Shown here piece after piece: positions 1 through 64,000 of a DNA stretch of 64,000 bases. The DNA comes from Tubulanus polymorphus (taxonomy: Eukaryota; Animalia; Nemertea). A model generated the notes under the pieces. It saw nothing but the letters and a program-made list of their open reading frames with translations. It was not told the DNA's origin and made no database searches. The position numbers and the translations under genes are program-made. How positions within the stretch are numbered: position 1 is the stretch's first letter; each line of letters starts with the position of its first letter. The stretch lies in assembly GCF_964204645.1 (NCBI RefSeq), contig NC_134032.1, positions 8,358,275 to 8,422,274 on the forward strand. The letters are read 5' to 3'.

Positions 1-170
1 GGCTCCTGTTGGAATTCTCGGACCAATCAGCGAACGTTTTACTGAACAAGAAAGTATCGATGTATGACGTCATGTGCAAAAGCGCCGGTAACGAAATCAT
101 GCGTCGTGAGGCCAGGGGGCTGGTGGAAGCGAGTTCGGGGAGCAATACCGGGTCCCAGGCAAGCGAGGAG
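1..170. repeat. Interspersed repeat fragment; inverted homolog at ~46400-46545
   Basis: gaaatcatgcgtcgtgaggccagggggctggtggaagcgagttcgggg matches the reverse complement of ccccgaactcgtttccaccaccccctggcctcacgacgcgtgatttc at ~46431-46478, and the similarity extends over ~150 bp. Confidence 0.7.
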
Positions 171-3100
171 GGGGGTTAGGTGAATAGAACGTTGTGACGA
201 TATCTACCATGTCGAAAATTACCCGTTTCCAATAGATCTGGCTTCAATAAAATCCCTATTTAGTGCGATCGTACGAACAACACTAATGGAAACTATGAAT
301 AAAGTCTCCATTTTCAGCCGATAAAATCAAACAGAAATACGTAAGAAAAAATATGCTTCGGTTTCGATCCATTCACCTACTGCTCACCAGACCAGCTCGT
401 TACCTGCTGCGCTATTGGGTCTATTCAATCGTTATTCAATTCCGGACCGATGTTAGTCTGAATCCGTGATTTACGGTTGAGTTTGACGCTCCGGTAATTT
501 GTAGTCATTTCGGGATGTATTTTATCAATGGATGACGATTCTTTGCGTTATTCTTGTCGCTGTTTAGACCCGGTAATTACGCGGGATTAATTCATAATAC
601 ATTACTATTGTTGTGACATAGGCATTTTAATCAATTTAACTACGTATCACTTTCTGCTAATACGCTATCTCAAGCTCGTGGGACAATTCCTGCTGGTTAG
701 TAATTATAGAATAATTAAAAGCTTTATGTTCAAACCCGGAATTGGATAAGATAAATTTCTAGAATAAATGCACGGTACTCCCGGGGAAAAACGGAGAGGG
801 AGAGCAACATTGGCGGCATCTACCAGAGCAGAGGCAGCGTACCAAGCAGGGTAAGGGTGATATGATATTGTCAGTTGTCATTTGTTTAAGTTTCCTGCAA
901 TAGAACCCTTGCATCATCTTATCAACCTGAGATTAGTTGTTGGTTATGTTTGGTCTCTGGTTTCTATATCGCCGTGCAGGACAGGAGGGGAAGTGCATAC
1001 GTCACGAACAAGAACAGCGGCGCTCTCCCACAGCAATTTCGGGCTTCCCCCTCCAGGTCGCACGACACTATACACAAATTACGTCTATAAGCTATTAGTG
1101 GTCAAATCCGAGAGGAGTTTTTGGCTGGAAAGTGGAAAAGAAATAATGATAATAATCAAGAGAATTACAAGAGGGTTTCTGCGAGAGCAGCAGAAACCCT
1201 AATAATCACGAGAATAACATCTGTATCTGGCGAAAGGTAAACATTTTGATGAATGAATATTTTCTATACGTGGAACTGCAACTATTTAATAGGGAATTTG
1301 TACTCTTACTAAAAGAGTAGTCAAAGTCAATAGTAAACACAGAACTTAAAATGTCTATTGGTGTTCTGCACCACGGATGGAACGACACATCTTATTGGTA
1401 TTACTTCGAAAAACGTCACCGACGAAATTTAATCATGGATTTTTCTACATAGTTTAATAGTCAAAATGTATCTTATAATTTATCTGTAAAATACGATATT
1501 CATGTGATAGCCGGCATGAGTAGAGATATGTTGTTTGTCTTGCCTTAGGCAAGGCATTCAAATCCACATTTGTTACTGGACAGACGTAGAACCTTGTATC
1601 GCTGAAGTGCAGATCAGGAACTACAATCTCCACAGGGAGATTAAGATGAAAGTCTATGCTAGTTAAGGTCCGGGGTAATAATAATCTTCGTGGAGCGCCT
1701 ATGAACATGGTCGTCGTCGTCGTTGGAGTTATCATCATAGTCTGGATAGTTTATTGTTAATTTTGCAGTCTGTCACAGTTTGGATCACATCTTCTCAGAT
1801 CTCAGATCATTACTCGTGTTTATTATCTAATAAACACTTAGTCAGGGAGAGAGTTGTAATTAGTCAGATAGACCGTATAAGTCTTGAGGCTTGATCACAA
1901 CCGATCACAACCGATAAGGGCAAACCCTTAAAGAATCAATATTCACTGCGCATCGCATCGAAAGATAGTAAATGTAGTTACGTTCTCCTCAAAACAGGAT
2001 TGCTACCGATAGAAGGCGCAACTTTCTGTATAGTCTGTCTCTACAAATATTAGGACGGTATCAACTGGTCGACCAACACGAAAATGCAACTTTCTGGTGA
2101 TCGTGAATACCGACGAGAACGCAGCGGCTCACGTCTTCAAATTCGTTTCAAACAAGTAACAGCCTGATTGTTGATTTATTCACTAGCAGTTATATTGAAT
2201 GTAATTACCGTAAAGTCCGTTATCTTATTGGTTCAGATTCATAATCGGATATGTCTCAAACCACCCCAAGTATATCCCATTATGAACCATTAGCCCGAAC
2301 GATTGGGTTGCGAAGCACATAATTCGGCGTAACATATCAACAATCAATATCACTGCTACAGGATCACGATTTTTTGCAACCTATATTGAAGAAAATACAT
2401 GATATCGAAATATAATTTTGAAATGAAACATTTTCTCACTTAAATTGATCCCCCACCCCGAATGTAGGCGCGCTAAGGATCGTGTTGATGAGGATGGTAG
2501 TTGGCCCTCATTTGTGTCGATCACTCGGATCAACAAACATATTATTTATTTATATTAATTATGAATTCTTGTGAAATTGTGTATCTTTTCAGTTGTTACT
2601 CACCATCCGCAAATGATGCGGCACTGACCACAATCAATACAATTGTTAATACGCATGAGCATTAATGGCATGAGCAAGTAATTTCATCATCGTCTAGAAT
2701 TTAAATAAAATAGATTAGCAATTAGGAGTTTTGGGAAATTGTTAATTCCGGTTATTTAACAGTTTTTGAGAGGCTGTAAAGGAATAAGTATTTTTGCAGA
2801 TATTTACGAGGTTTGGAGTGATGCTGCTTTAGAATAAACAACTGATGATAGATATAACGCAAAGCACCGATAACGAGTTTTCTGCATTGTTGGTTTGAAT
2901 GCTGTGCTTTGACGCGCAAGTTCGTTAAGATCATAATATATGTAACGGTGGGGGTCAATGAAATAGTCGACCTGGCTTTATTCATCACTTGAGGGATCCG
3001 CTAAAAATGACGATTTGTCCAATTAACGAAAAAGGTGCATCTTGACTTCCTGATTCGTATCACCAGTCTTTGTTCATTAAGAGAACCTGCGTGTAATCAT

Positions 3101-4544
3101 GAGATGTGTCCAGTGAATATGCATGTGTCATTGTATATTGTTTCATCGACAATCAATGTTTGATGATGAATTATTAAAACTTGAATATTTCATCACTGGC
3201 TTACCTTTTTCGCTTCTTCCAGCTTATTCAATTTTCGAAATGAAAATATCTCGTTTTCCAGAACAGTCTACGAATTACTAAAACATATGGCAAGCGACAT
3301 TTCATATGCTTCAAGTTCGAAATGAAAATATTCCAATGATTTTACAGCTGAATATTGATTGACACTCATATCGATGTTTTCTGAAACTCGATCCATACGA
3401 TTGATTTCTGCTTTAAAACCCCCTTTTTCCAACATGCTATTCATAGTTTTAAAGCTGAAACTAGATTATGGATTCCCGATGTCAGAATATTAAACCTATT
3501 CAAATTAAAAGCTAACATGAAAATATAGCTGCATACCAGCGGTAACGGGTTAATCCCCTTAAAACCTCTAGGCTTGATATGTAAATCAAATATAGTAGCA
3601 CTAACCTACAGTTAAAAGAATATTTTTGACACTATTAGACTACGCATAACCAAATATCCTTCGAATGGTGAAGCTGTCTTAATTTGAGGTCTTAACTATA
3701 ACACCAATAATCGATCAATTATGGTCAATCAAATGAATCCTTGGCTTCAAACCTGAGACAAACTATATTCTAACGGGGCTCATTTTTCAATCAAGATGGT
3801 AGGTTATTCAGTTATGTTGATCAAGTAACAAACATCGTTAATGGCTATGGACAGCTATATTGTTTTCTATAGCCTCTGACAGCAATAACAGTTCGGAACA
3901 AGGCTCAAATTCTGACTTCTTTTCCGAAGTGGTTTGAATTGAACCCGTGCCCAATCCATTTTCCATAGTGCCACTTTTGAATAGATAGAGTGTAGAATGA
4001 ATATTAATTCGCCTGTTCATTATTTTGTCTGTTATGTACTGCGCTGCCAACCACGATGATAATTCGATAAGAGAATTCAGTGACCAGACCTTTAAGTGTG
4101 ACAGGTGACTGGTATACATCTATTAGCTCATCGATTCACGATGATAATTTATCCAGTGGAATTTGCTCTCTAACCAGACCCACATGTATTTGCTCATCGA
4201 TTCACGATGATTATTTAACGAGTAGAAATTTCAGTAACCGCATCCTTAAGTGCAACAGGTGACTGGTATACATGTATTTGCTCATCGACTCTCGATGGAT
4301 ATTTAACAAGCAAAAATTTCAGTAACCAGATCGTTAGGTGCTGCAGGTGACTAAATAGTTTTCTGCTGTAATCTATTCAACGACGAACAATAAACTACGT
4401 CTTCAATAGACCATACTCTAGACCATGCCATTTGGTATGGTAATGTACTAGTACTATTCCTTCATTCTTAGTAGAAATCTTAAGCTCAATAAAATAATTC
4501 ATAACCATTTCTTTGAACTAAGGTTATGCAAAATTTTGATTCCA

Positions 4545-4825
4545 AGCTTATATGAAGTTTGCTGTAACATGCCGTCTTTGGTTTACTCGTAATTGTCGCC
4601 GTGGTTACGAAGTGCAACTATGGTGACTTCTATCACGTTCACAAACTTTCGCAATTCTGTCGTATCGTAAGACTAAATCGGTTTTGATCCTCGAATCGCC
4701 TCCAGGTGTTTTGTAATCATTCGATGGTTTCCTCCATATTCCCGTTCTAATCAACCAATTGTAGTCCGGTAGGTGGGTTCACTGAATCTCCGAACTATAT
4801 CTTTGGTTTCTCCTTCCAGACAGCA
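4545..4825 (-). mobile_element. Degraded BEL/Pao gag fragment (duplicated at ~7343-7623)
   Basis: Manual translation CLEGETKDIV...*LEREYGGNHRMITKHLEAIRG..D.TELRKFVNVIEV..L.NHG resembles Pao gag (DUF1759), with in-frame stops. Confidence 0.6.
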
Positions 4826-5547
4826 GATGGTCCAAATCCCTCATCATATCATAATGTCGTTTGGTGGGGATTGAAACACGCGATATCTGTACTCGATTCA
4901 TTTTGGCCGGTGCTGGCTCTGCACGTAAATAATCAATCGCAATTGCTGGATTTCTTAGTCACAGGAGTTTTGTTCCAGTCCCCGAAACTTGGGAATAGTC
5001 TCTTTCTATTTCTTTGAACCATTGTTCTAATTCGTGGACTTAGTATCTTAAAGCTCCGTCGTTAGTTCTGACATTTCCATAAACGTTCCATATTCTACAT
5101 CTACGTCTAGCAATCGATTTTTTGATCTGTTGAGGTTCAGTCTTATGGGCCTCGTTAAGTAGTACTTTTTCTAAGTATTACCACCGTTTATTAACTTTTA
5201 GTAATTAATCGCCAATCTGGTTTTTTAATCCGACTCGATGGGCCAATTAATAATGTTCCGACAAATCCGAATAGAACTATATAAAACTGAATTTTTTCTT
5301 GATGAAATCAGACTTTCATTCTTCCACCAATCAAGTACTTTTTTCACCGAATCAAGTACTTTGATATCTACAAATATTCGGTGGGCCAAAAAATTATCCA
5401 CTAGGTATTATGTGTCCCATGTTCACTTCCCAAGATTTCTGTCACTGCCAACTTGGCCATTCACAATGAACAAATTACATTATTGACAAAGTTCAAGAAT
5501 TCAAAAGACTGATCGCCAAATATTGTCTATTATTGGAATAAATTTGC

Positions 5548-5693
5548 ATAGTTTGATCACTACAAAATATTTCAGTATGGGGAATGATGCATAGTTCAGT
5601 ATATATTTCAGTATGGGGAATGATGCATAGTTCAGTATATATGATAAACTATGCTAAGTTCCCCACACTGAAATATTTAAAGTGATCAAACTA
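5548..5693. repeat. Palindromic MITE-like hairpin with internal ~36-bp duplication (copy at ~8346-8491)
   Basis: atagtttgatcact..aaatatttcagt.tggggaa is inverted against ttcccca.actgaaatattt..agtgatcaaactat. Confidence 0.65.
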
Positions 5694-8600
5694 TTTTGAA
5701 AACCTGTTAAGTTTTAGAATTATCACAATAATTTCAATATGCAAAATGCCGAATTGCTTATATAGTCAACTCAAATTCTAACCGATGAAAATGATAGCTG
5801 GCTTCATCACTCGCATTTGTGATGTTATGAATGTGGCCAGTGCCATTTCATTTGCAGATGATGAGTCATATTTCTTATATTGACCCGTGTTGAACTTACG
5901 ACATCATAGCATTGAATATCTTAATTGTGAGGTTCCGGGCGGATCATACAGCAGGTGTGTGTTATTTTACTTAACAAGATGTCAGCACAATTGAAAAGGT
6001 GTATATCCATGGTTTCTAGCTCGATTGCTGATAATCATGACATATCGTTTAACGGATTTGTTTTGTAAAATGTGTTTAAAATCGAGTGTATAGTAACGTA
6101 TCAAGATATCTGACGAAAATGCGATTTATTGTGATATAAGATATTAACACTACTGGACAAGGTTTCGAATTGAATGATTATCTTTCAAAGTAGTAATCCT
6201 ATATTCACTCCAAGACGGAGCCTCATCCCTTTGCCACATACTTATAACTAGCAGGTAGGTAGGCCTAAGTGAACGCCACTCTTCTTTACTGGGCATGGCA
6301 CATTTTTTTGTCAGGATCAACATAAAAATGAATTCTTATGATATTTTCATATTTCAGAATGTCTAGTTGGGGTCAGTGTCATAATACCTGGTCATATCAT
6401 TTATAGCAAAATGAGAACGCGACCAGTCACTCATTGTAGATTACAAAACTAATGAACGAATGATATTGAATTTATTACCTAAGATTTCAAGTTGCATTGC
6501 ACTTCGCATAGCCTATCTTCTCTTAGAATTATGCTCTACGGCCGAAAATGGCAAACTATGATCACAGCATCTAGAACAACCTAGATTGACACAGAAGATT
6601 GTTGATAAATTAGTTAGGTAGAACAGAATACGGCTCTAGTTCTGGAGTTATTTTAGTGCTTGTCCGCTTTCCGTACTTTATTTAATTCTAACTTTCCGAT
6701 TGGATTTATCATTTTATCTTATTTACTTAATTCATATTTCATACAATAAGAATTTCATGAAATACGACTGCATTGTGTTCTGAGTAACATCTGAGGATTG
6801 ATTTTCACTTAACGATCAACAGTAAGTCCCCAATGAAGAATGAATAGCCGACTTCATTGATGTATGTGGAAATTTCATTCATGCTAAATGAAAGCGTATT
6901 TGTGCGCATAGCCACGCCTTGCAGTGCCTCTGCACTTCCCGCTGAACGCAGAAAGTTGTTTCTCGTGGAATCATGAATTTTACTCGGATGCTCATCGATT
7001 CACGATGATTATTTAACGAGTAGAAATTTCAGTAACCGCATCCTTAAGTGCAACAGGTGACTGGTATACATGTATTTGCTCATCGACTCTCGATAGATAT
7101 TTAACAAGCAAAAATTTCAGTAACCAGATCGTTAGGTGCTGCAGGTGACTAAATAGTTTTCTGCTGTAATCTATTCAACGACGAACAATAAACTACGTCT
7201 TCAATAGACCATACTCTAGACCATGCCATTTGGTATGGTAATGTACTAGTACTATTCCTTCATTCTTAGTAGAAATCTTAAGCTCAATAAAATAATTCAT
7301 AACCATTTCTTTGAACTAAGGTTATGCAAAATTTTGATTCCAAGCTTATATGAAGTTTGCTGTAACATGCCGTCTTTGGTTTACTCGTAATTGTCGCCGT
7401 GGTTACGAAGTGCAACTATGGTGACTTCTATCACGTTCACAAACTTTCGCAATTCTGTCGTATCGTAAGACTAAATCGGTTTTGATCCTCGAATCGCCTC
7501 CAGGTGTTTTGTAATCATTCGATGGTTTCCTCCATATTCCCGTTCTAATCAACCAATTGTAGTCCGGTAGGTGGGTTCACTGAATCTCCGAACTATATCT
7601 TTGGTTTCTCCTTCCAGACAGCAGATGGTCCAAATCCCTCATCATATCATAATGTCGTTTGGTGGGGATTGAAACACGCGATATCTGTACTCGATTCATT
7701 TTGGCTGGTGCTGGCTCTGCACGTAAATAATCAATCGCAATTGCTGGATTTCTTAGTCACAGGAGTTTTGTTCCAGTCCCCGAAACTTGGGAATAGTCTC
7801 TTTCTATTTCTTTGAACCATTGTTCTAATTCGTGGACTTAGTATCTTAAAGCTCCGTCGTTAGTTCTGACATTTCCATAAACGTTCCATATTCTACATCT
7901 ACGTCTAGCAATCGATTTTTTGATCTGTTGAGGTTCAGTCTTATGGGCCTCGTTAAGTAGTACTTTTTCTAAGTATTACCACCGTTTATTAACTTTTAGT
8001 AATTAATCGCCAATCTGGTTTTTTAATCCGACTCGATGGGCCAATTAATAATGTTCCGACAAATCCGAATAGAACTATATAAAACTGAATTTTTTCTTGA
8101 TGAAATCAGACTTTCATTCTTCCACCAATCAAGTACTTTTTTCACCGAATCAAGTACTTTGATATCTACAAATATTCGGTGGGCCAAAAAATTATCCACT
8201 AGGTATTATGTGTCCCATGTTCACTTCCCAAGATTTCTGTCACTGCCAACTTGGCCATTCACAATGAACAAATTACATTATTGACAAAGTTCAAGAATTC
8301 AAAAGACTGATCGCCAAATATTGTCTATTATTGGAATAAATTTGCATAGTTTGATCACTACAAAATATTTCAGTATGGGGAATGATGCATAGTTCAGTAT
8401 ATATTTCAGTATGGGGAATGATGCATAGTTCAGTATATATGATAAACTATGCTAAGTTCCCCACACTGAAATATTTAAAGTGATCAAACTATTTTGAAAA
8501 CCTGTTAAGTTTTAGAATTTTCACAATAATTTCAATATGCAAAATGCCGAATTGCTTATATAGTCAACTCAAATTCTAACCGATGAAAATGATAGCTGGC

Positions 8601-9770
8601 TTCATCACTCGCATTTGTGATGTTATGAATGTGGCCAGTGCCATTTCATTTGCAGATGATGAGTCATATTTCTTATATTGACCCGTGTTGAACTTACGAC
8701 ATCATAGCATTGAATATCTTAATTGTGAGGTTCCGGGCGGATCATACAGCAGGTGTGTGTTATTTTACTTAACAAGATGTCAGCACAATTGAAAAGGTGT
8801 ATATCCATGGTTTCTAGCTCGATTGCTGATAATCATGACATATCGTTTAACGGATTTGTTTTTTAAAATGTGTTTAAAATCGAGTGTATAGTAACGTATC
8901 AAGATATCTGACGAAAATGCGATTTATTGTGATATAAGATATTAACACTACTGGACAAGGTTTCGAATTGAATGATTATCTTTCAAAGTAGTAATCCTAT
9001 ATTTACTCCAAGACGGAGCCTCATCCCTTTGCCACATACTTATAACTAGCAGGTAGGTAGGCCTAAGTGAACGCCACTCTTCTTTACTGGGCATGGCACA
9101 TTTTTTTGTCAGGATCAACATAAAAATGAATTCTTATGATATTTTCATATTTCAGAATGTCTAGTTGGGGTCAGTGTCATAATACCTGGTCATACCATTT
9201 ATAGCAAAATGAGAACGCGACCAGTCACTCATTGTAGATTACAAAACTAATGAACGAATGATATTGAATTTATTACCTAAGATTTCAAGTTGCATTGCAC
9301 TTCGCATAGCCTATCTTCTCTTAGAATTATGCTCTACAGCCGAAAATGGCAAACTATGATCACAGCATCTAGAACAACCTAGATTGACACAGAAGATTGT
9401 TGATAAATTAGTTAGGTAGAACAGAATACGGCTCTAGTTCTGGAGTTATTTTAGTGCTTGTCCGCTTTCCGTACTTTAATTAATTCTAACTTTCCGATTG
9501 GATTTATCATTTTATCTTATTTACTTAATTCATATTTCATACAATAAGAATTTCATGAAATCCGACTGCATTGTGTTCTGAGTAACATCTGAGGATTGAT
9601 TTTCACTTAACGATCAACAGTAAGTCCCCAATGAAGAATGAATAGCCGACTTCATTGATGTATGTGGAAATTTCATTCATGCTAAATGAAAGCGTATTTG
9701 TGCGCATAGCCACGCCTTGCAGTGCCTCTGCACTTCCCGCTGAACGCAGAAAGTTGTTTCTCGTGGAATC

Positions 9771-10718
9771 ATGAATTTTACTCGGATGCAAATCGTTAGA
9801 CCTTATATTGCTAACATTCTTCCACTATCTGTGGAGAACAGGTCTGGGACCTCCCGTACTGTGTTATTGCTCATTCTGCCTGCGTTGTTCCTGTTAGGAG
9901 CCTTCGGAAATTCAGCTACTTTCTTGATTATGATAAGTCACAGATTCCGCAGTTTATCTTACGCTAGCTATCTCATCGCTTTGTCTATAAGTGATTTTGT
10001 GTTTAGCATCAGTTTTACATTTATACCTGTCTTACAGTTTGTTCTCTTACGTCTAAACATCGGTCCAATATATATTATAGATTCACTGATCAGTTGTCAA
10101 ATATATGATTCTCTAATGGATTGTATGAGTGCTAGCAGCGCCTGGTTAATAGTAGCTATATCTCTAGAACGTGCGGCAGTTGTGCTCTTTCCGTTCACGG
10201 CCCGTTTGGTATGTACACCTAGATTCGCCCGATGCGCCATTGTCGTCATTTTCGTTATAAACGCACTTGTAATAGGCATTCACCAAGCAGTAGTAAAGAG
10301 GTTTTCTGATAGTTTTGGATGTTACTTTATGTTATCTGACCAATTAGCACTTTTCGCCATATATGCCGGCCACGTTTATCTTCTGCCTTTAACACTAATT
10401 ATAACATCAAATTCTGTAATAATAGTCAAGTTATCCAGAGGTTCAGAAATTGTTTCTTCCGATAACAGAACTGCAAATTCTAAACGTACAACAATTATGC
10501 TTGTAACGGTTTCACTCGCATTTGCAATATTTACGCTTCCAACTACTATTATTTCTTTCCTGCCGATGTCCGCGGGACAGAGAGAATTACTATTTGATAT
10601 ATTGAGTCAAATTTTGGCGTGTAATTATGTGGTGAATTTTTACATGTATATTTTATTGGGTCGAGAAATTCGTGAATTTTTTTGTATGAAAATTTGCTGT
10701 AAAATTTCAGTGAAATAA
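9771..10718 (+). CDS. Intronless class A (rhodopsin-like) GPCR, FMRFamide-receptor-like / putative chemosensory type, 315 aa
   Basis: Seven hydrophobic segments. Motifs: TM1 GN, TM2 YLIALSISD, TM3 ISLERA, TM5 LLP..IITSN, TM6 FAIFTLP, TM7 NYVVNFYMY, C-terminal Cys cluster. Confidence 0.93.
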   Translation: MNFTRMQIVRPYIANILPLSVENRSGTSRTVLLLILPALFLLGAFGNSATFLIMISHRFRSLSYASYLIALSISDFVFSISFTFIPVLQFVLLRLNIGPIYIIDSLISCQIYDSLMDCMSASSAWLIVAISLERAAVVLFPFTARLVCTPRFARCAIVVIFVINALVIGIHQAVVKRFSDSFGCYFMLSDQLALFAIYAGHVYLLPLTLIITSNSVIIVKLSRGSEIVSSDNRTANSKRTTIMLVTVSLAFAIFTLPTTIISFLPMSAGQRELLFDILSQILACNYVVNFYMYILLGREIREFFCMKICCKISVK

Positions 10719-13320
10719 CCATTGATTTCAAGTTTTTGACTTACCCAAAAAACTTATTTCTTATTATGGAACTCTTAATCTTACCTGCGCATGTTGTTGT
10801 TGTTATTGACGTTGAGAGACGCGATAGTAATAGGGTATATGTTGTTTCAGAGGTCGAGAGGTCGAGCTCATAAAAATAAAAATGAATTCTCACACGCTCG
10901 AATTTATTTTTATTTTCACTCACTCGCCCCCTCAACCTCTGGTATAAAACAAAATATTCCCTATTACTCTAATAATCTCATATATATGAACATTATATAA
11001 ATGAATATCATATATATGAAAATCAATTATATAGATTTCGAATAAAAAAATATGTAAAATAAATGGTAGAATTAAAAGAATATAAAAAGTAACGAGTAAT
11101 TAACGAGTTAAAGAAAATATAAATTTTAATAAAGAAATTACTAATAAAAGAATGAACGGATACTATATTTCAAAGATATTGATTTACATGAATTAGAAAA
11201 ATATTTTACAATAAAACATTTTATTCCTATTCAAGATTTGGTTAAAACTGCACGTTTTCGTTTTCAAGTGAATAATATTACTGAATTAACGTTTAAAAAT
11301 TATTATCTAATGATAGAGTTATCGAATGAAAAAGATTAAATCTTAGAAAGTAGATCAACATTTAATAATTACAGATGACATACAATCACTTTTTAATAAT
11401 GAAAATTCACATAAATCATTATTTATACACCTACGTTATTGCCCTTTCAGAGAATGTTATGTGTTATTTTTCAGAGTACAAGAAAAAAAGTATATCCATG
11501 ACATTCCAAATGAAAAATCATTCAAAGATGTGGGAATTCAATGTAACTAGACAATAAAATTGTTACACCTAAAAAGAAATATGAACCTAATGAAAAAGCG
11601 TTATGTAATTGTGGAAAATATTTTACTCGAAGGAATGAATCACATCATCTTAAAATATCAAAATATCATAACTCAAATAAAATAACTTCAACTCTAAAAA
11701 ATATATTTCATCTCAAATATAAAACTAAAATATTCAAAATAAGATATTTCAAATTACTTATTAATTAGGGTTTTCTGTTGCTTCACAGAAAACCCTATTG
11801 AAATTCGCGTGATTATTAGGGTTTTCTGTTACATCACAGAAAACCCTATTGAGATTCGCGTGTTTCTTATTATTATTATTAGGGTTTTCTGTTACATCAC
11901 AGAAAACCCTATTGAGATTCGCATGTTTCTTATTATTATTATTATCATTATTATTATTATTATTTTTTTTTTTTCCACACATTTTTTGTCAAAAGTACAT
12001 AGGCTTTTTTACATTACCGCTGTTGCCGATACAATCCGTCTGATATCATTCAGCTCAGTTCGATCTACAAATACTCCGTGCGAATTTTGAAGAATCAACG
12101 TTACAAAAGCACTGTCGTTCTGTGAACATCGAAAATTGAGCCCCATTCAAAGAGCTGACATGTTTTTCTAAGTCGTCTTTCCGAAATCTACCGCACGTTT
12201 CTTGTCACATCGATTATCAATTCAAGCATAAATTAACAAATTTATTACCGAAAGATTGCACATTCTGTCGCGGTTTTTAAAAACTAATTTTTACAATAAC
12301 CCATTTTCCTCATCAAATTATATTACTGATACACAGGAAATTTACTACTTTAGATTTTAAAAGCACTGTCGAGCCGTAAACATCGACAAATCGACGTGTG
12401 TCACTACATCGTCGTTCCGGGGCTGAGAATCAAATCGAGTACAAATTAATTCATTACTACCAGTGATTTGGTTGCGGGCCTCAAGCAGTTAATTTAGCAA
12501 TACCTATTTTTCTTTACCAAATTAACCGTGTATTTACTAAGATAAATCGTACGTAAGTGTACCGGGGAGTCGTAGGCCTAAAGTAAACACGCCGAAGAGA
12601 AATAGCGGAGAAAAGCTGTTATGTCGACGAGGTATCAAAATAAAAGAATATATTACTTTATTCGGCCGCGGGCTTCAACCTCTATATCAATACCATCAAT
12701 ACTCTATATTTCCTACAGTACATACCGATCATTGTCAATGCACAAGGTATTTACTAAATAAAAGTATATAACACACTCCTTGCCGTATGCTGGACTCACA
12801 CTTGACATTCGGAGTAAGCGTTCGCTGTGGGGGAAAGGAGATCGTTCGCTGTGTCGCTTGAAGTGTTTATCGAGTTTTACGCGGCTTAAGGCCTACCGGT
12901 ACTGAGCTTTACTGTCTCAAACAAACACGGTATAATTGTAGCGTTTATTAACGGACTCATTGGATTGAACTTCAAAACTAAATTTACGATATTTAGGTGG
13001 GTTGTTATTCAATAGGCCTACGACCAATCTGTCCGGATGTTAGGCCTACGCATATACATAGGCCTACATAGGCTAGTAGCCTCTACTAGGTTAGAGCTAA
13101 GTTCACTGTAAAGGAGGAATCAGATTTATTAAAATGCATGTTAATTAGTGATTAACTGGTTGTGACTTGCAACGATCAATCACAATTATCAATTTTATTG
13201 CCAAAAATGATGATTTTTTTTGAAAATTTCGTCTGAGCAGACAGCTTTATAAGCCAGACTTTTCATTTGAGTTTTTTCATCATAAATGAAACTGGTATTT
13301 CATTAATTCCTAATGACTTA

Positions 13321-13648
13321 AGCAGGGCGTAGGTCGGCCTTGCGACGGCTTGTGACTCACTGCGACGCCAATCACTGCGACCGCCAGCGACAATTGACAA
13401 TTAACGACTCATCGACCTACGCTCCCTTGCGACGGGTTGCGACTTTCAGCAACGCCAGTCACAAGGAGTCGCACGTATTCAACTTTCTGCGACGCGACAC
13501 GACTGTCACAACCAACCGACGCGGTCTTGCGACTGGCAGAAACTAGTCGCACACAGTCGCTGACAATCGTATCGCAACCGACTTGCACCGAAACTTGCGA
13601 TGCATCGCGAGGATCGCATCGCGTCACAAGGCCGACCTACGTCCAGCG
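13321..13648. mobile_element. MITE with ~22-bp TIRs and internal TGCGAC repeats
   Basis: gcagggcgtaggtcggccttg ... caaggccgacctacgtccagc. Confidence 0.65.
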
Positions 13649-13679
13649 ATAAGTTACTGCGGAGCCCAAGAAATATCTT

Positions 13680-14220
13680 TTTTTTCGTTCAAAAGACCTT
13701 TTTCGCTTGAAAATTCTTTCGTCGGAACAAAATTTATTTCGTTCCAACCATTAATATTCTTTTCAATTGAACCAATTTGAAAAAATCGTTAGAACAAAGT
13801 TGAACAAACTTTTTTTTGTCCAAACGAAATGTTTTTCGTTCGAACAATCGTTCGATCGAACAGAATCGTTTTAATTTGAACAAAATTTTCTTGTTAGAAC
13901 ATTAAGTTTTTTATTCAAACAAGCATATTGTAAAAAGTTTTTTCTCCGAACCAAAAGTATTAAATATTTCGTTCAATCAAACAGAATTGTTTTCATTCAA
14001 ACATTCGTTCGAAAAAATTGTTTTCGCTCAACCAAATATTTTTGACGGGACAAAATGTTTTTCATTTCAACAATAACATAGCTTTTCATTCGATCACATG
14101 TTTTTGTCAGAATGAAGTAAGTTTTGATTCAAACAAAAAGCGTATTGTTCGATCAAACTGAATTGTTTTCACTTGAACAAGATTTTCTTGTCGGAACATT
14201 AAGTTTTTTGGTCGAACAGC
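13680..14220. repeat. Degenerate tandem array (ttttcgttcgaacaa-like units)
   Basis: Many imperfect copies of tttcgttcgaac/tcgatcaaac. Confidence 0.6.
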
Positions 14221-14259
14221 GTGTTAAGTCCGTTTTTTGGAAATTTACTCGGTCTGGTA

Positions 14260-14515
14260 TATTCTCGATTACTGTGTATGTCATTTGTCAGGACATTAAA
14301 CAGAAGACGACTTAGGATACTACCTTGCGTGACTCCACTAGTTAGACTGACTTGTTCCAAGATGAGGCGTTCCGTTGATTTCGGCTACAAGTTTTCGTTC
14401 AGAGATAACTGCTGAGCCATTTGGGCGACCTATCATTGATACTGTTTCCTAATAGCCTGTTTAGTAATGGCTGATGTTGTGCCTTATCAAATGCTTTGTC
14501 GAAATCCACCGTTGA
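14260..14515 (-). mobile_element. Degraded LINE reverse transcriptase fragment
   Basis: Manual translation gives VDFDKAFDK and SGVTQGSILSRLLFNVLTND, both RT motifs. Confidence 0.7.
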
Positions 14516-15350
14516 ACAAGATTCTAAGACTGTGTAGAAAACCCGTTATCGCTGCTTTGCAGCTATATATATTATTTTTTTTCCCTTTTCCACACAGTTT
14601 TTGTTAAAAGTGTAAAGGCTTCCTTACCTTACCGCTGTCGCCGATACAATCCGTATGATATTCTTCAGCTCACTTAAATCTCCAGATACTGCATGGAAAT
14701 TCTGATAAATCCACGTTATAAAGGCACTGTCGAGCCGTAAACATCGGAAATTTGGCTCCGTTCAATTAGTAGCCATGTTGTGTTTTCTTTCCGAAATTTT
14801 TCTCTTCTTTATGAGGAAGAGCTATCGAATTATTCCCTCTCTTCTCCACAATCAATTTCAAAGTCAATTTTATGAATTTATTGCTCAGCGGGTCCGAGTC
14901 CATGAGTTTACGAGTCCGACGTTTGCGTGTCTGACATGTTTACGGGCATTTGTTTGTTACCTCTTTAATATTTTTGATTTCTTGTTATTCCGGTTATTTC
15001 ATTTAAGTATATTGCTGATCAGTTCATGTAACCAAAAGCGTCAATAAACAGATTTTGAATTGATCAAGTTTAAATGAAGGTCGTTGAGTCGCGGAGGGCT
15101 ACTAGAATTACGGTGCAGAATTACGTTCGTCTCAGAGAGAAAACAAACGACAGAAAAGTATCAGGTGATTATCGATAGCCTACTACGGTACACACAGTTG
15201 ACAAACAGTGTTAAAGGCCTGTGCCGGTTGGTGCGTACTGGGAATAAATATACTGGTTGGTCAGTTGGTTCGGTTGTGAAGTGTGGAAGCTAAGAAAGCC
15301 TACCGCAGTACGGTAGTACCGGTATTTATTTGTCTATAGGCCTATTATAT

Positions 15351-15930
15351 AGTAGCCAATACCATTAAGTACGTAGTTGTTACCCGTACGTGACTGTATG
15401 GTGATCTCCACAGGTTAACCGTACGTGAGTTCCCTACTAACGCCGTACGTGAGTTCCTAGTAGCCAATACCATTAAGAACGTAGTTGTTACCCGTACGTG
15501 ACTGTATGATGATCTCCACAGGTTAACCGTACGTGAGTTCCCTACTAACGCCGTACGTGAGTTCCTAGTAGCCAATACCATTTTTTAAGTACGAAGTTGT
15601 TACCCGTACATGCCAGTGACTGTAAGGTGATATCCACAGGTTAACCGTACGTGAGTTACCTAAAAAGGCCGTAAGTGAGTTCCTATAATCTGCAAACGTG
15701 CATGCGTGAAAGAATAGAGTTTGGGTTAGGTGAGGCTAGGCTATTTGTAAATCAAATTTTATCCACCCTGCAGTTACGTTCTTCGGCACAGTCGGTAAAT
15801 CACTGGACTACAACTGGATTTTTTTTTCGTTTGCTTTCGAATCCCAATATTGCAAGTCTGAGCGTCAACGTACTCACATACGGCTAACCTGTAGAAATCA
15901 CCGTACAGTCACGTACAGGTAACAACAGCG
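15351..15930. repeat. 108-bp tandem repeat (~3 copies, 15351-15685) with an inverted copy at ~15870-15930; MITE with an amplified left end
   Basis: ORF 15345-15581 repeats a 36-aa unit. The reverse complement of gttgttacc.gtacgtgactgta.ggtgat..c.acaggtta.ccgta.gtgagt occurs at 15870-15927. Confidence 0.75.
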
Positions 15931-16131
15931 TTTTAAGTACCGGTTATTAAGTGAGTACGACAAGCCTACCATGCCTATGTACTACAAACACAACTTTTTC
16001 TCTCTCGTCGGCCCTACAGTGATGTTACTATAAATGGTGCAATTAGAACATGGATAGGATTTGGCCAGGACTAGCCTAAAGTCTAATTCAGTCTATGTAC
16101 TAATTCACTCGATAGGCCTATTTTTAAAACA

Positions 16132-16296
16132 GGGATCATTCATTTATTACTTACGCATAACATTTGATTATTTCAACCCCCTCTCCCTCTGTACGCAAAA
16201 TCTGCCATTTTTTCATGTACATTAAGCATTACAGTTACGTAATTGCCCTGACCCCTCCCCCCTCCTCTAATGCGTACGTAATAAATGAATGATCCC
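16132..16296. mobile_element. PIF/Harbinger-like MITE
   Basis: TIR GGGATCATTCATTTATTAC / GTAATAAATGAATGATCCC; 3-bp TSD ACA. Confidence 0.8.
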
Positions 16297-16953
16297 ACAA
16301 TACAGTGAAGTATTCACACGCAGAAAGGCAAATTGATTTGAGCCATGTGATTAAATTTGGCCAGGCGTTCTCTGACCTGCTGACATTAATAGTCAATGTG
16401 GTCACGGCTTGTATACCAGAAATCATTGTAGGCCTGTACATTTTGCTGTTCGTAGGTTTTGGTATACCGATTTCTCCATTCTTGACTGATAAGTGTACAG
16501 TATAGCGTACGCATTATACAATTGTTCCAATGGGAATAGTGTGGCGTTGCGAGTCACAAAGAAGACCAGGTTCGGAGATAAAAGAAGAGAAAGACTAAAA
16601 ACACGACGGGTTCAGTCTACAGATCATAAGATACTCGTTTATTTCGGTCACACACAGGCTAACCACCTGTCCCGACTGCACATGCGCATGCTAATATATA
16701 TGATGATTCGCTACATAGGCTAAGTGGGAGTAAACACTATATGGTTACTGACATATTTACATAAACATCCTGTTCTCGACATTTCTCCGGGGCGACAAAG
16801 GTAAACAAATAAAGAGTAAGAACGGAGAGATATATGACTAATCATTACAATGGATTAAGTAAATAAAGCTTATGGAAATCAATAAACAACTAAACGTTAA
16901 TTCAAAATACGATTAAATAGTAAATTCAGGCATTGATAGTAACTATTATGCAA

Positions 16954-18990
16954 TTATTTCAAACATTCGACGATTTTTGCACGAGCCTTTCGCGCTGCGT
17001 TTCGCACGGGTCGCGGATCGGAGGCTATAACGGGGCCAGGCTCTTTAAAGTCCATATCGGTGTTAATTTCAAGCGGGAACAGTTTATTTATAGGTCGGCT
17101 AGTATTTGTAGTGCCCATTCTAATTTCTGCTGAACGAACTGCGCCGTCGTTCCCGTAGTTCAGTTTCGTTACGATAGCAAGCTTCCAGTTAATTCTACGT
17201 TTTTGGTCGTCGTGTACGAGTACAACGTCTCCTGATCGAATCTCGCTTGTTCTGCCATTATTTCGCATGGACAGATGTCGTTCACGTAGCGCAATAACGT
17301 ATTCGTTGGTCCAACGAGACCGAAAATGTTCGAAGAGTTCCATCACTCTTTGTGCGCGTTTCTGGAGGTTTTGTGTGTTTATCGAAACACCATACTCCGG
17401 ATCACTGATAGCATCGGTATCAGATAGGTGCGGTAGATTCGACATAACTCGTCCGTGAAGGAGGTGCGATGGTGTTAGCGGTTCTGGGTCAGTTACGTCA
17501 TCGGACAAATACGTAAGCGGGCGGTTGTTGATCACCATTTCGATTTCCGCGACGAGCGTAATAAGTTCAGACATCGATATGTATGCGCGGACTAAAACAC
17601 GTTTCAGAACTTGTTTCGTAAGTCCAACTAAACGTTCCCAAAAGCCACCATGCCATGGGGCGGCCTTTGGTATAAATACCCATTCAACATTTTTCTCGAG
17701 CATGTATTTTCGAACCGAATGAATATCGAGAAGCTTCTTTATTTCTCCCGCCGCGGCCACGAATGCCGATCCATTATCACTTATCAACTTTTGGGGTAAG
17801 GATCGACGTGCGGCGAAACGTCGGAAGGCGAGAAGAAATGTGGCACACGACATATCAGAAACAACCTCGAGATGAACGGCACGTGTGTTCGCACATGTAA
17901 ACAAGATAATATACGCTTTCGCTTCTCTGTTGTTATCTCTCACGAACAAATGTCCGGTGAAATCCACTCCCGTTACGGTAAAGGGAGGGGCATCTGTCAG
18001 CCTGCTCTTCTGCAACGGTGCAGGGTCCGGTAGTGGGTATGGCTGACCACTAATGATTTTGCAATTGTAACATTTTCGCAACAGAGATTTAACGATTTTC
18101 CTGATACTTTGAATCCAATACGTTTGTCGAATACGGTTAATCGTTGATTCTGTACCCAAATGAAGTGCTCTCGCGTGAGCATCAATCACAGTTAACTCGG
18201 TAAATCGCCCTTTCGGGGGTAGTAATATTGGGAATTTCGCGCCATAATCAATCGGGGCGTTATGGAGTCTCCCTCCAACTCTCAACAAACTATCATCGCC
18301 AATAAACAACCGTAGCTGTTTTGTCAGGGGCGCTCGCGATTTTGCATGATTACCCTGCAGCACGAAAATTTCATTCGAATAATTAGCATTTTGCACAGCT
18401 TTAATCCACGCCGTTCTAGCTCGGGCTATATCATCCGGCGTCAGATCCGCGGCGGACCGATCTGTCTGGCGTTGAAATTTCGCGACAAACAAGAAAACGT
18501 AAGCGGTGACACGTAATAATGATCCCAACTCTATGAATCGTTCAATGTCGATTATTTCTACCAAACCAATCCGTTCGTCCTCCGCGTCTTCAACCTGCCC
18601 GGGTTGAGGATCGTTGATGTGGAGGATATTAACTGTACTAGTGTCAGCGTATAATTTATCCACGGGCCAGTCGCCATGTTTCAGCCATTCGGGGCCAAAC
18701 CACCACAAATTAGAATGCCGTAGTTTCTCGGAGTCGATTCCACGCGACAGTATGTCTGCCGGATTATCAGACGTCGGGCAGTAACGGTACTCGTCAATTT
18801 TGATAGATTTAATCTGTTTCACGCGGTTGCTGACGAATACTGGTAACTTTCGATCGGAGTTCAACCAACAAAGCACAATCTGACTATCGCTCCAAAGCAC
18901 TTTTTTGGTTATAGCGATTTCGGAACCGAGCGATTCAGTTACATAATCGATAAGCTTCGAACCGGTCAAAGCAGCAAGTAATTCCAGTCG
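16954..18990 (-). CDS. BEL/Pao pol remnant: partial RNase H + integrase
   Basis: RLELLAA, WSDSQIVLCW, NPADILSRG, HHCC zinc finger, GVDFTG / ISDNG / GFWERLV DDE triad, GPF-like C-terminus. Confidence 0.9.
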   Translation of the reverse strand, partial: RLELLAALTGSKLIDYVTESLGSEIAITKKVLWSDSQIVLCWLNSDRKLPVFVSNRVKQIKSIKIDEYRYCPTSDNPADILSRGIDSEKLRHSNLWWFGPEWLKHGDWPVDKLYADTSTVNILHINDPQPGQVEDAEDERIGLVEIIDIERFIELGSLLRVTAYVFLFVAKFQRQTDRSAADLTPDDIARARTAWIKAVQNANYSNEIFVLQGNHAKSRAPLTKQLRLFIGDDSLLRVGGRLHNAPIDYGAKFPILLPPKGRFTELTVIDAHARALHLGTESTINRIRQTYWIQSIRKIVKSLLRKCYNCKIISGQPYPLPDPAPLQKSRLTDAPPFTVTGVDFTGHLFVRDNNREAKAYIILFTCANTRAVHLEVVSDMSCATFLLAFRRFAARRSLPQKLISDNGSAFVAAAGEIKKLLDIHSVRKYMLEKNVEWVFIPKAAPWHGGFWERLVGLTKQVLKRVLVRAYISMSELITLVAEIEMVINNRPLTYLSDDVTDPEPLTPSHLLHGRVMSNLPHLSDTDAISDPEYGVSINTQNLQKRAQRVMELFEHFRSRWTNEYVIALRERHLSMRNNGRTSEIRSGDVVLVHDDQKRRINWKLAIVTKLNYGNDGAVRSAEIRMGTTNTSRPINKLFPLEINTDMDFKEPGPVIASDPRPVRNAARKARAKIVECLK

Positions 18991-20888
18991 AGAACGGTTG
19001 AATTCCTTACTCCGGTGAGTAAGGTGTGGCTCGGTATGGGCCCTGATAAGAGATACCCTATACGTGATGAAACGGCAGTCGGGCCGTAGCCCTTCACGGT
19101 ATTATCGCCGACTATAGACCAGTAGTAATCGGCGCCAATTAATACATCGATATCAAAGTCGCCGGTTATTGATGATGGCTGTTCCGCTAGAGTTAGGTTT
19201 CGCAGATGCGGAAGATCCAAAACTTTATTGTTTACAAGATTGCTGATTGGCGTGGAGATGGTCGGTATCACGAGGGCTTCAATTAGTATCGGTGAACCCT
19301 CTGATGACGCGATGTTAAAGTTCGTTCTTTGAAGTAATCGCCGACCGGCCAGTTGTTCCCCGAACGTCGCTAGATTGATTTCCTCTTGGCCCAGATGTGG
19401 GAGATTTAAGCTGACAGAAACTCGCGTCGTGATAAACGATCTATGGCTGCCTTCGTCCAGTAAAATGTTTATCTTACGACCATTCGAGCGGTTATTAGCG
19501 GAAGTTGATGGCGAAAAAATCTCCGCCACAGCTGTTTTAAGAAGTATGGGCCCATCTGGTCGTGGTTGTTGGGCGCCGGCATACGTTTGATGAACAGTTT
19601 TTACATCGTGAGAATCGCTTCTGCTTCCGTTTTGTGGGTTTTGCGGTCGATTTTTCGTAGAAATCTCGCGCGTTTCTGTAAGGGAGGAACCACATAGTAA
19701 CGTGTGATGTTTCCCTCTGCACTTTTTACATGTGTTCTTGGATTTACAGTCCCGAGAACGATGAGTGCCCATGCAATTAAAACAAAGTTTATCACGTTTA
19801 ACGATATCCAGGCGTTTCTCTGGTTCGGTTACAAGAACACAATCTGACGCGAAATGTGTCCCTTTACAAAATGTACATTTTAATGTTTTTCTCTTGATCG
19901 CATTGCCCACGTGGAACGCTGACGTGGTACCCAGGTGAGCAGTTTCTGGGTACACTGAAACTCCTGCCTGGAACGCTGTTATCTCTCTCGAAAGGGCATC
20001 TCGCAACGACTGGAGATTCCAATTCGCGCCGTTATTATCCCTCGTTATCTGTCGTCGTATCATCCCAGGCAGTTTATCTAAGATAATCGGAGTCAACAAA
20101 TCTCCGTAGCTATCTTCGTTTTTTCCGAGCGCACTTAGTCCTCGGATATATGTTTCCAGTTTGTCCGAAAATTCCATCAGACTCTGCATGTCTTCTGTCG
20201 GTCGCGAAAGTTCCCATAACGCTCGCATATATGCACTGATAATGATTTGCGGTTGCCCATACCTTTTTATCAGTACTTGAAGTGCGTTCGCATAATTCGA
20301 CGCGGTGAGGGCCAGACCCTCGATCGTTCTGTAAGCTTCGCCGTTAAGTTGTGCGCGTAAGTATTGAAACTTAACGACGTCGTCGAGATTCGGGTCGTCG
20401 TTGACCGCTGAATTGAATCCGTCTATGAATTCCTGCCATTTGAGTAAATCGCCGTCGAATTTGGCGAGCGTAATTTTAGGTAGATTTACCTTGTTCGGGC
20501 GAAATGGCGTCGCAGAAGCACCGGAATTGTTCATCGAAGAATTATGAGGTTGCGTTGTGTGCTTCGCCTTTTCTACAAATCGGATTATTCGGCCGCGTTT
20601 TTCGATGACGCTAGATCTGAAGTCCTCTGCTTCTTGAATCGTGTCTGAAAGATGCGTTAAAGGAGTTAGGTCCTCGATTGTCGAGTCTAGCTTCTCTAGT
20701 CGACTTAACTTTTCTGTGATCTGCTCGATGTAGATATTTAGTAAATCTACATCGTCTTCGGTCGTTCGAAAATCTTCGACGATTGTTGACGATTTCACGA
20801 CGAGATCATCAACTTTCTGCCTGATTGCAGTTCGTGTGATTGTCGACCGGTTCAGTTGAGTATCCTCCATTCGGCTGATCCTGGTCAC
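18966..20888 (-). CDS. BEL/Pao Gag + aspartic protease
   Basis: LPKITLAKFDGD/DUF1759-like gag; three zinc knuckles (CTFCKGTHFASDC, CFNCMGTHRSRDC, CKKCRGKHHTLLC); protease LLDEGS and DVLIGAD. Confidence 0.9.
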   Translation of the reverse strand: MTRISRMEDTQLNRSTITRTAIRQKVDDLVVKSSTIVEDFRTTEDDVDLLNIYIEQITEKLSRLEKLDSTIEDLTPLTHLSDTIQEAEDFRSSVIEKRGRIIRFVEKAKHTTQPHNSSMNNSGASATPFRPNKVNLPKITLAKFDGDLLKWQEFIDGFNSAVNDDPNLDDVVKFQYLRAQLNGEAYRTIEGLALTASNYANALQVLIKRYGQPQIIISAYMRALWELSRPTEDMQSLMEFSDKLETYIRGLSALGKNEDSYGDLLTPIILDKLPGMIRRQITRDNNGANWNLQSLRDALSREITAFQAGVSVYPETAHLGTTSAFHVGNAIKRKTLKCTFCKGTHFASDCVLVTEPEKRLDIVKRDKLCFNCMGTHRSRDCKSKNTCKKCRGKHHTLLCGSSLTETREISTKNRPQNPQNGSRSDSHDVKTVHQTYAGAQQPRPDGPILLKTAVAEIFSPSTSANNRSNGRKINILLDEGSHRSFITTRVSVSLNLPHLGQEEINLATFGEQLAGRRLLQRTNFNIASSEGSPILIEALVIPTISTPISNLVNNKVLDLPHLRNLTLAEQPSSITGDFDIDVLIGADYYWSIVGDNTVKGYGPTAVSSRIGYLLSGPIPSHTLLTGVRNSTVLDWNYLLL

Positions 20889-21939
20889 GGCACCAATGTG
20901 GCGTTGCGAGTCACAAAGAAGACCAGGTTCGGAGATAAAAGAAGAGAAAGACTAAAAACACGACGGGTTCAGTCTACAGATCATAAGATACTCGTTTATT
21001 TCGGTCACACACAGGCTAACCACCTGTCCCGACTGCACATGCGCATGCTAATATATATGATGATTCGCTACATAGGCTAAGTGGGAGTAAACACTATATG
21101 GTTACTGACATATTTACATAAACATCCTGTTCTCGACAAATAGGGCCTATTTATTGGGTTTATTATTTCCTGCTTTAGAATACTGAAATAAGCCCAACGT
21201 TCATTCAAATGTCCAGCATCGGTGAAAGTTTGATTACTGTATACATGTACTGTAGGTTTTCATGTTGTATGAATATTTTGCAGTTCAAATGGGTATGATG
21301 CTGATTCCAATGTCGAACGCATGCAGTTAGATGGTCAAGGACAGTCAACACCAAGATATCTCTCTTCGACCGATGTTGCACCATAGAAGATCTGATTCTT
21401 TCAACTCAAGGAAAGTGATTCAACACGATCGACATAACACTGGAATAGGTTTGCTGTAACTAACGGTTCATTTCATTTAGTCCTATGTACTTTTTAGCCA
21501 ATTTGCATTTGATTGTAATTGAAACTCTGGAACAAAAGACAAGTTGAAAAAACACAAATTATGCTTGATTCTCATGTTCAAATTTAATTCAAATTCAAAT
21601 TTATTTTATTACATCATATTTACAAAGCATATCATTGGTTCATACAGTAATAAAAATTAGGACAGAACAAATATTATTACAGAATTTCCAAAAAGGCAAT
21701 GAATTTCTATAACTAAATGAACATTATTTTTCTAATAACTCAGATCAAGAGTGACTTTCCCGTTTATTAGGAAACACACGCAACTAGTGGAATAGGTTTG
21801 ATTTACACACATGTTGCAGGTATCAATTGTTTATCACTATAGAATTTGTAATCCATAAAAGCCAAAATCAACATCAGCCGGAAACCCGGACCAGATCAAT
21901 TCATAATTTATTGATTGAATCTACACTACAATATATGTA

Positions 21940-22146
21940 TTTATTCAAATATTTCAATAAAAACATTAACTTCTTTAATCTATTCTAAATCATAATACGT
22001 TCTTATCTGTAAATTCACTCAATCTATCGACTCAGCAGGTGCATTTATTCAAATATTTCAATAAAAACATTAACTTCTTTAATCTATTCTAAATCATAAT
22101 ACGTTCTTATCTGTAAATTCACTCAATCTATCGGCTCAGCAGGTGC
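21940..22146 (+). repeat. ~102-bp tandem duplication
   Basis: atttattcaaatatttcaataaaaacattaac...cagcaggtgc occurs twice. Confidence 0.85.
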
Positions 22147-22930
22147 TTAAGATGAGTTCTCAATAGGACAGATCCATTTTTAAGCATGGTGATAATACAG
22201 TATCATGATGTTTGAATGCCAAAATAAGTGCCTGGTCAAATATATTAATATTTGTTGATTGTACATCCGCGTATGTTCGGTTTCAAAGCTGATAAAATTT
22301 GACGTTTACACAGTGGTAGCATATTAGGTTCGAATCTGTCAATGCATTTTATTCTATGTATCGATATTTCAATTTAATACAATTCCCATCTTTTTGAATG
22401 GCTTTGCAGAAAACCCGTCATCGCTGCTTCGCAGCTATATTCTTTTAATTTGTTTTCTTAAATAAATGAATGAGAATGATTGCAACATTCCAACTGGAAA
22501 AAGTGATTTTAAACATTAATTATTTAGTTGCAGGAGGTTTAATATTGACTGCTTTATGCTTTTATTATGAAAATATTAGTAAGGAAGGATTTGATTAATG
22601 AAAATATGAAATTGAGTAAGAAATTAAAGAAGTTCAATGGAAATAATCATTGAAATAGAAAAAATCAAAAAGTTAAATTAGAAAAAGATTTAGAGGATTA
22701 AGACAGCATCTTTTAATTTAATTTATTGTATATATTTTAACTATACAAATGAGTGAAAGTAAGGTATTAGAAATATTACAACTTATATACAGAAATCAAG
22801 AGAGCATTAAGTTAATAATTATGATTTCTGTAATGGTTTCTGTTTTAATTACTCAATAAAACAGCTGTTAGAATTTTATGATAATTTCAAAATTAGATAC
22901 GCTGAATTAAAGAATGATATAAATTATATT

Positions 22931-23615
22931 TCAGATAGATTGAATAATATTAAGTGTTGTGAAATATGCAATAAAATGTAGGGACTGGTCAGAAGGCTTG
23001 TAATAACATCCAAAATAATCCGAAAACATCATGTTTGTTGACGGAGGTATACCAATAACCAGTGCATTTATTGCGGTAAAAATTAGAACGAAGCATCGGG
23101 CGAATCTAGGTGTACAAATCAAACGAGATGTGAACGGAAAGAGAACGACTGCCGCGCGCTCTAGAGATATATTGCTACTATAAACCACGCACTATAAGGC
23201 TAAAAAAATTGATACCTTGTTTATCCGCTCTCCTGAGCTTAAATGTTGACCCGGCCGGTCGCCCATCTACCCTATACATTACTTTTTTTTTTAAATCGTG
23301 ATCAATTTTACCATAACAGACCCGGCCGCTATAGAAATGAACTGTTTATAAATTTTATCATATTTTACAAAAATGACCCGGCCGCTGCGGAGAAACAAGG
23401 TATCATTTTTGTTTAGCCTAAGCACCGATAGAATCAATCACAAATTCGTAGATTTGACAACTGGTCAGTGAATTCACTTATGAATATTGGATCACTTTTT
23501 AGATGCAAGATGGCAAACTGTAAAACGGGCATCAGTGTGAAACCGTTACAGCCCATAAATACGCTGAGAGACAAAGCTATCAGATAGTTAGCGTAAGATA
23601 AACCGTGGAATCTGT
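22931..23615 (-). pseudogene. GPCR pseudogene (TM2 to ECL2 only), paralog of 52169-53119
   Basis: LSYANYLIALSLS..GFTLMPVLQF and ISLERAAVVLFPFTSRLICTPRFARC. It has frameshifts, is truncated at both ends and is interrupted by a MITE. Confidence 0.9.
23198..23418. mobile_element. PIF/Harbinger-like MITE inserted in the GPCR pseudogene
   Basis: TIR GGCTAAA..GATACCTTGTTT / AAACAAGGTATC..TTTAGCC; 3-bp TSD TAA. The flanks rejoin as GPCR TM3 sequence. Confidence 0.85.
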
Positions 23616-24607
23616 TATGTTTTTCTTCACGGTCGCAACCCAATTGTTACTGTGGCAGGTGAGTATTTGTGTAACGTAATATCCATATTTGAGGTCTTTT
23701 ATAAAACACTTTTGCAATTTGGAATAAAGCATTCCATTTCTCTCTCTTTCCAAAAATGGGATGTAAAAATTATAACTTGCCACCCTCGTCACTTTTCCAA
23801 AAAATGGCTGATGAGAAACCTATTATTATCCCGTTGTGCGGTTTTACTATATCCACTGCATTGTATGATCGCCCGTCAGTTCACCAGACGGGATGAACGC
23901 TTCAAAAATACGAACACTTCCGAACAGGAGTGCAGATGCATGCGCAATCTGATTTGCATAGTCGTAGCGTATAATAGGTAAATATTATATTAGATCGACA
24001 TTAAAGAAATCATGCGAAGAATAGGAGAAATTGAATAGGAAATGTGTACTTTTTCTTAACGAGATTCCGCAGCATTGGTTTTACAGTTAAATTTTTCTCA
24101 GAATTCAACATTACTGTTACAAGCTTTATTTACTCGCAGTTTTATTCGACGACAGATACAATTTCATACGAGTTCAATTCGATCTTTTTCTTAACGTACG
24201 CGAGAGATCAGTCAGTAACCTGATTGAATCACCGCAAGTATATCCGATTTCAAACCCTAATCACCAACGATAAGGTTTACGAAACACATAATTTGAGGAA
24301 GTCACACTGGCGGCTGCAACAATCACTATCATTTCTGCAGCTTCCGCCCCTTTTACAACCTATATTTCCAAAAAGCTTAAAGTTCCAAATATAATTTTGA
24401 AATGAATAACTTTTTTTTTTAAATGAAGAACGTTTTTCTTCGATTGAACCCCGCTGATGATCCCGATAATGAGGATGATTGATGCGCCTCGTTTGTGTCG
24501 ACCATTAAGACAAACATATATTACTGACAACAGTTTAATACATGTATATAAAACCGATATTTTGTAGGTCAGTAAAAGTCATTTTTGCCAGATTAAATGT
24601 ATGTAGT

Positions 24608-25473
24608 AAAATCACTGAAATGCAATTCATCAATTTAATCCGTTCAAGATGTTTACTGATCATTGAGATTAAAAATTACCATTCATGAAATCATATAACA
24701 TTGTGTCTTCTTTCTCAGTCGTTACTCACCTGCATCTGCAAATGATGCGGCACTGACCACAATCATAACAATACACAGTGTATATATTATATAGATTTAG
24801 AATTTATTTATGGTTGATTTAACATGTCCCATCACTATGTTATTGGTTATCGAGCATTGTAAAGCAGCTTAAATACTATATCTGAAATTTCATGCAAGGG
24901 TTTTGAGCATTGTTCACAGACACTTGTAATCTCAGTTTGACAATTATGAAGAAATGATAAGACCTGAGATTCATTTCTATTTTTTGTTAATGTATTGTAA
25001 TAAATCGTTTCGAGAATTTGCTGCAAGCAAAATCACTGAAATGCAATTCATAATCACTGAAATGCAATTCATCAATTTAATCCGTTCAAGATGTTTACTG
25101 ATCATTGAGATTAAAAATTACCATTCATGAAATCATATAACATTGTGTCTTCTTTCTCAGTCGTTACTCACCTGCATCTGCAAATGACGCGGCACTGACC
25201 ACAATCATAACAATACACAGTGTATATATTATATAGATTTAGAATTTATTTATGGTTGATTAAACATGTCCCATCACTATGTTATTGTTTATCGAGCATT
25301 GTAAAGCAGCTTAAATACTATATCTGAAATTTCATGCAAGGGTTTTGAGCATTGTTCGCAGACACTTGTAATCTCAGTTTGACAATTATGAAGAAATGAT
25401 AAGACCTGAGATTCATTTCTATTTTTTGTTAATGTATTGTAATAAATCGTTTCGAGAATTTGCTGCGAGCAAA
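24608..25473 (+). repeat. ~442-bp tandem duplication with an extra 21-bp duplication at the junction
   Basis: aaatcactgaaatgcaattcatcaatttaatccg...gagaatttgctgc recurs at offset 442. Confidence 0.9.
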
Positions 25474-27064
25474 ATGAACGTAGATGATGGATTAAAAAGT
25501 ATTGATAACATATTTTCTGGCCATCAGTTACCAAAAATAGATTTGTAAATGTTTCCTCGATTCGAAACTGTGTATACTGATTCATACAAGCACTTGAAAA
25601 ATGAACAATTAGGCGAACTCGAAATTAAATCGCGAATTTATCATTCATTTCATAATTCGGTAACCAAGAACGGTTCGGATATAGTGGAGTCTGCATATGC
25701 ATGAATACTGTAACCCTGTGATTATATTTTAGCTTAAGATATTAGTACTTTGTTTTAGTTAATATCATATCCTTGTTTTAGTTAATATCATATCCTTCAT
25801 ATTGTTTATCAGTTATTTATTGAATATCTCCTATAGTCTATTTCACCACATTTTTCTATAACAACAAGTAATTAATTATTCATTAAGTGATTGTGTGACT
25901 CTGCCATCGCGTTGGTCAGCTGAGTAGTTTGTTAGTTAACATGTCTGTCACTAATTATCAACTCATTAATTATTCACTCACAGTTACTCATGTTTCATCA
26001 CACTCTTGCGTCCCGCTGTTTGTTAACATGTATATATACTCTATATTCTGTAAAATAAAATCTTGGATCCGGAACACGGCAGGCCCTTTCCATCTAACCT
26101 GAAGCCTCCTTTACTTGGGTACAAGAGAGCCCCTTTGTCACCTTTGGCAGCTAAACTTCTAAAGTCTTTCGACGAAAATCGTGCGTAAGGCCACCAAATC
26201 GGCCTAGGCAGAATACCCGGAACTAAAAACGTAATAGGCACCTTAAACTGACCAAGGAAACGTAAAACGGCACCCACCATAAAAAAAACGGAGGGAAAAT
26301 GTAGCAGTTTCGCCAATTGGCAAGATCATGCGAAAAAAGGACTCAACCTCCCGGCGGAGAGAGGGATAGCCCAGGGGGTGAAATGCTGCAGAACTTTCCC
26401 CTGCAGATCTAACATTGCATTTAAGTCAAGCGCCATTAAGTCGACAGAATGCCCAAGAAGGCCCCTGAACCACGATTGAACATTCCCCCGACCAGGGGAA
26501 AGCTTAGCGTCCATCTTCGAAAGAACCCGAGAGGGGGCATCCGCCCCATTCTCTTTAGAAGGGATGTAGAACAACTTAAGAAGGATGTTTAAATCTACCA
26601 CGACATAAAACAATTTTTTTCAACGCTTCGTTCAGAGGCTTAGATATTGATCCCTGCTTTCCCCAGGCTCCAATAAGAGCCTATTATCTACATAAGCGCC
26701 GACACTGGAATCACGAAGGTGAACCGAATAAGACTGAAGGGTCTTCACTAAGGCCAAAGTCTCCTTGACATTAATATGGGCCTCAACCTCCTTTCCTATC
26801 CAGTAATCACTCACTTCAATCTGGGAGCCATCTACCGTGGCGGATCCACCCAATCTAAAACCCGGCGCATCCGAAAGAAGTGTGACCGTAGAGTGGTATT
26901 CAGGGCGCCAGGGCCAAACGTGATCCCAGTCGTCTAGAACCACCCAATGTGCAATCTCGTCACGGAGATCGCCCTCGATTGGAATCGTAGCGGGAATAGC
27001 CATAGAGAAAAAGGCGAGTTTACCCACAAACCTTTGTATAGTCTTAAGAGTAACCCTGTCCTCT

Positions 27065-28199
27065 CGGTGTTGTCATATCGCGGAAAGACGGAATCGCGGA
27101 ATTTTCCAAAAACGCGGAATTTCTTCATTCTTACTTTAAATAGAAAACGGGTTTTCCCACGGGGGATACCCACTGTCGGACAGGGCACCGGACCGATCGA
27201 TGCAACGAGTTAGGTTCGAGTCCCATTATTTGCAGGCAATTTTATATGGAATTATTATATTACGATACCGTTGACTGGCTGCCACCTGTAGAAGAAGTCA
27301 GAATCAAGTGGGGTGAAAGAGACCAGGCACCTAATGTCTATTTCTACTGGGCAAACTTCGGTTATCGAAGTTCATCGACTTTTTGAGAACTTCAGAAACG
27401 AATATTATCAGATAAATATTGAGCACGTTCGCGGTGTCGGACCGTAGTTGTAGATGGTTGCAAACATGAAATCCTACGACCAAACAAGAATCGGTTCAAA
27501 TTCCTTCGTCAAATTCGTCCAGTACCGGTACCAATGAGATTCTTTTGATCCAAATAATCAGCATAGGAACATATATGTTATAGCAGTCACAAAGAAAACA
27601 TTAAAAAAAAACGAAATCATTTTATAATCTTTCATAGCATTTAATTCTAAAAGATAAACCACATTGCTTATAACAACAATGTAGACACACAACACGCATG
27701 AACAATCCTAAGCCAGAATGAAATGTACATAATGTCTATTTATTTTCGTCTGACATCGATCCAGTTCCACAGTTGTGAGTTAACTCTGAGTTACTTAGAA
27801 TCAATTCATTTCCGATGTTTTAAATCCAGAGACCAGAGTCAAATCTTAACTCGGAACTGAGTCCTGGAGAATGACCCATGGTGTCATCAAAAATCCTACG
27901 TTTACGTACCATCGATTTGTATTCCTTCAGTTAATGCAGCGATACTCTGTATCACTGAATTCGCAAAGCACGTATTGCCTAGGTTCTACATTATTTGGAA
28001 CAGTATCGTTAAGTTGTTGACTGGCGATATAATAAATTATCAAATACTAATTCCCGTGGTTGAAAACCTGGGTCCGATGCCCTGTCCGACAGTGGGTATC
28101 CCCGTGGGAAAACCCGTTTACTATTTATAGTTAACATGAAGAAATTCCGCGTTTTTGGAAAATTCCGCGATTCCGTCTTTCCGCGATATGACAACACCG
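27065..28199. mobile_element. Non-autonomous TIR transposon (Mutator-like) inserted in the DIRS RT/RNase H junction
   Basis: ~130-bp TIRs CGGTGTTGTCATATCGCGGAAAGACGG; 9-bp TSD CTGTCCTCT at 27056-27064 and 28200-28208. Confidence 0.85.
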
Positions 28200-29759
28200 C
28201 TGTCCTCTGCAGGAATCTCCTCTCGAAGCTTCTTAAACTCGAATGAGAAAGCACTGTCTAATCGTGTCTGTAACCATACCTAACCAAACTTTAGAATTAG
28301 ATGGATCTATCTCGGACTTTGGAAGGCTGATGAAATAACCAAGCCGAATAAGAACTTGAGCCACCATGTAAATTGCTAAGTTTGCTCTCTAAAACCCTGT
28401 ATCTCTCCAGGCTGTCGAGTGCATAATTCACCTACTGCTCTATCGTCGATATATTGCAAATCTGGGACCCCTAGAGAACGCTAATAGTTATAGGAACCAT
28501 GCCAATCAACTGATAAATGAACGCCGAGGCTTTAAATCCAAAGGGAATGACCCTATAAACATAGTACTCGCCCTTCCAAAGTAGCCCAAGATAAGGTTCG
28601 CTTTCAGAAGATACCCGTACGTGATCATAACCACTCTAATCGTCTAACGTTGTGAAAAAAACAGTTTTCTTTGAAAATGTACGGGACCATATTAAGTCTG
28701 TCAAGCGAGAAAGGACAATCTTTAACCCAGAGGTTCAGGAAACGTTCGTCGTGACAAAGCCTCGGCTTGGTGGGTTCTGCAGTTAAAGGCATAACCAAAG
28801 TAGGGTGAACGCATTCCCCCACCTTTCCCCATCGTCCCAAAGAACCATTGCAAATCCTTTCTTGTAAAGACTTAGAAATGAAATCCTCGAATCCCACACA
28901 TGATTTGTTATTAGCCAAATGGATACGAGAGGGGGCGACCGAGTCATACAAAGTTCCACCAAACTGCCCTTTAAAAGGTTTTAAAGATCCGGGATATGAA
29001 CGCCTTTAACGACCCAATTCCTGACCTTCGTGTCATTGGGTCCGAACATTTTGACCATTGTTCCGGGAAGTTTAAGACGTTTCCCGCGCAAAATGTCCCC
29101 GGATCAGGGAAGCTCTAATTAACCGGGGAGATGAATCGGAAAGTCCAAGGATCTGAAGCAACCTCTTCTGCGGAGACGAAATGGCTAAGACGCTGAACAG
29201 GTGATCCTTCTAACAGGTGATCTTACCACAATCTCTTCTGAGGAAAACGGGGACTGGAGCTGAAACAAAAGGATCAAATCTCCTAGTAACCCAAAAGGAT
29301 CTCCTGCCAACCCCTAGCCAACATGACAGAGCCATGTAAACGGGCAGCTAAGAGACCCGCGGCTAGAAGGAAAGCAGAGGAAGAAAGACAAAAACAAGTC
29401 TATAAATACATTGAGAAGATTTTTTAATAAATGTCCTCAACAAGTAACAAGAATCATGCTAATACACAATGAAACAAACCGGTTGTCTATAAAGAAATTA
29501 AGATAGAGGAGCAAGAAATCTACCCATATCGACCCACACGTCACCGCACCCGTCGATGTATAACTGTCTGCTCTAAAAAAAAACAATGAAATCAGACAAA
29601 GGAAATAAAGGAAATTCCACCACTCAAATGCTCAAATACTACATATAAATGAGTGAATATGAGAATGATAGATCAGTTATAAATCGACCGGCAAATAATA
29701 CTATCGTACACACGGGGAAGCAACTTTAATGCGGAGGTTTTTGGGATGAACCCCCGCGG

Positions 29760-30800
29760 TTATAATTATGTTTTGTGATCCTGAAATTCCTGAAAATCCA
29801 ATGAAAATACGAGAGTGAATCTTTAATTGCAGATTGGGTTTATTTGATGAAATCCAAAGTCAGAATAATAAGATATTAAAAGTCATAGTTCATACATTTG
29901 AATATACATGATTATACTAATAATAACTGAGATTATACATCATATCGTCATAACACCTTGTTGACTAATTATATAAATATATATATGTATATATATACAG
30001 AGTACTCAAATTGCCAGCTTAAGTTTTAGTTTGTAATTCGAATATATGCGTCTTGCATGGTTTAAAGCAAAACCTAATTTCAGTAATTTGTAATTCTAAT
30101 TTACATTCGATTTCTTTAATAGTCCAGATCCATAAGGATCGGTAGAATACTTCACTCGGGGGAGGCGAGAATATAGCAGACAAATTATACTATATTGTTT
30201 TAGGCCTAAGCTAAGTTGTAATAAATGGAAACACTATGAATAACAAAGTGTACTAAATATCTTACCTGAAAATCCAATGAAAATACGAGAGTGAATCTTT
30301 AATTGCAGATTGGGTTTATTTGATGAAATCCAAAGTCAGAATAACCCAGCTAGGCCTGAGCTGGACCTTGATGACTCTGGCTCCACCTACAAACCCAATC
30401 TAGCAAAGATTCATCTGATTGGAGGATCCAGGTACTTGGGCTCTGACAACGGATAGATGCCAGATTGCCAAGAAAACAAACTTTGTAATTAGTGTCACCA
30501 TTAAGTATCTAGGCAAATGTTGGTGTTTGTTGACTTTAAGATACTATGAGAACAAAGCTTCTCAGACCAGAGTAACTAGGCTTGGCAGTCATAAATGGTA
30601 CAAAGAGAAACAAGAAAATAATCTCAGATATAAAATGATTGATAAAATGTTATTTTTCAAAAATGTAACTCTGATATTTTAAAAGCTATATTTATGCAGA
30701 TCAAATCTATGTCTACCATGACATAGTTATTCCAAAAATGAAACTGCCAAATCAAGAAAGTACGTTTTGGAAAAATGAATAATATTGGTTTGCTATACAA
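29760..30800 (-). mobile_element. Probable solo LTR inserted in the DIRS element
   Basis: Internal 79-bp direct repeat (29790-29868, 30266-30344) containing a minus-strand AATAAA. Same architecture as the LTRs at 38301 and 41208. Termini and TSD not clearly resolved. Confidence 0.5.
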
Positions 30801-33712
30801 CCGTGATTAGACCTTGTCCTTCCTATCAGGACAGGATTTAATGTAATGCCCTCTACCCTTACAACCGACACACACAGTATTCCTTAGAAGGAGCGGGCGT
30901 CCAACGGCGGTTGAAACTCCCCCGACCCCTAAAGGAGTGAAAACCATAGAAGTGCGGTCTCCACGGATTAGACCAGCCAAATGGAAAAGAATCAAGTGCC
31001 TCTTTCCTCTCCGGTTTCAGATCCGGAGGCTGGGGTTTATGCTCCTTCCATGTAGCAGCTATTTAAGCAACTTTCTTATCTTTCGGGGAGCCTATGAGAC
31101 GGAGAGCCAAAGGTTGCAGAGCGTCAGAGTCGATATCTTCCTTAACAGACCGCACAACCGACTTATTGAACTTGGCCTCCTTGGCGTTTTCTTTGGCTGC
31201 TTTATTCTCCAAATTTTCAAGGCAACCCAAAAGATAGAAACGATCGAAATAGTTTTTTGGCCTTCTCGCAACCGCCCTTACCTGCTCTAAGGGGGCTTCC
31301 AGAGAAAGATCCGCCAAACTCTTCAATCATCCTTCAAGGGACGAAATCCTAGCCAACAGAGCTTCACTGCACGACCCGTCCACGAGCGAGCTCGAACAAG
31401 GATCCTTCGGATCAGGATCTGGTTTCTTCCGTTTAAAACATGGCAACTCAGGTGTACCCACGACCACCTCGTTCGCGTGAAGTATCAAGAAGTGAATGAA
31501 TTGCACAGGCTTATCGGACGGCCAGTTTGCAACTTCGAGCAAGTGCTCGAGCTTCTTTCCTGACAAAACAAAAATGGTAAACACAAATAAACCAAAAGAT
31601 CTCAATTCCGCCCCGCAGAAACAGAAAACGCAGACAGAACAAGAGTTGCCGGTTAGAAAATACGTCACGTCCTTCAAATACTTCCCAGGAGCAGTCTCCA
31701 AATGTTTAAGGCGCTCAAATCTTGCTAGGGCGCTTATAATCGTGTCACACCGCGCTGAAACTGATCTCAGGAAGTCGAAAATATCGACCCCACCAACGAA
31801 TCGGCCTTCTTCAAAACGACAGGATCCATAACAAGACACCAGACGAAAGCGTACTGACAACCAAGGGAAGTATGGCTATATATCCCCAGAACACGGAATC
31901 AAATGCAAACCTCAGGATTGAGAAAAGAAAGAAAAACAAACCACAAAGGGTTCCACGATACGCAACGAAAAGGCAAACAAAGGGTAAAGGACCACAAAAC
32001 CGAGACAAACCTAGCTCAACACAACACCCAATCCTTAACGCCAACCAAAGCGAAAATTCTACACTATGAAAACCCAAAAATAGAAGCCAACCAAGGGAAA
32101 CTTGTAGACAAAGGTGGAAACGATACCAAAAGCACCGAGAAGTAAATAAAACAGATCACCGTAACAAACATAATCCTAAAAACCCCACCACCAAACAGGG
32201 TTAAAGGAACTACAGAAGACGGTTGAAGAATCCTTAATCAAAAATGTTATTAATTAATATCTGTATCTTAACGGTTTTTTTTTTGTTTTTTTTTAAACTT
32301 CATTTACAAGAAACTTAAATCCGGGGAAAGACTGTAAGATCACGACCAGAGATGCACCAACTCGCACCCGAGGGTTCGCACATGGACATAAATGAACATG
32401 CAAAACCCGAACTCCCTCAAAGAAAAACCGACAGCAGTCCACTAACCGCTCCAAAATCGAAACACAACAAATGAACTGGCAGAGGATGAAAACAAAGCAA
32501 CGAAAGGGTGACCCACGAGCAAATACGAAAAAGCGAATGCAATCAACCAGAACACCAAATCCTACCAAAAGCTCAAGCTATCCTCTCGCAACCGACCTTA
32601 ACGAACACTAGATTCCTGGATCTAAACAAACACCATCGAGCTCCAAAATATTCAAAACAACTCAACAACTCCCGATTGGATCTTAAAAATCAATCTAAAA
32701 CCTAAAATCCCTTCAACTAATCGATTAACATCATGAAACCAAATGAAACTAAATTAACATACACGATCCTCAAATCCCATATGAAACTCTCCAAAATCAA
32801 CCAATACAAAATCTCTCACACAGAAAGTTCTCTTTTCAAATTCAAACAGAGGTCACAGCAATGGACCCGACTGAATGCTCTAGACCACCACGCACTAAAT
32901 CGATACAAACTCAACATAAAAGAACCAACCGAGGGTAAAAAGGAAAATCCAAGAAAAGGTGACGCATACAAGCGTATGCAAAAGGGCGAGGAAATAACAC
33001 CAACGAAACCTAGGGCCTAAAACCTATACCACCACAAATAATTAGAAATGATTCCAAAATATAAAAATTGGATATTCTTTTTTTTTAATGTTTTTTTTTT
33101 TAATTCCATATCCTTTGCTTCCTCTCTACTCCTTTTTTAAATCCTTTAATCCTTGGACTCTTAGAAAACTTCTTTTTTTCTTTCGATCTCTAAACTTCTG
33201 TTACTCAAGAATTAAAATATATCATACTCCATCAACTCAATCTCCGGTCTACTACCAAAGCAGACCCACGACGTTAGACTAAAACGTCAGATTCAAGCCT
33301 CCGGTTTGCTAGTCAGGCAAACTCACGGCGTTTGACCAAAACGCCAGGCTTAGCCTCTCGGTTCGCTGGTCAAGCAAACTCAACGACGATACCCAGAACG
33401 TCAGGCTACAAGTAAAAATCTCACCAGCCTCCGTGGATCCACTACGAGAGTAGATTCACGATGTTTGAACAAAAATAAAACAGGCTTGACCTCCGGTTTG
33501 CTGGTCAAGCAGAGCCTCTCGGTCCGGCTAACTCAACGACGATACTCCGAACGTCCGGCTCAAAACAAAGAAAACTCCCCACAGGCAATACACACACGCA
33601 AACTCAGCCAACGTGAAAGGAAACACGTCCTGCGGCTTTGAAAATCATTGACTACTTCCGTAAGTCCGCAGCGCCGCGTGGTGAGAATAGCCTCATGTAG
33701 CCATCGCTGTGT

Positions 33713-36075
33713 ATCTACATCTACATCTACATAGGATACTGCATATGAACCGCGATCGCGCGTTTTACGATGCAGGGGGAAGGTGGTGCGATTTGGTGGT
33801 GGGTACTGAGGCAGCAGAACATATCACATGGCTCATCTCCTGACTGATGTTGTTCCAGTCCACAACTGTTCTCGGGAAGAAGCAGTTTCGAAACTCCTCG
33901 GTCGATGTTCTAAACTGTAGCAGTTTACAATCGTTCCGCCGTCTAGTTCTTCCGGATCCTTTGTTGATGTAATTTTCTTTGTGGATAGCAGGGACTGTTC
34001 CGTTTACTATTCCAGCCATGAGCGCTATGCGATTTTCTTGGCGGCGGGAGGTTAGGCTTGACCAATTCAGTTCCTCCAGCATTCTTGTGACGCTATTGGT
34101 ACGCTTATAGTTTCCGGTCACGACTCTCGCGGAGATCTCGAGATGTTCAATGTTCTTTCGGTGGTACGGTTCCCAGACTGTCGACGCATACTCAAGCTTC
34201 GATGTGACCAGTGAAATATAGGCTACCTCCTTTAGAGGTTTCGGGGCGTACCGAAGGTTACGCGTTACAACGCCCAGGGTCCTGCTAGCAGAGGCAACGG
34301 TTGAGTTGATGTGGGTATCCCATTTCATGTCATTTGACAGCGTGATACCCAGATAAGGTGTTGAGGTGACAGTCTTCAGGATGTGGTTTCCTAGCGTGTA
34401 CGGTCTACTTGATGATTGACGGGTGATCGGTAGGATGTAACACTTAGCTGCATTAAAACACATGCCCCAGGTTTCCGCCCGTGCCTGCAATGAGTCGAGG
34501 TCCTGTTGTAGGGTGTGCTGGTCCTTGATGGAGTTTATTTCCCTATACAACAGGCAGTCAGCACTCCTGACTCTACTGTAACCGATGCTGACTTAGCCCC
34601 TCCACGATAACTTCCTGGACTCTCCCGCAAAGAAAGTCAGCAATCCAGTCGCGAGTTGCTCCTTGGATTCCGTAGTTGTCGAGTTTCATTAGTAGACGCT
34701 GGTGGGGTACCTTGTCGAAGGCCTTCTAAAATCTAACACAGCCACATCAATCTGTTTCTTCTTATCAAAGGACTCAAACAAGTCGTGCATAGTTACTATC
34801 AGCTGTCTCACAAGAGTGACCCTTTCTGAAGCCGTGTTCATTTGATGACAAGATACCGTGCTCTTCGCAATGTTTGAGAATGCTTCTACATATTATATGC
34901 TCGAGAAGCTTGCTACAAACACATGTTAAAGAGACGGGTCTATAATTTTCTGCTTTGTGACGGTCGCCCTTCTTGTAGACAGGTGTTATGAATGCTTTCT
35001 TCCAATCCGAGGGAAGTTTGCCCTGTTGTAGCGACTGTTGGAAAATTGCTGTGAGGATTGGTGCTATCTCTTCTGCAGCCTCTTTCAGTACACGATTCTG
35101 GATGGCATCTGGCCCACAGGCTTTTCCTGGATTGAGATCAGCTAGTAATTTACACACCCCGTCCTCATCAACAACTGTGTCATTTGCTGGGGGGAATTTT
35201 CGCCCGTGTACCGGCGGGCCTTGGATTCGGCATTACTGAACAGTGTGCGCTTAGGGGGGATACACCCGTACTGTCTTTTTTCTTCGATTTAATCTGCAAA
35301 AGGAGCGATTGCGATTCCTCAAGCGATTGGTTTAGAACTCTCTGGACGTATTTTCGATGAGCAGCATTTAGCAATCGACTGGTTAGCTTCTTTTGGGATT
35401 TGTAACGTGCCATGGCTGCATCTGAGTAGTTTCTCTTCATTCTAGATTGCTTTCCTTACGGTGTGGTTTAACCATGGTAGGCTATTTTTGTAACCACCTA
35501 CTGTATTATGGGGGATAGTTTCCTGGGTTATACGCTGGATACCAGCTCTAAACATCATCCAATTTGAATCCACCGATCGCTTGTCGAACTCATCATTGAT
35601 GATGTCTTTACCTAGGTTCCTCACTTCCGATTTTAACTTCGGCCAGTCCGCTTTCCTGAAACAAGGCACCTTACGCTTTGGAGTTTTGGTCATCATTGGT
35701 CTGCGTCTGCGATCACGGTTTCATGGTCACTCAGCCCAGGTGCAGTTTGTATCTTTTTCACTAAGGAGGGGTTGGATCTAATAAGTAGATCCAGTAATCT
35801 TCTCTTGTTTGCTCTACCTGTATTTGTGATAGCCCATGTTGGTTTTGGATATCAATCAGTCTCTGGCAACTCCTGGTTTATAAGCACCCGAGAGGACTCA
35901 GTGTGTATCCCAGTCGATGCCTCCACAGTTGAAGTCATCGCCCAGGATGATTGTTTTCTCAGCACTTTTATCGGGCAGGCGGTTTAGCGACTCATTGAGT
36001 TGTTCAAGTTGTTCTGCATTCTCATCAGGGGGCCTATAGAAACTCCCGACAAATAACGACTTGCAGTTTGCTAGA
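33713..36075 (-). mobile_element. 5'-truncated CR1-group LINE (partial APE endonuclease + RT), degraded
   Basis: GSFYRPP and GDDFN endonuclease motifs; KACGPDAI, NYRPVSLT, YLGITL, FFPRTVVDWN; 3' (ATGTAG)n microsatellite tail at ~33713-33731. Confidence 0.88.
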
Positions 36076-37470
36076 TGTACCTTGACCCAGATGATTTCAG
36101 CCTTTGAGTCTGCGTCGGGTAGGTGTAGATAAACCTACGATACATACGAGCTTCAAAGGATTGGCAGTTTGAATGATTTAAAACTGTTAGTTGTTTTTTT
36201 GTATTCTGTGCCATATGTGGCGGGGGGCAATGGAGCAGTTGCATCCAGAAATATTTGTAAAAGTACCTTTTTTGCAAATATGATCGTTTTCTTATAGAAC
36301 CACCCTTTTTCTGGGTTCTCTGCCCTAAAAATTCATATGTTAGTTACGAAAATTAGTTCTGAAGACTGCTCAAGCACAACGGCCCTAATATATCTGAAAC
36401 CATGGGGTTAATTTGACCCCGTGCCCAGAATCGCGGTTTTGTGAGTTTAATTTTACTTTAGGCCACACCAAAAGAAAACCCTGTTTCTCGGGCCCGACCG
36501 ACCCGATATTTCGCCATTTCAAATAATCATTTTCAGAATAGAATATAATTGCCTACCGACCCTTTTTCAAAATTTTGGGTGAAATAACTTCTTTTTAAAT
36601 GTATGTGCAACCGACCGACTACCAAACTCTCAATTCTTGTAAATTCTCGTAAATATTTTTTTCTTTTTAATTCAATCGTGATGCCGGCACTGATATCAAC
36701 ATTCAAGTGCAACAGGTGAAAAAGTATTTTCAGCTGAAATTTGTTCAACCGTGAATGATCGTTTAACTACGTACGTTTCGTTAGTTACGTCATCTAACAT
36801 GGCAGTACACGTGATATTTCTTGATTCTGCGCACATGGTGGAAGATTAAATGTTAACTTTAAGCCCAATGAAATAAATCATTACCATTTCTTTGAACTGA
36901 TGCAATATCTCGGTACCGAGCTTTCATTATAACACCAATAATTGTGACTGATAAAGACTGGCTTAATTTTAATCAAATGGTCATTTTTATGAAGATGGCC
37001 ACAAATCACGAACCCATGGAATAACCGGGTATTGCAAGTATCTTCAGTCTACTATAAATACCACTAACATGCCGACTCGACTCAAAGATTTGGCACCATA
37101 ATAGCCACAGTTTACGCATATAGGCATTTCGTAAGTTGAAAAATATTACGGAGCCCTCAACAAACCCTGAAAGCAAATCACCGCATCTACTGCAATGGCG
37201 ATTTACGTTACAGCATTGTGTCGATTGCATGCATTCTCTGTAGCTCAAGTCGTAGGATTATCCGCGACAGTCATCCAGTACTATTGAAAACTAGACTATG
37301 CGTTCTACTCGTACTTGAGAATATCCAATTATCTCACAATAGCTCTATTGTAAGCAAGAAAATGCGACATGGTAGAATCTATCTCGCTTTAAAGCTGGGT
37401 CGTGCAATAAAATAAACTGATTTGTTCACTTAACAGCGGCCACGGCATGTATACAAAATGATAAAATACG

Positions 37471-37712
37471 CAGGCGCGGATCCAGGATTTTTTCCAGAAG
37501 GGGGTTCATAAAGAATGTTAAGTTTATACCGCTTACTAAAATCTCTGATAGGGGACCTATATGGCATATTGTTTGGCCAAACATAAGATGATATTTGTGC
37601 CGATAATGTGGTACTGTTCGCCCGCGTTTTCTTGAGTACATTCCTTCAAGAAAACGATTCAAAGATTTTTTGGCAGCTGGCAGGGGGTTACCCCTCTCTG
37701 GGTCCGCGCTTG
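37471..37712. mobile_element. MITE with CAGGCGCGGATCCAG-type TIRs
   Basis: caggcgcggatccag ... ctgggtccgcgcttg, with ATACG on both flanks. Confidence 0.6.
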
Positions 37713-38300
37713 ATACGCATTGGATGAAAGGTTTTTAAGTGGATCTTAACATTGTGGTCCAATAGTCCCTTTGGTTTTGGTTTCGGTGTTATTCATATTT
37801 TTCACTTTTATATTTCTGTCAGTTCGGATAGCTTATTTATACCACCTAAATGCTTTGTTCATCATTTCTACTTTATTCAGGTTCGTTTTATTCCTCTTAT
37901 ATCTACGTTCATCCGGCGATAGTTTCTCCTAGGTTTTTTGAATCTTGGACTTAACCCCTTATCATTAGTGACCGTTTCCTCAATTTTTACCCTTTTCTTC
38001 TCTAAACCGATTATTAAAACTGCAGTATTGATCATAATATCAGTTAGAATATTACTCGCACCTCCAGCGTCGGTATTATGATGTAATAGTTCTATATTAA
38101 GTTAATCAATCAATTGGTTCTTATTTTGTGGTTTCAGCTTAATTCTATTGGTTCCAACTCTTCTTTATCCCATCTAATCATAGCATTTTGACGTATTGAC
38201 GTATATAACGTTTGACGAATGATCCCGTTGATTCGGTTTTGGTAAAATCCCACTTCTGATTTGGCGGGGGAGCGTAATCCTAATAGCGGAACTTAGTAAC

Positions 38301-41300
38301 TTTAGCAACGGACTTTTTGCGCGTTGCCAATTTTACAAAAACTGAAAATTCAAACGATTGAATTTATGTGTTAATACCAGTTTATTTGACGTCTTAATCA
38401 GTTGGATAGCAGGCACAGAGTGATGATAATTAGTTACAGTATATACAGAATAGAATCAAATATTATACTACTTGATTACTCATACTTCATCAGATCGTAA
38501 CTGAGATTGTCCTAAAATGACTTTTCTTTAACTACATACTTAATACAAAGGCCTATTTCTACAAACAAATAATCATTAGCCGTCATTTTAGATTAAATAC
38601 CTAATCTATAAAAATTGACTCTCAGTACCAAATGTACGTGTTACATAAAGGTCTGATTTCTCAGCTAAGCCTAGGTACACATTTATGCCAAAACATATAT
38701 AAGATTTAACTATGAAAAATGGATGTAACTCACCTGAAAATTCAAACGATTGAATTTATGTGTTAATACCAGTTTATTTTACGTCTTAATCAGTTGGATA
38801 GCAGGCACAAAGTGATCAAATCTGTGCTGCCAAAAACCAAGTTGATTAAGACACTCCCATCAAGAAATTAGTGACCAAAACTTCTAGCGATTGGTTCATC
38901 CAAATCTTAATGACCTATTAAGACACTAATTACCTGATGAGAGCTAAACTAGTTGCGAGGGCAGGTGAGTTGAGAGTTGTTTATATTGCTATTACATCAC
39001 TTATTCAAAAATAGTGCCAGTTCGCTAGGCAGACAAAATACTCAATAAACAAGACAGCCTACTTGAGCTGCCAAAACGGTATCCGGGTAAAAGTGACAAA
39101 GACTAAGGGTTAGATCCATTAATGGACATAGGAAAAATCTACAAATATGTTTTCTTAGCTACAAATGACCTGGCAAAATATTGATTACAATATTTAAACA
39201 TAAAAACACAATCCGCAGTTCCAGATAAAAATACTCCTTGCTAAACTCTCCCACACTATATTCAAGCTTTTGTCCACAAAAGCAGAAAATCAACACACAA
39301 GCCTAGGGAGGTAAAAATATAAAGTCATCTCATTCAACATAAGTCCTGCAATATATCTCTAAAAACTTACATTCCTATTCCATTGCATAATTCTTATAAT
39401 ACTAAAAGGGTAAATACATGGCAAAACATCAGCAACAATCAACATAATCACCTAACAATAGACAGTGACTCATCGATATTGTTATATTAGAAAAAATAAC
39501 CCGAATCCAGGTGTAGTAACATTAATAATCCTTATCATATAAAAATATGAAATACTCATCAAATGATAGATATAGTAAAAAAAAATTCACAGATACAGAA
39601 AAATCACCGCCACCATTTAGCTGCAACATCGGGGCATTAAAAAATACTATAAAACATAGGATATACATTTTTTTTTTTTTTCATAATATAACTATGTACA
39701 ATGATCTGTACCATGAAAGTAATACAAGTTCCATCACATGGGTAAATAGTACGCCAGATCCATATTATACTCGAAAACTTGACATGTAGTATTTTAACTG
39801 AAGGTAACCCTTGACGGAATATAATTAATCAATAACCCAACAAAATTTAGACAACCACAGATTCATTCTCTTTGAAGACGCATTGCACAAAATTCAAGAT
39901 AACCGTCACGACGATTCAAGTTGACCGGTGTGGGGTGGCAACTAACGGACAGCGTAAGTTGTACCAGATCCAGGCGGACACGAGAGAAACATCCCGCACG
40001 AGATAAGTCAGAGCTCACCAAGGGAAGAGACTAATCACGAAACATACTTCAACAAATTCCAGTATTCGAAAAATCGTTCCACCTAATAAAAAGAAATTCA
40101 ACCTAGGAGTATGACACCTGCTATTTCAAGCAAGAGACCGGAAAGGAGAGTTGTGCGCATAACTCATAGCACATATTAGTTGTCTCTTTCGTGCCAAACT
40201 CCTAAAAAAAAAAATACTCCAATCACAGGTGAAACAGCAAAATCGAGTTATGATCCCTTGAAACAGGACCTTCGTTTTCGCGTTTTACCCTGTCTCGTGT
40301 GGGTACGGAAGAACTCGTCCTTGGCCGCCTGGGTAAGATTATCAGAAGGTTGCCACGAATTTGGAGATTTATCGGACCATTTTACATAGCAGAGGTGTCT
40401 TTCAAATTCTGTTGAAACTGCTCGGCGATGACGGTCGTAAGAGCCTGCAATTTCTCCACAGCAGGATCCGTTGAAGTTGCAGCAGCGGCTACAACAGGTG
40501 TAGATAACGGCACGAAATTGCTTGATTTTTCGACGGTCAGGGCGATTTTTCGCAGTTTCGGCATACTATCGGGCAAATGTCCAGCTACAGTCGCCGCAAT
40601 TCGTGGCTGTAACCCTTGTATTGCCCGCGAAACGATTTGTTGCGGGGTCAGTGACGATTGTGACGCGAGAATGTCGATACGGTTAAGATAATCGTTCACC
40701 GACTCGTTTTGCGCTTGCATAATATTGGTCGTAAGCAACTGGTCCTCCAACGGCTGAAAGCGCTCTTTCAGTGCCGCTTTTAACTTATTGATATCTAGTT
40801 GGTCGGCAACCGGGAGGCTGTTCTTGATATTGGCCGCATGGTGCCCTAAATGATACCAAAACACATCGACGTGTTTCTCCGCTGGTACGTTGTTCAGCCT
40901 GAGATATTGGTCGAAACGATCCAACCAGGCTGGTACATTGGTACCATACCCGACGCCAAAATAATCCAAACTAACTTTCGGCATATTGCTTTGTTCGTCC
41001 CGTACTAACGCGTGCGCCTCCTGATTGTCCGTGCTGTGCACACGTATATCGACGGGCTGCAGACTTACCGGAGAGCTCGGTACAGCCAAACTCCAGAGAG
41101 GATCGTTCCTCGAAGTCGTCGATCTTGTTATCCTGCCGTTGTTTTGTGCTACCGAGCGAGGATTCATTTGCGAGAGGTTTCGGAAATCGTTAAAGGGTTC
41201 TCACCATTTTAGCAACGGACTTTTTGCGCGTTGCCAATTTTACAAAAACTGAAAATTCAAACGATTGAATTTATGTGTTAATACCAGTTTATTTTACGTC

Positions 41301-42081
41301 TTAATCAGTTGGATAGCAGGCACAGAGTGATGATAATTAGTTACAGTATACACAGAATAGAATCGAATATTATACTACTTGATTACTCATACTTCATCAG
41401 ATCGTAACTGAGATTGTCCTAAAATGACTTTTCTTTAACTACATACTTAATACAAACGCCTATTTCTACAAACAAATAATCATTAGCCGTCATTTTAGAT
41501 TAAATACCTAATCTATAAAAATTGACTCTCAGTACCAAATGTACGTGTTACATAAAGGTCTGATTTCTCAGCTAAGCCTAGGTACACATTTATGCCAAAA
41601 CATATATAAGATTTAACTATGAAAAATGGATGTAACTCACCTGAAAATTCAAACGATTGAATTTATGTGTTAATACCAGTTTATTTTACGTCTTAATCAG
41701 TTGGATAGCAGGCACAGAGTGATCAAATCTGTGCTGCCAAAAACCAAGTTGATTAAGACACTCCCATCAAGAAATTAGTGACCAAAACTTCTAGCGATTG
41801 GTTCATCCAAATCTTAGTGACCTATTAAGACACTAATTACCTGATGAGAGCTAAACTAGTTGCGAGGGCAGGTGAGTTGAGAGTTGTTTATATTGCTATT
41901 ACATCACTTATTCAAAAATAGTGCCAGTTCGCTAGGCAGACAAAATACTCAATAAACAAGACAGCCTACTTGAGCTGCCAAAACGGTATCCGGGTAAAAG
42001 TGACAAAGACTAAGGGTTAGATCCATTAATGGACATAGGAAAAATCTACAAATATGTTTTCTTAGCTACAAATGACCTGGC
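38301..42081 (-). mobile_element. Ty3/Gypsy LTR element lacking pol (gag + integrase chromodomain tail only)
   Basis: ~863-bp LTRs at 38301-39163 and 41208-42070 (offset 2907, about six differences). A TGG-starting PBS-like sequence directly follows the 5' LTR (41206 downward). No PR, RT, RH or IN core. Confidence 0.88.
40382..41167 (-). CDS. Gypsy Gag (capsid-like), truncated by the internal deletion
   Basis: WLDRF, LKAALKERF, Q..NESVNDY..R and IQGL retrotransposon-gag motifs. Confidence 0.8.
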   Translation of the reverse strand: MNPRSVAQNNGRITRSTTSRNDPLWSLAVPSSPVSLQPVDIRVHSTDNQEAHALVRDEQSNMPKVSLDYFGVGYGTNVPAWLDRFDQYLRLNNVPAEKHVDVFWYHLGHHAANIKNSLPVADQLDINKLKAALKERFQPLEDQLLTTNIMQAQNESVNDYLNRIDILASQSSLTPQQIVSRAIQGLQPRIAATVAGHLPDSMPKLRKIALTVEKSSNFVPLSTPVVAAAATSTDPAVEKLQALTTVIAEQFQQNLKDTSAM

Positions 42082-43199
42082 CGCTGGGGTCTGGGTGCCC
42101 TCCCCAGAAAAATCTAAAGAGATAATTATCATCTTTTAAAACGTGAATCATCTTTTAAACGTGAATCATCTTTTTAATCTCATTGTTTAAGTCATCAAAC
42201 AACTGGCTTCCACCGTAAAAACTAGTTTCATATAGCAAATATATACCTGTCCACCGAATAGTACAAGCGTTGGTGGAAAGTAGGTTAACATAAATGCAAG
42301 AGTGCGATATCGTGCCATGCCGTTTGTGGTACTGTCGATATGTGACACCAACTCAGGACACAGGCTTCCGTCACGCGCTATTCGCATTTTTCGTATGCGC
42401 TTTTTTGCGTGCACATGGAATGAAACATCACATTTTCCTCAGGTGAGGTCACACGATATGCGCTCGTATTCACGCAAATCGTCTCGCGTATTATGTCGAA
42501 TGATTCAGCCGCGTGCGACGATGAACTAAGTATTCCAGATAACTTCATACAAAGTGTAACTTTCCTGCCGATTATCATAACAATCGGTATTTTCCTGAAC
42601 AGTCTGAACATTACTATTCTCAAACGCCAGTCATCGCAGCACAGGTCGCTGTTTCTCCTCAGAGCGTTAGCCGTTGCCGATATTTCTTTTCTGGTCGTGA
42701 AATTTTTTCGCGAATTCTTACGTCAATTGCTGAACGTCGCGGTCTATGGACCCGCGTTTCAAAACAAAATGGAGACAAGACAAAATGGAGAAAGGCTCCA
42801 GTGAAAAATTTTTCGGATTCTATATGCTGTATTTTCCAATGGTGATCTTTAACCGATCGACTAAGTTGACGAGGAACTGGATAACGGTGCTGATAGCTAC
42901 GGAACGAGTTGTTAGTCTCGGTTTCCCGTTGTTCGCCCAGGCTCATATAACCGAACGCCGTTTATATGTTTGTATTTGTATACAGTATGTTTTATTCGCT
43001 TGTTTCGCCATTGGATTCATGTTAAATATAGGACATTCTACTTATGGGTTTGATGTCTGTACGGGAATTTACATTCCATTGCTCACCAAAAGGAAATTAA
43101 ATCGAGTAGAAAATTCCGTTTATTATGGTGGCTGATAAGGGCCATAGCGTAAAATTCCTGGTATGTAAATGAGGGCGCCAGAACGCAGAAACGAAAAAA

Positions 43200-43525
43200 A
43201 AGTCCAGTTTTCTCTGAAAGTTCGTTTTTGCGCGCCAAAACGGACAATTTTCCGTTTTGGCGCCCCCGCCAAAACAAACTTTCATTTTGGCGCCCCAAAA
43301 CAACGAAAAACGTCGAAATTTCTCTAAAATTTCGTTTTGGCGCGCCAAAACGGAGAATATTCCGTTTTGGCGCCTCCGCCAAAACGAACTTTCATTTTGG
43401 CGCCCCGGCCAAAACAACGAAAAACGTCGAAATTTCTCTGGAAGTTCGTTTTGGCGCGCCAAAACAAAGAAAATTCCGTTTTGGCGCCCCCGCCAAAACG
43501 AACTTTCGTTTTGGCGCCCCGGAAA
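43200..43525. repeat. Left subterminal array (~115-120-bp higher-order unit) of TTTTGGCGC..CGCCAAAA motifs
   Basis: About nine palindromic or quasi-palindromic motifs, mirrored at the right end. Confidence 0.9.
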
Positions 43526-43599
43526 CGTGTCTACTCCAGATGCTGACATACAAATTATGTACATACGCATACGTACTCGTGCACGACCGCTTAATTATA

Positions 43600-45893
43600 A
43601 TGGACACCGTTCGGTCTTGTATCCTTTTACGTAATAAAGACCAAGTTGCTCAACGGTCGATTTTGCTGTTGATCTTGTTGATGATCTTAACAGATTCCTC
43701 TAGTTGATGATACTGTTAGGAAGCTTTTTGCAGATGGGTTCACAAATGCAGAAATGAGTATTGCCATGTTATTTAACTTTGGAATAACTATTAGGTACGT
43801 ATATATATATACGTAGCTGCAGACAATTGAAATCTATTCTTAGACCATCTAAATGTAGGCCATGGAACAGTGAACGCCACCTCAAACGACAATTGAATAG
43901 GTTAGGTTTGAAAAGGAACAACAATTACGTTCTCAATGACGTAACCGCTGCAGTCGAGGAAAGTAATCCGAATTTTTGAAGTGATGCTTATATCTGATAG
44001 AAATTGAAAATGTCTTTTGGGTTTAAGATTATGTTCTCTGCATTATTACAAGTTGAGCTTGCTGGCAGCGGATGTTGCATGGGATATCGTGCTATGTCAC
44101 AACGTCTCCGTCAACGCTACGGAATAATAGTCCCTAGGTAAGATGTATGATCGGGTGGCTACCTACACGGTTAATTCCTGACATGATAAATGAGGGCACT
44201 AAAGTACCAAAACGCCATTAAAAAAAACTTAATTTCTCGAAAAATATTTTTTTGCCAAATTGAAGAATTGTCAGTTTTGTTACTCCTGACAAAAAGAACT
44301 TTCGAATCGGCCAGCATATGTATAAATGTGTATTTGATTGATGTAAGACCTTTAAGATGAGATCTGGATCACTTCACTCATTTGTTATATGATTGTTTAC
44401 TTCTAGGTCTCTAGTTTCCAATATCCTTCAGAATTTAGACTTCGAAGGAGTACAGAATAGGACCCATGGAGTTTTAAGACGACGACGTTACTTTAAAAAG
44501 GGTCCGAATTATCTTGTCCATCTCGATGGTTATAACAAGCTCAAGCCTTTTGGTTTCCCGATTCATGGGTGTATAGATGGGTAAACATAATATATAATTG
44601 ATATATCCTAAAAGATATTATTTCCACCTATCAACAGCAGAATAGTAAATACGTAAACGATAGTAAATAATTAGAGGCGTCGTTTACAATCTGGCTGTAT
44701 TCAGAACTGCTTTCTTGGATGCTTTAAGTTCAGAATTTGGTTTGTCGAACATGTTCATAATCACAGTCTATATTTAAAAGATTTTCCCGACGAATCCTTT
44801 GGTTAAGAGTTGGAAATACTAATAATGACCCAGAGGTGGTTGCGTGGTACTTTTTAGATTTCGTTCAGGACATTGAAGGTAGATAGAATTGTCATACATA
44901 AATACACAATGTGCCGAAATTATGCCTGTGAAAAATTATCTGTTATCAATCGACGATTAAGATAATACTCTGACCATCATCTTTATATCATCATTCAGCA
45001 GTTCCTCGCTGCATCCGTATGGACGCTGGAACCGAAAATGGCAGAATTGCAGCGATTCAGAAGGCCTTTAGAGCAGAATATGACGACGAAACGTGCGTTC
45101 TTGTGGGTAGATCTACGAGTAATCAGGTTCGTGGAGTCATTAATATGGGTAGATTTGGACAATCTCCATTTCTGCGCTAGAACCAACTTAAGATACTTCA
45201 AAACTCACCAATTATTTTATGTTTCTTTGTTTTAAGCGCATTGAACGATGGTGGCGAAGTCTTCGAAACGAAGTTGTTCAGTTTTGGATGAACATATTTA
45301 AAGATATGGAGGAAAATGGAAGTCTATCTACCGCGGACGTTGTGCACATGTAGGTTAAATACCCGCCTTTAAAGCGCGTGGCGATTTTGTGTGCTCCACG
45401 TAGTAATTTCCCTTTCTCCAATATTTTTCAGTCAAACCTTAAGATATTGTTTTTTTGATTTGATAAATGCCGATCTTTAGGATTTCGTGCAGGAGTGGAA
45501 TACACATGCCATCAGGCCTCAACGAAATGTGGATGTTCCACCCGGAAAACCTGATCTATTATACTTCTCGCCGGAATATTACGGTACGAAATACGCTGTA
45601 TAAAAATGAGCATAGGTTTCTAAGTTTACGATGTTTTTATCACTTCTTGATAATACGAAATAATATTTTCAGGCACGATAGACTACAAATTTCCAGTGGA
45701 CGCTGGACTACTTCAGCAAATTCGAGAGGAATTTTGTAGTAAGCCGAATGAATCGAGAGGCTGTGATCCGGACTTTTCAGCGATGTGTGATCTTATAACG
45801 AGACAGGGACAACAATCAAGACCGACATCAACCCCAGAAGCCGCTGCTTTGTTTGACTGGCTATTAACTCAATTCAGAGAGCATACATGTTAG
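43600..45893 (+). pseudogene. Spliced IS3/integrase-like DDE transposase with N-terminal HTH; one premature stop
   Basis: Exons ~43600-43608 (putative), 43694-43794, 43871-~43960, ~44053-44137, 44407-44580, 44781-44878, 44999-45126, 45237-45349, 45432-45583, 45673-45893. They join to give GPNYLVHLDGYNKLKPFGFPIHGCIDGFSRRILWL..PRCIRMDAGTEN..GRSTSNQRIERWWR..WNTHAIR. In-frame TAG at 45478-45480. Confidence 0.88.
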
Positions 45894-46691
45894 AATCATT
45901 TTTATACGTATCTGTCCTGCACGGTTATGTGTTGTCTGTTCATGATGGATTTCGAAGATTCAAATATATCTATGATATACGTTACGCGTTGAAAAGAATA
46001 TGATTGTAATTTTTCATGGATTCATGCGACTGTTTGGGCTTAGTAATACATCATACTAACACTACCCATGTTTTAATTCGCTATCCAACCCCATCTCAAG
46101 TAGGTGTCTCAGAAATAGCATACACGTGCCATCAATTTACATGGAGAATTATCTGCGAAAGCGTACTCCAGTATCCGCTATTCTCAAAACGCTTCAGAAT
46201 AAATTTGCGTATGGTTCAAAAAGACTTTGTATTAATATACTTATATTATATGTTATAATTTCTTCGAAAAATAAAGATTATTATTATTATTATTATATTA
46301 TATTATTATTATAAGATGTATTTTTGATTAAATTTATTTTGAGAAAGTTCTATGAAGCGGTTGTTTAAAAAGTGGTCTTATGGACAAGTCACATATCTTT
46401 CATCCTCGCATGTCAGGGGTCTGGTATCGCACCCCGAACTCGTTTCCACCACCCCCTGGCCTCACGACGCGTGATTTCATTACTGGCTGAAATACCTCCT
46501 TGTACGCTGATTGGTCCATTTAACGGGAAAACCAACAGAAGCCTATAATGTCGTTTGCTTAAAGCGCTGTGATTGGTACGACCGAATTCTGGTCGGCTAG
46601 TAACGACTCCAACGACTCGCGAGGTCAAGTGGTTCGGGGAACACGGCTTTAGCTTAGTGAATTCGATTCCCACGACAGGTGAAGATGCATA

Positions 46692-46865
46692 CATTGAAAC
46701 CTCGTTACAACGAACCTCTGGGGACCAGAAAATATTGTTCATTTTTACAGATATTTCGTCATATCCAGTGTGAAATTAATCAAATTGTCTAATGTGGGAC
46801 ACAATCTTGTATTTGTTATGTCCGATGAATCGTTGTATCCCACTTAGTTATAACGAGTTCCACTG
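46692..46865. mobile_element. Tigger/pogo-like MITE inside the IS3EU-like element
   Basis: TA flanks; TIR cattgaaacctcgttacaac / gttataacgagttccactg. Confidence 0.65.
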
Positions 46866-47575
46866 TATCTCTATATGAATGTGCAATTTTGACAGTATAT
46901 AATTTAATCGTGTTCGAATACGTGCCAATGACACTTTCGTACCACGATATCATTTGCAGCTCAAGTGAAAGTGAGACACCATGAAAGAACGAAAACGCAA
47001 TGAAGTGAAGATATTTGAATATTTTAATCGAAGTATCAAAGTTTCTCTTAAAAGCCTTAAAACATTATCTACGTTTTAATACCGTGTTGATACAATATAT
47101 CAATATGTACTTAAAGATGATTGTCTTACAATTTCGAGACAAAACATAACTTGACAGCAGAGAAGTGGCACCCCCAAATCGCCCTGTTTTCAATACAAAC
47201 AAAAAACGTATTTGGTCATGATTGATGCCCTGATTTGAAACAACATATATAAGGAGCAAGTTTAACAGCTCTCGGTAAGGTTTGACTCGAGAGTTAAGTC
47301 GGTTTTTTTTCAATATTTCCAATGCTTTAACTCTAGAGTCAAACTTAACCGAGAACTGTAGAACCTGGTCAAAATGCACTGCATGAATAATTACTTCTAT
47401 CATTAAAAAGATCGTCACTAAGTAATTCTATGATAAAAGAAACGACATCAGGGCTGGCAATATTAAAAATAAACACACCACTTTTGGCCTAAACAAAAGA
47501 ACTTAAACACGTTTTGATCCAACTTTGAAAATATGAAAATTACGTGGATTACGTCATTTCGTTTCTAGAATAATT

Positions 47576-50101
47576 TTATACGACGTCCATAACCCAAACA
47601 TTGCTCTGGAGAATATTATCGAATTCTTGTTTCAGTTCGACGTATTCGTCATATGTTTCTGGTAACTCCAATATCTGGGCACATGTTCGAGCAACTGGAG
47701 CTCGTTGGAAACCGTCTACCTTAGTAAAGGTCACGTCAATCTTTTGGCAGTTACAGATGTCAGAACCAGTACAATAGCGGAGGAACTTAGACAACATGCT
47801 TTCATCCAATGATCTGACATATCTCTTCAGTAACGTAGCAACATTTGACTGAGGAGCTGACAAAACGTTTGGAAAAGAAAGTAATTCTACCACTTTGCGA
47901 CAGGAGGGTTTAAGATCGAGGTACTGTTTATATGATATTGTTACATATTTCTGTATCATAGGTTTTATACAATCAACTATAAATCTCGGCTTTTGCACCA
48001 ATTCCTGGTGACTAATTTCCCGAATCAACATGGAGAAGTTCTCCTTCGTAGGAAGTTTCCGACATTCATATCCCCCCAGTATGTCTATTATCTCTTCGAC
48101 GTCATTTGCTTCATCATCGAAATTAGCCAATGCGCGTCGAAATACCAGCTCCTCAGACGGAGAAACATATTTCAGGAATGATTCGACCAAGTCTATACTA
48201 TCATCCTGCTGGAAGAGCAATTCGGAAACAAATGGCTGCGCGAGGAATATTGGGAAATATGATGTTTCCTGAAATCCTTTACTGATGATGCGTCCTACAG
48301 CCTCCCATTTCTCTGTGCCATAATCATGGCGTATGAGAGGGATCATCTGACTACTACCCGTCATACATTGACAAGACACTCTCGAAAGACACCGTGTTCT
48401 TCTCCGGCTTCAACATTTCCATTAGGGAGTATCATTCGAGCATTTATTATTTTCCCCATCACCGATGCATCACAAAAAGCGTTTATCATATCTTCGACCA
48501 TGGCTGTTCTGCGAACCAGAAGGTTGTATACTTCCCGTTCAATGCGATTAATCTCTTCTTGTGATAACTCGCCACTCGTCTGTACGCTGAATTGAATTGT
48601 AGGCGTATCAGGCTGTATCAATTCGAAATCATTAAAGTTGATATCTGCTATACCATCACGGGAATGTGTATCATTTGCACCCGTATGTATGCCAACAGCA
48701 CCGGTAGGCACATAACCAGACTGAATCCCGGTCGCAAATAGAGTTGAAAGTGTATGGGCAGATTGGGTATGCGTAGTTAAAACGATAGGTTGAATATCAC
48801 TACTAGCCGAAATTGTAGATGAGGCTGCTGGCGTAAACGACAATGCCGGTTGCATCAACGAAAACATAGGTAAAGTTGACTCAGAAATCGGTGGCTGGTG
48901 GGTATTAGCAAGAAAGGATGACATGGATGGCAAGGATGTTTCATCATCACTATCGTCAACTAAAACAGTTGTGTGAAGATAGAGCCTAATAGGGTTTGTT
49001 TTATGTGCTGCGATGTAGGCCTCTAGACCAAAAACATTACCACACTCAAGATAATCACATAACCGATTACCATTGAAATTTGCTAAGTAATAGCTCACAT
49101 CATTGATTTTTAGGTTCATCGCATTCGATTTGCCGTCTGGAAAAAATAGGTTTAAGAACTCCATGGTTAAGGCCGACAAGTTCATTTCTTTTTTCAGGTC
49201 CAAAGGTCCCGCTTTTGATGGCGTGTTTCCAACCTAGTTTTATTCGTCGTGTATCTTTCTCTGCATTTTTTGTCGTCATTGATTTCTTGGTGCCGGCCTT
49301 CCGTTTTTGAAATTGCGTTCTCAACCTGCACAAAACACTAGATGATCCTGAAAATGAAATAATAAAGGAAAGTGTTATATATTTTAAGTAAACAATTTAC
49401 AAATTTGTAAAAAGATCCATTGATCGCAGACCCGTCGTAAGTCGAATCGCAAGGATAGAACAAGTTCTATTTCAGCGATGAGTTATGCGTCAAATGACCT
49501 TTGGACTCGGCGATGATTGAATCGTTGTCGATCTGACTGTGACAAACGAATCGCCAATAGGCGGTCACGTGTTTACTACCGCTGTTTTTACGACGAGATG
49601 GTCGTCGTAAGTCGACCTCAGCTTAGCTTAATCACGAGAAATAGGAACAAGCCTGCATAACCTCTCTAAAAGTATAACCCTCTGATAGCACAATCTCATG
49701 GACAGGAATTGAATTAGCGTAACGGTCAGTGACAACGGTCATGAAAGTTGGAATTAAGCACGTGATTTATCTTAAAACTCAAATTATTACCTGCACTAGA
49801 CACATTTTCATCTTCTTTAGGCTGAGAATTTACTATCCTACACCTATTCCTTAGCCGGACTCTATCCCCGATAGCTGTAACTTCTGCTGCTTCAAAATCA
49901 CTATCTGTCATGGTCGTGACGTCACTAACACCTATCTGGATGAGAAATTAAAATATGATACATTTTCAGAAGTTATGGCCCTATAGCATTACCAATCGGG
50001 GCAAGTCTGTGTATACATAAAGTATTGAAACACGGTACCTTATTTTCGAGAAACTTTGCAATGTATTGACCTAATCCCAATTCTAGGAGTGTGTTGTCCA
50101 T
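47576..50101 (-). pseudogene. SAM-domain + HECT-domain E3 ubiquitin ligase (G2E3-like HECT) with two frameshifts
   Basis: Exons 50101-50039, 49935-49791 and 49347-47576 with GT-AG introns. SAM: LLELGLGQYIAKFLENKIGVSDVTTMTDSDFEAAEVTAIGDRVRL. HECT: EAGEEHGVFRE, FLRYCTGS, P.ARTC..ILELPETY..LKQEF with the catalytic Cys. Frameshifts at ~49203 and ~48370. Confidence 0.85.
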
Positions 50102-50789
50102 CTGTAAAGAAGACATTTACGAATTAACGCCATTGAATGATTATAATTCATTAGTTTTCACTAATGCAGACCGAGCAAAATAATCGTCGCTTACAATGAT
50201 TAGGCAGTACGAGAGAAACGGTTCACGTCGAAAACTTAGAATACTACCAGTACGTGTTATATTGCCTGCGCATACCAGAGAACGACATCGGTTTTTTTGA
50301 TAAGTTTTCAGCCGCCGAAAATCAACCGATTTTTAACATATATTGGCATATGAAAGAACAAAGTTTATGAATAGGCCTATGTGAGCTAAGCAATGCGAGG
50401 CAATGTATAGGATTTAAATGATACCAGGGGCTGATCCAGCATTTTTTAAGGAGTGGGGGTCGAGAGGGTACGGTGGTGCTCTGCTGGTCATCCCGAGAAA
50501 TTTTAAAAACTTAGTCCCATTTTCATGCTTTGTAAGCGTTTTTAGGCGCTACTTGATCATCTCATACATTTAAGATGTAGGCCTAACATGTCTACTTTGA
50601 AAAGTAGTTTTCCAAGTGGGAGGGGTTCTCGAGGACCCAAAGCAACCCCTGCATTTAACCCTGAATAGGCTACATACCTGTTCGTTAGTCCGTTAATGTA
50701 TACACCACCACCATCGACAACGATATGTATTATCACGTATACCTAGATCCGACTCGTAACAAAATCGAAGGGAGACGAATCGGATTTTC

Positions 50790-51300
50790 AAAGAAAGTTC
50801 GACGTTTTTCGCTGTTTGGCGGGGGCGCCAAAATTAAAGTTCGTTTTGGCGGGGGCGCCAAAACGGAATTTTCTTTGTTTTGGCGCGCCAAAACGAACTT
50901 TCAAAGAAATTTCGACGTTTTTCGTTGTTTTGGCGGGGGCGCCAAAATGAAAGTTAGTTTTGGCGGGGGCGCCAAAACCGAATATTCTTTGTTTTGGCGC
51001 GCCAAAACGAACTTTTAGAGAAATTTCGACGTTTTTCGTTGTTTTGGCGGGGGCGCCAAAATGAAAGTTCGTTTTGGCGGGGGCGCCAAAACGGAATATT
51101 CTTCGTTTTGGCGCGCCAAAACGAACTTTTAGAGAAATTTCGACGTTTTTCGTTGTTTTGGCGGGGGCGCCAAAACGAAAGTTCGTTTTGGCGGGGGCGC
51201 CAAGATGAAAGTTCGAAAAACGGAATTTTCTTTGTTTTGGCGCGCCAAAACGAACTTTCAGAGAAAATTGGACGTTTTTTTTCGTTCTGGCGTTTTGGCG
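50790..51300. repeat. Right subterminal array of the IS3EU-like element
   Basis: About 13 TTTTGGCGGGGGCGCCAAAA / TTTTGGCGCGCCAAAA motifs in ~115-bp units. Confidence 0.9.
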
Positions 51301-52168
51301 CCCTCATTTACATACCAGGAATTTTACGCTATGGCCCTTATCAGCCACCATAGTTTATCGCGTATCATCGACTTTAACGTCTGCTTTCACGAGTCTTTTG
51401 CCCGTTCTATTTCTCCTGATCCTCAACACGGTTCTTGTATTCGTGCTACGAAACATCGGTAGAATTAGAGTGAATCTCACGCAAGATCCAAAATACAGAA
51501 ACATCGACCGAAAAGCTACGAAAATGGCAATCGCTATCATCGTCATGTTTCTACTTTTAGAACCTGCAACATCAGTTAGACCCTACGTTAACACGATTGT
51601 GAGACTGCTTGATCTACCTCGTCCTAGTGATGGCGTTCAAGGGGTCCTTTCCCCGAGATATGATACAGTGTTGATACTTGTACCCCAATTGACTGGGTGA
51701 AGCGTTCCGTTATGGGAACCTATTTTACTGCAGCTCCTGAGATTCGTCTAGTCAGATAGAAAAATCTAAATTAACAGTGGTTTATTTCATAAATAAAGGT
51801 AAGCCAGTTTTGTCTTCAGTTAACATCAAGCTATGACTGTTCAAGAAGTGTCCGAAAGGGAAAAGAAAAAAAAGAATCATACTGTGATTTATATACATGT
51901 TCGTTGTACATTCTTGTGTATTCATACATGTATTGTTAATTCTCTTCTGTGCTCAAAACAAATGTTTTTTTTGTTCAACAAAATCAACTAAATATATCAC
52001 CAGTATCTCAATTGGATCCATGGCCGAACGGGCAGGACGTGTACCTGGTCTCCAGAACTAACCCACAAGTGAGATACTATATTTAGTTGACACATTACAC
52101 TACAACAATTTGGTTTTGGTTCAACAGCGGAAAAATAGTTTTATTAGTAAATAAAACTTGAAAATCAA

Positions 52169-53119
52169 TTATTTCGCTGAATTTCTACGGCAGACCTGTG
52201 TACAGAAATATTCACGAATTTCTCGCCCGAGTAAAAGATATACGTAAAAATTAACGACATAATTACACAATTCGAATAGAGCGGAAATATCTAAAAATAA
52301 ATCCGTCCGTGTCGGTGAGATTGGTAAAAATACAGCAAGAATATTTGGAAGTGTAAATATTGCAAATGCGAGTGAAACTGTTACAAGCATTACTGTTGTA
52401 CGTTTTGATTTTGTTGTTTTCTGATCTGACGAAACGATTTTTGATCCTCTGAATAACCGAACTATAATAACAGAATTTGATACAATAATCAAAGTTAGCG
52501 GCATGAGAAAAACGTATATTACATAAGTCATAAAATTCAGGGATTGATCAAAAGGCTTGTAATAACATCCAAAATAATCCAAAAATTTCATGTTTGCTGA
52601 CGGAGCAATACCAACAACCAATGCGTTTATTGTGGAAATAATGAGAACGACGCATCGGGCGAATCTCGGTGTACATAACAAACGAGATGTGAACGGGAAG
52701 AGCACGACCGCCGCGCGTTCTAAAGATATTGCTACTATCAACCACGCACTATTGGCACCCATACAATTCATCACAAATTCGTAGATTTGACAACTGATCA
52801 ATGAATTCACTATGAATGTTGAACCACTTTTTACATGCAAAAGAACAAACTGTAAAACAGGCATCAGTGTGAAACCGATACAAAATATAAAGTCACTGAG
52901 AGACAAAGCTATCAGATAGTTAGCGTAAGATAAACTGCGGAATCTACGGCTTATCATTATCAGGAATGTAGCTATATTTCCAAAGGCTCCTAACAGGAAT
53001 AAAGTAGGCAGGATAACCAATAATACACTACGGTAGCTACCAGACTTGTTCACCAAAGACATGAGAACGATGTTGCTGCAATAAGATCGACTAACAATCT
53101 GCGTGTTAGTAGAATTCAT
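52169..53119 (-). CDS. Intronless class A GPCR, paralog of 9771-10718, 316 aa
   Basis: Colinear with the 9771 protein: LFLLGAFGN, ISLERAAVVLFPF, SKRTT.MLVTVSLAFAIFTLP, CNYVVNFY.Y.LLGREIRE. Confidence 0.93.
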   Translation of the reverse strand: MNSTNTQIVSRSYCSNIVLMSLVNKSGSYRSVLLVILPTLFLLGAFGNIATFLIMISRRFRSLSYANYLIALSLSDFIFCIGFTLMPVLQFVLLHVKSGSTFIVNSLISCQIYEFVMNCMGANSAWLIVAISLERAAVVLFPFTSRLLCTPRFARCVVLIISTINALVVGIAPSANMKFLDYFGCYYKPFDQSLNFMTYVIYVFLMPLTLIIVSNSVIIVRLFRGSKIVSSDQKTTKSKRTTVMLVTVSLAFAIFTLPNILAVFLPISPTRTDLFLDISALFELCNYVVNFYVYLLLGREIREYFCTQVCRRNSAK

Positions 53120-56100
53120 TTTGGTTTACCTCTTGCGCGGCATGAGTTACAAGACTGATTGAAATTAAGTGATATCTATTGCATTCCATGTGTGTGCATT
53201 CAAAGTTTAGTAAATTGAATTAAAATTCAACATTCAACTCATCCTAGATTTCATTATATTTTAGAATTGACCAATGATGGTGTCTGTTTGCATGATTTGA
53301 ACAAGCCAAGTGCGGTACTTCTTTAAGCGCCGAGTCTTTGTGTGGACGCGGCTATTGATTCGTGCCGAACAAATCCGCACGGATGTTAAGTCATGCTAAT
53401 GACAACTATTCATCATTCGTTGGAGAATATTGACCAATGTCAGTGTCGTAGTCTACTTGATTTGTACTCTATTCACATGCTGATGAATTAATCTAATACG
53501 AATGAAGTCTCATTTTCTAGTAATTATTCTTCATTGAATTTGTATGAGATGAAATTAATGGTTAACTTACAAATTTGGCACATATCAAAAGGAGACAACA
53601 AAAATTCTCAGAAATCTAAGACAATTATCGCGTGGCTTTCCAACCAGTAGCTACGTTTGATAATATCATTTCACTGTATGATAATATCATCTCACTGGTG
53701 ACAAGAAAGTGGTCCGGTATAGAGGTATTAGAACAAGTATTTTGCTCAAGAGGGTAGGCCTAAGGCCTAGAAGGTGGTGGGCATTGTTGTTGTCGTTATC
53801 GGTGAGCTGAATAATCAGTTGAGGGCAGTTTGAAAGATTCTGATTTTGGAACTTAACGTCGGGGCTGCCATGTCTTGGCATTTTCTTTGCATCGATCGAA
53901 AACGCAAAAGTAGATCCACTTATTAGAAAATTGAATCGAAGATTGGTATAATATTGTAGTGAATTTGTATACAGCATTATGCATAAAACCTTTCGATCCA
54001 GATCGCTTCAAGTTCAATGAAATGTTAATGAAATTTCATTCATGTCATTTCATTCGTCCAATCGTTGCTTGAAAAGTTCATTCAACACATGACATTACGA
54101 ATGAAGAGTCATGTTTGACGATTTTAGATACGATTTTAGTTTTCTGAATACGAATTCCGTATGTTTATGTCGTTTAACGATTTACCAGTACATTTCGGTT
54201 CAAGTCATCGCGAGAGGTCAAGGTTGTGGTCTTAACAAGTGACATCTTTCTTCGCGTGAACGTCACCTATTTTATGTATCCCTCACACAATGTTTTTTTT
54301 ATTAATCGATAGGCTTATGTTGACCATGAAGTTGAAGTTATAATGTTGTGGGGGTCCTTTTCCGAGTGTTAGGGTGTCGTGTGTTGACCACCTGTGTTGT
54401 TTGCGTTTCACCAGCGTAGTTCCTTGGGGTTCTTCTCATAAATTAACTACAACTAGCTTCTTCTATCGATCCAGATCTTTATTCTTATACTCTCTTCTTA
54501 CAATCTTTCTAGCACGTCCCCTCTAGTTCTAACCACTAGCTCAACCGACCTAGCTCTACCGACCAAGCTTTCTCGACCCCATTCCATTAAAACCCTCCCT
54601 TTTTATACATATTCTTCCTTCGCTCGTGACGTATATTTCCACACCGCTTGGCATCATAGCCAGAGACGTATTATTCTATTACTACAGTTCTACTGGCCAT
54701 GTAAATCATTTCTACGTGTGTTATACGTCACGAGCGCTAAATTTATAACTCAACTTTCCAGAGCTCAAGGCTGCTGCTATAACAAGCTTTCCCACGTAGA
54801 TACCCACGTCACTCTCACCTATCTTCTATGCTTCTCTCTTATGTGTGACGTAAGTATTTACGTGGGTTGCCTGCTAACCGCAACTACTGCCTTGAACTCC
54901 GGCTTATTTTCCCGTTGTCTAAATAGGAAATTTATTACTCCAATAATAATAACGCACTTTCATACTGTTCAATAATGGCCTACTTCATTATTCACAGTAA
55001 GTAACACCTGCCTGTTGGCGGGTTCTTTAATTTCGAAAAAAATGATTGAGAGTAAAATAAATCTATACAACAATGTGAATCGGATTTATTATCGAATAAA
55101 AGTATTTATTTGATAGATGGTTATTCACTTAGTGATAGAATCGATTTGCTGTTTCGCTGATGGATATTAGACTATCCAGATTCACGCCTAGGCGTGCAGA
55201 TAATATATGGGTTATTTGAATTAGATTAAGGGCTACAAAGAGCATTTCATACCTCAGATACAAGACCCCGTTCGATTGGTACCTGGCATTGTAATTGGTC
55301 GTACCATTTAATGAAAAATTGCGTATTTACACCAGGAATAAACCTAATTCTTATAGACTAATTGACGTGCAATATAGATTTAAAGTTGTATTTTGCGTTC
55401 AAAACCACGGGGAATATTGAGTTCATAACTTCGAGTTAAAAATGAAAAAGCTTCGAGCTCTTACTTGCCGCATCAAGTGAATGATGTTTCCTCGTTTATT
55501 GCATACCTAGGTCTTAAAAAAAAGAACCAGGGAAGCAACACAAACTTGTTCCAAACTCCTTGTTCCAAAAATACCGATATTGAATCAGCTACGGGAATAT
55601 CGTATGATATTTTGCAATGCAAATAATAGGAATAAAATGCCAATTATATTTCATGGTGTGCCACTATTTCTTCATCAGTATTTGGTGACCTGTAACATGA
55701 TATGCAGATGATTTCATAGATCGATGGATAGATTTTCTAATAATCTCTCGGGGAAAACTAGTTTCACATGGTCACTCTTCTTTAAAGATACTTTCAAATA
55801 TGATTTATGTTATAAGTAGCAATGACGTTATTCATACCATGATAGTATAGATTTTATCATACGAATTATAAGGTTTCAGGCTTCGCATATAGGACAGCTG
55901 AATGTGAAGTAGCAGGTGGAACAAATCTAATAAATCGCAGATAAAGTGTTTTCCAATCAATGATTACAAATGTTTTTGCCACCTCAAATCATGATGAATT
56001 TTTTCATAACTAATTTTTAGATGATAGTTCCGCCACTCAAATTTACAAAATGTGTCGTACGTTCGTTTTCGAGTACATCGTTGTATTGAGGAAAATATAT

Positions 56101-56175
56101 ATGTTTTTGATTTCAAAATAAATCCAATGATACAGTGTGTTCATTTATCTCAGTCCTTTTTGTCTGATTTGCGTA

Positions 56176-57600
56176 CAGGGTGACCCAAAAATGTGTCTCT
56201 CATGAAAACATCCATAGAATCTTTAATATCTAGGGGTTCTTAGGAAGTTTTGGACAACCTTGGTAGACGTAAAGGTGTTGTGAGGGATGGACAGTGGTTT
56301 CAACAGGATGGGGCAACTTCCCACACTTCAAACGACTCATTGGAATGATGAGGGAACGCTTTGGTGTTCGTCTCATCAGTAGGAGGTGTGATCCTGAATG
56401 GGCCTCACACTCGCCGGACCTCAACCCCCCAGATTTTTATCTGTGGGTTTACCTGAAAGATAATGTCTACCAGGACAATCCGCAGACTATCCCTGACCTG
56501 AAGACAGCAATCACATTGGATATCCACAATGGATAAAACAGGTGGATAAAGAAGATTTTCCGTTTCATTATTTATGTGCATAGTCACTTAATGTGTTGTC
56601 TGAATTTGTGGGCTCCACTCATAATTACAAAGAACAATTTAGACCACTTATTCAAATAACAGAAGCGAGCAGTACGAACGATTTCCAATTCTACTTCCCG
56701 AGCACCATCTAATCTACTATTCAAATCTATGAAAATCTTGAAGCTTGACGACTTGATCAAACTTGAATTGGTTAAAACTGGCTATAGATATACTAAAACT
56801 AGCTTTCCTCGACCCATTCTTGCTATCTTTCAAAAAAACTCATTCAACCACAACTATCATACTAGACAAAAAGACTATCCGAGAGTTGCTGCCCAATCAT
56901 ATATATGATAGATCTTTTCTTGGAAAAAATACCAATTATCTGGCAATCTTATATTCCTCAATCAAAAATGCTCCATCAGTCCACACTTTAATTAACAGAT
57001 TTAAGGAGATCACTTTTAATGGCTATTGAACCCAAATCCAATTCTGGTCTTAAGTCATTTAAAGCACAATTCTATGAAGTTAATGAATCAAACTGGCGCA
57101 TCTAAAACTTCTACAGCGGACAGATAACCATTTCGCGTTTCCATTTCACCCTCATTCTACCTAATTTTATTAAATTTTGATCTTTTATTCTGGGTGCTTG
57201 GATCCCTACGGGACACAGCCTCCATTGGCTTTCCAAGCATCCAGCCGTGTATGTATGTTAATTGTTTATCATCTATATATCATTTATACTGCATGTGTAC
57301 ATGGCGAAATAAATATTCTTATTATCACTGCCAAAATCAGGAGAATTCCTAGGGAGGAGTGTTACGGAGTAATTGACAATTTTGCACGTCGGATTCAGTT
57401 GTGCTTGCAGCGCAGAGGTGGACATTTGGAGTATATCGTGGAACGGCAGTAAAACAAGGACTGGTGGACATTGATCACTGAAACTGGGTGGATATATCAG
57501 GCATTGACTGATGTTAATTTGTACCAATTTTAGTTTGATTACTATCAAAATTGCGTGTTTTATGGATGTTTTCATGAGAGACACTTTTTGGGTCACCCTT
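56176..57600 (+). mobile_element. Internally deleted Tc1/mariner element of the DD41D (rosa-like) type
   Basis: TIR CAGGGTGACCCAAAAA..TGTCTCTCATGAAAACATCCATA with TA flanks. WFQQDGA...SPDLNPPDF with 41 residues between the second and third Asp after correcting one frameshift. C-terminal ARRIQLCLQRRGGHLE. Confidence 0.85.
56515..57323 (+). mobile_element. 5'-truncated L2/CR1-group LINE 3' end nested in the mariner transposase
   Basis: QKRAVRTI...LFKSMKILKLDD, a 3' hairpin and an AATAAA tail; 5-bp TSD ATCAC. The transposase rejoins as LKTAIT|AKIRRIP. Confidence 0.75.
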
Positions 57601-57769
57601 TACATAGAATAAATGATAATGATAAATAAGTCTTGTATATCTATAAAAAATACAGTTCAGATGCGCTCCTCTAGAAGGTATTGTCCGAATATAGAAGTGT
57701 CTTTAGATGGGACTCGAACTGCTCCAAAGAAAATTAATGGGAGTTGGTGAAACTATGTGAGTTCCGTAA

Positions 57770-57850
57770 GTTACTTTGATTATTGTATCAAATTCTGTTA
57801 CTGTAGTTCGGTTATTCAGAGGATCAAAAACCGTTTCATCTGATCAGAAA
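57770..57850 (+). pseudogene. Isolated ~80-bp GPCR fragment (TM5-ICL3)
   Basis: TLIIVSNSVTVVRLFRGSKTVSSDQK, nearly identical to the 52169-53119 protein. Confidence 0.8.
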
Positions 57851-58675
57851 CCGCGGGACCGCCTCAAAATGGCGCCTGGAAACTTCACTATTGAACAGGG
57901 GATCACGCAGTTTAAGTTGCTGAGTCGAACGGACGCTCTGTATACGTCCAGAAGTTCATAAGAAGATATTTTACATACGAACATACGTACTATACGTGCA
58001 TCAACGAATGGTTGTTTGCAAATTATCAACGTCATCTCATACGTAGATGCCAAAGAATGTGACAAAATGTTTCAAAATCCATGAAAATAAAATTGGAATA
58101 ACTAATCACTGAAAAGTACAGTTGTATTCGTTATTTATTCATATTATATTATTATGTATTTTATATATTATATTATTATTCATATCATATTATTTATATT
58201 AATCGGATCGTAGGACGAATTCTCAATTAATCCCGTGAGCAAGTCCTAGGCTTATACATTGTACATGTAACGAGAAAAAGATTATTAATCTTGAGGAATG
58301 TGGTTCGAAATATTTAAAAAAGAAAATGGTGAGTTTTGTAGTTGAAGCTAGTTTGCAGTCTTTTTTCGCCCCTACAATGTGTTTGTTACAAAACGAACTA
58401 ATCGAAGATATGTTCTGCTGAATAGTAAAAGTCTTTCATCCAATAAACCATCATTTATATATCATAATACATTTATTCTACACCTATTACAATAACTGTT
58501 CATACTAAATACTGTGGATAGATTGTATTGATTTAAGGATTTATTGAAAACAGCTGAATGTGAAGATACTCAATAGAGAACAAAATTATCAAGTTGTTTT
58601 ACGTTGTTAGTTCAAGTGAGGATGGATTTTCGATAGAAAGAACCAACGCAGTTTATAAGCTACTGTTCAGTCAAC

Positions 58676-61600
58676 ATGTCACGTCGGACTATGTTGTTGC
58701 TCTTACTCAGTTATTACTTTTTCAAGTCGGCAGTTTTAGGTACGTGACCCCCTAACAGCAAAATATTCATTCATTTTATCGAGTTTGTGTAACTCGGTTA
58801 CTAAGAACGTATTACTGTCATCATAAGCTTATTCATCTTTTACCGATCGGTAGAATAAACCGGTAGAATTTCTATTGCTCGACAAAAAAAGCATAAAACG
58901 GTCTTGCAGTGAGCGAGAAATGATTTTTTTTTCAATTCGTCGAGTTTTGCTGGCTGCACGAAAGTTGTAAGTCTAACGCAGTTAAATAGCAGAAAAAAAC
59001 GCACCATCAAAATCTTTATGATGATTTATTTAAATGTTTCAATCGATTTCGATTCATCTCTTCGAGTCCTTTTCAAGAAATGAAGAAATTTTTTCTGTAT
59101 TTATCTATTTTATTCGTATAAACTAAACATACGAAGTAACTATTACTAATTACGCAGAATATCAACGCAGTTGTAATTAAACGTATGGCTGCGTCTGAAT
59201 ATCTGGACCTTTTCTTACGGTTTGATATAAACTACAAGCTTGTAATATAATATCATTTTCAAGAAGTCAAAAAACTTCAAGTTAGAGTCTTATTGTCTAA
59301 AAACGTAACCCTAGGAGACGATTTGAAGAATATACATGTAGCTGTTCATGATGCTTCAAAAAGACAGTCTGAAAATCATCCGGAGCTACTAACATTTCGA
59401 TTAGAATTTCCTGAAGACAGTGTTATCTTACATCTACAAAGACGAGACGCGTTAAATGTTCACCGGGCACCAATTTTCGTAACGAATAAAAATGGTGAAC
59501 TTGAAAGATTACAAAGAGAAATGCCGGTAAATATTATTTCAATTTACAAGTAGGCTTTGGCTTATACGGTTTTACAAACGGTGATTCCAATAAGTGTTGA
59601 TATCTTTGACTGTATCGCGTTATCACAATATCGACAGGAAAGTGTACCTTACCAGTCGTTGGATAAAAGAGCTGCTGTTACTGTAACTACGAAACGACTC
59701 GACAATGGACGCCTACATCGAAGCCTGGTTAGTTTTCAATATCTCCAATTTGCATTATCTCTTACATCCTCCCTAGCATCGATTCGAATCTTATGGCATA
59801 GCTAGACTCAGTTCCTCAACACGAAACCCTCGCGCAGGTACATTCGCAGGTTCCCCGTACCAAAACGCGTGGCTCCAATCACTTGTCTGTTATTCATGTA
59901 TAATCGCTAAAAGCAAACTCACTGATAACCTCTAAATGGAAAAGCCCTGGCTAAGATAAAATGTGATTTCTGATCGGCTAATACAATGACATCATGTATG
60001 CTGTGATATCGAACTAGTGAGTCGGCCATAAGACCAAAGGTTAGTAGCTTCAAGACGTGTAGGGCAGGACCCTAAGAAAGTCCCCAGAATGTAAAAGAGG
60101 TCCCCCATAATATCCAAATAGGATAGGCAACAACTTTCAGTTACATGTATGTAATCAGTTGGTCCTGAGAGACAGATTGATGATGAAATAGGGGATTTTC
60201 TGTACTTCTTGATCTGGAGTAAGGTATCAAACACGGTGGGGATTCCCTTCATTATTCGGCTCGGAAGTACTGGCATACCTGTGCTGGGCTACCCCTCCTT
60301 TCTAAAGGTATGATTATTTTGATAGTTAGGTTGGGTATGTGGGGCGAACCACTTCAATGCGTAGTTAAAATGCTGGTCTAGCAGCCATAAGAAAATTTCC
60401 CCTGGATGACTTATTTTTACTCTAGGATATAGAAGATTGTGGAATAGTGTTTGAGCTCAGGCAGGATTTCAGGCCGAGGCAGTCTTGATGCCATTAGGTT
60501 CGAATCCCTGCCCGGGAGGATGTATATCTTAGTATAGGAGCTGTGGCTTTAAACAAACCAATAGCAGTCGCATTATAATTTATGACTTAATTTAAGTGTC
60601 CTTATCGCTTTATAGATGGGAACATTTAGTGTGAATAGAGATGGAAATGTGTACGTTATTGAAAAAGCTATGCAGCAACCGGTGTCAGATGCTAAAAAGA
60701 GAGATGTGACCGGGAAGGATGATGGGGTCATTCATATCGTGACTAAACGGAATTTAAACAAAAATCCAGGTAATATCGGCCGATTCAAGCCATCCGAAAA
60801 GAGATTCCGTATGCATCTATGGATATTTTTGTTTCTCTGCACCTGCAAGAAACAGGGATGTAAGTTTCCTTAAACAAAATTTTGCGCACCCGGACAAAAT
60901 AGTTTTTCTTAGGTAGAAATCCACTGCATTTATGACTCAAACCATTTAGATATTACATATTATATTGTTTGACATTTTCGAATATCTTGTTCGAAGATGA
61001 TTAAATTAATGCTTTAGATAGATTATCATTGTAAAATATTCATTTAATTTCGATGTTGAATTTGCCGTACAAAATGTTACAATAATGTTTATATACATTG
61101 ACAACTACTATGCGTTATTTAAGGGGTTTTGTGTGAGTCGATGCGCTCTACGCCGTCAATATTTGTGTTTTAGAATAACTATTACAATTGAGAAATTTGG
61201 CGTTTATTTTCTCAATATAATGTATATTTTTTCATTACTTTTATTTTGTATTTTGTCTTTCTATCTATGAATTTTCATGTCTTTTTGATAATGAATTTTG
61301 ATTGTATGTGCAATACGTCATCAATTTAAGGATACACTGGTTCAATTCAATACAATTGTCGATATATTCGAATTGAAAATTTGATATCATAATTACTTTA
61401 TTCATCTTCGGTCGTCAATAAACATATAGTACGTGTATACGTAGTTTTCATGTTTACTTTTTGTAGACGATGAAATTGATGTTTTCCGACGACAAACTTT
61501 CAGTAACAGAACTTATTACGTTGAGCTTTTTGTAATGATCGACTTCACAACATTTTCATAGTAAGTTCCGCGAAAGATTTTTCCTCAACACTGTGCAACC

Positions 61601-62979
61601 ATGGATTGCAATTCCATACACATTCTTCAAATTTCTTTGGTTTGAAACGATCGAATCATTAATCGCTTGTTTTCAGTTTCGGTAAAAGAATGGGAAAGAC
61701 TATTGAACATTATTCGCAGGTTGTAAACTCAGTAAGGCAATCAATTACCGCGTTAACTTCTTTATATATAGATTTTATATTCGCGATTTAAATTACAATA
61801 TGAAGTAGCCGGAATAGATACAAAGTAATGTAATATAAGACGCTGGACGACTAGTGCAATTAAAATAGATAATTCTTTCCATTTTTCTCTCTTTTCTTTT
61901 TTATTTGAATTATACAGCGAATTTTTTGCGATATTTTAACATTTTAGATGGATCTAATATTCGGTGCTATCGAAGATACGGAGTTACAAGTTCGAATTTG
62001 CGTGACTGGTTGTTTCGTGGCTCAGGTATTGATTGAATATATGCGTTCAAACAATTTGTCATCGATTCATACGAAATTTATGTTGATAGCAATAGCAATA
62101 GCAATGAGAAAATAGCTAATTTCTAAAGCGCTCTTTCCACTGTGCGACGTGCATTGTTTGAGGGCACTTTCGATTGAGTCGGTATCCACATGCGTTATCC
62201 CCAGCCTTGTTACTCTTCGTGGGGCGAAATAACATGCGAGCACCAACTAGACACTCAGGAGTCATCTATAAGGTCAGATGATAATTTACTGCTGCGTGGA
62301 GAGAGGTAATGAGGACAATTAGTGTCTTGCCCGGGAGACACGGCGGTATTAAACAGGCATCAAACCCACGACCTGGCGAGCTTCGGTTATCGGTGTTAGT
62401 CGACTGTTCGTGAAGATTGGAGCGAAATCGAATGTCATTAAGTCAAAAGCATAGGCCGGAGATGTCGACCACAAATTGAGCACGGTTGCTGTTATAGCTA
62501 GAAAAGATGGTCGACAATTTGAAATGCGCTGCGAACGAATTATAGTCGGAACGACCACTAAATATAGTTCGCCCTATCTTGCCAGAGTCGAACGCTCTAA
62601 CCACTGGCCCACGCCACTCCTCGGATAATAAGCAATATATTGATCATTACGATATGTGCTCCTGGTGTTTCAGAGCGCTGAAGATGCCCCTTGGACTGAT
62701 TCTAACCCATTTATGGTGTCGACTGAAAGAGGCAATGCTCTCAATGTTACTGACGTAAGAGCTGCGGTAAAGGTTTGGTTGGAAGAAAGAGCCGGTAAAC
62801 TTCCTCCGTACGACCATGTTCAATTATACTCAGGGTACGAGAGACACTTGAATCTAATATGATTCAGAATTCAGAAATTTAACACTACATTGTATGATAT
62901 CTATCCAACACCTCTGTTAATTCATCCATGATTAATTTCAGGATTGTATTGTTTAATAGACACGGTGGTTTCGCTGGAG
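58676..62979 (+). CDS. ADAM/ADAMTS-like M12B (reprolysin) metalloprotease, 5' exons only; the gene continues beyond the window
   Basis: Phase-consistent exons 58676-58739 (signal peptide), 59264-59526, 59638-59727, 60616-60769, 61467-61560 (FRRQ..TYYVELFVMIDF), 61677-61731, 61948-62025, 62674-62834 (LPPYDHVQLYSG) and 62942-62979. The HExxH motif is not within the window. Confidence 0.75.
62085..62623 (-). mobile_element. tRNA-derived CORE-like SINE interrupted by a small insertion (~62375-62573)
   Basis: A-box gtgggccagtggttagagcg; B-box-like gggtttgatgcc; core gtgtctcccgggcaagacact; tail gcgctttagaaat + (TTGCTA)n. Confidence 0.65.
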
Positions 62980-63058
62980 GTAATAAACACTCGATATATT
63001 TCGTCGATTTTTGCTTTAGGCCTGATAGGCGCCTCATGGATGTCTCTTTGGAATAAAA

Positions 63059-63981
63059 TATGGCGGGTGATAACCACCGAAAAATAGCATTACTTTGAAA
63101 GATAACAAAAAGATGATGAAAAGATAGTAAAATGATGATAAAAGATAGTGAAATAATGAAAAGATAGTGAAATGATGATAAAAAGATAGTGAAATGATGA
63201 TAAAAAGGCTAAAGATACTCGGTGATGAAAAGATGAAACGATGGAAAGGTGAAACAATGCTGCACTACATATGAACTGCATGTGAACTTTGATGACTACA
63301 AGTCACTGTAGGTGATTAATTTCTGATTGTATTTCAAGCCGTTACGACATGAATTTTAATGACGCTGGTTTATAGTTTGCCGAGTAAAAAAGTTATATAG
63401 CATCCCGAATATGAAATAATGAACTTTAATAGCCCCAGGGTTTACTTGTATGCGCTAGGTTCGAATCCCGAATATGTAATAGAAAAAACATTCATTCATT
63501 TTAATATACCGATATATATCTTAGATTTTCAGCTTACAGCAAGATCATTTGAACATTTGTCATCGCTAAAAATACAAATGATCCTCTTAAGTGACCAAAC
63601 AAACTGCCCCTGCGCGTTACAAAAGTACACGCAGGTTCATTTCAGCGTACGACATGACCCAGATTAGAAAAAAATACACACGTAGTGACGCATGCGCACG
63701 CTAACAATTTCTTGACTTAGAGAATTTCCCCCACACTAATGCGCATGCGTTATAAACAAGGACTTTTCGTCTTTTCGTCGTTTCGCTTGTTCATCGTTTC
63801 ACCTTACTATCGTTTTACCTTTTCATTGTTTCACCTTTCCATCGTTTCATCTTTTCATCATCATTTCACTATCTTTCCATCATCATTTCACTATCTTTTT
63901 ATCATCATTTCACTATCTTTTCATCATCTTTTCACCATCTTTCGAAGCAATGCTATATTTTTGTGGATATCACCCGACATA
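63059..63981. mobile_element. Non-autonomous IS3EU-like element in a metalloprotease intron
   Basis: Termini TATGGCGGGTGATA / TATCACCCGACATA; 6-bp TSD ATAAAA at 63053-63058 and 63982-63987; inverted subterminal arrays of GATGA(T/A)AAAAGATAGT. Confidence 0.8.
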
Positions 63982-64000
63982 ATAAAAGCTCTCCAGGCCA

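What the first reader, a model, noticed from the sequence alone, without database searches (positions are those of the whole stretch)
43124..51352. DNA transposon carrying its own SAM-HECT ubiquitin ligase opposite a spliced IS3-like transposase
Seen in sequence: perfect TIRs and a 6-bp TSD bound an 8.2-kb unit with two convergent intron-containing genes. One is a ~10-exon DDE transposase (HLD / RMD / RIE triad). The other has an N-terminal SAM domain and a C-terminal HECT domain that retains the catalytic Cys (ARTC). Established: HECT domains are E3 ligases, and SAM domains mediate polymerisation or protein/RNA binding. The terminus and TSD pattern fits the little-studied IS3EU group as I recall it. 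Inference: the ligase is an integral accessory gene that could ubiquitinate host silencing factors or regulate transposase turnover, so this would be a transposon-encoded proteostasis or anti-silencing module. Such genes are probably often annotated as host 'G2E3-like' ligases. This copy is decayed (one stop, two frameshifting deletions). I cannot tell whether the pairing is already described.
Basis: partly seen in the sequence, partly recalled or inferred. Interest (0 to 1): 0.88.

Follow-up and report, generated by a model that had tools for sequence, protein, structure and literature searches.

The report
Jumping gene carrying its ubiquitin ligase
A DNA transposon in a ribbon worm carries, beside its cutting enzyme, a gene for a ubiquitin-tagging (HECT E3) enzyme, and the same pair sits in related transposons of starfish, beetles, molluscs, fish and frogs, so the tagging gene looks like a long-kept part of the element, not a host gene picked up once.

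Summary
Confirmed. Window 43124-51352 is a decayed copy of a young IS3EU/GingerRoot-type DNA transposon (TATGG..CCATA ends, 57-nt perfect TIR, 6-bp TSD, about 260 termini genome-wide) in the nemertean Tubulanus polymorphus, inserted in a GPCR gene. SAM is not called by Pfam; it rests on a predicted fold of the starfish homologue. Every long copy examined carries both genes; six keep an unbroken HECT exon. The convergent pair recurs in ten other species from five more phyla, inside TIR plus 6-bp TSD in four, and in 5 of 5 loci picked by the transposase alone. Shared changes are mostly synonymous and the two genes partly co-diverge: not a one-off capture. Substrate and activity are untested; the tail has Met, not the usual -4 Phe. 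IS3EU is known to encode two proteins; I found no paper naming the second a HECT ligase, but could not read Repbase or Kojima 2019. The scan noted this pairing before at other places in this genome.

The parts
43118..43123 (.). left target-site duplication GTTTAT
43124..43180 (+). left TIR, 57 nt perfect, starts TATGG
43209..43522 (+). left subterminal array, 114-nt unit, 2.8 copies
43600..45893 (+). DDE transposase gene (PF24764), 10 exons; exons 2-10 at 43694-43794, 43871-43958, 44052-44137, 44407-44580, 44781-44878, 44999-45126, 45237-45349, 45432-45583, 45673-45893; exon 1 from about 43600, end uncertain; broken by a stop at 45478 and a lost acceptor at 44050
44172..44311 (+). degenerate internal copy of TIR and subterminal unit in transposase intron 4
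   Evidence: (D4, D13); also in L012
50039..50116 (-). ligase gene exon 1, first part of SAM-like domain (start at 50116 or 50101)
   Evidence: profile match not significant alone
49791..49935 (-). ligase gene exon 2, second part of SAM-like domain (GDR motif)
47576..49347 (-). ligase gene exon 3: basic helix, ubiquitin-like (beta-grasp) domain about 49000-49250, Ser/Thr/Pro-rich linker, HECT domain about 47579-48520 with catalytic Cys at 47681-47683; frameshifting deletions at 49201 and 48371
50786..51290 (-). right subterminal array, 114-nt unit, inverted to the left one
51296..51352 (-). right TIR, ends CCATA
51353..51358 (.). right target-site duplication GTTTAT
42493..43123 (+). 5' part of the host GPCR-like single-exon gene split by the insertion (also frameshifted by a 16-nt duplication at 42760)
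51359..51700 (+). 3' part of the same GPCR-like gene, in frame across the empty site

Best explanation
An autonomous IS3EU/GingerRoot cut-and-paste transposon whose second gene is a HECT E3 ubiquitin ligase kept by selection for the element's own spread. Shown: ends, TSD, two convergent genes, HECT fold with catalytic Cys, conserved pairing (about 0.9 that the gene is an integral, selected part; about 0.75 that it is an active E3). From established knowledge: the transposase binds the TIR and subterminal repeats, excises the element and inserts it with a 6-nt stagger; HECT domains take ubiquitin from an E2 onto their Cys and pass it to a substrate; SAM domains oligomerise or bind partners. Inferred and favoured: the ligase works on the transposition reaction itself. 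SAM and the ubiquitin-like domain oligomerise it and bring it to the transposase-DNA complex, and it ubiquitinates the transposase or neighbouring chromatin and repair proteins, so that the complex is taken apart and the gaps are repaired, or transposase level is limited. It acts in trans, since about a hundred short gene-less derivatives share the ends.
For: All four other long copies aligned carry both genes, three with their own 6-bp TSD; six copies keep an unbroken 632-codon HECT exon. Pair convergent in Patiria, Astyanax, Phaedon, Haliotis, Lingula, Xenopus, Antedon, Oryzias, Photinus, Magallana; TIR + 6-bp TSD enclose it in Patiria (two sites), Phaedon, Haliotis, Oryzias. 5 of 5 transposase-picked loci had the ligase. 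Seven more diverged convergent pairs in this genome against 0.07 neighbours expected. HECT model pLDDT 96, best match UBR5 Z 22.4, rmsd 4.5 over 310 residues; Cys in at least 90% of 100 relatives. Shared changes among copies 6 synonymous to 2 replacement against 25 to 67 private, Fisher p 0.01. The three closest species pairs by ligase are also among the closest by transposase; rate-corrected Mantel r 0.67, p 0.002. Conserved N-terminal motifs across phyla suggest a conserved partner. Rust-fungus IS3EU have an alpha-kinase in opposite orientation (PMC12730594), and Ginger1 transposases carry OTU or Ulp1 proteases proposed to act in transposition (PMC2836005).
Against: The tail ends W-x-M-D-I-V with Met at -4 in 95 of 111 relatives, where HECT ligases usually need Phe (own knowledge). 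Rank Mantel test was null (rho -0.04); the rate correction was applied afterwards, and co-divergence may only reflect host kinship. Selection counts are small. 24 of 32 listed rva_4 loci in this genome have no listed ligase match within 10 kb, so related transposases may work without it. No SAM on the transposases of this clade, so no obvious docking partner.
Confidence: 0.45

Rival explanations
1. Anti-silencing or counter-defence ligase: SAM and the ubiquitin-like domain recruit host repressors (piRNA-pathway, HUSH-like or SAM-containing Polycomb proteins), which the HECT domain marks for destruction, so that the element stays transcribed.
For: Same evidence for an integral, selected E3. SAM folds of Scm, Sfmbt and SAMHD1 are among the structural matches. 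Fungal IS3EU carry TET/JBP genes proposed to escape methylation silencing (PMC12730594).
Against: TET/JBP cargo moves between superfamilies and groups by host genus, whereas this gene keeps a fixed place beside one transposase clade; N-terminal motifs are conserved across phyla, unlike most host-antagonist surfaces (inference). No direct evidence either way.
Confidence: 0.33
2. Non-canonical HECT: it forms a thioester or binds E2 and ubiquitin but does not ligate to substrates, and works as a scaffold, decoy or ubiquitin sink; or it transfers a ubiquitin-like modifier or targets non-lysine sites.
For: Met at -4 and invariant Trp at -6; only 12-18% identity to solved HECTs; the related G2E3 HECT is described as non-functional (PMC3673628).
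Against: Catalytic Cys and its Thr and Pro neighbours are at least 90% conserved in 100 relatives at 30-45% identity; both lobes are present.
Confidence: 0.14
3. Passive cargo: a host G2E3-like gene captured once and carried without function.
For: Plant GingerRoot elements capture host gene fragments (PMC6839031); the window's copy is decaying neutrally.
Against: Whole gene, same place and orientation in six phyla; closest relatives (37-45% identity) are transposon-borne, not host genes; 907 clusters at 50% identity with E below 1e-30; excess of synonymous shared changes.
Confidence: 0.03

Closest known systems
IS3EU/GingerRoot superfamily (Repbase; PMC10045372, PMC6839031)
   Same: TA..TA termini (TAYGG..CCRTA), 6-bp TSD, integrase-like DDE transposase without HHCC, two proteins (PMC8232023 citing Kojima 2019).
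   Different: Second gene is identified here as SAM / ubiquitin-like / HECT; no paper read names such a gene. Transposase has nine introns against one or two in the relatives examined.
Rust-fungus IS3EU with alpha-kinase and TET/JBP (PMC12730594)
   Same: Same ends and TSD; a protein-modifying enzyme gene in opposite orientation to the transposase.
   Different: Kinase and dioxygenase there, ubiquitin ligase here.
Ginger1, Mutator and Helitron elements with OTU or Ulp1 proteases (PMC2836005)
   Same: DNA transposons that encode ubiquitin or SUMO pathway enzymes.
   Different: Those are erasers fused to the transposase; this is a writer on a separate gene.
Class IV HECT ligases: UBR5, G2E3, 'GL-Metazoa' (PMC3673628)
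   Same: Divergent HECT; best structural match UBR5; G2E3 among Atlas structure neighbours.
   Different: No PHD/RING fingers; SAM and ubiquitin-like N-terminus; multicopy and transposon-borne. That survey does not mention transposons. Whether GL-Metazoa is this family was not tested.
RAG1 (Transib-derived) with its RING E3 (own knowledge)
   Same: A DDE enzyme coupled to its own ubiquitin ligase.
   Different: RING fused to a domesticated recombinase, unrelated transposase family and unrelated ligase type.

Membership tests
IS3EU/GingerRoot | TA..TA termini (TAYGG..CCRTA) with TIR over 30 bp | tested here: met
   definition
IS3EU/GingerRoot | 6-bp TSD | tested here: met
   GTTTAT here; TAAAAC, GAAACT, CTTTTG in three other copies
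IS3EU/GingerRoot | integrase-like DDE transposase without N-terminal HHCC | tested here: met
   PF24764 and triad; exons 2-4 align to the relatives' helical N-terminus, no HHCC
IS3EU/GingerRoot | two encoded proteins | tested here: met
   definition via PMC8232023
IS3EU/GingerRoot | transposase falls in the clade of Repbase IS3EU entries | not testable with these tools
   Repbase sequences not available
Ginger2/TDD | TG..CA termini | tested here: not met
   termini TA..TA; definition PMC6839031
HECT E3 ligases | bilobed HECT fold | tested here: met
   Foldseek E 1e-9, TM 0.67-0.72; VIA Z 22.4 to UBR5; top 19 rows all HECT
HECT E3 ligases | catalytic Cys in the C-lobe | tested here: met
   aligns to the Cys of UBE3C and HUWE1; conserved
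HECT E3 ligases | Phe at -4 from the C-terminus | tested here: not met
   Met in 95 of 111 relatives, Phe in 6; the feature is from own knowledge and is common, not universal
HECT E3 ligases | thioester formation and ubiquitin transfer | not testable with these tools
   bench test
SAM domain | Pfam SAM profile match | tested here: not met
   (best E 0.16 in the Astyanax homologue)
SAM domain | five-helix SAM fold | tested here: met
   starfish homologue residues 4-63: tankyrase SAM Z 6.8, rmsd 2.8, 59 aligned, most top rows SAM but HhH glycosylases tie; Atlas neighbour cluster HECT + SAM_1. Z under 8, so moderate
G2E3 orthologues | N-terminal PHD/RING-like fingers, single-copy host gene | tested here: not met

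The most novel reading that the evidence does not exclude
A widespread animal clade of IS3EU transposons encodes an unrecognised family of active HECT E3 ligases (SAM, ubiquitin-like, HECT; hundreds of diverged families, annotated as host genes from beetles to frogs) that is a required cofactor of transposition or a counter-silencing weapon, and this has not been recorded, even in Repbase.
Probability: 0.4. Interest if true: 0.82.

Novelty: new variant of a known kind. Interest (0 to 1): 0.66.

Why it matters
Transposons with ubiquitin or SUMO erasers are known, but I found no report of a DNA transposon with its own HECT writer. It gives a direct test of the old proposal that the ubiquitin system takes part in transposition: young, apparently unbroken two-gene elements exist in medaka-like fish, Xenopus and starfish relatives. 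It also implies that many 'uncharacterized' or 'G2E3-like' HECT genes in animal annotations are transposon genes, which would distort counts of E3 expansions, and it puts a function on the little-studied second gene of IS3EU.

Tried and rejected
Pfam SAM on exons and on 57 homologous N-termini: nothing; PDB sequence search of the N-terminal profile: nothing. Rank Mantel test null. TIR + TSD not found in the Xenopus, Photinus, Magallana, Astyanax, Antedon and Lingula loci (ends partly outside the fetched DNA or interrupted); L031 has the ligase gene but no transposase within 10 kb. The alpha-kinase beside the Haliotis element lies outside its TIR, so it is not cargo. GA donor after exon 3: gives the gap-free alignment and is in all copies, but in-phase GT donors lie 6 and 18 nt upstream, so unproven.
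Full report
Observation. The unit 43124-51352 starts TATGG and ends CCATA; the ends are perfectly complementary for 57 nt and flanked by GTTTAT on both sides. Inside each end lies an array of a 114-nt unit, inverted between the ends. Removing the element and one TSD joins two GPCR-like reading-frame pieces in frame, which confirms an insertion. The nearest database protein to the ligase is 100% identical and comes from Tubulanus polymorphus, so the genome is that nemertean or very near it.

Family in this genome. A 24-nt terminal pattern occurs 131 times forward and 129 reverse, the reversed control never; most listed pairs are 0.2-4 kb apart, that is, short non-autonomous derivatives. Four other long copies were aligned; they differ by 1.4-1.7% and all carry both genes; three show both ends with their own 6-bp TSDs. 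Six copies keep an unbroken 632-codon last exon of the ligase, and two of those examined also have a stop-free transposase. The family is young and the window's copy is one of the broken ones.

Transposase. Exons 2-10 chain in phase and hold the HLD, RMD and RIE motifs; they map in order on a profile of related transposases and hit Pfam rva_4. This copy has a stop at 45478 and a lost acceptor at 44050. Exon 1 is uncertain. The best donor after exon 3 is GA, but GT alternatives exist.

Second gene. Three exons on the minus strand. The last holds a HECT domain (Pfam E 5e-10). A model of the domain from an unbroken copy (pLDDT 96) matches solved HECT ligases over both lobes, best UBR5 at Z 22.4, and the ARTC cysteine aligns with the catalytic Cys of UBE3C and HUWE1 and is kept in at least 90% of 100 relatives. 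The tail is unusual, Met at -4. Pfam does not see SAM. A model of the N-terminus of the starfish homologue (pLDDT 87) matches SAM domains over residues 4-63 (tankyrase Z 6.8) and, over about 120-205, ubiquitin-like folds (kindlin F0, USP11 UBL, UBX, RA; Z 5-5.6; the model was cut before the end of that domain). The window's exon 3 matches that N-terminal profile in two pieces split by the 41-nt deletion and exon 2 matches the SAM part weakly. Atlas neighbours include clusters with HECT + SAM and HECT + UBX, the latter named G2E3-like.

Beyond this species. Loci of ligase homologues in Patiria, Astyanax, Phaedon and Haliotis have an rva_4 gene facing them tail to tail; Lingula has a transposase remnant there. 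TAC..GTA TIRs with 6-bp TSDs enclose both genes in Patiria (two sites), Phaedon, Haliotis and Oryzias. In the reverse test, five loci chosen by the transposase only (Xenopus, Antedon, Oryzias, Photinus, Magallana) all had the ligase gene in the same place, mostly unnamed by the annotation. In Tubulanus itself seven more diverged convergent pairs are seen from coordinates, against 0.07 neighbours expected, but most other rva_4 loci have no listed ligase nearby. The ligase family has 907 clusters at 50% identity with E below 1e-30; how many are transposon-borne was sampled, not counted.

Selection and co-descent. Private changes in copies are near neutral, shared ones mostly synonymous (ligase 6:2 against 25:67, p 0.01; transposase 4:2 against 23:71, p 0.04). 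The closest pairs for the ligase (Patiria-Antedon, Xenopus-Oryzias, Phaedon-Photinus) are also close for the transposase; rank correlation over all pairs is nil, Pearson r 0.41 (p 0.03), and 0.67 (p 0.002) after a post hoc correction for rate. Kin share both genes, so this shows long joint descent, not co-adaptation.

Mechanism. Cut-and-paste by the DDE enzyme with a 6-nt stagger follows from the family. That the second gene is an integral, selected part is well supported. What it tags is inference. I favour a role in the transposition reaction (transposase or nearby chromatin and repair proteins; 0.45) over degradation of host silencing factors (0.33), because the gene stays in a fixed place with one transposase clade and keeps conserved N-terminal motifs across phyla, whereas the anti-silencing TET/JBP cargo of fungal elements hops between superfamilies (PMC12730594). 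A non-canonical or decoy HECT remains possible (0.14).

Known or new. Ends and TSD meet the IS3EU/GingerRoot definition (PMC10045372; PMC12730594). IS3EU is described as poorly characterised and encoding two proteins (PMC8232023). None of the papers read mentions HECT, five paper searches found no such pairing, and a HECT survey lists very divergent G2E3-like families without mention of transposons (PMC3673628). Ubiquitin and SUMO proteases in transposons are known (PMC2836005). Repbase may already label the second protein; I could not check. Verdict: a new variant of a known superfamily, real and conserved, mechanism untested. Earlier notes of this scan report the same pairing at other places in this genome; my tests do not rest on them.

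Noticed in passing
window 43956-43964: Transposase intron 3 most simply starts GA (AG|GAAAGT) in all young copies, matching the GA-AG consensus in PMC7072748; in-phase GT donors 6 and 18 nt upstream are alternatives.
   Followed up: partly
window 44172-44311: A degenerate copy of the element's own left end lies inside transposase intron 4 and is shared by other copies; may be an internal transposase-binding site or an old self-insertion.
   Followed up: partly
window 16954-20888 (-): BEL/Pao-like LTR retrotransposon ORFs (DUF1759, DUF1758, integrase, DUF5641) with no reverse transcriptase hit.
   Followed up: no
window 38301-41756: Direct repeats 2907 nt apart around a 261-aa Retrotrans_gag ORF (40382-41167, -): a small gag-only, probably non-autonomous LTR element. 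A second 261-aa ORF at 33765-34550 has no Pfam hit.
   Followed up: no
window 9771-10718, 42493-51700, 52169-53119: Cluster of single-exon rhodopsin-type GPCR genes; the one hit by the transposon also has a 16-nt frameshifting duplication.
   Followed up: partly
L032 1-5930, L034 2056-5724: In both Xenopus tropicalis and Oryzias latipes the related element (61% transposase identity) lies next to a histone gene cluster, a possible shared target preference.
   Followed up: no
L030 16129-17055: An alpha-kinase gene just outside the Haliotis element; fungal IS3EU carry alpha-kinases, so it may belong to a neighbouring element.
   Followed up: partly
G000:C12 6.50-6.55 Mb (L016-L018): Three truncated copies about 23 kb apart, probably a segmental tandem duplication, not new insertions.
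   Followed up: no
P0023: A member of this ligase family is filed under a bacterial MAG (Candidatus Thiodiazotropha), probably host contamination.
   Followed up: no
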